DNA of 64,000 bases from Blasia pusilla. Taxonomy: Eukaryota. The notes beneath the pieces were generated by a model. That model saw only the letters and a program-made list of their open reading frames with translations, was not told the origin of the DNA and did not search any database. Location of the stretch: assembly GCA_050084515.1 (NCBI GenBank), contig CM114271.1, forward strand, positions 26,598,001 to 26,662,000. Direction: 5' to 3'. Positions 1 through 64,000 of the stretch are shown here, one piece after another (position 1 is the first letter of the stretch; each line of letters opens with the position of its first letter). Both the position numbers and the translations under genes were made by a program.

Positions 1-2578
1 TTGATAGGTGAAGGAGAATGACATTGGTTGCGGTTGCTGCTTCATCATGTTCAAGGCGTAACTACGTATGAATACTTGAGAACTGTGCAAGGAGTACTAT
101 ATTCAACATTTAAGGAGGCTGCTATTCTAATGGGGCTTCTTGAGGATGATAGGGAAGTATTCTCATGCTTTCAAGAAGCATTAGAAATCCGCACAGGTCG
201 TACGCTTCGCCAACTCTTTGCAATTATTCTCGCTTACAACACCCTTACTCGACCTGCTCAACTATGGAGTCAATTTTTGATCCCACTCATAGAGGATATC
301 TTATATGAACGACGCGTGGTAATTCCTATTCCTATTTTTATGATAATAATTCTTATTTTTGGCTTTTTCTTTTGGACTTACTCCCGTATCGTTTTCTATA
401 TGCAGAAAACAGGGATTCCTGATCTTGCTCGAGATGCTTTAATTATTAACACATCATTATTGGATATCCACTACCATTTGCAAGCTCAAGGCAAACGATT
501 ATCCGATATCCTTGATACGCCTCAAGCAGATTTCCAAGCTTCATCTTCATATTCGTATTTAGAAGCAGAAGAGCTCATGTATGATCGAGATGACTTATAT
601 GAGCAAGCTAGGTTAGGAGAGGAAAATTTGAATGATGGACAAAGGTTGATTTGGGATTCTATACAAAATAAACTTGATAGCATTATTGCTGGTGATATTT
701 CTTCAGGTTCAAAATTGTTCTTCATTGACGGGCCTGGTGGAACAAAAAAAACCTTTTTATATAATCTTCTTCTTGCAAGTGTATGAGGTGCTAGAGGCAA
801 AGCTTTAGTTTTCGCTTCTTTGGGAATAGATGCTTTGTTGTTAAATGGAGGACGCACTGCGCACTCACGCTTCAAGATTCCAATTAATATAGATGAAAAC
901 TCCACTTGCAAGTAAGTATTAAACCATTTTGTGACTTTGTAACTCTTTTAATATTGTTAAGATAACACTTATCCAACATAGTAATATCTTTTGGTATATT
1001 TTTTGTAGTTTACCTGTTAATAGCGAAATTGCACGCTTGATTCAAAGGGTCTGGCTTATCATATGGGATGAGGCACCGATGACTCATCGCCATGCATTTG
1101 AGGCTGTAAAGCGATCCTTTCAAGATATTATGGGAGTGGTATCGGAAGACTTGAGGAATGTTCGGTTTGGTGGCAAATTAGTAATCTTTGGTGGGGATTT
1201 TCGCCAAGTGTTACCTGTTGTTCGTCATGGAGACCGTCCACAAATTATTCAAGCCACATTAACGAGGTCATGTTTATGGTCTCATGTGAGGGTAATGAAT
1301 CTTACAACGAATTATGAGATGTCAAAATTTGGAGGTGAACATGCGTGTACAACAAAAAACTTTTGCAAATTGGTTACTGGAGGTTGGAGAGGGACGTGTG
1401 CCTTATGAATATCACTTGGGAGAGGATTTTATACAATTTCCAAATGATATGGTGACCAAGAGTAAGAATATAAGTGATCTTATTGACATCATCTATGGAA
1501 ATGATTATGAAAAGTTTTGTAACATCACATTTTTAAGAGATACAACAATTCTTACACCAAAAAATCGAGATGTTGATGATATCAATGCAGAAGTCATGTC
1601 TCGATTCTATGGAGAGGTAATATTGGTTGTCAAATAATTTTCATGTCATTTTCTTAGCAAATACTTGAATTATATCATGCATCAAAACTAAATTCATCTT
1701 CTAAGATATGTTTGTTCTATGCAGGAACGTACTTAGCTTAGTGTTGATTCTGTTCCAGATGAGGGAATGAGTTATATCTATCCGACAGAATTCCTAAATA
1801 CGTGCTTACCGTCAGGTTTACCATCGCATCGTTTAAGCTTGAAAATTGATGCGTCTATCATGCTTTTACGAAACTTGAATGGTTCAAAGGGACAAGCGAA
1901 TGGAACTCGATTGATGATCCGTGGATTCATGCAACATGTCATTGATGCTGAAATTATCACATGGAAGAACACTGGAGATCGAGTCTTTATTCCACGAATC
2001 CCATCGATTGCATCAGACTCGGGCTTACCTTTTGATTTACGTGGATTTCAATTTTCTATTCGTAATGGAAACTACTTCTTAGCAGTTTGTGGATAGCTAG
2101 AAAATCAATGCGCCACGGGGCGCCGGATGCGAACGGAAAGCCAAAAGAGGCGCGTCCACGCTCGGAAGTCAAAAAAGTACTCCACGATATCCAGAAGCTC
2201 CAACACGTGGATCATAATTGAGTGGGGCAGGTTCTGGTTAGTAGGGTCGAGCCCAGGTTTGAAGTGTTTTGCGTGCGTCCGGTGCAGATTCAACATCCAG
2301 GTTTGAAATCAGGGCATAAACTTTTGCAATGACTATCAATAAATCTCGAGGTCAAACTTTGAAAAAGATAGAAATTTACTCACCTACATCAATATTTTCT
2401 CATGATCAATAATATGTAGCATTGTCAAGAGTAGAAGAAAAAAAAGCAATAAATCTAACAATAGAAAATGACGCACTTTCAAATGATAAAATACAATTCA
2501 CACGAAATATGGTATAAAAAAAATCTTTTGATAAAATAATTTTTTTTATTGATATATCGATGCACGGCACCTTACTAG
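1..2578 (+). mobile_element. Helitron, 3' part with decayed RepHel PIF1-type helicase; 5' end lies outside the window
   Basis: Helicase motifs in order: LRQLFAIIL, FIDGPGGTKKTFLY (Walker A), GGRTAHSRFKIP, IIWDEAPM, FGGDFRQVLPV, ILTPKN, MLLRNL..G..NGTRL, FAMTINKSRGQTL (2323-2361). Ends ...GCACGGCACCTTACTAG|T with CTAG at 2575-2578. GT-AG introns at 319-405, 912-1008 and 1617-1724. Premature stops at 784-786 and 1734-1736, frameshift near 1312. Confidence 0.92.
2064..2318 (-). pseudogene. About 255-bp foreign insert in the Helitron helicase, encoding an F-box-like fragment
   Basis: Splits the conserved QFSIR/xFAMTINKS motif. Rich in CpG compared with the flanks. The minus strand reads LDPTNQNLPHSIMIHVLELLDIVEYFFDFRAWTRLFW, matching F-box spacing (LPxxI/LxxxI/VLxxL...R..W/F). 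Confidence 0.5.
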
Positions 2579-4178
2579 TCGTAACTATTTAAAACTATTA
2601 ACATTCTACACCCCCTTCTCTCTTTGGCCAGAGTAATTATTTCCAGCACCGTCCTTACCGGCTATTCTCGTTGACGATGGGTGGCGATGTTGCCGGGCAA
2701 GTCCCGTCACGTTTGGGCAAGCCAACCGGCCCGGGCAAGAGGCGAACCGATCACTTTATTTTAGTTGTATTATCTTCCAAATAAAGAAATTTCTGGGAGC
2801 AATTGGTCTACAGTGGGAACCCCGCATATTTACCCGGCGGTTCTCCCCGATACCTCTGTACGGATATAAAAAAGCCAGGTTTGATACACCTCATTTTAGT
2901 CCTGCTCGTACGTGTCAGTACGACCAGGACTAAAAGCACTATCCATAGAATGCGAAACGGACAGAGCAGGACCAGCAGGTTGCTAAATTCTCTTTAATTC
3001 TTACTTTAAACGAACTATGGAATCTGGTTCAATCAGCTCGTCGTGGTGCACGACTCCACATGGATACCCGCATAGTTACCCGGGTGGATTGGTCCGAGAT
3101 TGAAAGCGCCAGCTTTGACACGCCGAAGTGGACACGAAACTAAGGAATCATCTCACACTCACTAGACGACTAAACTCACCACTGGCTTACTAAGGAGGAA
3201 GCTAGCTAGCCAGATGGTTAAACGTTTCCGAGTCGTATCGCAATTTCTATTCTTCGGGAAATTTGCAGGAAAGCGATCTAGAGAGACAAGAACGCTACTG
3301 CAAAAGCGTCTTTCTGAATTGTTTGAGTGCCCTCCGATCCTCTCCATGCAAGCGGTCGCACGCAATATCGAGGAGGGTGAACCGAGATATTACCGGTAAA
3401 TCCTTTGTCCGATCCGTCTATGATCACAACCGATCGATCTCATTCACATTGTTCGACGAGTCCCAAACAGCTTCGTTCCGATTTCACATGTTTCTAACCT
3501 CGTATCCTGTATTCAGAATCCTCCATAATTTTGGATTTTCTGTTGCTGGCCGATGTAGGTAGTGACACTGAATGCACATAGAGAGAAACGCCTGAGAGTT
3601 ATGGCGGACGGACTGCTGGAGGAGAAATAATTCTTGAACATCGATCAAAGTGCGGTTCTCGCCGTGTAGCCGTTTTGCGGAGTTTGATCAGGGATAGGAG
3701 AGAAGTGACACAAAATTTCCACCTTCTTTCTATGAGTGAAGTGAACAAGCAAGAAGACGATCGCTCGAGTCAAGTCCCTAGTGAGTATGGCATATTCTCC
3801 TCAAGTTGGTGGTTTGTGCTTTGTACGGCACAGTGAGTTTCTAGCTTTGGATCATGAGGTTTTCCAGAAGTTGGTTCTTCTGCTCGTCTCCTAAAAGTTC
3901 TAATCGTGCCTGTCGGACGCTTTTAGGATATTTACTGGACTGATCTTATCATAAACTGAGAATCTGTGGGGAATTAGAAGAAGTCGTTTGGAGATGAGAG
4001 GTGATTTTTGGGCCAGGACTTGTGGTTACAGAAGGTGGAAAGGTGCATTTTCGGAATCACAGTGGAGAATCCAGACTGATCTCGAGGGACTGACAAGCGT
4101 TGAGATTGGACTTTCAACGTGTACTGAAGGATCGCGTCAGCAGATACCACTGCAGTTGCCTGACTGATTGAGCAATCT

Positions 4179-7100
4179 GTGGCTGCAATACAGAAAATTC
4201 TAAGTAACTGTGACGTCGCGTCTGAAGAGTGGAAGAGCATCGGTGCTCACCTTCGGGATCTTCGCAACAAGCATCAACTGTCAAAGAATCAATTCTCCAA
4301 TTTTGGGATGGAGTCCGACGGCGACTTGCCGGAAGCGTCAAGCAACGCGGATACCTTGTTCGAAGCGGAGGAGGCGGAGCTAACAGACACGGATGAGCCT
4401 GGTGAACAAAAATGTTCCTGTTGCTACTTTTTCGAGTCCATTCTGGTCCGTGGGAGTCCCTTCTTGCTAGAGGATCGAGCTGTGCAGGTGCCCATTACAT
4501 ACCCTACTGTACCCGAAGATCCTCGACATGTGCGTCTTGCAAGAACGGAAGATCTAATTCTTAAGTGCCTCCAGGACGGGATGGGTCCTCCGATAACTCT
4601 ATTGCACGGTGGAAGCGGTACAGGGAAATCCACCCTCGCGCTGGATTTGTTGCGTCACTTCGTCGATCCCATCAGATCCACCCTATCAGGCCATACGAGT
4701 TTCTACTTTGACCACGTGACGTTCCTTGAATTCGGCCCTGATGTGGAATTCGATGTGGAGAAGCAGTGTTTGGAGCTCATTCGATCCCTGGATGCGGAAG
4801 AGCCCCTGCCGGAAGAAGGGGTTGTGGACGTTAAGGGGCGACTCAAATTTCTCTTGGAGGACAAAGCCGTGCTAGTAATTCTAGACGATGTATGGAATGC
4901 CAAGCCTCTGGAAGCATTCATGGAATTTAAAGGAGCGAAGGTGAAATATTTGGTGACCACACAGATTGCCAATTTGTGGAAAGGCTCACGGAGGAAGGTG
5001 GTGGAAATGGAGAACATCAGTCTCAAAGACTCCAGGAAAATATTGGCCGCTCACATGGGATTTGAAGGACAAGAATTACCACAAAATTTGTTGGTTTGTA
5101 CCTCGTTCCACATTATCAATGCAAACTTTCCAAACTAGTCATCCCATGCTGTGACAGATTGTGAGAGTTGGATACTCAGTGCCGTATGTTCGAGGAAGCT
5201 GAACCCATTTTCATGAAATCAGATAGGATGACTGTTTTTCCCCAGCCCTTTCCTCCCAGCAAAACATGATTGTTGGTTTTGCCTTGATGCAGACCGTTGC
5301 AGATACGATAATTGAGCAGGTTCAAGGGAATCCACTGGCACTGGCAACTGTCGCTAGTACCTTACGTGAACGCATAGGTGCGTCGGAAGAGGAATGGAGG
5401 GAAACGTCCCATTCCCTTTCGAGCGTGCTCGAAGCTTCTGAAGATAATAAAATTCAGATTTTTGATCGCCCGTACCCCAGAGGTTTATGGGCAAGTCTGA
5501 ACCTAGGTGTTCAATCACTCGACAACGATGTCCGTAGACTCCTTAATTTTCTTTCTCTGTTTGAGAACACGTCGATGCCAGAATCCGTTTTAAAAATACT
5601 TTTCAGATGGTACTGTAGCCGCCATCTCATGGTTCCCGCAAAGTTTAGGAAATGGGGGCACGAACTACAAGGAAATGGGGCGATATTAAAGATAGAAGTA
5701 GAAAAGTCTTATGGTGCACAAATTAGAAGTTGGACTCTGCATAGTCTTTACAGGATATTTATCGAGAAACAGATGGAAAAAGAGGTAGAACTCATCTTCA
5801 GGTCTTTAACGGAGACACAGAAGATGAGCGACGTACTCGAAAATCTCGGCCTATGTAGCGAGGATGATATGGATCCAGAGAAAATCATAAGTCTTTTATG
5901 CATCCTGTACTTGGAAAAACGTTTCGCCGAAAAAGTGATTCAACCGTCTCACAAATCGTGGGCATGGATCGAGAGCTGCAACCCGCGGAGAAGTGCAGCG
6001 CGAAAACTCCTTCTGCTTCTCGAGGACACGATAGAAGACAGGAAGGATAGGAACAATGTCGCCAAACACGTTCAGAAGGTAACGCACGTTTCTGTGAATG
6101 ATGAACGACTCTGCTGTCGAATTGCATGGAAGTTGCATGCGGGGTTCTGACTTCGCCGTTTCTCTTTCTCTGAACATTCTTCCCAGGTATATTTTTCATA
6201 CGTCTGCTCAGCTGAGCTACACAGCGTGGGATTCGTTTCGTTGCTCACCGAATGTGGACAAAAGGTGGCCTCAGTCACATGCGAGGCTTTGGACGACATG
6301 CTCCAATCCGAAAACAAGGTGATTTGGAATGAGAAGATCTGGGATATCGTTGTCGCCGTCTCAGGGCTTTTGAGACAAACACAAAATTACTATGTGCTTC
6401 CCGCCTCGGTGGTAGCGATAGCATCTTATAGATTTCGCCTGGATAATTTCGCTCGCTCAGATCCGTTTGAGTCGGTGATTGAGAACCTCTTCCGTGCGGT
6501 TGAGGAAGACGGCTGTGAAGAGGTACGAATGCTGTCAATGATTGCCCTGGGAAACGTAATTTCCATACGTACAGCAATGCATGTCCACGTGCCCAGGATT
6601 GTGAAGCTCTTATTTCAAAAAAGTCTACTCGTTCAAACGGAAGCAGCGAGAGGATTGAGTCGACAAACATGGTTCCAAGAAGGGAGGTCCCTGCTGGCCA
6701 AGGTCCTGGGAGAGGAAGGAACCACTCGCCTACTTGCGCAGCTGTCACAGGAGACGACGCCCCCTTCCTCGGAATTCATTCGATCGGGGATGCGGCTTTT
6801 GACGGGGGTGGATCCCACGAAGGGAGATAGTGTTCGTATACATTCTAAGGAAGTTTACTTGGGAAGAGCAGAGGCCAAGGCGGACATGCATATGTTTGAA
6901 GAGGCGTTGGCCGACTTCGATTCGGCTTATGCTTTGGACTCCAGCGCAGAAATTCTACGGCAGATAGCAGGAGTGAAGCGCAAGAAGGGGCTGTTTGCGG
7001 AGGCGCTGGCCGACTTTGATTCAGCTTATGTTTTGGACCCCAGTGACGCAAGCTCCTGGCTAAGGTGAGGAATATAACTCCTCCTCCATGTTACGTGGAT

Positions 7101-7743
7101 TTTTGCTTGGCGATAGTTGCTTCGACGAGCCTCAGGGTGGAAGGAATAAACAAATAAATCCAACTTTTAAAACTCGAATGTTAGGGAGCTACTCGACTTT
7201 GAAGGTGACGCTCAGATCCTCCTGACCTCCTTGAAACAAGACGTACGTTTTTGCTAGGTGGCAGTTTTAATCCCCAATCCTAAATGTTTTAGGTTATTTT
7301 TTCCTTCTTTCCATCATTATCTCACTTGCGAGTCGGCGCCGTGTGTGGTGTGGTACGATTTGGAGCTGCGCAGTGAGAGGGCGCATGCGAAAGCAACGTT
7401 GAAGGACTTTGGAGGAGCTTTGGAGGACTTCAACAAAGCAGTGGAACTTCAACCCAATGACTCATTTTTTTTGCAGGAGAGGGGGGTCTTGAAGAGAATG
7501 ATGGGGGACTACGAGGGCGCATTGGCTGATCTCAACATGGGATTGGAATTGGCACCAAATGATTATGAACTGTTGAAGCACAGAGGATACGTCAAGTTTA
7601 TTATGGGAGAGGAGGAAGGGGCTCGTGAAGATGCGGAGTGGGCTATGAGGATCAAACCACTTGAAGTGGACGCCCCCACTTACAACGATTTTCAAAGTTT
7701 GGGGTACATGTCCGTAAAGTATTTAAATTATGAGTTAAAGTGA
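4179..7743 (+). CDS. STAND/NLR-like protein, NB-ARC + ARM-like repeats + C-terminal TPRs, no LRR; 4 exons; start codon uncertain
   Basis: Exons 4179 (or ATG 4308)-5093, 5293-6078, 6187-7064 and 7374-7743 join in frame via GT-AG introns of phase 0, 0 and 2; about 939 aa from ATG 4308. P-loop GGSGTGKS, Walker B VLVILDDVW, RNBS-B-like KYLVTTQ, GLPL-like GNPLAL, MHD-like WTLHSL. ARM-like SMIALGNV and VQTEAARGLS. TPRs such as EALADFDSAYALD, GALEDFNKAVELQP and GALADLNMGLELAP. Confidence 0.88.
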
Positions 7744-9285
7744 AAAAAATGACCCTGTATTCCATGTGGATAATATAGCTAGAGAGATAATCATCGCATG
7801 GGTTGAGTCAGTCGTTTTTTTCCTTCATAACCGTCCTCCTCCTTGCTTAAAATATTGAAGTGATGCAAAGTCACAATTCGTCTTTGCGTCACTTCCTCAT
7901 TGTCGTAATCTTCTTAGTTTAAGATAAGGGAGTTCAGAGTGCATGATCCTGCCGCTGCTACTCTTTTACGGCAACAGATCTGTGGAAAAAACATAACACG
8001 TGTCCTGGAGCTCGATCATGTCCTGCACGATCCATCCCCAGAACTCGATCCATGAATGCCTTTGGAACTCAAGTGCCACCAGGACTTGGAAACGTCACGT
8101 GTCTTGTGGACAAGGCTGTATGAGAAGTCAAGCACGTTTTCGTTCCGCCTTACAAGAACAACAGTCGCGCCTCACGGAAATCGGGAGGACGTAGATAAGC
8201 TGAGATCGGACGCTGGCCTGTATACTCTGTCAGATGCCCGTTGAGGATGGTCCGTTGATTCGTGATCGTAGCATGACCAGACCCGAAGGGGAAACTGCGC
8301 ACGCAGTCACCACGTGTCAAGCATACAAATTTTGAATTTCTATAAAAGACAGGTGTACACTAATTGAAAAAGTTGAATTGCATAAAAAAGAAATTATATC
8401 TTGGTATTGTTTTACTTGGGATTTCGGGTGCCTGCGTGACAACCCACATAAGCCATTGTCGGATGGATGGATACATTGACTCCGAAGGGACCGTTTAGGG
8501 TGAGGGGCAGTGGTTTAGAGTAAACGGAGAGAATGTCACAAGCTAAAGTCGAAGAAGAACTCAAGAGAGATCTCAGCGTTATGACACTTTTGTCGGATCT
8601 CAGAACGGCTATACCAAGAATTACTGCGCACAGAGCTCAGTAATTTTTGGTATAGAGGGGAGCACGTTAAATCTCATTCTGATAGGAAGTCTTCCTCTCA
8701 ATGTCCACTCATCCCCAAAACCTCGCATGGCAACTAGGATACGTCACTGACTATTCTCTAGAAAGGGTTTTATTGGCAAGAATGATGGGGGACTTGGAAG
8801 ATAGGAATTATTCATAGGTTAAATTTATCCAGGCCCTCACTTCTTCCGGGTGGATATAAGTGAATTTCGTGAAATTTTAACCCCAAAAGATTAATCCATT
8901 CTTTTGCCGGGTGTGGCAGTAGGGACATAAGTTTTTGGACAAGGATTTTGTCCATGTGCAACCTATATAGACTTCTATTCATTTCCTTCCTTCTAATTTT
9001 TATATACCATCCACCCAACCCATTCTAAATCTTTATTTACCACTATTCTCTAGAGGAATGATCAAAGGTGGTCCACACCCAAGGTTGCATGTAGACAAGT
9101 CCGTGTCCATCGACATGTCCGTGGACTCACGTCCATTCCATAAAAAGACTTGTCCACGTGGGCCCGGATCCAAAGTGTACACATCCCTTCTTTCTCATCC
9201 CCCACTTGCGTTCATAATCTGCACTTTCTCGTTTCTTCCTCCTCCCATCTCCACTCCCTCCCCTCTTATTGCCCCGCCCGCCCTT

Positions 9286-10010
9286 TATGGTTGCACAAAA
9301 CCCGACTTGTCCAAAAAAGTCTACGGACATGCCATCTCACAACCGTTTGACCCGCGACCGGCCCACCTCTGGCCTACGTCCAACCCGTGCTCCTTCCACA
9401 TCTCGCTTGTATCCCTCTTACGCGGGCTAGATGGGGGCCCGTATATGCATGGTTGTTAAAAAACAGACATGTTTGGACATGTCCATGGACATAGATTACA
9501 AAAGATTGGGCCCACACTTATAGTTCTTGGTGGAAGGAAGGACAAGGCTAGGTGGAGAAATAAGAGGGAGGGAGTGGAGGTGGGAGGAGGACGAAACAAG
9601 GAAGTGTGGATCACGAACACAAATGGGGGGATGAGACAGGAGGGGGGAGATCGGGGCCATCAGGCCCACGTAGACAAGTCCATGGACATGAACATTTTTG
9701 CGGACACAAACTTTGTCCATTTGCAACCTTGCATGCATGGCCCTCACGAGCTAGAGTCGGGCCCAAAAAAATGAAGTTTTTTAATTGAAAAAAAAAAAGG
9801 TCAAGCCCGCACGGTCTACGTGCAGGCTGCAGTCCCCGCCCCTCTCACACACGCTTGACGTTCGAAGCAAGACAAGGTGGCGAGGAGGATGCGATGTGCG
9901 ATCGGGATGGGCGGCGGGTGTGGGATACGGGCGGTCAGGCCCGTACAGACATTTGTGTCCTTGAGACAAACATAAGTCCACGGACGCGAACTTTGTCGCG
10001 TGCAACCCTG
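9286..10010. mobile_element. hAT-type MITE, middle element of the nest
   Basis: Termini TATGGTTGCAC...GTGCAACCCTG. Degenerate 8-bp TSD CCGCCCTT / CCACCCTC. Interior resembles the copy at 49810-50253. Confidence 0.75.
9448..9731. mobile_element. hAT-type MITE, inner element, inverted relative to the outer one
   Basis: Termini CATGGTTGTT...TGCAACCTTG. Degenerate TSD CGTATATG / CATGCATG. Reverse-complement similarity to 9080-9285 and 59546-59841. Confidence 0.75.
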
Positions 10011-10587
10011 CCACCCTCATCTTGCCTTCCACCATGAATTATAAATGTGGGCCCCACCTTTTAGAATCCATTTCTCTGGACAAGTCCAAACTTGTCGGTC
10101 CATGCTTGTCGTCGGGACTAATTGTTCTATTTTTGTAACCATGTCCACACCCTCTCTAAAATACTCCATTCTTCTATTCCTTCTTCATTACCTATTTTGA
10201 GAAGGTAGGGGCTAAGACACTCTCACTCGCTCTCTAGTAGGGATTGATAGACCTCCCTTATTCTCTAAAGAAGGTCCACTTGTAAATTTCCTTTCAAATA
10301 GAATGACTTTATAAGAAGCCCCTTCTAACTCCTTATCTCTCCCTTTTATTTCCTATTTATAAGATGGAGGGTCCTTTTCTTCTCAAGAGAATGGAGGATC
10401 CCTTTGTTTTCCTTCTTTGCCCAATCCGACCCACTCTTGTCTTCCATTCTCTTGGATCTTCACTATCACGTCTTAGTTCCTTGCTCAATCTTACCCATTC
10501 TCATTTTCCATCCTTTTTGGATCTTCGCTCTCTTAGTTAGCCGACAAGCAAACTTCAAGACTATTGACAATATAGAGAATTTGCGCG

Positions 10588-10815
10588 CAAGGTTGAACAC
10601 GGAAAAAGTTTGTGTCCGCGGACATATCCATGCGGGCTCGAGTTCTCGCAACCCATACCCAACCCAACCCAACCCATAACGTAGATCTGGGCTCGATATG
10701 TTTGCTCCCGGTCTAGCAACCCGTCCCTTATTCTTGCCACTCGTTTCATAGCCCGCTTCGAGCTCACAAGCCTTGCATCGGCCCGCCCTAAGCTTGCACT
10801 TGCCTGCATAGGGCG
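10588..10815. mobile_element. Truncated copy of the same MITE family
   Basis: Begins CAAGGTTGAACACGGAAAAAGTTTGTGTCCGCGGACAT, like the family terminus. No second terminus found; right end approximate. Confidence 0.5.
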
Positions 10816-12280
10816 CAAGAATACTCCAAAAATATGAAGGAGATGGATGTAGATAAGTACCAAGAGTAGCTCATTGAGAAGCACATGTGCATGGTGAAGG
10901 AAACGACCTACCTCTACCTTAAGTCTCAATACCACATTCACTCCTCAATATTAATGAAATCCTTGGTGATTCACCATCTTTGTAATGGAAGATAAAGTTC
11001 CGAGACAATGATGGTTTTTATTCGACCAATCGTTAATATACACTCACAACCAAGGCTCATATTTTGACCAAAGTGAATTGTAGGAGTATATCACATGAAA
11101 AGTACTACTCGAAAGTAATGGATGTAATTGATGGGACAACCCCTTGGGAAGGGATAGTGTTAGGAGTAATGTGCATCTCCAATTTTGAGGTTTGTGGATA
11201 ATGGCACACAATTACTAATTTTCCTTATTTTAAAGCTTATGAAGTAGCCTCCAAATGTTTTAGTGAGATATCTTTTGATCTCCTAGTACACAAATATGCA
11301 AATTCCATGTATTACAATGATTTTATATCATTACATTTCCATTTAATCTGGCATGAAATTATTAACCATATGTCGAGTGAATGTAGCCAATTGAAACACT
11401 TGTGTGGCAAAATGAGTCAATTAGTCATAAGAGGTACTCTTGCAGTTTAGCACACCAACTCATTCCATGTAGAGAGTATGATCTGTAGGTCAAAACCAAC
11501 TTATTTAACATAAAGATTTCAATTCATTATGCACTGCTTTGTCGTCTAATTTTACTTTGTTTCATGTTTCTCGTGATGGATAATGAAATAGTATGACATA
11601 AAACAATTTTATTGTTTTAACATCTAATCTACTACCTAGGATGAAGCATACAAAAAAATGTTCCGGATGTATAATTATAAATACAAAATTTATGTACCTT
11701 TTGTCGTTTAACCTTGTTTTCAGGCTTATTTCATCAAATTTTTTCAGCATTCTTCATTAGTGGGCCAATTAACGAATGTCTTATGCATAGATGGGGAATC
11801 AAAAGGGTAATTTTTGTTCACTATTTTCCATTTCTTTGGGTTCGGGGGTTTTAATAAATACCTCTTCCGCCCCCATCCCAAGTAATTTATTGACATTTGT
11901 AAGTAACTCTTCTTCTCCTTTCTATAAACACCCCTTCCTCACCAGGAAAAATCATCAATCCCCTCTCCCCCAAAATTCCCCCTCGTACACCTCGAGTCAC
12001 CTTTGCCTCCCAAATTTAACATCCACTAAGATACCAAGCCATTTTATCTCTAATTTTATACCCACAACCAAGGTGCAATTCAAAATGCTAAATACTAGTG
12101 GTGCCATGTCTAGGAAATTTATTTCTTGTTTAGGAAAACATTTGTAAATCAAGAAAGCACACTCCAATAATAATATAAATATTACTATTTCAAAATAATA
12201 CAAGTGAATAATAATATTATATTCATACAGAAAATAATCCAAAATGCCTTACAAGCAAACCTCACATACCCCTCAGTTTC

Positions 12281-15200
12281 TCAAGAATGCGGATTCCTAT
12301 CTTGCAAAACCACCATGGCTGCATTTCTTCCGGGAGCTCCCATCACTCCTCCACCCGGATGTGCTCCCGCTCCACACAGATAGAGCCCAGAAATGGGTGT
12401 TCGATAGCCGGACCTGGGGAACAGAACCACTCTCAGATCCTCTTTGGGGTGCGGGAAAATTACTGACATTCGGAGTGGAAAATTCGGGTCAAGCTCTATG
12501 GTCAATATTTTGTTTCGAGAGGAAAGCGTCTTCGCCGAGCTGCAAAAGAGTCCCCGTAGCTGAATTCAACGATTAATTTAGAGAGCAGACGGATGCGTCC
12601 TAGCGTGGGTATTCAGCAGAGATCGTAGCTCACCATCCTTTAATGGGGCGAAGAAGAAAAAGAGCATCCAATCCCATAGCGCCATGAAAGATGTTGCCGC
12701 CTATACAACACGAAGACAAATCAGGTTTCCGGAGTACGATAACCATTAAGCCCGGACCACTGACTTTGGAAAAGAGAGCAAATGAGAACATGACTCGAAG
12801 CTGTGAGAACATATTGTGCAAACTTCTTCTCATTAAACCGTGCTTGCCATAGCCTCGACGTGTAGACCCTGCATGCCCCTTGTTTGGACTCTCAGGGACG
12901 TGGTGCACACACCAGTAATTTCACTCGTTACATGCCAAGCATTGCATTGCTCCATGTGAAAGGTTTGTCTGATGAGACAAGCGAAGGGCAGAGCACTTAG
13001 AAGGAGACATGGGTTTACAGACAAAATGTGGACGCTCGCTCTTGTGATCCACACAAGCGGGTAGACAGCAAGAGAACACTCCGTTCAACAGGCGTAACGC
13101 TCATTGGAAATGAGCGTCTGTCGTCCTACGACATCTACGACATCTGTCCTCCCACTCGCAATACATTTCGAGACGTAAACCACTAACAGTCAACAGGGGA
13201 ACCTAACATCCGACAATTAAATGCCCATTTTAATTTGAAGCTACCTGGATCACAACGATACGGACAAAAGATCCCACCCCCCCACAATGACATGAACTGA
13301 TTGAGAGCAATCGCTCGGGAGCCCAGAAAAGAATCGTACCTGTTAAGCCAAATACGCTTTCCAGATCAGGAGGAGTGAGGATCTCATAGCCTACAACTGT
13401 TGAGCTAAACCCTGGGGCATACTCATCCACTAATGAAAAGCATCTCTTCGCGAAAGCCTCCTGAAAAAAGAAATGTGTCAGATTTCACAGAAGCGTCTTG
13501 TTGAAGGCTATTCGCCAGCGTAGAGATCATCATTCTTCTCACCAACCAGGAGGTACAGAGCTCATCGGAAATCCTCTAAAACGCTTCACATTTTTCCTTA
13601 CATTTTAAATTAGTCGTCCAGAGACGAATTAGTGAGCTGAATTAATGTCTACTGGAACTCAAGAGGGCTATGGCACAGCAAGTCAAAGTCTTCAAATATC
13701 TGATCGTGCATTTATTGAAGGAAGTACAACCATCCAAGTCTACATTGCTAATCCACAATTAAGACATATCCCCCATATCTTTATTTTCTTTATTTGTCAT
13801 AAGAAGCAGACAGCTTTGGACGGAGCCGCAGTCAATTGTGACTTACAAGCATTTCCCAGCATAGGCTGTATACTGACCTGTTCTAGAAGCGAGCGTGTAT
13901 TCAACCAAATTGGAGAAAATGAGCTGTAAGGCATGTGACAACGATACTCCGACATCCTATCATACTCCTTTAGGCCATCGTGTTTGGGTACAGAGTGCAA
14001 GAGAACAAATTCTTTAAGGAATCCGGACCGATACAGCCACAAGCATTCTTTAGGGGAGTGGCTTTGAAGAAAACTGTAAACGGATTCAAGGATGAGCTAG
14101 GGTAAGAATTGTACAAAAAGGTGATTGCCTTAGATTTTCTAATCCTGTTGAGATTAAAGTGAACTCACTTTCGTATCTTGGTCCTTCCAACTTCCTTCTG
14201 CAAGATGATAAGGTGTAAACTGCACAAACATATTTATAACATGCTTTCCTGAACATTCCACAGCCGTTGCAGGTTACATATTTAAGATAACCGAAAAGTT
14301 CATATACTGGTGACGTAGAAAACACATAGAGGATTGCCGTCTGAAAAGTCACAAATGAGAAGGTAGAAGATATTTCCTTCTGAGAATAATTACCTGAGAA
14401 CCAGCTACAGCATCTGTCTCACTATACTGAAGGTAGCAGTAACCTGTGACTTGAGGATTCTTTCCAAAGCTGGGCCATCAATCTGACAAAATGTTGTTCA
14501 TTACCTGGGGGCGATATGGTATTGTCCACTGACGATGGAATGGTCATTTCAATCAGAGGCCTACTTGATGGCTGTCCATTTATCGCATCCCGGTATGCAA
14601 CATCGATTTCCTCCATACTGCACTCAAGATCAGTAGAACCGAACATCAGAGAGATCGAACAAGATATCGCCAATGGTCAATCCCTGCCTGCCTGGGTGGA
14701 TATCTCTTCGCCCTGCTATCTATCCAAGAATCCTTCAAAGTCTTGAAAAAGGACATCTGATAGGATTACTTCTCCTGGAACTGTATATAGCATGTCTCTC
14801 CTCTTAGGCAGCTCCTAATTGACACAGCACTGACGACTCCCAACTGGAAACCTTGAAAACTACATAGAAAATGATATTTTTCACTGCACAATACTTCAAA
14901 GAAGTAGGGAACAACTTTATTTACTAATTTGAATGTTCAGGTGTTCATTACAAAACTGGTTGTTCATGGTCTTGTCTGTTCATCTCATGTGGATAGGTGA
15001 CGAGAATTTAAGAAGGTAACGCAAAACTCCACTCATCCAAGAGCATCTACCACCAAAAAGGTGAGTGAATTCCTACGAATTCAGCAGCTCTTTACCCTTC
15101 TAACATTAACCTTACTCATACTGCAAAGTACTCAACAGAGAATCACATTTCCAAGAACAAAACCTTACCTATCTGCACCAATGTGAATGGTTCCTTGATG

Positions 15201-18200
15201 TTCTGGTCCGAGACCACTTCCAGAACTCTTGCATGCAGAAAAATGAGGCAATTTATCCACAGCCACATTGATTTTGGTAGTTCCCTGAGTAGTTCAAAAG
15301 CGTTGATCACGTGTCATGGGCACTCCCTGCAATATTTCCTTCTACTGTAAAAGAGCTTTGAAGACAATGAGCCACTTGTTTCCGCCAGGCCCACACTTGA
15401 CTGCTGCCAGCTAGTGCCACCTGCTCGACTTGGATAAACCAAGCTACTCTTAACTTGTCACAACATGTCATCAAGAAGAAATGACACGAGAGGTCATGAT
15501 AAGACGTACAGATGGCATGGGAAAAATATAGATTGCAGAAGTAGAAGAACAAAATGTAACTGTTCTACAACGCTGAAGGTCACTTCAGGCATCATTTCCA
15601 TCCGCATGAAATGGTCTTCAATAACTTAGACCATGAAAGGATCACGCTTTGAGAGGATTCTTATTGATCAAAGTTTGAGAGAGAGGGAAATTTAGGCATC
15701 CAGAGGTCCCAAAGAAATGGGAACATACTGATTTGTAGTCAATTGACTTCATTCCACTCACAAAATCATTGCCAAGAGCACCCGGAGGCATAAGTTTCTG
15801 CAAAAAAGCACGACAACCTCTTCGATGTGAAGTTTTACGGGGTAAGTACATTGAAGGTCATTAAGTTCCCCAAGAAATGAGACCAGCTTGTTCAACACAA
15901 CAATACACAAAATTGACTTACCAGAAATGTGACGTCTGGTGTGGCGTTCGACAGAATTTGGCTCCCGCCAATTTCTGTTCCATCCATTAGAAGGACCTGT
16001 CCAGAATCTATCTCAGAAATTCGATGTAACTGGGCTGAGGCGCATCATATCTCATCTTAACTCCATCATACTTAAGAATCATAGCATAGAATCAAAAGAT
16101 CAAAGAGAGCATATCCTGTAATATTAACCACACCAAGCCATCCTTTCCTGGCTATGGAGGACAATCTACGTTTAAAAAATTAGTGAGAAGGAGAGCCTAG
16201 TCAGGCAACCCGAAGAAACAAGGCCAATGTGCTGGATATCCTCAATTCAATAGGACTACGACAGCAATCCTGAACACCACTAAAGGATACCTCCATCAAA
16301 GTATATTTAGTGAGATGGAATCTATGGTTAGGATGTCTGTTGTGCACCATCTTGTCGCTGTTTCAGAAATCCCTATATTCTTGGCAACCTTAGACACAAG
16401 AAATCGTGAATTCATCCATTTTCTGTCCAATTCTTCGCCCCATGATGGTGAGAAAATACCGTACCCCTTTCACCATTGTGCTGATGCCCTGAGTTTCTGA
16501 TACCTCGTCAACCAGGAATTGCTTGATCTGCGGTCAAGGATTGAAATTTGCAAGTATCAAGCTCCGACTGTTTTACTTCAAACATTGTACGCTTACAGAG
16601 AAATCACTGGACATATAAACCACATTGTACATAAATGCATTATCATTGTACATTATTTGGTAGTCCTTGTTTTGTAGGGTTGGAAATTAATTAGTACAGC
16701 GAAACAAATCGGCAGATTGCTGATTGATAGTAGTCGATCTAAACATTGATCACACAGATCAACCCATACGGACGATCTAGATTAGATTAGGATCAATGTT
16801 CCGCTTATGACCATTGATTACTGCTAGTAACGTTTCAACTTGCGAAACGATACATAGCTCTGAGACATTTCTGAAGTGACACGGTTACCGTCACGTCTTT
16901 TGATTACGGCTCTTAGTTTAGCGCAGACTTTACTACTTATGTATCGGCTTTCAATCTATCAACATAGAGAACACAGAGAGTACAACCGCATTTTTCAAGT
17001 CATTCCGCAATTCTCACATGGTATCAGAGCCTGGTCGCTAGTCACTACTTTTACGGTTTTCAAGAAAGGATTGGAATTTGAGGGACGCTTCAACATACCT
17101 AGAGTAGAGGGGACACCTTCTGCTCAAACGCCTTTCTCGTTTCTGTTTCCTAGGTGGCTGCAGACTTCAGATTCTTACGAATTCGAAGTCCTTGACCCTT
17201 TTCTGTCACTTTCATCAATTCACAATGGTGAATACTAACATGTTCCTCAAGATCGACGACATCCGGAAATTTTACGGGACCTATTTCTATATTTGGCGAT
17301 TACGCATTAGATTGTACCTCGATGCCGAAGATCTTGCAGGCATCGTAGAAGGTATAACTCCAAAGCCAGCAGCGGCTACCGCTCCTGCCACCGGCGTTGG
17401 GAGTGTCCACGAATGGGAGATTCTCAACCGAATTGCCTCATCTTTCATAGCGAATCTTTGAGACAATTCGCAAGTTCATCATATCAGTTCCGCTACGACA
17501 GCAGCGGAAGCCTGGACGAAATTAGATTCTTTATACCAAGCCCAGGACGCTGTCACAAAAATGTATCTGCAAGATGAATTGCAGACTCTTAAGATGAGAG
17601 AAGGCGATAGCGTTACCAAACATGTCCATCAATTTAGGACATTAATTGATCAACTCCACGCTGTTGGAATGGTGACTACTGAAGAAAATCAGTATATTGC
17701 ATTGATGCATCAATGCCCAACAATTACCGCAATTTATTGCGAGGTCAGAGTAACCTCACTTTGCAATCTGTGATCACTTTCCTTCTTAGGGAGGAGAAAA
17801 TGATGAAGACGCAGACTGCTGAACCGTCCTCAGCTCTCTTTGTTGGACGAGGTTCTGCCCCTTTTCAATCGAAGTCCAAATTCGGCAATTCGAGGCAAGG
17901 CGGCTCGTTCAGAGGTTACGGTCGAGGCAAAGCTCCTCAGAAAGGCTTTGGTCCTTTCAAATCAGGATTTGTTCCTGCTTCTATGACGATTCCACATGGC
18001 GAATCGTCCAATCATCAAGCTGATTGGCAGGCTTCATCCTCCAATCAGCAGAACACTTATAAGAAAATGAAGTGTTTCTACTGCAATTTGCAGGGGCATC
18101 ATATTAAAGATTTCCAAAAACGTCTTGCAGTCCAGACTTTCTGCTCCTAAAGCCAATTTTACGTCTCATCTCTTCTTTACCGTCGCCTATTCGATTTCAG

Positions 18201-21200
18201 CTTCCGGAATTCAAGATAACACATGGTATCTTGATACAGGTGCTACGCATCATATGGCCTTCTCCATTGATTATTTTTCGGATTACACTCCTTATGAAAA
18301 ATGGTCGTATGTTTTTCTGGGTGATAATTCCTGTCTGGAGATCAGAGGCTCTGGTCAAGTAGAGATCCTTCTGACTAACGGTACTCGACACTTTCTTCAG
18401 AATGCCCTATATATACCAAACTTGAAGAAAAATCTTTCTCAGTCAAGCAACTAGACACGTCAGGAGGATCTACCTTGATTCATAAGGGACAGTGCGTACG
18501 CCGTGACTCTACAGACCAAATCATGACAACGTGTTTCTTAATCGATGATTTGTACAAACTCGGAGAAGCTGTTCTTCCACCCTCCCGATCTTCTATCATT
18601 TCAGCTGCTACTGTGGTTCTTCCTACGATTGCTGATCTGTGGCATCACGGTTTGGGACACATTAGTGCTGCTCGGATTTCTCAACTATTACAACAGCAAA
18701 TGGCTGGCGGTCTTCCAACGCATAGTCCCTCGCAGCTTTCTTCGTGTCGAGCCTGCCTACACGGCAAGCAGACCCACAAACCTTTTTCTAATAAGATTCC
18801 AGTCTATAGAGCCCTCAATGTTTTAGAATTAATCCATACTGACATTTGTGGGCCTATTTCTCCCCCTACTCATTTGGGTTTTCTCTATTTCATGGTTTTT
18901 ATTGACGATTTCTCCCGGTATACTACTGTTTACCTCCTCCATTACAAATCCGAAGCGTTTTCCCGTTTCACTCAATTTGTGGCTAATGTAGAGACTCAGC
19001 ATCAACCTCGACACATTCAGACATTGCGATCTGACAATGGTGGTGAATATAAGTCATCTGCTTTCTTAGACTTCTGCCATTCTCGAGGAATCTCCAGGCA
19101 GTTCACTGTTCCCCACACACCACAGCAAAATGGTGTTTCAGAATGTAAGAACAGAACTCTTAGAAACAAATGTACGTTCTATGCTTTTCCATTCCGCTCT
19201 CCCCAAGACTTATTGGGGTGAAGCATTGGTCACTGCCAATTATTTGCAAAATCGTCTTCCGAGCAAAGCATTGCCACTGTCCAAAACACCATATGAGTTA
19301 TGGTTTAATCGTAAACCTGTGTTATCTCATCTTCGTATTTTTGGAAGTCCTGCATTTGCTAAAATCAATGATCCTCATTCAAAGCTGGATTTTCGCACTG
19401 AGGAATGCATTTTCCTTGGTTACAGTGACCAAAGCAAAGCCCTGCGTCTCGAGAGGCTGAGAGACAAAACTATCATTCTCTCCCGTGATGCTGTAGTTCT
19501 TGAAGATCAGACTGCTCAGACCACTCCGTCGTTCAATTCTTCTGATGCAGAAGATCTGGCTATCAGATCTGATCCTCTATTTTTCCGCTCATCCCCTAAT
19601 CCTCAAACTTCCTTGCCTATTCCTGCTACCTCCCCGATTATTCCCTCAGTGGGAGCTCCCTCTCCTTCCATGTCTTCTTCAGTGGGAGTTAACCCTCTTT
19701 CAAGTCCGCCACAGCCAGAGGATATGCCTTCACCAACGGTCTCTTCCACTGCACACCCCATACCTGGTCATGGGCGTACCCATCTTTACTATGAAAGAAG
19801 ACAACGAGCTCCTACTCCTCCTCTTGCTCAAAGAAAAAGTCCTCGCATTACTCGGGCTGTTGAGCGTTACGATGCACTTATTGAAGCTGAGAAGAACAAG
19901 AAGTGAGCTGCAGAGAAGTGTTGGGCCTTGCTCTCTTCAACCAGTTCTTTTCTCGAACCCCAATCTTATGAAGAGGCTATCTCTGGACCTGATATTTCAC
20001 ATTGGAAGGCTGCCATTTCTGCTGAACTTAAGAATATGGCTCGAATGAAGGCTTGGACGATAGTTCCCCTTCCTCCTAATCAAAGCACAGTCGGATGCCG
20101 TTGGGTTTTTTAAATCAAACCTAATGTGGATGGCACGATCCACAAGTACAAAGCCCGACTTGTTGCTAAAGGATTTACTCAAGTTCCTGATCTTGATTAC
20201 GAAGAGACTTTTTCTCCTACGGTTAAGCTTCAATCTCTTCGTATTCTTATTACTATCGCTGCTTATTTCAATCTGGATTTACATCAAATAGATGTAATCG
20301 CGGCTTTTCTATATGGGTTCTTGCAACACAGGATCTACATGGCTCTTCCTCCCGGCTTGCCAGTTCCAAATAATAACTTGGTCTGCCTTCTAGGAAGATC
20401 CATTTATGGTTTGAAGCAATCAGCCCGTATGTGGTATGAAAGATGTCACTATGTTTTACTTCACATTGGTTTTGTCAGCACCACTGCTGACTCTAATACT
20501 TACATTCTAACCAGGGACTCCAATTTTCTTATCCTTGCTCTCTACGTGGATGATACTGTCATTACCAGCTCCAGTTCTGCATTGCTTCATTTTGTCAAAA
20601 GCAAGCTCCGCCAAGAGTTTGAAATGACTGACCTCGGTGAGGCTTATCATGTTCTGGGAATGCATATCCAGCGAGACCGGCAACAAGGATGGATCCGGCT
20701 CAACCAGACGACTTACATCACCAACAAACTCAAACAGTTCAATATGCTGGGCTGCAAACCTATCTCCACCCCCTTTGATTCTGGCCTTCATCTTAGTCAA
20801 GATCAATCTCCTGTTGATCCTGCTGACATTGCAGCAATGTCTTCTATTCCTTATAAAAGTGCTACGGGCAGTTTAATGTGGGCAATGGTGTGCACTCGCC
20901 CCGATATTGCCTATTCTGTTAGCACTGTTGCACAGTTCATGACCAATCCTGGTCCTATACACTGGACTGCTGTCAAACGTATTTTCAGGTATCTCCAAGG
21001 GACAAAACATTACTTTCTCCAATATCGGCGCTCATCTACTCCTTTTCATCTTCAAGGATATTCTGATGCTGCCTATGGAGACAATATCGACTCCAGAAAA
21101 TCTACTAGCGGATTTTGCTTTCTCCTTGCAGGAGGAGCAGTTAGCTGGGCAAGTAGAAAACAAAAGTCAGTTGACCTTTCCAGTACCGAGTCTGAGTACA

Positions 21201-24200
21201 TTGCAATGACTAAAACTAGCACTGAAGCTATTTGGATCAGAAGATTACTGTACGAAATTGGTTTTGCTCAGAAGATGACTGAGATCTTCTGTGAGAACCA
21301 GTGCTATTGCTTTGGTCAGTTCTACAAAACATCATGACCGCACCAAACACATCGACATTCAATACCACTATATAAAAGATCAAGTATCAAGTGGCGAAAT
21401 TATTTTGACCTATATTTCAACTGCAGAGATGACTGCAGACATTTTTACTAAGGGTTTACAGAAAGGACCTCATCAGAAACATACTAAATCTCTAGGTTTA
21501 ACTAGTAATGAAAATGGCTGATTTGTTCCCCTGAGTGGGAATGTTGGAAATTAATTAGTACAGCGAAACAAATCAGCAGATTGCTGATTGATAGTTGTCG
21601 ATCTAAACATTGACACACGGATCAACCCATACGGACGGTCTAGATTAGATTAGGATCAATGTTCTGCTTATGACCATTGATTACTGCTAGTAACGTTTCA
21701 TCTTGCGAAACGATACATAGCTATGAGACATTTCTGAAGTGACACAGTTACCGTCACGTCTTTTGATTACAGCTCTTAGTTTAGCGCATACTTTACTACT
21801 TATGTATCGGCTTTCAATCTATCAACATAGAGAACACAGAGAGTACAAACGCATTTTTCAATTCATTCCGCAATTCTCACATGTAGCTAGATCAAGTCCA
21901 CTTGATAAGTTTTCTCGTTACATGTTTTGAAATAACACATATTGATCTTAATAATATTGCAATGACCAAAGTGTCACCTGCACAGAGCAGTAATAATTGA
22001 AGATTCATAAATGATCTGTGTTTGGTTTCTACAAAACTCACGAAAGACCTTGAGGAATTTTAGAACTGGACATTTGTTCTGAGAGGTGGCTCTTTTCAGA
22101 TGAAAGATTGCAGACAGGCTATTCCATTTTGTTAGCATTTCATCTGCAGGTGATCATTTTCTTTCTGGGATGTTGAAGAAGAAGGCACTATCTAGAAGAA
22201 TCCTACATTGAATTGTTGAGAAGGATACTCTCCAAGAAATGAGAATCTTGATCTAGTTTAGCACCTTTCACATTTTAAGCTTGGGAATCCTATAAGATGT
22301 TGACTGTGCACATTAACTCATGTACAGTAGAAATATAGCTTGCTCATAGAAGTGGCAAAGAGATCCGAGTCCCAAAATAGGAAAACCAAGTCCTGCAAGG
22401 TCATAAGCAATGAAAGAAACTCTGGAAATGGTCTGCACCACTCCATGCACTTTTAGTGTCAGGTAATACCCATCAGTTACCCTTCAAGTGGAGACATATC
22501 ACAAAACGACCCTAATGTTCTAAACTCTCAATCTGTGGTAGTGTATATTGGCAGTGGATGTCAACATAAGGCAGAGTAATGCCTAAGTAATCCGTTAATC
22601 AGGATGTGGTAAAAAACATTCACATCCTAAAGTTCCTTGTTGAAAATGAGCCTCTCCAAGATCCTTCAATTTTTTATGGCCACAGCCATCAAACAATCCA
22701 ACGCACAAATTATCATTCCTATTCAGGCTCATAACCTGTTAGAAATGGAGGATAAGATCGAAAGAATATGATAAGTACTCTGAAATATAATTCGCTTACA
22801 GGAAGTAGGAAGCAGGCCAGTACTGCATGAGTCACTAATGACGTAGCAGCAGTGCAAGTTTAAGACCGTGTGAATCCTCAGTTCCATCAGAGACAGGTCA
22901 ACCTAGAGCTATCTAACCAGAATTAATAGCTGCATCTTAACAAGTTTATGTGTAACACTTTTATAAGACAGCATATTTCAGACCCATACTGAAGTATGAG
23001 CTTGTACAATACTATGTTTGGCATGTATACTTAGAGATGGTCCAAAACAAGGGGCAAAGGCAAACAGTCCGAGTATGGTTGCCAAGTATATGAAAATATC
23101 CTCCAGAAAGCCTTGCTAGAGAGTTGCCCAAAATCCAAATCTCTCCCCAAAGCCTTTTAATAACTCAGGTATTTCCTTGATAAGGCTGAATTGGAGTGAA
23201 ATCTAGGGAAGCCCAGCTTCATGGACTCTCTCGACAAGAGGAAGAAAGGATGTACCTCTGCGTTGGTGACTAGAGTTGCCCCTGCTTCATGTGCCGCTCG
23301 AGCTATCGCCAAGGAGACGCTCCCCATTCCTCCCTCTACATATCTGGTACATGCGGGACCACCTCAAAATCCCATCATCATTAGCTATCTATATTACAAT
23401 TGAAGGAAGGGAATTTCTTCTATGGAGTAAATTTGTCTCGAGAAGGAAATATCAGATAGCATCTTACCTTTTTTGTCACTCAATCTGTGAGTGTAAATCC
23501 AATTTTCCGAACCATTAAAATTGACAATTTTTGTTTAATTAGATGTCATTGCTAGAAGGATGGCGGTACCATGCTACTAGTGAGGATGCCTATGCCATAC
23601 CCATGTATGCTTGATATTAGTTTACTAAGTCAGAATAGGTTTTAGAGTTGTCAAGTTTATGCCAAACATGCAAATTTGGCCGTTTTTCTTAGATTCAGTA
23701 CTACACCTAAGTGTGACCATACATAAAGCCTCAAACTCGTATGCCTCTGCAACAGTGGCAGCAGAAACCAGCACTGCACAAAGGGACCATTCTACGCGAT
23801 CAAGTGTCCGGTAATCTTTCAATATGAGGGTCTTGTGGTTTGTGGGTTATCCATGAAAAAATTAGCTGTCACAGGAAACTTGAGACACTTTTAACACAAC
23901 CTTGAAATACTTTCTGAGCATCACAGTTTCTTCCCACAATGGAAGATCTTTAAGAGAAAAAACACTTGTGTGGGCTTCCACATTTAATATCAGATAAGTA
24001 CACTCGATCGGTTAACACACCAAAATCACCCTCCCTCCTCGAGTGTCACGAATAGGAAGGAACTACATTAAAGTTTTGAACCAGTACTTGTCTCTGTTTT
24101 CTAGTAGCAAAATGGCTGAATGACGTAAACAATGAATTCATGAGGGTCTTCAAATATTTTCACCAGCACAGATAACTGATCGAGCTTGTCCATGATATTT

Positions 24201-27200
24201 CACAGATTGTAGCTTTGTCTCTGTTGTGAGAAACCAGTAAGAGTCAATTAAAGATGTCGAAATTCAGAGGGTAGAATAAAATCAGATCTTACAGAGTAAG
24301 GCACAGGAAGGTAATTTCCTCTAATCAAACTTGAGAAGTTAATAAGAGGCTGACAACCCAGAGGCCCAAAGAACAGGAGAGTTTGTCATGTTAGATAAAT
24401 ACATTTTAGATAAAGGTGTTCGACTTAAAATGTGTTAAAGGAACTACCTAAATGCTGCTACTCTTAGCAGTCCGACATCTAAGCTAAAAGGGTCACTTGG
24501 CCACTTGGTCAGCTGGCCACTTGGTCACTTGGTCACTTGGCCACTTGGTCACATGGCCACTTGGTCAGTTGGCTACTTGCCCACTTGGTCAGTTGGCTAC
24601 TTGCCCACTTGGTCAGTTGGCTACTTGGCCACTTGGACACTTGGCTACTTGGCCACTTGGTCACTTGGCCACTTGGTCACTTTGCCACTCAGACTATCTT
24701 GTCTCTAGCCAATATCCAGATTAGTATATAATCTGGGGCTTGAATAAACATCAGGCTTGAAGTTCTCCATTAAGCTTAGTCGCAGCTTTACCATTGTATC
24801 ATTACCATTGTGTCTACATCTCTCATATAGTTTAACATGTCAGTGGTAAACAATCACCATCAACAGTTGCAGTCACCAAGAGAAAAGCACCCACAACTCT
24901 TCTGCAAGAATTGTATTTCTCTGTGATTGATCCCCATCACTCACACCACAGGATTGAATGGCGCCCCATCCATGGGGATACAATCCTACCTCGAAATTTG
25001 ATTTGACCACACATGGATTCCCCTAAGAAACATGGTTTCCTTCATCACAGTATTCCAGACAAGCCACCTGCCTACTATGTTTGATCTGTCTCTACGTTTA
25101 ATCCTGAGCCAACTATGAGTGTTTGAGACAGATGCAACACACATGAACCAGTTATAATGATGCCCCAGTTCAAACGTGTACCCCCAATATTTGGACGTGA
25201 TGATCTGGATGTATACATCTTAACCATGCACATAATGTATATCTTAACCATGCACATAATGTATAATTAAGAATCAAGAGAGAAACGTGGCCCCTATTTA
25301 GCAAGCAGAAGTGTTGGTGTTCTAAACAAAGCCAGATGCTACTCCCTTCAACATGGCTCCAAGCTTCTATAAGGGCTGCCTCCCATGGACTCTGGGACCA
25401 TTGTACCCACATGACAGTCCCAAAAAAAGATTCCGTACACCAAACGGTAAATGGATACCGGTGAGATTAGTCCAGAATCTGACATTATTAGTCTGGCATA
25501 CGAATTTTGGGGGGGTTGTGGAACTGATTTCCGTGCTAGTGCCCAGTTTTTTTAGGCGTGGAACTCCTCACGACCCCCATGGTCACGAGGACACAATGGT
25601 TTCAGGGTGCCCATGGGAGGCAGCCCTAAATCACGGTATAAGTAACAGAATTTGAAAAGGAACAAGTCCTTGGAGAGCACGCAAGCACCATTCCCTTGAC
25701 ATCAGACGATAGAAAGGTCGAGTTATGATCAGATGTAGGATGAAGCTTTGTAAGTCAGAATAACTCACGACCAAATTCCTCGTGCACCATTTGTTTCTCC
25801 CATAACATGATGTAGTAAGACATATCCAGTGCCCGGAGTGTGAACACTAGACTGCATAAACATACAGACAACACATTATGATAAAATCTCCTCCACTTCT
25901 TATATCCATTCCATTCCATTGCTAGGGTCCCCACAATCGGAGTTTCTCAGCTTTCTAGAAGAGAGGCTACTGTTTCCACGTTGATCTTAACCCCTCGCTG
26001 ACCTTTGCCTATGTATTTGACAATATACCAGAGAGCAGTAAGCCTCTGATGATGGGGAAGCTAGGACAATGGACTTCACAGTGACTAGTAAGAAATTTAC
26101 AAAAGCAAGATTCGTCCTCTATTTGGACAAGGATGCCCATGTCACATCTGAGACAAGTAATTCAAAGCATACTGTAGGCTGACTCAAAGAGTGTGATATG
26201 CAAAGAAAAGTTAGAATATGTTGTAAAACATAGTAACTTGGAGTTTACTATAGTGAAAAGTAACTGATAGAATTACTATAGTAACTTAGTGTTTTACCAC
26301 AGTAAATAGTAATTTCTTGTTACCATAGAGTTACCTCAGTAATTCTGAGAATTACTATGGGCGGCAGGCCCTAACCCTAAAAACCCTAAAACTTAGAAAC
26401 TCATTCTCTTGGCTGTATATAACCCTCTGAGGGTGCCCTGCGAATTTACATTCTCTTACACCTTTCTGGACACAACTCTCTGAGCTGAGGAGCTGATTGA
26501 GAAGCACTGAGTGTGCTTTGCTTACCTGAGTGGATTGTGCTTCTGACCTTAGTAGTTCAGTGTGCTGCTGCTTACAGACTGAGAGGTCTGCTGACTTGAG
26601 GAGTTCAGTGAGTCTTGTGATACAAGGTGTATCACAAGACTAACCTGTACTAGTACAAGGTGTAGTACTAACCTGAGTGGTTGCTATTGAGATGTCTACT
26701 GCTGCTAACCTGAGTGGTTGCTATTGCACTAAGTGTGCTTGTAATAGCTAGGTTGTAGAGAAACTCTGATTCTAAAAGAATATTACAAACCATTGTTCCA
26801 ATGACAGCATCAGTGGCCAATGTTGCCTTAAGGACATCCGACTGCAAAAAAAACAAGAAGTGAGAACCAGACATTTAGTGGTCAGATGTCCATTAATACT
26901 TGTCAGCCCAACAGATTGAATTTTTCTGGCAATTTCATGCATCCTAGACAAGCATGATAAACAAAGTCTCATCTCAAACCTCTCTATTACAGAGTTAAAG
27001 GAAGCATCACCTCAAACCAACCATCAAGAACTTTTGAAGCTGGAGCAAGCAGCAGCTCCATGAGGGCCCTACGCACATCAAGTATATGTAAATAAATTGC
27101 TACTAGCACATCCTGAGAACCTGGATCAATAAACAGGGACAGCACTGAAGGTGCAAGATCGAGCCCACCTGGGAAGACAGTCCGCCCCAAATTTCCGCCC

Positions 27201-29179
27201 AAATTTCGTATTTCAAAGCAAACAACGAAGTGATTGGCCAACCATGCTGGACACTATTTGAAAGTTCTGCACGTGGCCAACTCTCAACCTAAACCCCCCA
27301 GTTCTTTAGCCCTTGGTTGTCCTTGGGCTGCACAAGGTTCCCTATCATGCTCTCATCCTCATCCAAGGATGAGTTCCCTTCTCAGTCTTCCATTAAGAGG
27401 TTCACATGTGAGGTTGTGTAATCCAGTGCACACCAACAAGTTTCTGTATGGTTCTCCTGTTTCTTTCCTGTCTTTATTTCTCAGAATGAATGTGGAAAAA
27501 CGGAAAGCTCCATCAAGATCCCACCAGATTATTTGTTTGTAAACCTTTTACTGGTATATCAAGCTCAGCCCACATTTCACAGGGCACGAGCCTTGGTTTA
27601 CTCTAAAAAAAATGATAGAAACTGAAACTTCCTCACCAAATGGGGCTGGCTGTTACGTCCTCCAAATCCTTCCACGCAATCACACAGATAAGAGCTGAGA
27701 AACAATTACCGCATACTTACATAATTTCTGACTGCCCAGCTGCTGCCATACGTTGCAAAAGTCCAGAGAGCACTTTTGTTTTAGAGACCCCATGCCGCAA
27801 CTTTCCTTGCCAAGATTGACCTCTTGACCCTTTCTCTGGAGGAACAGTATCGAGAAGAGGGTCCATGATATCACAGAAACTTTCCAACTGCTGTATATAC
27901 CTGCCCAGCACCTTCACTGTTAGTCATGTTCACAAATTTCCGGAAAATTTGCCTACGGCAAGGTGATATCTTGCGAAAAAGATGATGCAGGGAGAAACAC
28001 CCTGATTCAATTTTCAAAGTTTTCTCTTCTAGGAACGTGAGAAGACATTCATCTATGCATTTCAGAAAATATTAGCCTACAGCACTAATCGACATCCAAA
28101 AAGTAGAGATTTTGTACCGAGAATAAGCAGCCGCATCACTTTTCGAAAACTTGGAAATTTCTGACCGATTCAAATTCATGTCAGAACCCATCAACAGAAA
28201 CTTTCCATCCAGAGTTGGGGTGAACGAGGACGGATTTCGAGGTAGGAGTTTTAAACCATGCTTGTGAAGAGCTAGATCCCTGGCAATTGAAATGCTACAT
28301 TAGTAACGTGCATGATGCTGATAAGTGCGTACACCTTATCGCAGGTGCAAAAATCACTTCAAATCACTGCCAACCGAGAGCCATATCTTGTAGAAAAAGG
28401 TGAGAGTTCAAAGAAGAACGTAGAAATTATTCTTATCTTCTGAGGGGACAAAAATAAGTTTGGTGTAATTCATCCAGACCTTATGATAGTTGGGCGAAGG
28501 AGACTTTGTACATAACTGGCACGGGAAAATTTGAAACCTGGAATGATCTCTTCCGTAACAGCAGCACCTCCGAGTACAGGCCGCCTCTCTAGAACGACTA
28601 CTTTAAGGCCTGCACGGGCCAAGTAGGCCGCTGAAGTAAGCCCATTATGCCCACCTCCGACGACGATTGCATCCCATTTTCTGCAACCAAAGAAAGTTTA
28701 CATTTCAAGTTCATGTCGAGCAGCCATGTAACAACCGGAAATGCACTCTAATTCTAGATGGCCTGCACCATGTTAAGTATAATCTGAGCATTTATAATGC
28801 TACTGATCAAGGCTACAGAATTACTCCTATGACCACGGAATTTCAAAGCTGTGAAGATGTTTCACGTACAAGAGTTGCCTTCGGCTAATCCAAAATCCGT
28901 ATTTAAGTGAGAAAAAATATTTAATTGTATCCACCAGTGCCAACACGACCGGGCAGCTCTCCAGAGCTGTAAAGTTTCATATGCTACTGAGGATCAGAAC
29001 TTCAGAGATTCATAACTATGGAGGAAACTTTTAGGAGCTTACTCTTTGGCAAGCCAAGCAGTGCCTTCGACCTTAGCATCGGCAGAAATGGAACGATGCC
29101 GATTCACGCATCTTACACTGTATCCTATCTTTGATTGCAAATAGACAGCACGCCAGCAGCTCCATTTCGACCCGACCAT
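12281..29179 (-). CDS. PYROXD2: PYROXD2-like FAD-dependent oxidoreductase (phytoene dehydrogenase superfamily), 17 exons, 598 aa
   Basis: Exons 29043-29179, 28480-28680, 28118-28279, 27721-27900, 27011-27068, 26791-26841, 25769-25851, 23256-23343, 16465-16527, 15922-15996, 15729-15797, 15169-15284, 14505-14617, 14169-14248, 13340-13460, 12634-12700 and 12281-12413. All introns GT-AG; total 1797 nt in frame. Motifs [14 protein letters not shown] (FAD Rossmann), [46 protein letters not shown]. The basic N-terminus may be an organellar transit peptide. Confidence 0.93.
16678..21881 (+). mobile_element. Full-length Ty1/Copia LTR retrotransposon with defective gag-pol, in intron 8 of the PYROXD2-like gene
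   Basis: LTRs 16678-17018 and 21542-21881 differ by 13 substitutions and 1 indel by manual count. 5-bp TSD TGTAG at 16673-16677 and 21882-21886. PBS TGGTATCAGAGC (tRNA-iMet) at 17019-17030; PPT GAGTGGGAA before the 3' LTR. Domain order gag (CFYCNLQGH), PR ([11 protein letters not shown]), INT ([16 protein letters not shown]), RT ([14 protein letters not shown]), RNase H ([13 protein letters not shown]). Several frameshifts and stops. Confidence 0.97.
24491..24689. repeat. 8-bp minisatellite (TTGGYCAC/TTGGCTAC variants), about 25 copies, in PYROXD2-like intron 7
   Basis: GGTCACTTGGCCACTTGGTCAGCTGGCCACTTGG... with a 24-bp higher-order unit ACTTGGTCAGTTGGCTACTTGCCC. Confidence 0.92.
25217..25264. 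repeat. Perfect 24-bp tandem duplication
   Basis: ATCTTAACCATGCACATAATGTAT x2. Confidence 0.9.
25371..25628. mobile_element. MITE with 17-bp TIRs and hAT-like termini
   Basis: AGGGCTGCCTCCCATGG (25372-25388) and CCATGGGAGGCAGCCCT (25611-25627) are perfect inverted repeats. No TSD recognised. Confidence 0.6.
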
Positions 29180-30899
29180 CGCTAACCTTTCACCCTCAAA
29201 TATCCATAATTCACGCATGCGTTAGCACGGCTGCATTCTGTAATGTTACAACAAGGATGACAAAGAAACTGACCAAATTTTCTATGAGTTTCACTCTTGT
29301 CAGGTTCTTCATATCAATTCACTAATAGTGAGAAGATCCTAACCAAACTATAACCTCTCTCAATCTATCGGCATGGCTGGGTGTAATCCACAAGACTGTA
29401 GAAGTCCCGACACAGCCCTAGAATGTCGGGACAACCTGTTCTTTACGTACTCCTCTACTTATATGCGTGAACTTTGAGTGCGCGACAGAGAAATACCCCC
29501 GACACAGTTGCTCATTGTTGAAGTCGAAAAGTTGTGGTGAGCTTGCGATGTCAGATTTGGTGCGATGGTTGGTAAGTGTGGACTCGCATTCATTATTTTT
29601 TTTGATGCAATGAAACTAGTTGAAGAATCGGAGACCTCCCCGCCTTTCGATCCTAGGTTTCTTCCTACTAGCGATGGGAATGATTATGGGGTAGAGAGTA
29701 GGCTCGTGGAGTGAGCCCTTCGGTAACTCCACACTTCTATGAAAATACTATGTTGGGCATTCCGATGGTCGTCATCAACAAGTACTAGTAACGTGCCCGC
29801 GCCAAGCAGCTTTTGTTAGTACCTGAGAAGGAAATAATGAAACCAGTGTGCGACGGAAGGGGGTGAACTCGATGAGAAGAGAGTAGTTAGTTCATAACTA
29901 ATAATGATGGGACAGAATATTTCAAACACAAAAATGTTTGTAAATAAAAAGGCACTTTTCAATAATAATATGATTAAATATGCTTTAGATTGAAGTGCAT
30001 GGTTAGAAAAGGTGGATTGTGGGAAATGATATGTGGTGGAGAATTGAAATTTAATTTGTATGTTTACATGTCAAAAGAATTGAATGAAAAATGATGTGCC
30101 CATCTAACATTTTTAGGATGGAGGAGTTTGGTGGTTAGTTGTGTAGTATTTCTAAGGAGTGTGAAAATGCATTACGATATGGAGAACTTAGAATGGATAT
30201 AGGAAATGGATAGAGGAGGTGGAATTTTATAAGCGGAAAGAATTATCACATTTTGTGACTGGATGCACAAATTGATCGGGTTGAAAGAAGGCATGTAGAA
30301 GCTCGAATGAAGGATTGAAAAGTTTGCAATCGAAGTTATTGTATGAGTGCATATTGAAGTGAGTAGTCGTTCCATTTTTATTTGCACATTAATGTGCGAG
30401 GTCATATGAGATTGATGTTGATCCATATCACAGTGTGGATGGAGCTGGCTAAAATTGAAGAGAGGTAGTAAGACAAGTGGTGTGAAGCAATATAGAAAAT
30501 AGTAGAAAATAAAAAATAATGGAAATAGTGAGTGGAATATATTATGGGTATATTTGAAACTCCAATCTAATGAAAATTTAGAGGAGTTTAGGAATAGATC
30601 AAAAGTTTGGTTTTTCAAAAATATTTCCTCGTAAGAGTTATAATGCCTAGCTATGTAGTATCACTTGCGCAAGAGAGTAAATTATATTAGCCTGTAGTGA
30701 GAGTTTAGGATCATCAACATAGAGTGTTTGTACTTTCTTGGGAAAATATTTGAAATATGCACTAGCGTCTTTCAACATGTCAATAAGAAATGACACTTGG
30801 GACACATGAGTGTATATATATCTCTTCATAAAGAATGTTGAAATCAGAATTCTACTTCTCTCAAATCTCACTTTTAAAATTTTAAAAGCATAGAAAGAT

Positions 30900-31209
30900 A
30901 GTAGATCCCACTAAACCATGTATATGAGGGTAATCACTTACGAAATGAATTGCATGCAAAACTAGTCTACAACTTCTATTGAGAATTAGGTGCTTGGCAA
31001 AGCAACACCTTATTAGAATAGACAAGACTTGAAGAGAGGTCGTCGAAACCAAGATGCATGATTATGAGGTAGATTGGCTCTTTGAGCATTCTCCACACCA
31101 ATACACATTCCTTCTTAGTTGACTAAGGCAACAATAGGGTTCGGGTATGTAGGAACTAATCTCAAGACATATTGCCTTAGAGGGCAAGAGTAGAAGTGAA
31201 TCAAAGAAG

Positions 31210-31253
<44 letters not shown>

Positions 31254-34020
31254 TAGAAGGAGCTAGCTGAAGGGAAGATGGAAGGACCAGCACAACATGA
31301 GCAGACCAGCACACCATGCATAAGCCAACACACTATGGGCAAGTCAACACATCAAGCGAGCACACTATCACCACAATTACCATAACCAAAACTAACAAGA
31401 ATGGTTAAGAAATAACTAGTAATCTAATTAAACTAGGAGATTTTTAACCATGGTGAACTTCCAACCATGATTTGTAGAACTAACCATAGTTAAAACTAAA
31501 TTTAAAAAATTAAAATAAAGGAAAGGTTTAGAATAGCAAAAAAATTTATATGGAATCCTAACACTCCCACCCAAGGAAAATTTGTAATCCCAATCTTGCT
31601 CAAGCATTTTGTATGCTTGATAGATGACAATGATTTGGTGAGGAAATTAACTGCCACATCTTCAGTCCCAATAAACCTTATGTCAATCTCAATCCCCATC
31701 AGATCTCTGATGAAGTGGTGAAGAACGTTGATATGCGCATGCTTAATTCTCACATGATGAATTGGATTATTGCAAAGTGCAATAATTTCTTGATTATCTC
31801 TACAGAAAATTGTAGGTCCTCTCGATATTGGAGAGAAAGTAAGGAAGCCACAAATTTCAAATTTTAACTCCCACTGTAAGTGATATGTCTCTTCTGGTAC
31901 AAATAGCAAGATAAGGAACCATAGACATATCTTCAATCTCCTTCTCAGATTTAGCACACATGGACTTGTAAAGTTTTAGGCTTGGTTCCATAGTAGTAGA
32001 AATAGGCTTATAATCACTCAATCTAAACTTTGCTACGATACTCTTCGTGAAATTATATTGATGAATTGTGATGGTACTAGCCAAGAAATCCCTTGTTGTA
32101 TTGATTCCTAAGAGAGCCTTGGAAGCTCCCAAATCAACCATCTCAAAAGCCTCTTGTAGCCCACGCTTCTGCTCTTGGAAACGGGTGCAAACGTCTCCTT
32201 GAAGTCAAGTCCTTCAATTTGACTAAAGCCTTTCACCATAAGTCTAGCTTTGTACTTGAGGACTTGATAATCTTGATCCCTCTTGGTCTTGTAGACCTAC
32301 TTACTTCCGACAATCTTCCGGATGCGGGGCAGATTGACCATTTCCCAAGTGTGATTTGATTCATGAGACTTGAGCTTTTGCTTCACAGCTTTCTCCCACT
32401 ACTCCCAATCAACACTCTCTTGTGCCTCCTTTTAAGATGTAGGGTTAGCTTCTTGAAGATCTATAGTACAGTCTAACCCGACATTGAATTGAGAGCACAA
32501 ATCTATAAGTTTTTGTTGCTAATTTAATTTTGGGTGTTTTGAATCAAGAATTCTTGATCAAATCCCAACCTCACAATTTTTTAGTTGTCTTGTTGGACCT
32601 TTGGACTATTTATGGCTCCTTAGCAATATTGTCACTTCTTTGCTACACAACTTCCTCAAGGGGAATGACAACTTTAGCGGTAAGTCCTTCATCAACCCGC
32701 ATAGAAGTAGAGGAGAGATCTGTATTTTCTTCATTCACTTCGGAATCTTCAAGCATATACTCAAGAGTAGTAATTGGATTGGCAATTGACTCCTCAAACA
32801 TAGAAGTTGGAACTTGATTTTCATTGAAGATGAAAGATGTAGGGTTAGATTCATGAAGATCTATAGCAGAGTCTAACACAACATTGAATTTGGAGCATAA
32901 ATCTATGAGTTGTTGTAGCTGACTTAATTTTGTGTGTTTTGAATTCTTGATCTGCATTTTCTTCACTCACTTCAAAATCTTCATGCACATAATCAAGATT
33001 TGTAATTGGATTGGCAACTGGCTCCTCATACACAAAAGTTGGAACTTTAATTACATTGAAGATAATATCCATGCTCTTGATAATCTTCTTGGTGGCAAGG
33101 TTGTACATACGATACCCCCTACAATCTGGCAGAAGGCCAAGATGAATGCAGCTCAAAGATCTAGGATTTAATTTCTTTCTTTGATCCTTAGGAATAAGAA
33201 GAAAAGCTTCAACACCAAACACTCGAACCATAGACATACCAAGATGTCTTCCTGACCATGCCTCTTTATGGGTTTTGACTGCTTGAGCTATGGTAGGAAT
33301 AAGATTATATAGGAGATTTGCAGACATGGTTGCCTTAAGCCAAAATGCTTTGCTTAACTTAGAATCAGCAAGTATGTCATTGGTCTTGGTGACAAGCGTA
33401 AGTTTTATTCTCTCTGCCACTCCACTGCCATTATTTAGAAATATCTCTTGCTGAAGATTGAGGTATGATCCCTTTTTCAACAAGACATTTTACAAACTCT
33501 TGGATGAAGAATTCTTGACCTCCACTTTATTTAAAAATCTTGACTTTCTTCCCAATTTGAGTTTCTCCCCAATCAACTAATGCTTTGAACTTGTGTGTAA
33601 CTTCTCCCTTTAGTTTGAGGCGGAACACAAAATATTTCCTTGTACAATCATCAAAAAACATAGACATAATATAAGGCATCTCCAAGGGACTTAATCTTGT
33701 AAGGACCATAGACATCACTGTGGATCAAGCCAAGCTTGGGCTCAAAGCTAAACTTCAATGATGTAGGAAAGCTTCTCTTGTTGTGTTTTCTCTTGATGTA
33801 GAATACATAGAAAAATTTGATAAGAAACAATGAACTTTGTATCTGTGGTAAGTTGTTAAAGATGCCTCATACCTTCTGCACTTAAATGCTCCAACCTTCT
33901 ATGCTAGAATAGGAAAGTTTACTCAACTTTGGCAAGGTTGGCCTTAGCCTTCATGGTACAAGTTCCATCAAGGTGGTAAAGAGATCCGCATGGGAATAAG
34001 CGAGAATAAGCATCACTTGT
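30900..34020 (-). mobile_element. Decayed Ty1/Copia fragment (INT, RT, RNase H) with 3' LTR
   Basis: Minus-strand remnants FFDDCTRK, RKKLNPRSLSCIHLG, KYKARL, MVDLG..LLGI, NPIHHVRIKH. PPT GGGTGGGAG is followed by the LTR start TGTTAG at 31563. The other LTR end (about 30900) and the right boundary are approximate. Confidence 0.85.
31213..31248. repeat. (GA)18 microsatellite
   Basis: Direct read. Confidence 0.95.
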
Positions 34021-37000
34021 GATTGAGGAAAGAATATACCTCATTTTTGTCAATTTTTGGGTTTTATTAGTATTAAATAAATTAGCTTAGGAAAATGAAA
34101 TTTACATGTTTAATCCTCTTTAAGGTAGCTCATTTGTGTGGATCCAACTTTAGGAAAAGAGGTAATAAATAAGACATGGGAGTATAAAAGTAAAGTAGTA
34201 GGGTTGATATATCGATGAAAGAAAAACAAAAGTAGTACGTCTTGGTTGATAGCTAGGGTAGTTAGGTTAGTTTGGAGGATTTAAAGTGAGTTGATGAGGA
34301 TATTTTGGAGGAGATAACATTTAATCTACTTGTGTCAAAATAGGATTGGCTAAGCCTTGAGAGGGAGTCATGTGACACAAGATAATATTAGCATTATTTT
34401 GTACTCTTGTAAATCCCTTGAGAATATATAAAGTGGAAGGACCTTCAAGGGTTCATCACCTTCCACTTCATTTCTTGAGTCTTCCTTGTTACTCTTCAGT
34501 GAATGCAATTGGCTTGCTTGCTCTTCCAATAAGAGTGGATTGCCCCCCTTGGGAGAGTGACTTACTTGAGTTCTATTCTTCGAGAGTTTTAAGAGTCTAA
34601 TATGAAATGGTTATTTGGGGAGACTTATAACCTTAGGGGAGTTTTTTCATACTAGGCATACTTTATGGTTTTGGCTTGTTATTTTCCGAATGAGAGCGGA
34701 TTACCCCTCTTGGGAGAGCAACTCTGCCAAAACCCATTATTGAGTTGCCAAAACTCATTCTTTAGGAGAGTAGAGAATTTTTGTTAAATATGGATAGGGG
34801 TAGAGCACAAGTCATACTTGATTTTCGTAGATAGGCCCTAGTTTACTTGCTATCTATTCTTCCACTTAAGATAGGCATTCATGAACTAAGTCGTGCAATT
34901 TCCAACTCCGGTGATTCTTCCTATTTTCATGTACGGAAGGACATGGGATTGTATTTTGAATGTCCTTATATAGCAATCCATAGATGTTAATAGACCTGCT
35001 CGAGTAGGGTTTAATACTAGTTTTGTTATTTTTCTTGTGTACAAGCGTAAGGTAGTTTACATGGACTTTATAGTTAGGAATTTTGAGATTTGATGTTATG
35101 AAGAAGTGATCGCCTTAGCACTACCATTCGTGATTCTTGTCGTGAGAGAATGGAGAATGTATATAATAATTCTGTACTGAAAAATGAGTAGTTCTTAGAG
35201 AATTCACCTTGCATCAATCACGTCTACTACAACTAGAAGGTTTGCCCTTACTCGAAGAAAAGCTCTCGACACGACAACGTTGTGTAAGATTTAGTGAGAT
35301 GGTGTTATTTTTAAAGTGATAGTGGAGTTGAAAAAAATGTTGAATTTTGAGTAAAGTTGGAATAGAACCTATGCATGACCATATGCACATATGTGTGACA
35401 TACCACCATCCACCATCCATTGACTGTCCATTAGTCATCAATTCTTTAACTTGTGTCATTGCTGCTTATTTCTTGATCGTCACTATTCAATTTTCAACTT
35501 CTTTCAACTATCAACATTCAATAGCAATGATCGATCATCAATGTTAAGTATCAACGATCATTGCTTACCATCGATATCATCAAGACAAATATAGGTGTCT
35601 CATAAATGATTGTTAAGTATGGACTGACTATGAGATGGTTTTCCACACATGCTAGGTGATCTTAGGATTGATGGGATATGAGTTTGGTATTACACTATGA
35701 TTGGTTTCCACTTGGTGTCGATCAGGTAATATGTCATGATGCTTATAGTTGCAACGCACTGCCTCAATGTTAAAGTTGCACCAGTTTTGAGGGGTAGAGC
35801 ATGTGTTTTGATGATATTGTGTAGGGAGCCGATCAACACTGACGAGGGACCATGTCATGATGCCCATAGTTGTAACGCACCACTGATTTCCATACCGCAG
35901 AACTCAATCACGAAGCCACACCCTCGGCCACACCACATCATCAAATGATATGTCGTCACCCTAGTAGTTTTACCATGTCGTATCATAAGACATGTGACCA
36001 CACCAGAGTATTAAGGGGGGTGATTGAAGCGTGATTTTCACTAGCATTGAGAAATTCCACCGATTGATCGGTTGAGGAGTTTGTTTTCACGATTAAGTTG
36101 GATTTGACTTGCAGGGTGTTAGAAGCAACATGTAAATTGATATCGTGTTTCAGGTTAAATTAATCTTTATGGTCTTTTCCCTACATGTGTTAGGGGTTTT
36201 TTGGATCTTGGGTATTTATTGTAGTATGTGGGTTTGTGCGGATGATAGGAACATCATTGATGCATGAGGATAGGGGACATAGAGTCGTGTGGGATCTTGA
36301 AGGTTATTATTATCCTATGTTAATGAGAGAAAAAACTAGCATACAGTTTGCTACACCATCCCACTTATTGCCGTAATGTACACGTCTTAATATAAGAGAG
36401 TGTAGGATAGTATCGCATTGTTTGGTTCCAAGTGATTGAGATTACTCGTGTATGTTATTGTAAACGTCAAAGAAATCTTGAATAGAAACTTTGTAAGTGC
36501 ACAAAGCGACACAAAACCCTTTTTAGTAGTCACAGAGTAGTCGCATCACATTCGTAATGTAGTTAGTTGCAAGCTTGCGACTGTCACAATCGCAAGCCAC
36601 TTGCACGACTCCGACCCTTAGCCTCACTTAGCTACTACATCATGGTTGTGAAGTGCCATTTTATTCCACTCGCAATACAATTACAAGACCCGCACAATTA
36701 GTCACGTGACAACTGCCAAATACTCGTAAGGGTCATAAATTTGTGACTGTTACTTGCATAGCAATTGCAAAAAAGCCGTAAAATCTTTTCTCTATAGTAT
36801 GAATTTAAAAAAAAAACACTTTTTTGCAAATACAATTCACATCCCATAATTGACAAATCTCCAAAATCCGTTTATATAAAATATTTCCAAAATTTATAGT
36901 ACTCCACGCTGAGAATTGTCCTACTCTCTATGTTGAGGTGGTGCACCCTAATATACCACGCCCATGAATCTATGTTAGACTTGTAGAAGATCCATCTCAA

Positions 37001-37304
37001 CTACAAGGCTCTGCGGTTGCTGCCAGAGCATGCAATTTCCCACAATTATGACCCCTACTAACTCACCTAGAACTACTCATCTAGTTCTTGATATGGATAG
37101 GCCCTCCAAATCCACTAGGCCCTCTGCCTGAAGATGACCTCCTTGATATGAGGGCAACCAACTCCTCCATGTGGTGCCCTTCCAACACCTTGTCATTGTC
37201 CATGGTGTCCTTCTCCTCCTCCGACTCCTTGTTGTAGGAGACTTCATCATCCGAAGGATAGGATTACACAATAAGATCCAACCCGAGTCCTGCTCGAGAA
37301 AGTA

Positions 37305-39150
37305 AAATGGTAAATGGTAAATGGTAAATAGATCAAGCCCGTGGGACCCAAAGGGTCAAAATTCTGAAATACACATTACAAGTCATTCATTCACTGACCC
37401 AGAAAAAGATCCTAAAGACCTTCTCCTAGCTACAGCCCAGAGCACTTGAGCGATGAATAATGACGTCCCTAATATAACTACCTAAATTATAAGGCACTAG
37501 ATGTAGTAAAGAAAAAAAATTCTCCACATCTATTTTATGAGCTAGTCTAATCTCTTCATACCTTGGACATGTAACAAACACATGCTCTTCATCCTCAATA
37601 TTTTCTCCGTCACATAACCTACAAATTCGTTTGCTTCTATCAATATTAAACCATCGTCCTTCCTCAATTTCTAGCCTATGAGACCCAGTTCTATGTCGTG
37701 CGATAATATGACGTAAGAACGTGGAGATCCCCGCAAGTAGGTATCCTTGTTCACAATATACAAGCATAAGATTAACATGAATTTGATAAAACTCCATTTT
37801 GGTGCCCGGCCGCTCCAAATAATGTTGAGAAATTGCTTCAGAGATGCTCATGATCGGTTTCAAGTCCCAATCGCGTCCGCCACATTCCACTTTGAAGACC
37901 AAGTCACCACATCCACCATCCACCCCTAACGCGTGTGGCTCGCAAAGCTTGATGAGGGAGGCAAGAAACATCAAGAGATCTCACCCTTGCGATGTAAGTG
38001 ATGGTCAAGTAAAGAGTTTCAGCCTCTAGAGGTAGACAACCTGTTTTCGCAAGAAGAATAGCATACGGAGTTTGGTTTATTACACCCAATTCTTCTTGTA
38101 GAAAGATCTTTTGCACACTCTCCACGCGCTCCCAACATGTCTTCTTACAACTACGGCCCCAAACTTGGGTTCCATATAAGACCATCGGCAACACTAAGCT
38201 CCTAAATAAGAATTTCTTAAGACCCCAAGACACAAGATGAGCTCTTCTACACCGGTTTAAAAATGAATATAGAGCTTTGTAACTAGCTTCTACTCTCTTT
38301 TGCACGCAAAGTGCCCAACTATAGTCTTGAGAGAAATCGATGCCTAGATATTTGTAACTCTTCATTTGTTCTAATTGTAGACCTTTGTAAAAGAACGAGA
38401 ACTTGGATCTAGTATCCACTATAATGACTTTAGACTTCTCCATATTAACCTCCATCTGATTCTGGGTACAAAACCTTGCCAAAATGTCAAGGTGTTTTTG
38501 TAAACTAATGCCATCACGTGCTAGTAATATGATATCATCTGCATACAATAGAGCTTTGATGACAAAGTCCCCAAGCTTGAAACCTTCACTATCACATTCC
38601 TCCAACCATTTTTCAATATCATCTATGAAAACTCCAAAGAGATTAGGGGAGAGAGGGCAACCTTGAATGACTCCGATTGTACTCAAGATCTCTTGAGTTT
38701 GTGAACCTTTGATCTTGGCCCGAACGGAATGGTATAATGTGGCCATGGCTACTAGGAGATTTGGTGATACTCCAATGGCTTGCAGCCTTTCCCATAAGAG
38801 CTCACGAGGTACAGTAAAATCAAAAGCTTTCTTGAAATCGATGAAACCGCAAAACAAAGCTTTTCCATTGCCCTTAGATTTCTCCCATAAAACACGCAAG
38901 GCCAAGATATGGTCGATGGTGTTGTATGTTGGGCGAAAACCAGTTTGGACCCGTGCTCTGTTTTGGAAAGACTCTGTCCATGAGCTCAACTTTGACTCTA
39001 CCAATTACCCAAACAACTTGGCAAAAACACTACCCACCATGATAGTGCGATAGTTTGTCACCAAGTCCTTCCTTCCTGATTTGTAAATAGGAACAATCTC
39101 CCGTAGCAACTAGGTTGAAGGAAAACCATAGATAGCAGCATCACCCAATA
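37305..39150 (-). mobile_element. 5'-truncated non-LTR retrotransposon (RTE-X-like LINE), RT plus C-terminal Cys/His domain
   Basis: RT motifs QTGFR, FIDFKKAFD, GVIQGCPLSPNLF, LLYADD, YKYLGI. C-terminal RTGSHRLEIEEGRW...RICRLC...EDEEHVFVTCPRY. 3' tail (AAATGGT)3 on the + strand at 37305-37325. Frameshift near 37940 and in-frame stop at 39005-39007. Clade assignment is by eye; right boundary approximate. Confidence 0.88.
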
Positions 39151-40138
39151 CCCAAAACCCTAAGTTCCCCATCAACATGAGGAATGCTCAATTGTACATA
39201 ATTCCACTAACTTGCATTAGTATTCTGAAATAATTTGAAAATACCTTAAACAAAGAAACACTCTATAAGTAAGGAAGTTATCAAAGATGATATGATATCT
39301 TGATCGGCAAAGATGTCGTCTTGTGTCCTCCAATCCCGCCACACATCCTCCATGACCTTGAAAATGGGGTACTCGCCATACCACGTAAACTATAATACGC
39401 CTATGTAGTTAGTTAAACATTCTAAAATGTCACTAACTCATACATTCTAGGAAATTTTTGCATGTAAAAAATACTTACAAATACATAGCGGAATGCATCC
39501 GCTTCGCCTTGGCGGAAGGAATGTGTTCCTTGGCCTTCAGCTTGAGGGACGAACATTGTTGAGCACCATCTCTGATAGTTTCATAGCTATATTGACAAAC
39601 TCTACCAAATTCAACGTAGCTTTCCTACGTCATGTTAAGGGGAAAGCTAGCCTCACAAAATTCTTTGGCTATAGATTGCAAATGTAGGCGGGCCGCAACG
39701 ACCACCTTATGGCTATGGTGATACCTTGATTCAAAGATCTACATATCATACCTACGATCCATTATGACATAATTTAGAAGGCTTAGCCCTTGATACCCAT
39801 GTGAATAGTTGCCATATAAATATGGTCACTTATGAAAAGCCACCAGATTACTCCATATTAATTTGAATAGTTTTAGGTGACCTTGGAGAGAAATAGCCGC
39901 CATATAAATGTTTATCATTAAGGGTGACAATCAAGATCTCTTACTAGATAGTAGTCGTGTAATTGTAAATAACTCCAATATGATTGTAAATAGCATCCAC
40001 TATCGCATGAGTTTCTAATCAAACGCATTAATCCACAAGAAAGACTAATGTCGTAAAATTAATCACAAATGTGCAACCTTTGCTCGGTTCATGCATACAA
40101 ACACAAACAAGTAATAAAATATTCCTCTACCACTTTAT

Positions 40139-41007
40139 TGTAACGTGTTTTTAGGGATTGTCATCTTAGCCCTTAAATTTTGAGCAGAGATGCTATGGAT
40201 ATTATCAGAGAAATTTTTTTCCAGTATATGCAACAAATTAAACATTTTTTTTTTTGTCCGAGACAATCATAATTTTAGGGTTTTCTGGAGTGGGAATCAT
40301 CTTCTTCAAGTTCCCACAAGACCACTCCCACTCATCATTAGTCTTGCGTGGAGAAACTTATCGTGCGACTACATTTTGCTACACAACATACATTGTTGTC
40401 ACCGAACATACACACAAACACGCACGATCCCATGCTAACTCATGGCATCCAAACAACGAGACAAGAAGTACCAAAATATCTCCAATAAAATAAGATCCAA
40501 TCTCTCTCCAACACCATCGTTCTCAAATGTGTGCATTCTCACATGTCTCTTTCAATGTCAAACCAAACCCACTCTCCTAATGAGAGGCTTGGGTTACACA
40601 CGCAAGGCAAGCAAGACCATAGCTCCGTCGCCTCATGCCAAGAGGTTCGACAAAGAGAGAATGAGCTCTCAAGCTTTCTCTCCTTGAGGTATATCCCTCC
40701 CCTCTCCCAAGCTCTCTCCATGATAACCTATGCTCCCAAGTCACCTCCTTGGCAAGTCACCCGACCTGATGTAGGAGGCCAAGGGCCATTTACCAAAAAT
40801 AGAAAGTCAAACAAATACTCAAAATAGTGATTTCCTAAAATAGTAAGTTTCTCAATATGGCTCCAAATGAATCGAAACGAAGGGGAAACCTACTCTCTCA
40901 GGTTTCCCAGGGCCTCAGTAGGTCACCCTTAACCTCCCGAGTCTGTCCTCCACTACTCGTGAAGGCGCTCTACTAGATCTCACCGATCTATCCTAAAAGA
41001 CGTGACA
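40139..41007. mobile_element. Solo-LTR-like element, about 870 bp
   Basis: TG...CA ends with imperfect inverted termini TGTAACGTGTTTTTAGG / CCTAAAAGACGTGACA. No TSD seen. Confidence 0.5.
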
Positions 41008-42271
41008 AACTTCATACATTAGAATTATCCCGTAACCTTTGACAACCTCCCCAAGTCGCTCATGCTAGCCAATGTTTCACTGCTAATCCCTTAATGTCAA
41101 TGCTCCCCAAACACTGCACGTGCCTAGACAAGCCTTTCTTTTGTTGCTCAACTATCACCTATCATTGTCTTGGGAGAGTCTCAAGGTTCTTTTATATACA
41201 CAATTATTTGGTGATTTTTTTTGTAGTTCGAATTTTTAACGTTGATGTTATTTTTTTGGTTAAACGTGCCTTTTATCTACATAATTCCAAATATGTGTCC
41301 TTTTTTTTAACAAAAATTATATGAAAGAAAATCATTTTGGTTGGATGAAAATCAAATTTTATACCACTATCAATGTGAGGGATTAAAGGATTTTTAACTT
41401 TTCACTAATTAAACTACTATATATTTTTAACTTTTCACCCCCTTCTTCCCAAATTTGAACGTCATCTTCACACCAAAGACAACAAGTTTGAAAACTCAAA
41501 AGCCATGTCTCTAATAATAGATAGGAGACATAAGAAACAAGAAAAGACTAAAATACAAAAGGGAAAAAAAACTTATAGATTTTCCATCCACAGTTCGGGG
41601 AGAACCCCGACATCATGTCGAATTGGTGTGTTCAAATCAAGACACCTGTTTATCAGGGTCTATGGAGTTTTTTCACGAGAACCGGTACATAGCCCGGATC
41701 CGAAATTTCGAATTTCCAACCGGTTTTCAGATTTTTTTTAACAAAGAAACCCCCTAACCCGCCAGTTTTTTGCCAACGAGTTTGAAATTTCTGATTTTAC
41801 TCGTAACCCGGATCTCCCCCTTCATTGCCGTTAATGTTTATGAAATAAAAGTGTATAAATGACCAGGAAAGTATGGGTCCCGGGGAAGAAACACCCCGAA
41901 ACCTGCCGAGATCTTAAGAAAACACGAGAGAGAAAAACAAAAGGAACAAAGCCATAAGGAAACCTCACGATGGGAAAGTAGATACTCTGGCATATTCTAC
42001 ATGTGAGCTTTCCCCTGTCAGCAACTTCTTTTGTCACTTTCCTCGCCAAATGTGGGAATCACGCGTAGGAAGCGCTTCTTCCAGAAGGCGAGGATAATAT
42101 TGTAATCTACACACGCGAGATTAGGTGAGCGTATTGTACTGTATAAACTATGTCCTTTATCGAGGCAAACAGAGTTAGTACGGCAGACGCCTCGTTGTGG
42201 TTGTGACTAATCTGTTGAGATTCGGAATTTTTGGATCAGCTGGATGATGGGAGTGGGACCAGACAGACATT

Positions 42272-42430
42272 ATGGTCCTGCCTTGGAAGGACCTGCCCGC
42301 AGAAGTCGTAAACCGTGCGGTGCGATCTCCATATCAGGCGGTGGACGGGATGGATGTCCAGACTGGGAGAAGGACGACTAAGCGCATGAGGACACACGCG
42401 ATCCTGCCCGATGGGCGCTTGCTTTCTTGA
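42272..42430 (+). pseudogene. Possible F-box gene relic
   Basis: ATG ORF MVLPWKDLPAEVVNRAVRSPYQAV... has the WxDLPxE(V/L) F-box start but stops after 52 aa. Downstream frames are broken. Confidence 0.3.
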
Positions 42431-44637
42431 CTTTGAGAATGGAGTGGCATGCAAAGATTTTCACGTTTTCCCCGTTCTTCGTTTGCCTCTCGTACACGTG
42501 ACCTGCGAGGTCTTGGTTTGAAGTCGTGTACAGTCGTTGTATCAAGTCTTAAAGGCATCCCCCGAAGAAATTTGAGGTTTGCTGCAGATCAAGCTGGTAC
42601 TGGTTTCGTTCCCGCTCGGTTAGAATGTGATATGGCGTTCCAGTTCGGTTTGGAATCTGATTTGCCAGTGCGAGACGGAGCTCTATAGCACTGGCAGAAA
42701 CGACTATGCGAGCCCCACTGCTCATCATTGAGGATTACTCCGCTTCGTCAGAGTTGTTATTTCGATTTGTTCTGTAGGAGCAATGGAGTGTTGAAGTTCA
42801 TTGATGCAGCAAAGATCTCTTACAGGAATTCGTATATTCGTGCTCTAAAAGGATCGCTGCGCGAGACCATCTTACCCCGAACAGAATTCTCGGAAAGAGT
42901 AATGTAGTCGAGAAGCATGGCATTGATGAGGAAGCTTTTCCCTTCTTAGAACGTGGCTGCTCGATTGAAGTTCTACAATATTCGAAATCCATGTTACATT
43001 CAAGTTTGCCTTGGCCTCACACATCTCTCGTGAAGTTACGACGTCCCTAAACTCTGTTCAGTGTCAAATTCAAATATTAGCAGATTTGCGTGGATGTTCG
43101 AATAGGTACATCTTAAAAACGACCTTCCGCGCACATCCCAATTCCACTGTGATCTTAATCTGAAATTTGAATCTAGTATTTTAGAAGGGATCCCCTCTCC
43201 AAATAGAGATCACTTAGTATCTCTGTAGCAACCCCGCTCTCCTAATATAGATTACTTGAAGCTAGTAATCCGCGCCCGTGGACAGAATCAAGCCTTAAAT
43301 GAATTTAAAGCCTTCTAATTGGGAAGACTTAGCTGCAGATTGGCGCTGTCTAAGTCTGTAAAATCGCAACATCGATTTCGAAATCAACGACCACTTTCAA
43401 GACCCTCATCTTAATCTTCTTGAGCAAATCAGCTGAGGTGAAGGAATACGCCATCATCGTCGCTCCATACCAAATCTACGCTCTCACCGACCCACGACCC
43501 GATCGATTCCTAACTAACCATATCCCTCCACAATACGAAGAAGCTGTCGGAAAGTAAGAATGTCCCCAAGGCGTGATGGTGAACGAGCGAATGAGCCTCG
43601 CCCGCGAAGGGAGTCATGCAGAACATTCAATCCACTGGTTACGGATATCCTTTCACCTGTTCCACCGTGGCTACCGTCAACGTCAGCGAGTTGACTGCCC
43701 GGCTTACAACGGGCAGGCGCCTTGGAAGCATCTTCTGACGCGATGAAGCGGGGCCTACAACGCAAATCCCGATTGCTGTGGCTCTCCGTATTCGATACTC
43801 ACCGAATCGATTCGTATGTTATTGGTGCTGAGAATGGGAGAATCGTCAGGGAGACACGAGACACGGAAGTTTGACTCGGAGAGAATGCAGTCGCCACTAA
43901 ACCTCCCCAAATCCATTCCGCTTCTGGTTCTTTTTCACTTTGACCGGAATTTTCTATGACCCAAATCCACTGCACCAGGAAGGGTCGAAGACGTGTACCG
44001 TCTCGATATTTATTCCGAGTTCCAATGCAGGGGAGAATTCAAGCTTCCATACTGGGGGATTATGTCGATGATTGGTAAGGTTATAATCTAAAGATAATCG
44101 CCCCACCAACTAAGGCCATGATGGCGCGTGACACGACTTTGGGCCCATAAAGTGAACGTATAGCTTTGACCAGACTTCGCACGATTGTGACGGGACGAGA
44201 GTCTTTCCTTCATCGGACCGTGACGGTGTCAAAAGGAGAATCCTTCCCTATGTTGTTGTCCCTCGTGCAAGAAACACTCGCATTTTCGTGGATCGAGATT
44301 GAGATTCCCGGGCGTTCGGTGTGTTGGCCTCAACACAACAAGCTGCGAAAGAGTCTCGTAGGAAAGTGGAGTTTCAGGTATGTCTTCTTTAGCCTGCAAG
44401 AATGCGATCCGATTTTTCGGATAACGGCGAAGCTTTGGTTTGAGGGAGATCAAACTTGATGCAACACACATCGGGGAATCGTCATGTATACAGTAAATAT
44501 GAAGGTGCGGCCCAGATCTGGCGGGAGAGTTCCACTGTAGGATAGTTCTTTGACGCCAAACAACGTCCAAACACAGTGGCTGTGCCGAGGAATAGTCACC
44601 AAAGGGGAACAGACAGGAATGAGTAGGAATGAGAATC

Positions 44638-47600
44638 ATGGACTCGAAAAGGCGACTTTTGGTGATTGCGCAAGCGGTGTTGTTGATCAGTTACTTGGAG
44701 CAGTACTTGTGCGATGATAATAACGAGACAATCATATGGAGTACAGATCTCTGGTCGAACTACCCCAACAATACCTACACAGTACCTCCTAAAAAATCCC
44801 CGTTCGTAATCTGTAAGTGCTCGTTCACCGCTGTAGTGAGAGATGTTGATTGAATCTTTCTTGAGAAGTTTTCGTGTCTACGCTAACAGTATATCAAGGT
44901 GTGTTCGAGTTTCACAAAAGATCAGTGTCATGGTAGGTCCTGGAAAAGGTGAGAGCAGAAGTCGTGAACGGCTTTGCTGAGATGAATTATTTTCCTAGAT
45001 CCTGTGGCGCTTGTGGTCTCGCTCTATTGAAGCGCTTCCTTCCGACACAAATATCCCAGGGAGGATGTTCTTTCTGTTGATGAACCCCAGAGAAAGCATA
45101 GCGTTGAGTTCTTGCGAGCTTTATCACTTAAGCTTGGCTTCTCCGCCGTTCCCCTCTACATGGAGGCGATGTTAGAGGAGCATTCTTTGAGATGGTTTGG
45201 TTGAAAATTCTTAAGAAAATTGTCCACTGCACCGATCTCCCATGTAGAATAGATATGTCGACCAGGGCTTGTGATATACTGCACTGTCGTGCATTTCGGT
45301 TGTTTTACAAGCAGATTTGGTCGAGATAGTATTTGAAGAACACGACCGACAACACTCATCAGCTATGTTAAGAAGCAATTACGAGCCAAGCTTGAGGACC
45401 TCCTCCAGCACTACCTATCATTTAAACGCTTTTCTGTTGACCACCTGTCAATACCCAGATCTGACTCCAATTAACTGGTGCATATCGAATAATTGTTTGA
45501 TATTTTCAGCAACGTCGATTTTGATCTCCTCTGAAGCTCACTTTGAGGAACTCCCCTTCCTAACTCTCAGGAATGGCATGAGCCGTATTTGGAGAGATCA
45601 ACCTCCTGAAGAATATTGTCCTCGTTGAAGATTGAATCTGCCAGACACAGATGCTTGATTTGAAACGTTTCTTCCAAATTTGAACTCCTCTCGAAGCGTA
45701 TGAGCGAAGGCCGGCCCTTATCTCGTAAACATTCTTGGGGGATTTATTTAATGCCAGTTGCTTCCCTCCTCTTCCAGGTTGGATAATGTCTCTTGCGATC
45801 AAGCCTTCTTCGTCCCTTCAAGAAAAAGCATGCAGTGTGGCAGATTTCGATTGTTTACACTGTTTTGTTTCTCTGAAAGAATAGGAGTGGGTGATTTTTT
45901 CTAGCAAGTGCTGACTTTATAGACGCGCTGTGAGCCAATGTTTCGTCCCTTTTCCCTAAACGATTATCAGCCCTTTTATCGGATGGATAGCAAATCCTAG
46001 CGAAGAGGAGATCCGCATCCGTTTTGGATGCCTGTCTCTGGCGAGGAATGCCTTCATATCTATTTTTAATGTGGAGTCAAACTGTTTTAACATCGTATTA
46101 AAAAAAATCTGCATAAGACTCTTCCTTCGATTTACTCATTAAGTAAGGTCACAATAATCCTTACGTCTTTTTCCTGCCTTCGTTAAAATCCTGGAATATT
46201 GTTTCTCTTATCGTGTGATCGAAGCAACGCTACACGAGTAAGTCGTTGAGATCAACGACTGCCATAAGACACTGTAAAGCAGAGCGTAATCGCTGTTGAA
46301 GCAGGTAATCATCATGGAAGGGATTCACAACAACAGCAGGACGCATTCTGCAACAACGTTTCATAATTCTAGATGTGTGGGGACGTCAGTATTCAGTCCA
46401 GATAAAAATGTGCACATCAAAGTATGCAGTACGTGATCGGAAAGGTTTTCTAGGTCACTAACATCATCTCCCGCAGTCATATGTCTAATAACTATGTTTT
46501 TCGGCGCTGTCTTCATTTTGCAGTGTTCGAGTACCCGGTTGGTGTGTTAAACCAGTTGCCGCCTACAGTTTTGGAAGTGTCTGTCGACGATGCAAGGCAG
46601 TGCAGGTCTGGGAACGCAACAAGTAGGCAGATGGGGTACCAGATGGCAAGCAGCTGGTATTTCAACTTCACTTTCAGACCAGATATATACATGGAAATCG
46701 GCTTTATCGATCTGGACTACAAATCCTGTAATGACGGCATGAGATTGATAGTGCAAATCGACAGTCCTATATTACTGTCCCAGGCTACTCCGCCAATTTC
46801 GAGCAAGAAGTCGAGCAAGAATTCAGAACCAAAGGGGCTAGCTTTGGGTCTTGGCATAGCTAGTGCATTCCTAATGGTAGTCGGTTTAGTAGTTGGGATG
46901 GTGGTGAGGAAAAAGTACTGGCACCGGATGAGAAAGGTTGACACAGGAGAGTTTTCTCCGGTAAAGGAGCTTTCAGACCTCGAGTTTGGGGGCCCTCACC
47001 AGTTTACATTCAAAGATCTAAGTGCAGCTACTCAAAGCTTTAGTTCGAAGCACGTGGTGGGAGAGGGGGGTTTCGGCACCGTCTACAAGGGAATACTTCG
47101 CGACACGGGCAGCACTGTGGCTGTGAAGCGACTGTCTCAGTATGCCAGGCAGGGTGCCCGAGAATTCATGGCCGAAGTGAAAATAATCAGCCAGCTACGT
47201 CATCGAAATCTAGTACAGCTTCTCGGGTGGTGCTACGAGAAAGATGAGCTAATTCTGGTTTATGAGTACATGCCAAATGGCGATCTCGATGAACTGATTT
47301 ATGCAGATAATCCCAAATGTCCTCTTTCATGGAAGCAGAGGTTCAGCATCCTGTCTGGAGTGGCCACTGCGTTGGTTTATCTGCACGAGGAGTGGGAGCA
47401 ACGCGTGGTGCACAGAGATGTGAAAACAAGTAACGTCATGCTGGATTCCGCATTGAACGCCCGGCTTGGAGATTTTGGCCTCGCACGTCTCTCAGCACAC
47501 AGTCAGGCCCCCCAGAGCACTCTCGTGGCAGGGACTCTGGGATATCTCGCGCCTGAGTTCAGTCTGTCAGGGAGAGCCACAGATAAGACGGATGTGTATG

Positions 47601-47914
47601 CCTTCGGTGTCGTAGCTCTGGAAGTCGCCTGCGCCAGACGGCCCCTGACCCCAGACTGTATCCTGGTCGATTGGGTGTGGGACTTGCACAAGGACGACAA
47701 AATCCTCGAAGCCATAGACCCGAGACTCGACGTGAGGAGCACCGACGATGAGACGCAAATGAGAACCGTCCTCCAGGTCGGTCTGCTGTGCGCCCATCCT
47801 GATGTAGCAGCCAGGCCCTCCATGCGGCAGGTTCTCAACATCCTCGCCGGCGACGCACCCATGCTTCGAGTCCCGCGATCGAAACCCGTGGCCTACTACG
47901 CGGAATTCGGATAA
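44638..47914 (+). CDS. Receptor-like kinase: signal peptide, phytocyanin (cupredoxin/ENODL)-like ectodomain, TM, L-type-lectin-clade RD Ser/Thr kinase; 2 exons, 521 aa
   Basis: Exon 1 is 44638-44812 (alternative ATG 44629; donor GTAAGT, phase 1). Exon 2 is 46524-47914 (acceptor TTTGCAG, phase 1); total 1566 nt in frame. Signal-like MDSKRRLLVIAQAVLLISYLEQYLC. TM 46835-46906 followed by RKK. Kinase motifs GEGGFG, VAVK, HRNLVQLLGWC, YLHEEWEQRVVHRDVK, DFGLARL, GTLGYLAPE. The kinase call is firmer than the ectodomain call. Confidence 0.88.
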
Positions 47915-49809
47915 CTCTCTCCGTCCGTGTGGAGGGCGGACCGCGCGGCTAACGGATTGGATTTCATGCTTGTGGTAATGTACTCCTGCAAATGTATTTG
48001 CCATCTTTCTTAACCTGCAGGGCGATTCATGTCTCTCTCTCTCTCTCATTCTCTGAATGAGTTCTCCTCTCCTCTTCAGTGAAGAAGGAGAATAAAACGC
48101 AAGGTACGGTTGAAAGTAGCGTAGATCCTAACGAACTCCTGTAAAATAAACATGGAAGTAAACGCTATTAGTTGCCATAACCGTATTTCCAACCCTAGGT
48201 CGTTTGTAGCCTCCCGTCTTGTTATTTGTTCCGACGGATATTAAGGTATGTATGTGCTGAAGGAACCGAGGCGGTCTCCCGCGGGAAGACCGCTGTAAGC
48301 GCATGTCAGGTTAGTAGGTAGGTCACCTAAGGTTAGTCGTAGCGCTTCGGTTTAGTTTAAGCCGGCTGATTAATTTATTTAATTTACTGTACCTGTAGGT
48401 GAAGTCTCATAGGAAACATGAGATTGCCATGTGTGACCCCTAATCGGAGAGGTCCAATAGGAGAACTTCTCTATGTCATTTAGACTTGTTGTCTAGTTTA
48501 GATGACATCAAGCTAGAAGAACGAGGACCGCCCCCTCTTTTTTTCCCTCCGGTGGATATTTCGCAAGTTCCCTGAATTCCCATATCTTACTTGATTTCCG
48601 ATCATACCCAATAGAAGTTTGGACCAAATGTGGCGGATCTTATTGTCGAAGGTGCAAAAGTGGACGTTTCATTCTACTAAGCTGAAGGTATGGGAGTATG
48701 CACACGACTAGCATTCCTTCAAAGTTGTAGTGTCATCTCGTAGAAGATTATATCCATGTTATCAACTTTGTCATTTCCCGAGAGATGTAAAGTGGTGTAT
48801 AAGCACTGACTGCCCTTGTATGTGTCGTCCGAATTCTTTTTCCATTTCAGAAATTATCTCTCTATTGTTCCACACCAAGAAAATTTTATTTCTAGCTTGT
48901 GTCATCAAATTTCCATGTTCATTTTGGTTTCCGTCATTTTCGTTGTTCACTTTCTTGGTGCATTTCATCAACAATTCAAAAACCACCTGAAAGATGTCAT
49001 TAAACCTTGTTTACTTTTTGGGTGTATTTCATGAACCTAGCTAGAACATGCCATTAAACAAGTTTCTAAGACACGTACATAAATGAGTGCCTCTAAATCA
49101 TACATCATTGCGTGAAAGTATTCTCCTCTAAGAGAGGAGGGATGGATGGATGGAACATATGTCCGTCTTCCCCTTATGTGGTCGAGTTACCTCATTCTTG
49201 GTTCTTCGCCCATCTATAGAGCCCGCCTCTATGCATGGGCAACCCAATGCTCTCTTCTCCACATGTCTTCTCCCTTCCAGGTTTCCTCCATTGATGGTTT
49301 ATGTTGTGTTCCTTTATTAACCATCCAAGATCTTCATATATAGATATGTAGGATTGGAGACTTAAGTCACCTTCACATGGTACAAATTTGTGAGTCTTCA
49401 AAGAAATAAGGCCAAGAAAATAACAAGACAAATCTATATTCACATCATTTTGTGCAACCACTTGTGTTGTTATTAGAGAATTTAGGAGATTCACTTTACT
49501 ATACAAAAAAATCACATAAAATAACAAGGAAAATCAAGATCCCAAGAGGGGAAGGAGGCCAAAAATGCAAAAAGAAATGGCAAAAGTCAACACATCATCA
49601 TGTTTACATGAGATAATGCTCATACCCTTTGCATCAATAGATTCCCAACATATAAGATTGGGCACACCTAGAAGAGAAGGTTAAGGAAGTCTAAAGTATA
49701 TTAGCAATGCTCTCTAGAATATACTTTATACAAAGAAAAACTGGCACCATAGTAGGATTCAAAAGAAGCCAATGCTAAAGAAGTTCAATATCTTGGAATG
49801 AAGCTTTTG

Positions 49810-50253
49810 CATGGTTGCTAAAAAATGAATTTGTCCATCCATGGGAAAACTTGTTTGGACATGTCCGCGGACATGCCATCCCGCACTCGTTCTCGCACCG
49901 TGGCCCGTGTCCCTGCCGCAACCCCTGCCCGCATTCAGCCAGTGCCCAGCCCCCGTCCCTCCTATGCGGGCCGGATACAAACCCTCACGGGCCAGACATA
50001 GACCCCCACAATTTGTACTTTTAAAATTTTTGAAAAAAAAAATTCTAGCCCGCGCGGGCTGCAGTCCACGCCCCTCCCACGTAGGCCGGATGTGGGCCCC
50101 AAGAGAGCCAAGGTCGCGAGAAGGATGCGGGCCAATAATCTTGTGCGGTGCGAGATCGGGTGTGGGCAAGGTAGCCCATGTGCGAGATGCGGGCGTTTGG
50201 GTCGCACGAACATGTCCGTCCCTAGGACGGACATAAGCTTGCATGCAACCCTT
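49810..50253. mobile_element. hAT-type MITE, same TIR family as 9080-10143
   Basis: Termini CATGGTTGCT...ATGCAACCCTT. Perfect 8-bp TSD AGCTTTTG at 49802-49809 and 50254-50261. Confidence 0.9.
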
Positions 50254-51229
50254 AGCTTTTGACGTTCATCAAATTCTTCTCTAATCCATTGATTAAAAGA
50301 GGGTTGAATCCCTCGTGTAGCTAGTGGAAGAAGAGTTTGGGCAGATCCCACTATTTTTTAATAAGAGATCTCCCTCCTCAACATGACCCATGTAATCCAT
50401 CAAGATAAGCGTATCTCCTCAAAGAAACTTTGTAGTCATGACAAAGGCAACCAAAGCCCAACTCCCCAAAAATATTGTTGTGCAATTATGAAAATGGAGT
50501 AAAGGGTGCAACCCTAAGCCCTTCATGCCTAAAAAAAAAGGCAAGGTACTTTTTCATAAAGTCAAAACATCATGGACTATATTAAAAAAAATTAAATCAA
50601 GAAGTTGAAAAATATTTCCATGACATAGGTATCAAGAGGCCAATCAATGTAAAAACTATGAGGTGGGAGGAAAACTATGAAGAAGGTAAGAAGCACATTC
50701 AAGATAAAAGTGACTGAGAATCCTATTGTCGTCCGCCAAAATCCTCTTGAACGCCAATCTTTAGTGTTACGGAAGTGTACGTTCAGTAGGACACGCTCAC
50801 TATTGATCTGCAGTCACACACACTCACGTTAATCTGGTCTGGGTCAATCAACCTTCTAACCCACCTGATTCTCATCTCAGCACTTCATCAAGCTCAACCT
50901 TCTTTATGCCTAGCTTCCCAATGCAGGCAAGTCTTACAAGGCTTAAGACAAACTTTCTAATTAGTACAAGCACCTAAATGGCGTTCTCACGCCTAGCCAT
51001 CCTAATTGTCCAATGGACCTCGCATGAGCCCGAAATCGAGACCCAACTAAATGAATCACGAGTTGGAATCCAATAGGGACCTCCAAAATTCACTCTATTG
51101 GATTTGGTTCAGATTACGAATCCCAACGCCAAAACTCTCGATCCATTTTATGCCCTTGGGTAATCCCGCGGCGCCCCAAAGTCAACTTCGAGTCCCAAGC
51201 ACTCTTGAAAACCTTCCTCTTTACTATTA

Positions 51230-51500
51230 CTTCTTGGGTTCTCCACCCTTCCCCTATATTTGGGTAAGGGATGTTTGGGCCATATTTTCTGGCCCTCGAC
51301 CCAACTCACCGTAGTCACTTTTTAGAAGATGCTAAACCTCTACTTGTGCGTTTGCTGAGATCTTTCGCGCGTTGGAACCCATTTTGCATAAATTTTCCAA
51401 AGTCATCTTACTTGTCCCAAACACATCTCAGGACTAAGCATTGTGGTCCAAAGTATGATCAAAACCCTACAAGCTAGTGATGTTCCAAATTCAATTCTCA
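51230..51500. repeat. Dispersed repeat, probably LTR-derived; second copy at about 60660-60930
   Basis: Shared blocks such as TGTCCCAAACACATCTYAGGA.TAA.CATT.TGGTCCAAA and TTTGCT.AGATCTTT. Confidence 0.6.
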
Positions 51501-54500
51501 CATCTTTGGCAACAAATTTTCCTAGAATCGACTCCTCTCAAATTTTGGTTCATGTTTGATTCAGATTTCATCATCACGACATAAAACATGAAACGCTCAT
51601 TCTTATTGGCATCTCGTTTCTGGTTCTAGTGTCCCGTTTCAAGTTCGTTTTGATCATGAAGGTTAGGACACCTATAAACAACTTTAGGATCCCTTATATT
51701 AGATGGGAAATGAAATCATTCTATTCCTTCCAAAAGAGCCATAAATATTCATTAATCTTTAAAATGAAGTGTAGGCTCAAAAAGTAAAACTTTGAAACCT
51801 ACTTACTCAAAATGCTTATATTTTGCATGTTGCAAAAAGTAGAAAAAGAGAGCTTCCCATGGTTTTTTCCTCTTTGCTCATACCCTAAGGATCTTTGCAT
51901 CTTTACTCCAAACCACATCTCCCTAAGAGGATTTTGAGCTTTTATGATATAGCTCCACCAATGTCATAGCACATGGTAAGTTAAAATGCTAGAGTCAAAT
52001 CTTTCTTTAGCATTGTTTTTTTTCTATTTTAATGATTTTCCTTGACAATCCAATGTGAATGCTATGACGAACCCATTGTGAATACTATCACTATGTCAAG
52101 CTCCCCAGTTTGACAAAACCTTCTATACACTCTTGTAAGTAGGTACCATGGACACATGGGAAGCTCCCAACAACCCATTTTTGCACCTTGAATAAATTTT
52201 ACCCAAGACAGTGTGACAAAAAGCACCTGTTCTTCAAAACTACTGTCAATTATCGACTATGCCATTTTCCACCTAAAGTGTTCGAGCATAGACAAATTAT
52301 AGATTTCTCTCTAGAATAGGATCCACCCCCTAGAAAGGCTCAACAAATGATGTTTTTTCCGTACTGGAAGAGATAAAGACGACATGCTTACCATGGAACA
52401 ACTCTCAATTCAGAAAAACAAACATAGGTTGGAGTATAGGAAATGATGACGTGTTTCCAAAAGGCACCTAACAAAGAATGTAACTCATCCGTGCTTCACA
52501 CATTTGCGACAATGGAGAAGTGTACACTAGTTAGCAATATATACACATTCCAATAGGCTCCAAGTACAAACTTCAATTGACAAACCACTGAAGTTCTGAT
52601 TAAATGTGATTAAATCTTACCCTTCAGCCAGTAACTCATATACTATGAGGGAATCTGTCTTAAGTCCCTTGTCATAATGTGTTGAATGGATGAACTTCCA
52701 TGGGGCACAAGGTTATCATCCAACGTTGAAATTCCAGGGAAAGAAGTTTGTAGTATATGGTAGGAGCCGAAATTAAGTCTCAGCTAGCTTTCATACCCTA
52801 CAAACCAAAGTACATCCCCACTGCAGGCAGGAACCAACTCCAATAGAATATCTTGTTTCCCGACTGTACCTACTGAACCATACCAAAAAGAGCCAGCTCT
52901 CCACCCATGCCCATTCCATTCTTTGAATGTAATTTACAGCATAGCCTGGCCAAAGGCCATGTATAGACGTCTACAACTATCTCTACAAATAAAGGTTGAC
53001 GTTTCTGGCCAGACAAGACCGACATCATAACATGCGAACTACTTACACAGCTATCCATACACTTTCATACTCCAAATTCCTAGAATCTCTCTAAAGAGGC
53101 TAAAAACCAACCATTAATCCCAAGTCTATACCTCATAAAGAGCTTCAAAGTTCTACACCTACAACAATCACAATGACTCAGAGAAGATCAGAATCCCCTA
53201 TCGCTTATGAATCACTGGGTCCAGCCTCGAGTTCAGTGTCTTCAGCAGAGACCTTGTCACTATTACCCTTACGGGAACTATTACCACCCACCATTGGGGC
53301 AGGTACCCTATCTTCTTCAACTGCCTCCTCGGCAGAACTATGACTAGCTTCTGCTACATTCAATCCTGGATCCTTCATTTCATCACCTGCTATCGATCGC
53401 ATCACAGTCAAAAAACTCAAGGTACTCAGCAATCACATAAGTCTTGAAACTCAAAATTGAGAATATCTCTTGACCTACTGAGAACTGTCCACCAACTCTT
53501 GGCCATTGTGTATTTTCAATCCTAGTCACACTATTTCAGGACCCTGGGAAGTCATGGAATCTTAAACCCAACCAATTTTGGTACACACACGTTTTCTGAG
53601 AGCCTTGCAGAGAGTGTAGGTCTGTAGCAATAAATCTAAAGGTAGGGGAAAGACTCAGAATGAGTTTGGATCAGGAAAAAACCTTGGTCTTGTGACACAA
53701 TCGTGTTTTTTTTCTTCCAGTACTCATCCAGATCAGCATCCAAAGACTGTCCTCCAAGTTTTTTATCCTTCATACGCCACTGGTGGGATAAAGTCCATTC
53801 ATTATAAGCAAAACAAACTCACCTCTACACTTTATGATGCTCATAACTGTTAATCAACGAAACTTTAGAGTGTGATGTTCCAAGAATTCAGCCTGGAAAT
53901 ATCTCAAGCTCAAATACACTTAGTGTTGAGCCACATTACACAGAATGGACCAACTGAACCCACCTCATCTAGGTCAGCATCCAGGGCTTCTTTTGTCAAA
54001 TTTTTTCGACCTCGTCCACCTATCAATATAACCAGACAAACTGTAAGATTAAACCCTTCGTTGGAATCTTAGGTGACCAACCCAAGTTATTGTGCATCCT
54101 TAGTCGTGATACTAACTCCTGCTTTATGTGGAGTCAAAGTCCACAGAATGTCACACTTCACATCAACTTACCATGACTAACTCATAGCAATATCCACAAA
54201 CTCAAGCCTTCACTCAGCTGAGTAACTGATGAATCTAAAAGAAGCTTCAAGGAAAACCTCAAATCTAATACCTTCAGAAGGTTAAGGTTCTATGTCATAA
54301 TGGGTCAAAGCCAGTTCTCACTGACAGTAAAGCATCAGCATTTTGAATCCCTAAGGACCATATTACGGCGACATTGCCTACTTTTGAGTCGACGAGGATG
54401 CTGACACACTCATTAGTGAAAACCTGTGCTGCAAACTGAAGTCTCCCATAACCCAGACTTAATACTCCTAAAAGAAAAAGATATCCCATGGGAGAGCACA

Positions 54501-56377
54501 TTCATAGTCTAAAGGAACCTCTGCAGCACGTTGACATATCATGATGCAAAGTCGGGTCAGTTCTAAAATGTCATAAGTGAGATTGGAGAAAAGTGAATGC
54601 ATTAATCAGCTTGCAGGCCACAAAAAGACCAAACTACATTGCAATACATTGTGAGAATTCGCCCGAGGCAAGCTTATGCCACTTTCACAGTATCAAATAT
54701 GCCCTAAAAGATACAATTCACGATTGTGAAATTGCTGGACTTTCTATTTGCTTCTTTCACCGGCAGTCGGTCTAGGTAATACCTACTACTCCACCGCACA
54801 GGTAAAGCTGAAAACATATTCTATTTAGAGCCAGATCCAATAACTGCAGCGGCCACCTTCTCTGCAATTGAGCCAGCTTTCCTCTCTTTCTCTTTTGAAC
54901 AACAAACTTGCACAGACATTACTCTTCACTGTGAAGATTTTAAATCGAAACACTCTGTTTTATGATGCTATGGAATCACGTGACCAGTTCAATTCTGTAG
55001 GTCTAACAATGATATTCCGTACGACCACCTTAATCTCATCGGTCACCTGTCCCTCTAACAACCTCAAGTTTGAAAAGGACGTCTAGGGTAAGAAGATGAA
55101 AGCCCTAAATTGAAACCACTGAAAGACCTCCCACAATCTAGACCTAACGTTCACAAACTACACTTTTACTGAAAAGGGTTTGGAGGGTAGAAAATGGTAT
55201 TCACAAATTAGAAGTATTAGAAATTAGTTTCCTGAAAGTATTTTGAGGGTAAAAAAATCAACTAGAAACTCACGACACTTGTGAACGTTTCCAGACATTC
55301 AATCCAGCCCCAGACATCCATCCCATGCACGCAGGATGCAATCAGACATGGAATTGAAAGGATTTGTAAGTGACGAACCCCAGGCTCGGCCACCATAACC
55401 ACGCGAATGATTACGACCGTGCACTACTGGACCTTGTGGAGGTCCCGTCGGGCGTTTGAGAATCCCCGCTCCTTGCACTCCCAGGGGCACAAATGGACGA
55501 GTGGCCGATCCGCGACCATATGTGGGACGCATCAAAGGCGGCATTGGTATCAACCCTTGCAAGTGAAAATTATTGTAACCCATCCAATTATTGTACATAT
55601 ACCCAGGCATTCCCCCATACGTCACAGCTGCTCCCATACCATTCCCGGCTCCACTTCCTCGTCCGGTGTAGCCCTGCCTGGGGCCGCCTCTTCCTTGCCC
55701 TCCCTGCATCTCCTCTCCTCACGCTTTCGCCTCCCTTCCTCCTCCCCTCTTCAGCTCTTTTTCCTCGCAAACTAACTTCAAATCACACATCCCCTTCTCG
55801 AGCCCGCGGAGACGCGCGACCCCCGCCCGCACTTGTTGCTGCTCATCGCCAATCTCACCGTTGACGGACGAATGAGCTTTGCTCCTCTGCTCCCTCTTCC
55901 TCCCGCTCCGCTGGTCTCCGCTGCCACAGGCGATGGAGCTCAAGAGACTGTTTTCCCTCCCTCCAAGAAAAGGGAGGCGCGGACATTATTTTCTCCCGTT
56001 GAATTCCGGACTTCACCGTGCTAATGCTGTACGGCCTCTTCTCGATTAGGGATCTTCGTTTAGGCAGGGCTCGAAATCGACTCCATGGCCAACAAATTAG
56101 GTCTAGAGGTAAAATTAAATTCATTTCAAAAAGTTAATCAATATAATTCTATTCAAAACCAATAAGGCCCTTTCTTTTGAGATTGGTAATCTTTTGAGTT
56201 AGGTAAAATGATGGAAGGAAATAATTAATACATGCGTGCAGAGGACGCGTGGATATTCTAGACGGCCACGAAAAAAAGAGTGAGAACCTGTAGGGGCCGA
56301 ATGTGTTCTCAAATTAATAGCATATCCGGAGTGGAGGGTATGGTTGATGCAAAAGAGGTAATCTTGCTTTATTAGAA

Positions 56378-56647
56378 CTAGCCGGTGCCTGCACGAATGT
56401 ATAGTTTTGAATTACCCATCCTCAGTGTACAAGTGAATTCGAGCCATCTTATTGGCTTAGAACGATTCTATTGACTAAAAAAGACATACGTGAAAAGGTG
56501 TGCTGATTTCAAAATAAAATGGCACTCACCAATAATAATATAAATAAATAATTTTCTACAAAATTAATCATATTCTCATATTAATAACGTATCCAAAATG
56601 GAGGGTATGGTCGATGCAGAGGAGGTAATCTTGCTTTATTAGTATAA
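56378..56647 (-). mobile_element. Probable non-autonomous mini-Helitron next to a related partial copy
   Basis: Minus strand starts TTTATACTAATAAAG (decayed TCTATACTAATA) and ends GTGCAGGCACCGGCTAG|T. About 70 bp at 56573-56642 is duplicated at 56306-56375. Confidence 0.5.
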
Positions 56648-56969
56648 ATTAATTTGTGGCCTTTCCAAAGAGAAGGAAGAAGATAATTATCATACATGTG
56701 TGTAGGATATGCGGATAGATTAGATGGCGAGGGGAAAAAAAACAAGGAAAACTTGTAAGGATCGTAATAAAGTTCTATGAGGGGACACTCCTACCTGTCA
56801 AGTTGGACTATTTTAAACTAGTTCTATATATCCCCTACAATACCATGGGATTATCCCCATTGTAATAGAATATTACTAATGAGTTTTTTCAGCTTTAAGA
56901 ATAAATCTCTTTACGAAAAACCTTTTTGGTGAATGTGTCTAATAGATTCATTTCCTGCCACTATATGAA

Positions 56970-57152
56970 CTAGTATGATGTCGGTGTTATGCATGTGTGA
57001 GCGGAAAAAAATTCATCCCTCAAGTCTATTATCCTCTTAATTTTAACTCTTCTTTAAATCTGACATGTGTCAACATCATAAGAGGTTGGAAAGGATAGGT
57101 GTCAACACCATAGGAGGGTTTCTCGAACCCCATCTTCTCTTAATAATATAGA
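56970..57152 (-). mobile_element. 183-bp non-autonomous mini-Helitron
   Basis: Minus strand A|TCTATATTATTAAG ... CATCATACTAG|T: canonical TC/CTAG termini inserted between A and T. Confidence 0.7.
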
Positions 57153-57594
57153 TTGGACTCTTAGTACCTACAAAGAGGTTTCTTCACTTCAAGTGGTCAT
57201 TTGTAGCCTTGGAACTCTTAGATTATTTGAAAATAGTCCCATCGTGCTCATGTATGCACTACATTGGGATTCAATCCTATTCTAATAGAGAACCATTGAG
57301 AGTTTTTTTTTCCAAATTTAAGATATAACTTATTTATAAACAATATTCGTGTGAATATACCGTCTTTGACAAAACTAGATTCACTTCTTGGCTTTATATG
57401 ATCAAGTTGAGCTTCTAGTACATACTTTATAGTGAACCATGAATGATTTTCCACAAGAAAATGCAATGATCGACATACATATCATAAAATGACTTGTGTA
57501 TGTTCAAGTTATATGTGTGCATTTGTCACCGTCTAGGATAAGGTGATAAGTCTTTTTGTAGATTCTACAGCAATCACTTCTTATCCCTACCTTT

Positions 57595-57600
<6 letters not shown>

Positions 57601-57672
<72 letters not shown>
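57601..57672. repeat. (GA)36 microsatellite
   Basis: Direct read. Confidence 0.97.
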
Positions 57673-57676
<4 letters not shown>

Positions 57677-59545
57677 ATTGTATTTCATAATTTGTGCATC
57701 ATTATCCAACTTATAAGTGTACCATCTAAGAACACCTACAACTTTTTATTATCTCCATATATTCCATATTATAAAATAAATAATCAAATACCTCAAAAAA
57801 ATTTAAATCATATCTTCTAGCATACCTCTAGTAAATTGGATTTCCCTCCTTGTCTTGTGCTTTCATAGAAGAAAAGATTCTGGAAACCCCCTTGGTATAT
57901 TTTCTCATTATTTTATCCATACATGGTACGCTTGGATTAAGGTTGTCACGTGGTCCATGCATTATAACATTAGACACAATATAATACAGCCATAAATGTA
58001 TTATGGAATATGCAATCTTCGCTAATATAATTGCATCATTATCACCATAAGTACATGACAATATAAGGACACAAGGAGAGCCCCTCTTCTAGAACTCTAC
58101 CATATGAATGAAGTCAACAATTCATCCTAAAATATCCTTCTTTAAAATAAGAGAATAATCTAAAATTTTCTTTTTCTCAAACACTCGTACGACCAAATCT
58201 TAGTGATAAAAAATTCTCATGTATATATGTAAGCAATGATAATAAATCTTTCTCCCACTTAACATTGCTTTTAACGATAAAATAGTGTGCCTTTCCAAAG
58301 TGTCTTGAGATTTCCATCATATTTAGATCAAAGTTATGCATATGATGTGAACTCTCGATGAAAGAGAATGGAAGCACATACATGATGCCTCAAAATCCCA
58401 CTATCACCATTGTCCTTGACAACCTTCAATCCTTTATATAATTATGCATGTAACTCTTTCTTTCTCATTCCCAAAACCCACAAATTTTTTTGCATCCCAA
58501 CAATGGCATAATATCCACCATATACCATTGAGTTAACCCTCTTAAAGATATCATTCATTACCATATTCCTCTTGAAATATTTTTTGAATGAAAAATGCAC
58601 CAAATTGTAAGATCGTAATAATATTCCTATTCCCCCTTATTGTTGGATTATTATTATCATCGAGAGAGAATTCCCTCATAGTACATGAAAGCACTCATAA
58701 CTTCATCGACTCTACCAAGATTCACAACACCCTATATTTGGCTATTTTTTTGAATGTGACAAGGAGAAAATTGCCCATGGATACTAGGATAACAACAAGC
58801 TTCTCCATAGGGAGATAACCAAAAAAAATACAAGGGAATATTTTCCTTGTTAAGATTGGGTAAACAACACACTTGCCCCCTCTGTAGTTACATAATCATA
58901 TCTCTTTTTTCTCTTAAACTATCCACCATCCAAAAAGTTTGCAACAAACTCATAAGCAGTTGGTAGAATTTATATATCTTCACCTAAGGACTTCCCTAAC
59001 TACTCTCCAAGATGATTAATAATCACGACATGTTGCTTCCTTTCCAATTTGTCAAAATCTCAAGAAAATTGGATTGTCTCTCTATAACATCTATTGTAGA
59101 TCTAATAGAATATTTTGATCCAAGCCATTAGCCATAACCCTTCGTTTCTTCTTGATCTCATGGTTTGTATCGTAAATATAAACTTGAGAAAGTTGGAAGA
59201 TCCCTCTATCTTCTAGATTAAGTGACAAAGGAATAAGAAATTCAACATTAAATTAAATAAAGTCATATATCACCAAACTACTTAGCAACGTGTGATGCAA
59301 TATATACCAATTGAAAGGCCAAATTATAGGTACGAGCATGAATAATAAAGTGAGCACTTTGAGGCCGAAAGTATGAAATGAACTTCATCCATAAGGGATG
59401 ATATACCTTTAAGAATGGAAGTTGTTATTGCCCATATTCACATAATGTTCAAAAAGATGAGTTTTTATACTCTGTATTCTTTCGCCTCTTACACTTATAT
59501 TGCAAAGTAGAGCAAGATAAATATATCTTTGTTGTGAAACCCAAT

Positions 59546-59841
59546 CAAGGTTGCATGTGGATAGAGTCCGTCTCCATGGACATGTGTGTTGTTTGTGGAC
59601 TTGCGTCCGTCCTATGGAAAGACTAGTCCATGTGGGCCCCACCTTCCCCATCTTTCCCATTCCTCCCACTTACCTTCATGTTCCATACTCTCAAGTTTCT
59701 TCCTCCCTCCACCTCCACTCCCTCCCCCTTATTGTACCACTCGCCTTTGCTTTGCCTTCCATCATGAACTATAAGTGCGGATCCCACCTCTTGCAATTCA
59801 TATCCAACTTGTTTGTCCTTGTCCATTTTTTTGTAACCATA
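59546..59841. mobile_element. hAT-type MITE, uninterrupted relative of the 9080-10143 element
   Basis: Termini CAAGGTTGCATG...TTTGTAACCATA. Collinear with 9080-9285 plus 10011-10143. TSD decayed (AACCCAAT / CATCCTAT). Confidence 0.8.
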
Positions 59842-62800
59842 CATCCTATACTATGACGTTTTCTTATTGAATGTAGATTACATCCTCATCCTTCTCTCAC
59901 GACATCCTAATCTTTGAAATTTGTTATTTGATGCAACATTAAGATATTTATCACCTCTAAATTTTAGCATGATGAGGTCAAGTTTGGATGTTTGTTGACA
60001 TCTATATGATTATTGGAGAGTGCATCTTCAATTTGGAAAATTTTCTCCTCTTGATACTTGGCATTTATAGCCAATATGTTTGGTTTCTCTTGTTAACCAA
60101 TAGAATCGTTCAAAATCAATATCAAATGAAGTTTGAAAATTGTGAGAGTTAATTATGAGAGATAATATAAACTCGTACATCGCATGGCTTACAATAGTAT
60201 TTTATACTAGACGTGATATGCGTAGTGATGTGGTTATACAACTTAATTACATCACCAAGAGTAACTCCGTGAGGCTAACAACGTCATCCTCATATTTATT
60301 GGTGGTTTTTGGAGATATAACATGCATGTTGACTTCCGTTACCAAGAGCGTTCATTGTGTCATTTTGAGAGCATTCCCTAAGAACAATATAAGATAGATG
60401 TTGGATGTATATTTTGACCATATCTCTATTTTTTCATATTTGTTTATGAGCTTATAATATAATTTCTCCATAAAATTTTCTCATCAATTTAACATGTTAT
60501 TTTAGAACTTAACATCCACTATTAATAAAGTATAAACAGAAATAAACACTAACATGACTATATTGTTCTTTATCAATAAATGCTTTATATAAGTTAAGTG
60601 TTTCATTACTAGTCTCAGGGTTTGGCTCCCAAGAATCCTTGGAGACATTTCCCCTTACTATTACTTATGGGGATCTCCGCCCTTCCCCTAACTTTGGGGA
60701 AAATATAGTAGGGGCCCTCTTTTTGGCCCTCAACCCAACTCCTCCTATTGTTGTTTTAGGCAAATATCTCATCTTGTGCTTGTTCATTTGCTAAGATCTT
60801 TGATGCGTTAGAAGTGGAATTGCATCAACTTTCCAACGCCACCATACGTGTCCCAAACACATCTTAGGAGTAAACATTATGGTCCAAAACACAATTGAAA
60901 AACCTAAACGCATGTCATGTTCCAAATATGGTTCTCTCTTAGAGAAGATGTAAAATTTTCTCTTTTTTGCCTCTTGAAAGATCCTTGTGGATATCACCCA
61001 TATCAAGTGTGTTGGAAGGAATCATCAATCTATGCCCAAAAATGAAAATTTTATTTTAGAGGCACATAATGACTATAAGATAGCTTGTCACAAATTCATG
61101 TGCAAAATAATGGAAGGTTTTTAGAACATATGTGAGATATGGAAAACTCGGTGGAGCAAATTGTGGTTAACGTTTATCTCACATCTTCTCCTTAGTACCT
61201 CAACACAAAGTGCCCTTCAAACGTCTCTTGTATCCGTTGGTTTCGAAGGAATACAAAGCATATATGTAAATACATGCATTGATATTAGAATATAAACCAA
61301 ATTCAAGGATCCATTCCCTATAATACAAATTACATACATGGAATTAGTGGATCTAGGATGTGAGGCAAGCGTAGATTGGAGAAGAGGACATTGATGTCAA
61401 TACTTCTAACTCAAGGGCTCATCTTCTTCTTTGTGTGATACATTTCATCACTTTTCGTGCAACAATTGCATGTGTTGGAGGAATTTATTTATTTATCCTA
61501 AATTGGTTCTCAACATTCAACGAGGGTGAAGGAGATTTCACATCCATTCACATTAATATAGAAAAATATTAAAAATATTTAAAAAATCCAACCCAAATTC
61601 CTTAGTAATAAACTATCTTAACTAGGATCCAATATATTATTCTACAAATAGTTAAATTACTTACCTAAATAAATAGCCAAAAAAAAAGATTGAACCCCAA
61701 CCCTAGATTTATAATCAAAATTTATAAACCACATCCTAAGATTAATAGCAAATACAAAGTGGGACTCTTCATGCCAACTATCCATGCATACAACCCACAT
61801 GTCAACAAGCTATGTCTACTCCTTGAGTCAACCATTGGAGAGCTACATTGACCATAACTTCTAGATTCAAAAGCTTGCAGTCAATGTAAGATCACGGCTA
61901 TCCATGGGTTTTGACCATAGTAACCAATGGTTGAGCCCTAAATGTAGTGAAGCTGGGTAGGGAAGAGTTGAAGTAGGTTGGGGGATGTGAGAGGTGGAAA
62001 GAAAGGATAAAGGAGGGTTGGGTTTAAGAAGGAGGTGCTAAGGTATGAATAAAATTAAGGGTTTAGATCAGGGTTTTAAGAAGGAGGCGCCAAGGGGATT
62101 ACGAGTTGGCTTGGAAATTGATTGAGTGTTTGATGGTTCTCCTTGTTTGAGGTCATGATGGCTGTATCCAAGATGTTATTGGGATGAATAAGGCACAATT
62201 AGAAAGCTTGTGGAAAGAAAATTCCAACGCACTAAAAATGCAGACAATTGCTCGAGCATAGATCTAGACATCATCCCCAAGCTATCAGAATGATAGTTGG
62301 GTTGAAGGCCACACGGAGCGGCCCAATAATATTTTCCTAGAGGTAGGGAGGGGTGGGGATACTAAGAACTATATATAAGGGGGAGGGTCTCCAAGGGTGT
62401 TTGGAAACCTGAATCCCATCTCGGGGAACCATTGGGAGAAATCAAGGGCATGAAGTGGATCAAGAGATTAGCTCCAAGGTTTGGACACCAAGCCGAGTCC
62501 AAGTGAGCTTGTTATGGACACCAACCTTGATATGTGACTCAAAGATTGAGTCCTAATTAGAGACTTTTTTAGTTTCATTAGGAAATTGGGACTGCCACAC
62601 GCAGTAGCGCCGTTTTAGGTTTCTAGACTATCAAGAAAATATGTCTCAAGTCTTGAAGAAGATTTTTTTGTTGGGAAGTGAGGGTTAGGTTGAGCTTGAA
62701 GGATGACCCTAGACCGAGACTTGGGAGATATAATGGTGGTTGATCCAAACCATGGCTAATATGAGTGTGTTTTGGTGCAGATCTAAAAGGAGAGTGTGAC

Positions 62801-63009
62801 CTACTGAAAGCAAGTTTCCACAACATATAAGATCGGCGTTCAGGGGATTGGAGTAGGTACACGATAATAGATGGAATCATGATTAGCTTGTGGTGTAGTG
62901 GTATAAAGAGTTTGGAGTTAGGGAAAAATAAATTACTTGTAGGGGTTTGCATATGGCTTAATGTTTTTTAGATGATGGAGAAGGAAAGAAAATTGACTCT
63001 TTGTTTTGT

Positions 63010-63247
63010 TATCTTACTTAGGTTGATTTTAGATTGCGGGTATTTGATATTGAACATCCACTTCTTCTTTTGTACCATGACTTTGAATGACTTCCTTGAA
63101 TGAAGAGAAGCCCAACAAATTTGTAATTTATCTAACTTAGGTTGATTTTAGATGATGGATGTTTGATATTTAACATCCACTTCTTATTTTGCACCATTGC
63201 TTTGAATGATTGCCTTGAATGAAGAGAAGCCTACAAATTTTTAATTA
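63010..63247. repeat. About 119-bp diverged tandem duplication
   Basis: TATCT.ACTTAGGTTGATTTTAGAT...CCTTGAATGAAGAGAAGCC occurs at about 63010 and again at about 63129. Confidence 0.85.
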
Positions 63248-64000
63248 AAAAAATTATATGAATATAATTTAAGAAAATAGGGTAAATAATCCAATTCCTT
63301 AAGTATTAAAATTGTCGAGGATAGGTTGTGATAGGACATTGTCATATGTTGAGTTTTCTGTGTGTTCAATTTTCTCATACTCATAGACATCACTACACAT
63401 TCTACGTCATTATTCACATCTATACAACAAAAATATCGATCTTCCCTACACACATGTAGATCCTTACATATATTAAAATATACATACACATATATACCAA
63501 TACCACAAAATCGAAGTAAAAATGGCTCACATGGCCAACTTGACTCTCAAATCTACATGTAGTCTTCAAGCCAGATCCATCCTCCGTGATGAGGGAATAT
63601 GGACTCTTACACTTAAGCTCCTACCAAGGTTCAAACAAAAATTTAAACACAAAGTTTTGAAAAGGGAAATTTTTGAGATTTTTAAATAAAGTCAAAAAAT
63701 CTTGGCATCAATTTTTTTTCTCAAGCGCAAGGGTATCAGCGCCCGTAGTAAGCAATGTGGAGGGAGCCCACGCACCCGACACTATTTTATAGTGATGCAT
63801 AAGGCACTACGCGTTGTATCATGGTGTAAGATGAGGTCAAGTGTCGCAACATGATATCGGGTGAAGTGACAAGTGACGCATCTGGGCATCAAATGAGGCT
63901 TTGGGTTATGTTTAGGGCGCCCTACGAGCTTGTTAAAAGTTACAAGGCGCAAAATGTATTATCAAGCATGTTTAAGAGAGCCCAAAAAACCATATCCTCA

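What the first reader, a model, noticed from the sequence alone, without database searches (positions are those of the whole stretch)
44638..47914. Receptor kinase with a phytocyanin (cupredoxin)-like ectodomain on an L-type-lectin-clade kinase
Seen: the spliced ectodomain is only about 110 aa and reads DDNNETIIWSTDLWSNYPNNTYTVPPKKSPFVIL|FEYPVGVLNQLPPTVLEVSVDDARQCRSGNAT...WYFNFTFRPDIYMEIGFIDLDYKSCNDGMRLIVQI, followed by a Ser/Pro/Lys linker, a TM helix and an intact RD kinase. Established: phytocyanins follow the pattern W...Y...LxFxY...hxVxEV...C...C..GMKLxVxV with one disulfide. The kinase signatures (GPxxFxxKDL, LLGWC, YLHEEWEQ.VVHRD) are typical of L-type lectin RLKs, which normally carry a legume-lectin domain of about 250 aa. 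Inference: the lectin was swapped for a phytocyanin fold. Phytocyanins are usually secreted or GPI-anchored, and I do not recognise this fusion among the standard RLK ectodomain classes, so it may be an undescribed receptor type.
Basis: partly seen in the sequence, partly recalled or inferred. Interest (0 to 1): 0.82.

Follow-up and report, generated by a model that had tools for sequence, protein, structure and literature searches.

The report
Liverwort receptor kinase with phytocyanin-like ectodomain
This is a real, expressed liverwort receptor kinase whose outer part is a strongly diverged, copper-free relative of plant phytocyanins mounted on a lectin-receptor-type kinase, a rare design that databases have counted but nobody has studied.

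Summary
The gene is real. RNA-seq reads from three runs confirm the 44812/46524 GT..AG splice. The spliced product has 521 aa: signal peptide, an ectodomain of about 115 aa, a Ser/Pro/Lys linker, one TM helix and an intact RD kinase.

Pfam finds no Cu_bind_like domain in either exon product of the window. The kinase sits in a clade (SH-aLRT 100) of liverwort RLKs without a lectin domain, nested among liverwort L-LEC kinases. Three Calypogeia fissa members of that clade carry Pfam Cu_bind_like above cut-off. An HMM of their ectodomains matches window residues 72-140 (17.8 bits, E 1.8e-7; 0 of 500 shuffles reach it).

A moderate-confidence model of the exon-2 part matches phytocyanins best. The ectodomain has no histidine, so it cannot form a type-1 copper site and is ENODL-like. 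Its N-terminal 40% is not detectably similar to phytocyanins.

The architecture is not undescribed. metaRLK lists about 78-93 Cu_bind_like RLKs among about 311,581 RLKs of 508 species, none characterised.

The parts
44400..44637 (+). 5' UTR (partial; the transcript begins upstream of 44400). Alternative in-frame ATG at 44629, stop TGA at 44620.
   Evidence: RNA depth is about 19-37 in bins 44400-44647.
44638..44812 (+). Exon 1 coding part: signal peptide (about residues 1-24) and the N-terminal third of the ectodomain. It ends in codon phase 1.
   Evidence: Translation is. The exon has 175 nt, so phase 1, and the donor is GTAAGT. The junction is confirmed by reads.
44813..46523 (+). Intron of 1711 nt, GT..AG, phase 1, lying inside the phytocyanin-like domain.
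   Evidence: The joint 44812->46524 is seen in 29, 24 and 32 reads in three RNA runs and in one contig. Intron depth is 0-3.4.
46524..47914 (+). Exon 2 coding part: the rest of the ectodomain, linker, TM, juxtamembrane region, kinase and stop codon.
   Evidence: The ORF and translation are. RNA covers it to about 48022.
46562..46768 (+). Residues 72-140: the part of the ectodomain that matches the phytocyanin-like domain profile (its C-terminal 55-60%), including the Cys85-Cys127 pair.
   Evidence: HMM of 8 liverwort phytocyanin-like domains: 17.8 bits, E 1.8e-7; 0 of 500 shuffles reach it. hhalign local E 8.9e-5. Both Cys columns are invariant in A1.
46832..46912 (+). Transmembrane helix, residues 162-188.
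   Evidence: Hydropathy scan gives a mean KD of 2.59.
47042..47839 (+). Protein kinase domain (RD type), spliced residues 232-497.
   Evidence: Pfam Pkinase E 7.3e-48 on P0001 residues 173-438. The catalytic motifs are present.
47915..48022 (+). 3' UTR. RNA reads carry one extra A behind 47975 relative to the window.
   Evidence: Depth and X2 record 5 reach 48022. The insertion is seen in 20 of 27, 23 of 26 and 32 of 36 reads.

Best explanation
A two-exon, transcribed gene encodes a single-pass RD receptor kinase of a liverwort lineage derived from L-type-lectin receptor kinases. It falls in the same lectin-less clade as Marchantia MpRLK-Pelle_L-LEC2. In this lineage the legume-lectin ectodomain has been replaced by one phytocyanin-like (cupredoxin-type) domain of the copper-free, ENODL-like kind.

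In this species the domain is strongly diverged. Its C-terminal 55-60%, the disulfide pair and a phase-1 intron inside the domain are still recognisable. The N-terminal 40% is not.

Inferred mechanism, not shown: the glycosylated beta-sandwich binds an apoplastic or cell-wall ligand, or a partner surface protein. The model for this is GPI-anchored ENODL14/15, which associate with the receptor kinase FERONIA. Binding would be passed on through the intact kinase. The ectodomain evolves fast, as sensing surfaces of lineage-specific receptors often do.
For: Shown:
- The splice and expression are confirmed, and the ORF, TM and kinase motifs are intact.
- In a 41-row kinase tree the window groups with 5 Marchantiopsida and 8 Jungermanniopsida-type lectin-less RLKs (SH-aLRT 100). 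This clade sits inside a group with liverwort lectin-bearing L-LEC kinases (SH-aLRT 90). The M. polymorpha member is named MpRLK-Pelle_L-LEC2.
- 3 of 12 clade relatives scanned (P0023, P0026 with two domains, P0070) pass Pfam Cu_bind_like, with 25.3, 36.2 and 38.1 bits against a cut-off of 20.8.
- An HMM of 8 such domains, built without the window, hits the spliced window ectodomain at 17.8 bits, E 1.8e-7. 0 of 500 shuffles reach this score; the highest shuffle score is 7.5. hhalign gives E 8.9e-5.
- A profile of the window row plus 6 relatives hits only phytocyanins in the PDB: 5 of 5 hits at E<=10, best mavicyanin at 9.4e-11.
- The mature ectodomain has no His and only two Cys. Both Cys sit in the invariant disulfide columns.
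- The intron is phase 1, and a conserved phase-1 intron in the phytocyanin domain is reported in PMC4499708 (passages).

Basis for the functional analogy: the ENODL14/15-FERONIA interaction is described in PMC6726743 (passages).
Against: - Pfam gives no Cu_bind_like hit on either exon product of the window, even at E<=10.
- phmmer of the exon-2 ectodomain against 1.84 billion representatives found only a spurious repeat protein.
- Single-sequence search against the PDB gave only chance hits with E>=0.71 and no phytocyanin.
- The ESM Atlas gave no usable hit.
- Residues 23-71 do not align to the first 53 profile columns.
- The five Marchantia and Riccia clade members show no similarity to the profile.
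- Ligand, partner and signalling role are inference only.
Confidence: 0.75

Rival explanations
1. The ectodomain descends from a phytocyanin-like domain but is now vestigial. The protein works as a short-ectodomain kinase or co-receptor scaffold, and the outer part no longer binds anything specific.
For: - The N-terminal 40% of the domain is unrecognisable.
- The Marchantia and Riccia members have lost all detectable sequence similarity to the profile.
- Between the window and the RNA-seq strain, 6 of 7 fixed coding differences change the residue. None of these 6 lies in the kinase domain, and 5 lie in codons 17-172.
Against: - The Cys pair is kept, as are four N-glycosylation sequons.
- Predicted beta structure is present.
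- The frame is open and the splice is precise.
- The M. polymorpha ectodomain still folds in silico as a beta sandwich, with pLDDT 73.7.
- Fast change is equally expected under diversifying selection.
Confidence: 0.15
2. The ectodomain is an unrelated small beta-rich domain. The resemblance to phytocyanins is chance plus shared composition.
Against: - The profile match has E 1.8e-7, with 0 of 500 shuffles reaching it.
- The match is to the ectodomains of the nearest kinase relatives, at the same place in the protein.
- Both Cys are conserved.
- Sequence and structure searches agree on the phytocyanins as top hits.
Confidence: 0.05
3. It is a copper- or redox-sensing receptor. The metaRLK preprint suggests this by listing Cu_bind_like among metal-binding ectodomains.
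For: The domain family includes type-1 copper proteins.
Against: A type-1 site needs two His, one Cys and Met or Gln (PMC4499708). The window's ectodomain has no His at all, and its only two mature Cys align with the disulfide pair. The profile consensus of the relatives also lacks His and Cys at the columns aligned to the mavicyanin loop. Which mavicyanin residues are the ligands is recalled, not taken from a call.
Confidence: 0.02

Closest known systems
Calypogeia fissa RLKs with Pfam Cu_bind_like ectodomains (P0070 = CAM6091643.1, P0026 = CAM6114917.1, P0023)
   Same: Same kinase clade, with 60-68% kinase identity. Same order of parts: signal peptide, phytocyanin-like domain, Ser/Pro-rich linker, TM, kinase. 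The disulfide Cys pair and the C-terminal strand motif are shared.
   Different: Their domains pass Pfam's cut-off and the window's does not. P0026 has two domains. Their linkers are much longer. They are unnamed products with no study found in the searches.
MpRLK-Pelle_L-LEC2 of Marchantia polymorpha (P0006/P0124, MARPO_0019s0090) and its M. paleacea and Riccia counterparts
   Same: Nearest relatives by kinase, at 85% identity over 304 residues. Same length class, no lectin domain, one TM.
   Different: Their ectodomains show no sequence similarity to the window's or to the phytocyanin profile. The AF2 model of the M. polymorpha ectodomain is a beta sandwich with only weak, non-specific cupredoxin-like matches.
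Early nodulin-like proteins (ENODLs), the copper-free phytocyanin subfamily, such as ENODL14/15, which interact with FERONIA
   Same: Phytocyanin-type domain with the disulfide pair but without copper ligands, followed by a Ser/Pro-rich stretch and sitting at the cell surface.
   Different: ENODLs are GPI-anchored or secreted and have no kinase. Here the domain is joined to a TM helix and a kinase, and it is far more diverged than a Pfam-recognisable ENODL.
L-type lectin receptor kinases (LecRKs, RLK-Pelle_L-LEC)
   Same: The kinase domain nests among liverwort lectin-bearing L-LEC kinases, with 58-65% identity.
   Different: No legume-lectin domain (PF00139) in the product and no lectin-coding remnant found by tblastn self-search of the window. 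The ectodomain is about 115 aa rather than the roughly 250 aa of a lectin domain (the latter figure is recalled).
metaRLK 'pECD' class Cu_bind_like
   Same: Same architecture class: a Cu_bind_like ectodomain on an RLK. It is listed as not previously reported with RLKs (preprint section 7) and counted at about 78-93 in metaRLK 2.0 supplement files 8, 10 and 12.
   Different: Only counts are given. No species, clade, copper-site analysis or function appears in what I could read. A Pfam-based catalogue would miss the window's protein because it has no Pfam hit.

Membership tests
Phytocyanin-like domain (Pfam Cu_bind_like, PF02298) | Match to the Pfam model above the gathering score | tested here: not met
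   No hit at E<=10 on the exon-1 product, the exon-2 product or the 85-aa exon-2 ectodomain. The spliced ectodomain as one piece could not be submitted to the family library.
Phytocyanin-like domain (Pfam Cu_bind_like, PF02298) | Significant profile similarity to domains that are themselves members | tested here: met
   HMM of 8 domains from 7 relatives, 3 of them Pfam-positive: 17.8 bits, E 1.8e-7 on residues 72-140. 0 of 500 shuffles reach this score. hhalign gives E 8.9e-5 with probability 60%. Only the C-terminal 55-60% of the domain is covered.
Phytocyanin-like domain (Pfam Cu_bind_like, PF02298) | Two conserved disulfide-bridged Cys | tested here: met
   Cys85 and Cys127 fall in the two invariant Cys columns of alignment A1. 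They are the only Cys of the mature ectodomain apart from Cys25 at the signal-peptide end. The feature is as stated in PMC4499708.
Phytocyanin-like domain (Pfam Cu_bind_like, PF02298) | Eight-stranded cupredoxin beta sandwich | tested here: inconclusive
Phytocyanin-like domain (Pfam Cu_bind_like, PF02298) | Conserved phase-1 intron inside the domain | tested here: inconclusive
   The window's intron is phase 1 and lies inside the domain. PMC4499708 reports a conserved phase-1 intron in most phytocyanin domains. Its exact position is in a PDF figure I could not see, so the position was not compared.
Copper-binding phytocyanins (plantacyanin, uclacyanin, stellacyanin) | Type-1 copper ligands: two His, one Cys, one Met or Gln | tested here: not met
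   There is no His anywhere in the ectodomain. There is no free Cys beyond the disulfide pair.
ENODL subfamily | Phytocyanin domain lacking copper ligands | tested here: met
   Same evidence as the row above. ENODLs 'cannot bind copper' (PMC4499708).
ENODL subfamily | Secreted or GPI-anchored protein without a cytoplasmic domain | tested here: not met
   A TM helix at 162-188 and a kinase domain follow the ectodomain.
L-type lectin receptor kinase (RLK-Pelle_L-LEC) | Kinase domain groups with L-LEC kinases | tested here: met
   In the tree of 41 rows, the window's clade sits with liverwort lectin-bearing L-LEC kinases (SH-aLRT 90), inside an ingroup separated from 4 outgroup kinases (95). The nearest named relative is MpRLK-Pelle_L-LEC2.
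L-type lectin receptor kinase (RLK-Pelle_L-LEC) | Legume-lectin ectodomain (PF00139) | tested here: not met
   No PF00139 hit at E<=10. RNA-seq shows no further exon between 44400 and 48100.
Active RD Ser/Thr protein kinase | Gly-rich loop, VAxK Lys, HRD, DFG and APE motifs | tested here: met
   All are present at residues 238, 257, 355, 375 and 401. Pkinase E 7.3e-48. Catalytic activity itself was not tested.

The most novel reading that the evidence does not exclude
All lectin-less members of this liverwort kinase clade descend from one ancient fusion of an ENODL-type phytocyanin gene, with its phase-1 intron, to an L-LEC kinase. The result would be a hard-wired, one-chain version of the ENODL plus receptor-kinase partnership known from Arabidopsis. 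Its ectodomain has since diversified so fast that only some lineages, including this species and Calypogeia, still show its origin. If so, these receptors offer a direct genetic and biochemical route to finding what copper-free phytocyanin domains bind.
Probability: 0.35. Interest if true: 0.65.

Novelty: new member of a known kind. Interest (0 to 1): 0.5.

Why it matters
ENODL-type phytocyanins are widespread surface proteins, and their binding partners are largely unknown. The reviewed Arabidopsis case lists the ligand of ENODL14-FERONIA as unidentified. A lineage in which such a domain is fused directly to a kinase gives a read-out for what the domain senses, through phosphorylation and mutant phenotypes. 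Its closest named relative is in Marchantia polymorpha, which the papers found here describe as a model plant.

The case also shows ectodomain replacement within the L-LEC kinase family, followed by rapid ectodomain decay. In addition, it shows that Pfam-based RLK catalogues will undercount this class, because the window's protein and 9 of 12 relatives scanned have no Pfam ectodomain hit.

Tried and rejected
- Whole-genome search of the window's own assembly: no genome is held.
- Word-indexed homologue search with ectodomain residues 1-110 of the exon-2 product: none at E<=1.
- The same kind of search with P0070 residues 25-145: only P0070 itself. The wider distribution of the architecture could therefore not be mapped here.
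- phmmer of the 85-aa exon-2 ectodomain against 1.84 billion representatives: one hit, P0123. It is a tandem-repeat protein with no relation and was rejected as spurious.
- ESM Atlas feature search: no usable hit.
- Single-sequence PDB search: 9 chance hits (tryptophan dioxygenases, Kir channels) with E>=0.71.
- tblastn of the spliced protein against the window: no paralogue or extra exon; other hits have E>=1.6.
- Sequencing-run index: no RNA holder listed. Three raw-read RNA runs with the same species label were laid instead.
- Global hhalign of the whole ectodomain: probability 1.9%, not usable.
- Literature searches for a described phytocyanin or Cu_bind_like receptor kinase found only the metaRLK listing. 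The metaRLK 2.0 main text does not mention it, nor does PMC10834447.
- Lectin-remnant idea: rejected, because there is no PF00139 hit.
Full report
**Observation.**
- Exon 1 runs from the ATG at 44638 to 44812 and is followed by GTAAGT. Exon 2 starts at 46524 after a pyrimidine tract and CAG, and runs to the TAA at 47912-47914. The joined frame is open for 521 codons.
- I laid three raw-read RNA-seq runs carrying the same species label (X8, X9, X10) and one contig set (X2) on 44400-48100. The only joint reported is 44812->46524, GT..AG, skipping 1711 nt. It has 29, 24 and 32 reads from 13-22 distinct start places, plus one contig.
- Exon bins have depth of about 8-48 and intron bins 0-3.4. Most first mates lie on the - strand, which fits a + strand mRNA.
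- The transcript begins upstream of 44400 and ends near 48022.
- A second in-frame ATG lies at 44629, directly after a TGA at 44620, so the protein may be three residues longer.
- No exon that could add a lectin domain exists in this interval.

**Anatomy.** The product has these parts:
- a hydrophobic N-terminal leader;
- an ectodomain with four N-glycosylation sequons (residues 29, 44, 89, 106) and Cys at 25, 85 and 127;
- a short Ser/Pro/Lys linker;
- one TM segment at 162-188;
- a kinase domain (Pfam Pkinase E 7.3e-48) with GEGGFG, VAVK, HRDVK, DFG and APE all in place.

**Direct tests of the phytocyanin idea on the window's own sequence mostly fail.**
- Pfam gives no family at E<=10 for the exon-1 product or for the 85-aa exon-2 ectodomain, and only kinase-type families for the whole exon-2 product.
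- A word-indexed search of 5.8 billion proteins with the ectodomain found nothing.
- phmmer against 1.84 billion representatives found one spurious repeat protein.
- phmmer against PDB sequences gave only chance hits.
- The ESM Atlas gave no usable hit.

**Relatives rescue the idea.**
- A search with the whole exon-2 product listed 120 best hits. The closest are lectin-less liverwort RLKs:
  - Marchantia polymorpha P0006, whose cluster mate is named MpRLK-Pelle_L-LEC2;
  - M. paleacea;
  - three Riccia proteins;
  - six Calypogeia fissa proteins;
  - two unnamed Logan proteins.
- Of the 120, precomputed Pfam shows PF02298 (Cu_bind_like) in three, all from Calypogeia. My own scan of 12 clade members confirmed those three above the cut-off of 20.8 bits: 25.3 bits, 36.2 bits with two domains, and 38.1 bits. 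The other nine had no ectodomain family at E<=1.
- By alignment, the four remaining Jungermanniopsida-type proteins clearly share the same domain.
- An HMM built from 8 such domains of 7 proteins, without the window, hits the spliced window ectodomain at 17.8 bits. For this single comparison E is 1.8e-7. The match covers residues 72-140 and both Cys.
- None of 500 shuffles of the window ectodomain reached that score; the highest shuffle score is 7.5. hhalign in local mode gives E 8.9e-5 and probability 60% for the same stretch.
- A profile of the window row plus six relatives hits exactly five PDB sequences at E<=10, all phytocyanins:
  - mavicyanin 9.4e-11;
  - stellacyanin 2.1e-10;
  - umecyanin 6.9e-7;
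  - cucumber basic protein 1.4e-5;
  - plantacyanin 0.16.

  This result is driven by the relatives, not by the window row.

**Limits of the homology.**
- Residues 23-71, meaning all of the exon-1 ectodomain part and the first dozen residues of exon 2, do not align to the first 53 profile columns, although the lengths agree.
- The five Marchantia and Riccia counterparts do not match the profile at all.

**Structure.**
- Only unspliced translations can be folded, so I folded the 85-aa exon-2 ectodomain with alignment A1. The model has mean pLDDT 65.8 and pTM 0.57.
- The Foldseek top nine PDB matches are all phytocyanins, with E 0.04-0.48, probability 0.85-1.00 and TM about 0.5. Ephrins and plastocyanins follow.
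- These scores are middling. The model lacks about 30 N-terminal residues, and its alignment came from phytocyanin-like relatives. I count the fold as consistent with the reading but not as proven.

**Kinase phylogeny.**
- I took 40 of the 120 listed hits: all 13 lectin-less liverwort-type proteins, 18 lectin-bearing proteins, 5 annotated S.2-like and 4 outgroups. The other 80 were left out. With the window row this made a 41-row tree (quick IQ-TREE, SH-aLRT only).
- The window, the 5 Marchantiopsida proteins and the 8 phytocyanin-type proteins form one clade (SH-aLRT 100). It sits with liverwort lectin-bearing L-LEC kinases (90), inside an ingroup separated from the outgroups (95).
- Kinase identity is 85% to Marchantia, 77-79% to Riccia, 60-73% to the phytocyanin-type group and 58-65% to liverwort lectin-bearing kinases.
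- This fits one replacement of the lectin domain in a liverwort ancestor. One tree with sparse sampling does not prove a single origin.

**Copper.**
- Phytocyanin type-1 sites use two His, one Cys and Met or Gln, and ENODLs are the subfamily that cannot bind copper (PMC4499708, passages).
- The window's ectodomain contains no His at all.
- Its two mature Cys fall in the disulfide columns.
- The domain is therefore ENODL-like. The 'metal-binding' reading in the metaRLK preprint does not apply here.

**Intron.** The intron is phase 1 and lies inside the domain. PMC4499708 reports a conserved phase-1 intron in most phytocyanin domains. I could not compare positions because the figure is a PDF that was not available to me.

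**Variation.**
- All three RNA runs differ from the window at seven coding sites.
- Six change the residue: I17S, K53Q, L67S, P148T, S172G and G521A. One (S209) is silent.
- None of the six lies in the kinase domain.
- The numbers are small, but they fit a fast-evolving outer part on a conserved kinase.

**Mechanism (inferred).** ENODL14/15 are GPI-anchored and interact with the receptor kinase FERONIA, and the ligand is listed as unidentified (PMC6726743, passages). By analogy, I propose that this ectodomain is a binding module for a wall or apoplastic component or for a partner receptor, and that the intact RD kinase passes the signal on. Nothing here tests binding or signalling.

**Novelty.**
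- Five full-text searches found no study of a phytocyanin-ectodomain receptor kinase.
- metaRLK 2.0 supplement files 8, 10 and 12 list PF02298 with counts of about 71-93. The earlier metaRLK database held 311,581 RLKs from 508 species (abstract in the search listing). The metaRLK 2.0 main text does not discuss the domain.
- The architecture is therefore catalogued, rare and uncharacterised. The window's gene is a diverged member that a Pfam-based catalogue would miss.

**Verdict.** It is overstated on novelty, and the domain is only partly recognisable.

Noticed in passing
window 4164-7743 (+): Four consecutive ORF pieces encode an NB-ARC domain (E 3.7e-9 and 4.2e-6) followed by TPR repeats (TPR_1 E 1.8e-13) instead of LRRs. 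This looks like an NLR-like gene with a TPR C-terminus, probably with introns.
   Followed up: partly
window 22-1408 (+): PIF1-like helicase fragments (E 4.8e-34) in broken frames, most likely a Helitron-type transposon remnant.
   Followed up: partly
window 17683-21337 (+), 32851-33489 (-), 37426-39004 (-): There is a Copia-type retrotransposon with gag_pre-integrase, rve and RVT_2 in shifted frames. There is also a second retroviral-polymerase SH3-like fragment and a LINE-type RVT_1 reverse transcriptase. The receptor gene lies in a transposon-rich region.
   Followed up: partly
window 44687, 44794, 46548, 46790, 46862, 46975, 47910; also 44479, 44564 and an extra A behind 47975: These are fixed differences between the window and all three RNA-seq runs. 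Six of seven coding differences change the residue, and all six lie outside the kinase domain. The rest are UTR differences. This suggests another strain and a fast-changing ectodomain.
   Followed up: partly
P0006 / P0124 (M. polymorpha MpRLK-Pelle_L-LEC2) and P0007-P0009, P0012: The ectodomains of the Marchantia and Riccia counterparts have no Pfam family and no similarity to the phytocyanin profile. They keep three invariant Cys and fold in silico as a beta sandwich (pLDDT 73.7) with weak, non-specific cupredoxin-like matches.
   Followed up: partly
window 45268-45887 and 46136-46507 (inside the intron): Sparse same-strand RNA reads (depth up to about 3.4) lie inside the intron. They may be unspliced precursor or a repeat and were not examined.
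   Followed up: no
P0026 (Calypogeia fissa, 764 aa): This relative carries two tandem phytocyanin-like domains and a very long Pro/Ser/Gln-rich linker before the TM helix. It resembles a chimeric arabinogalactan-type ENODL joined to a kinase.
   Followed up: partly
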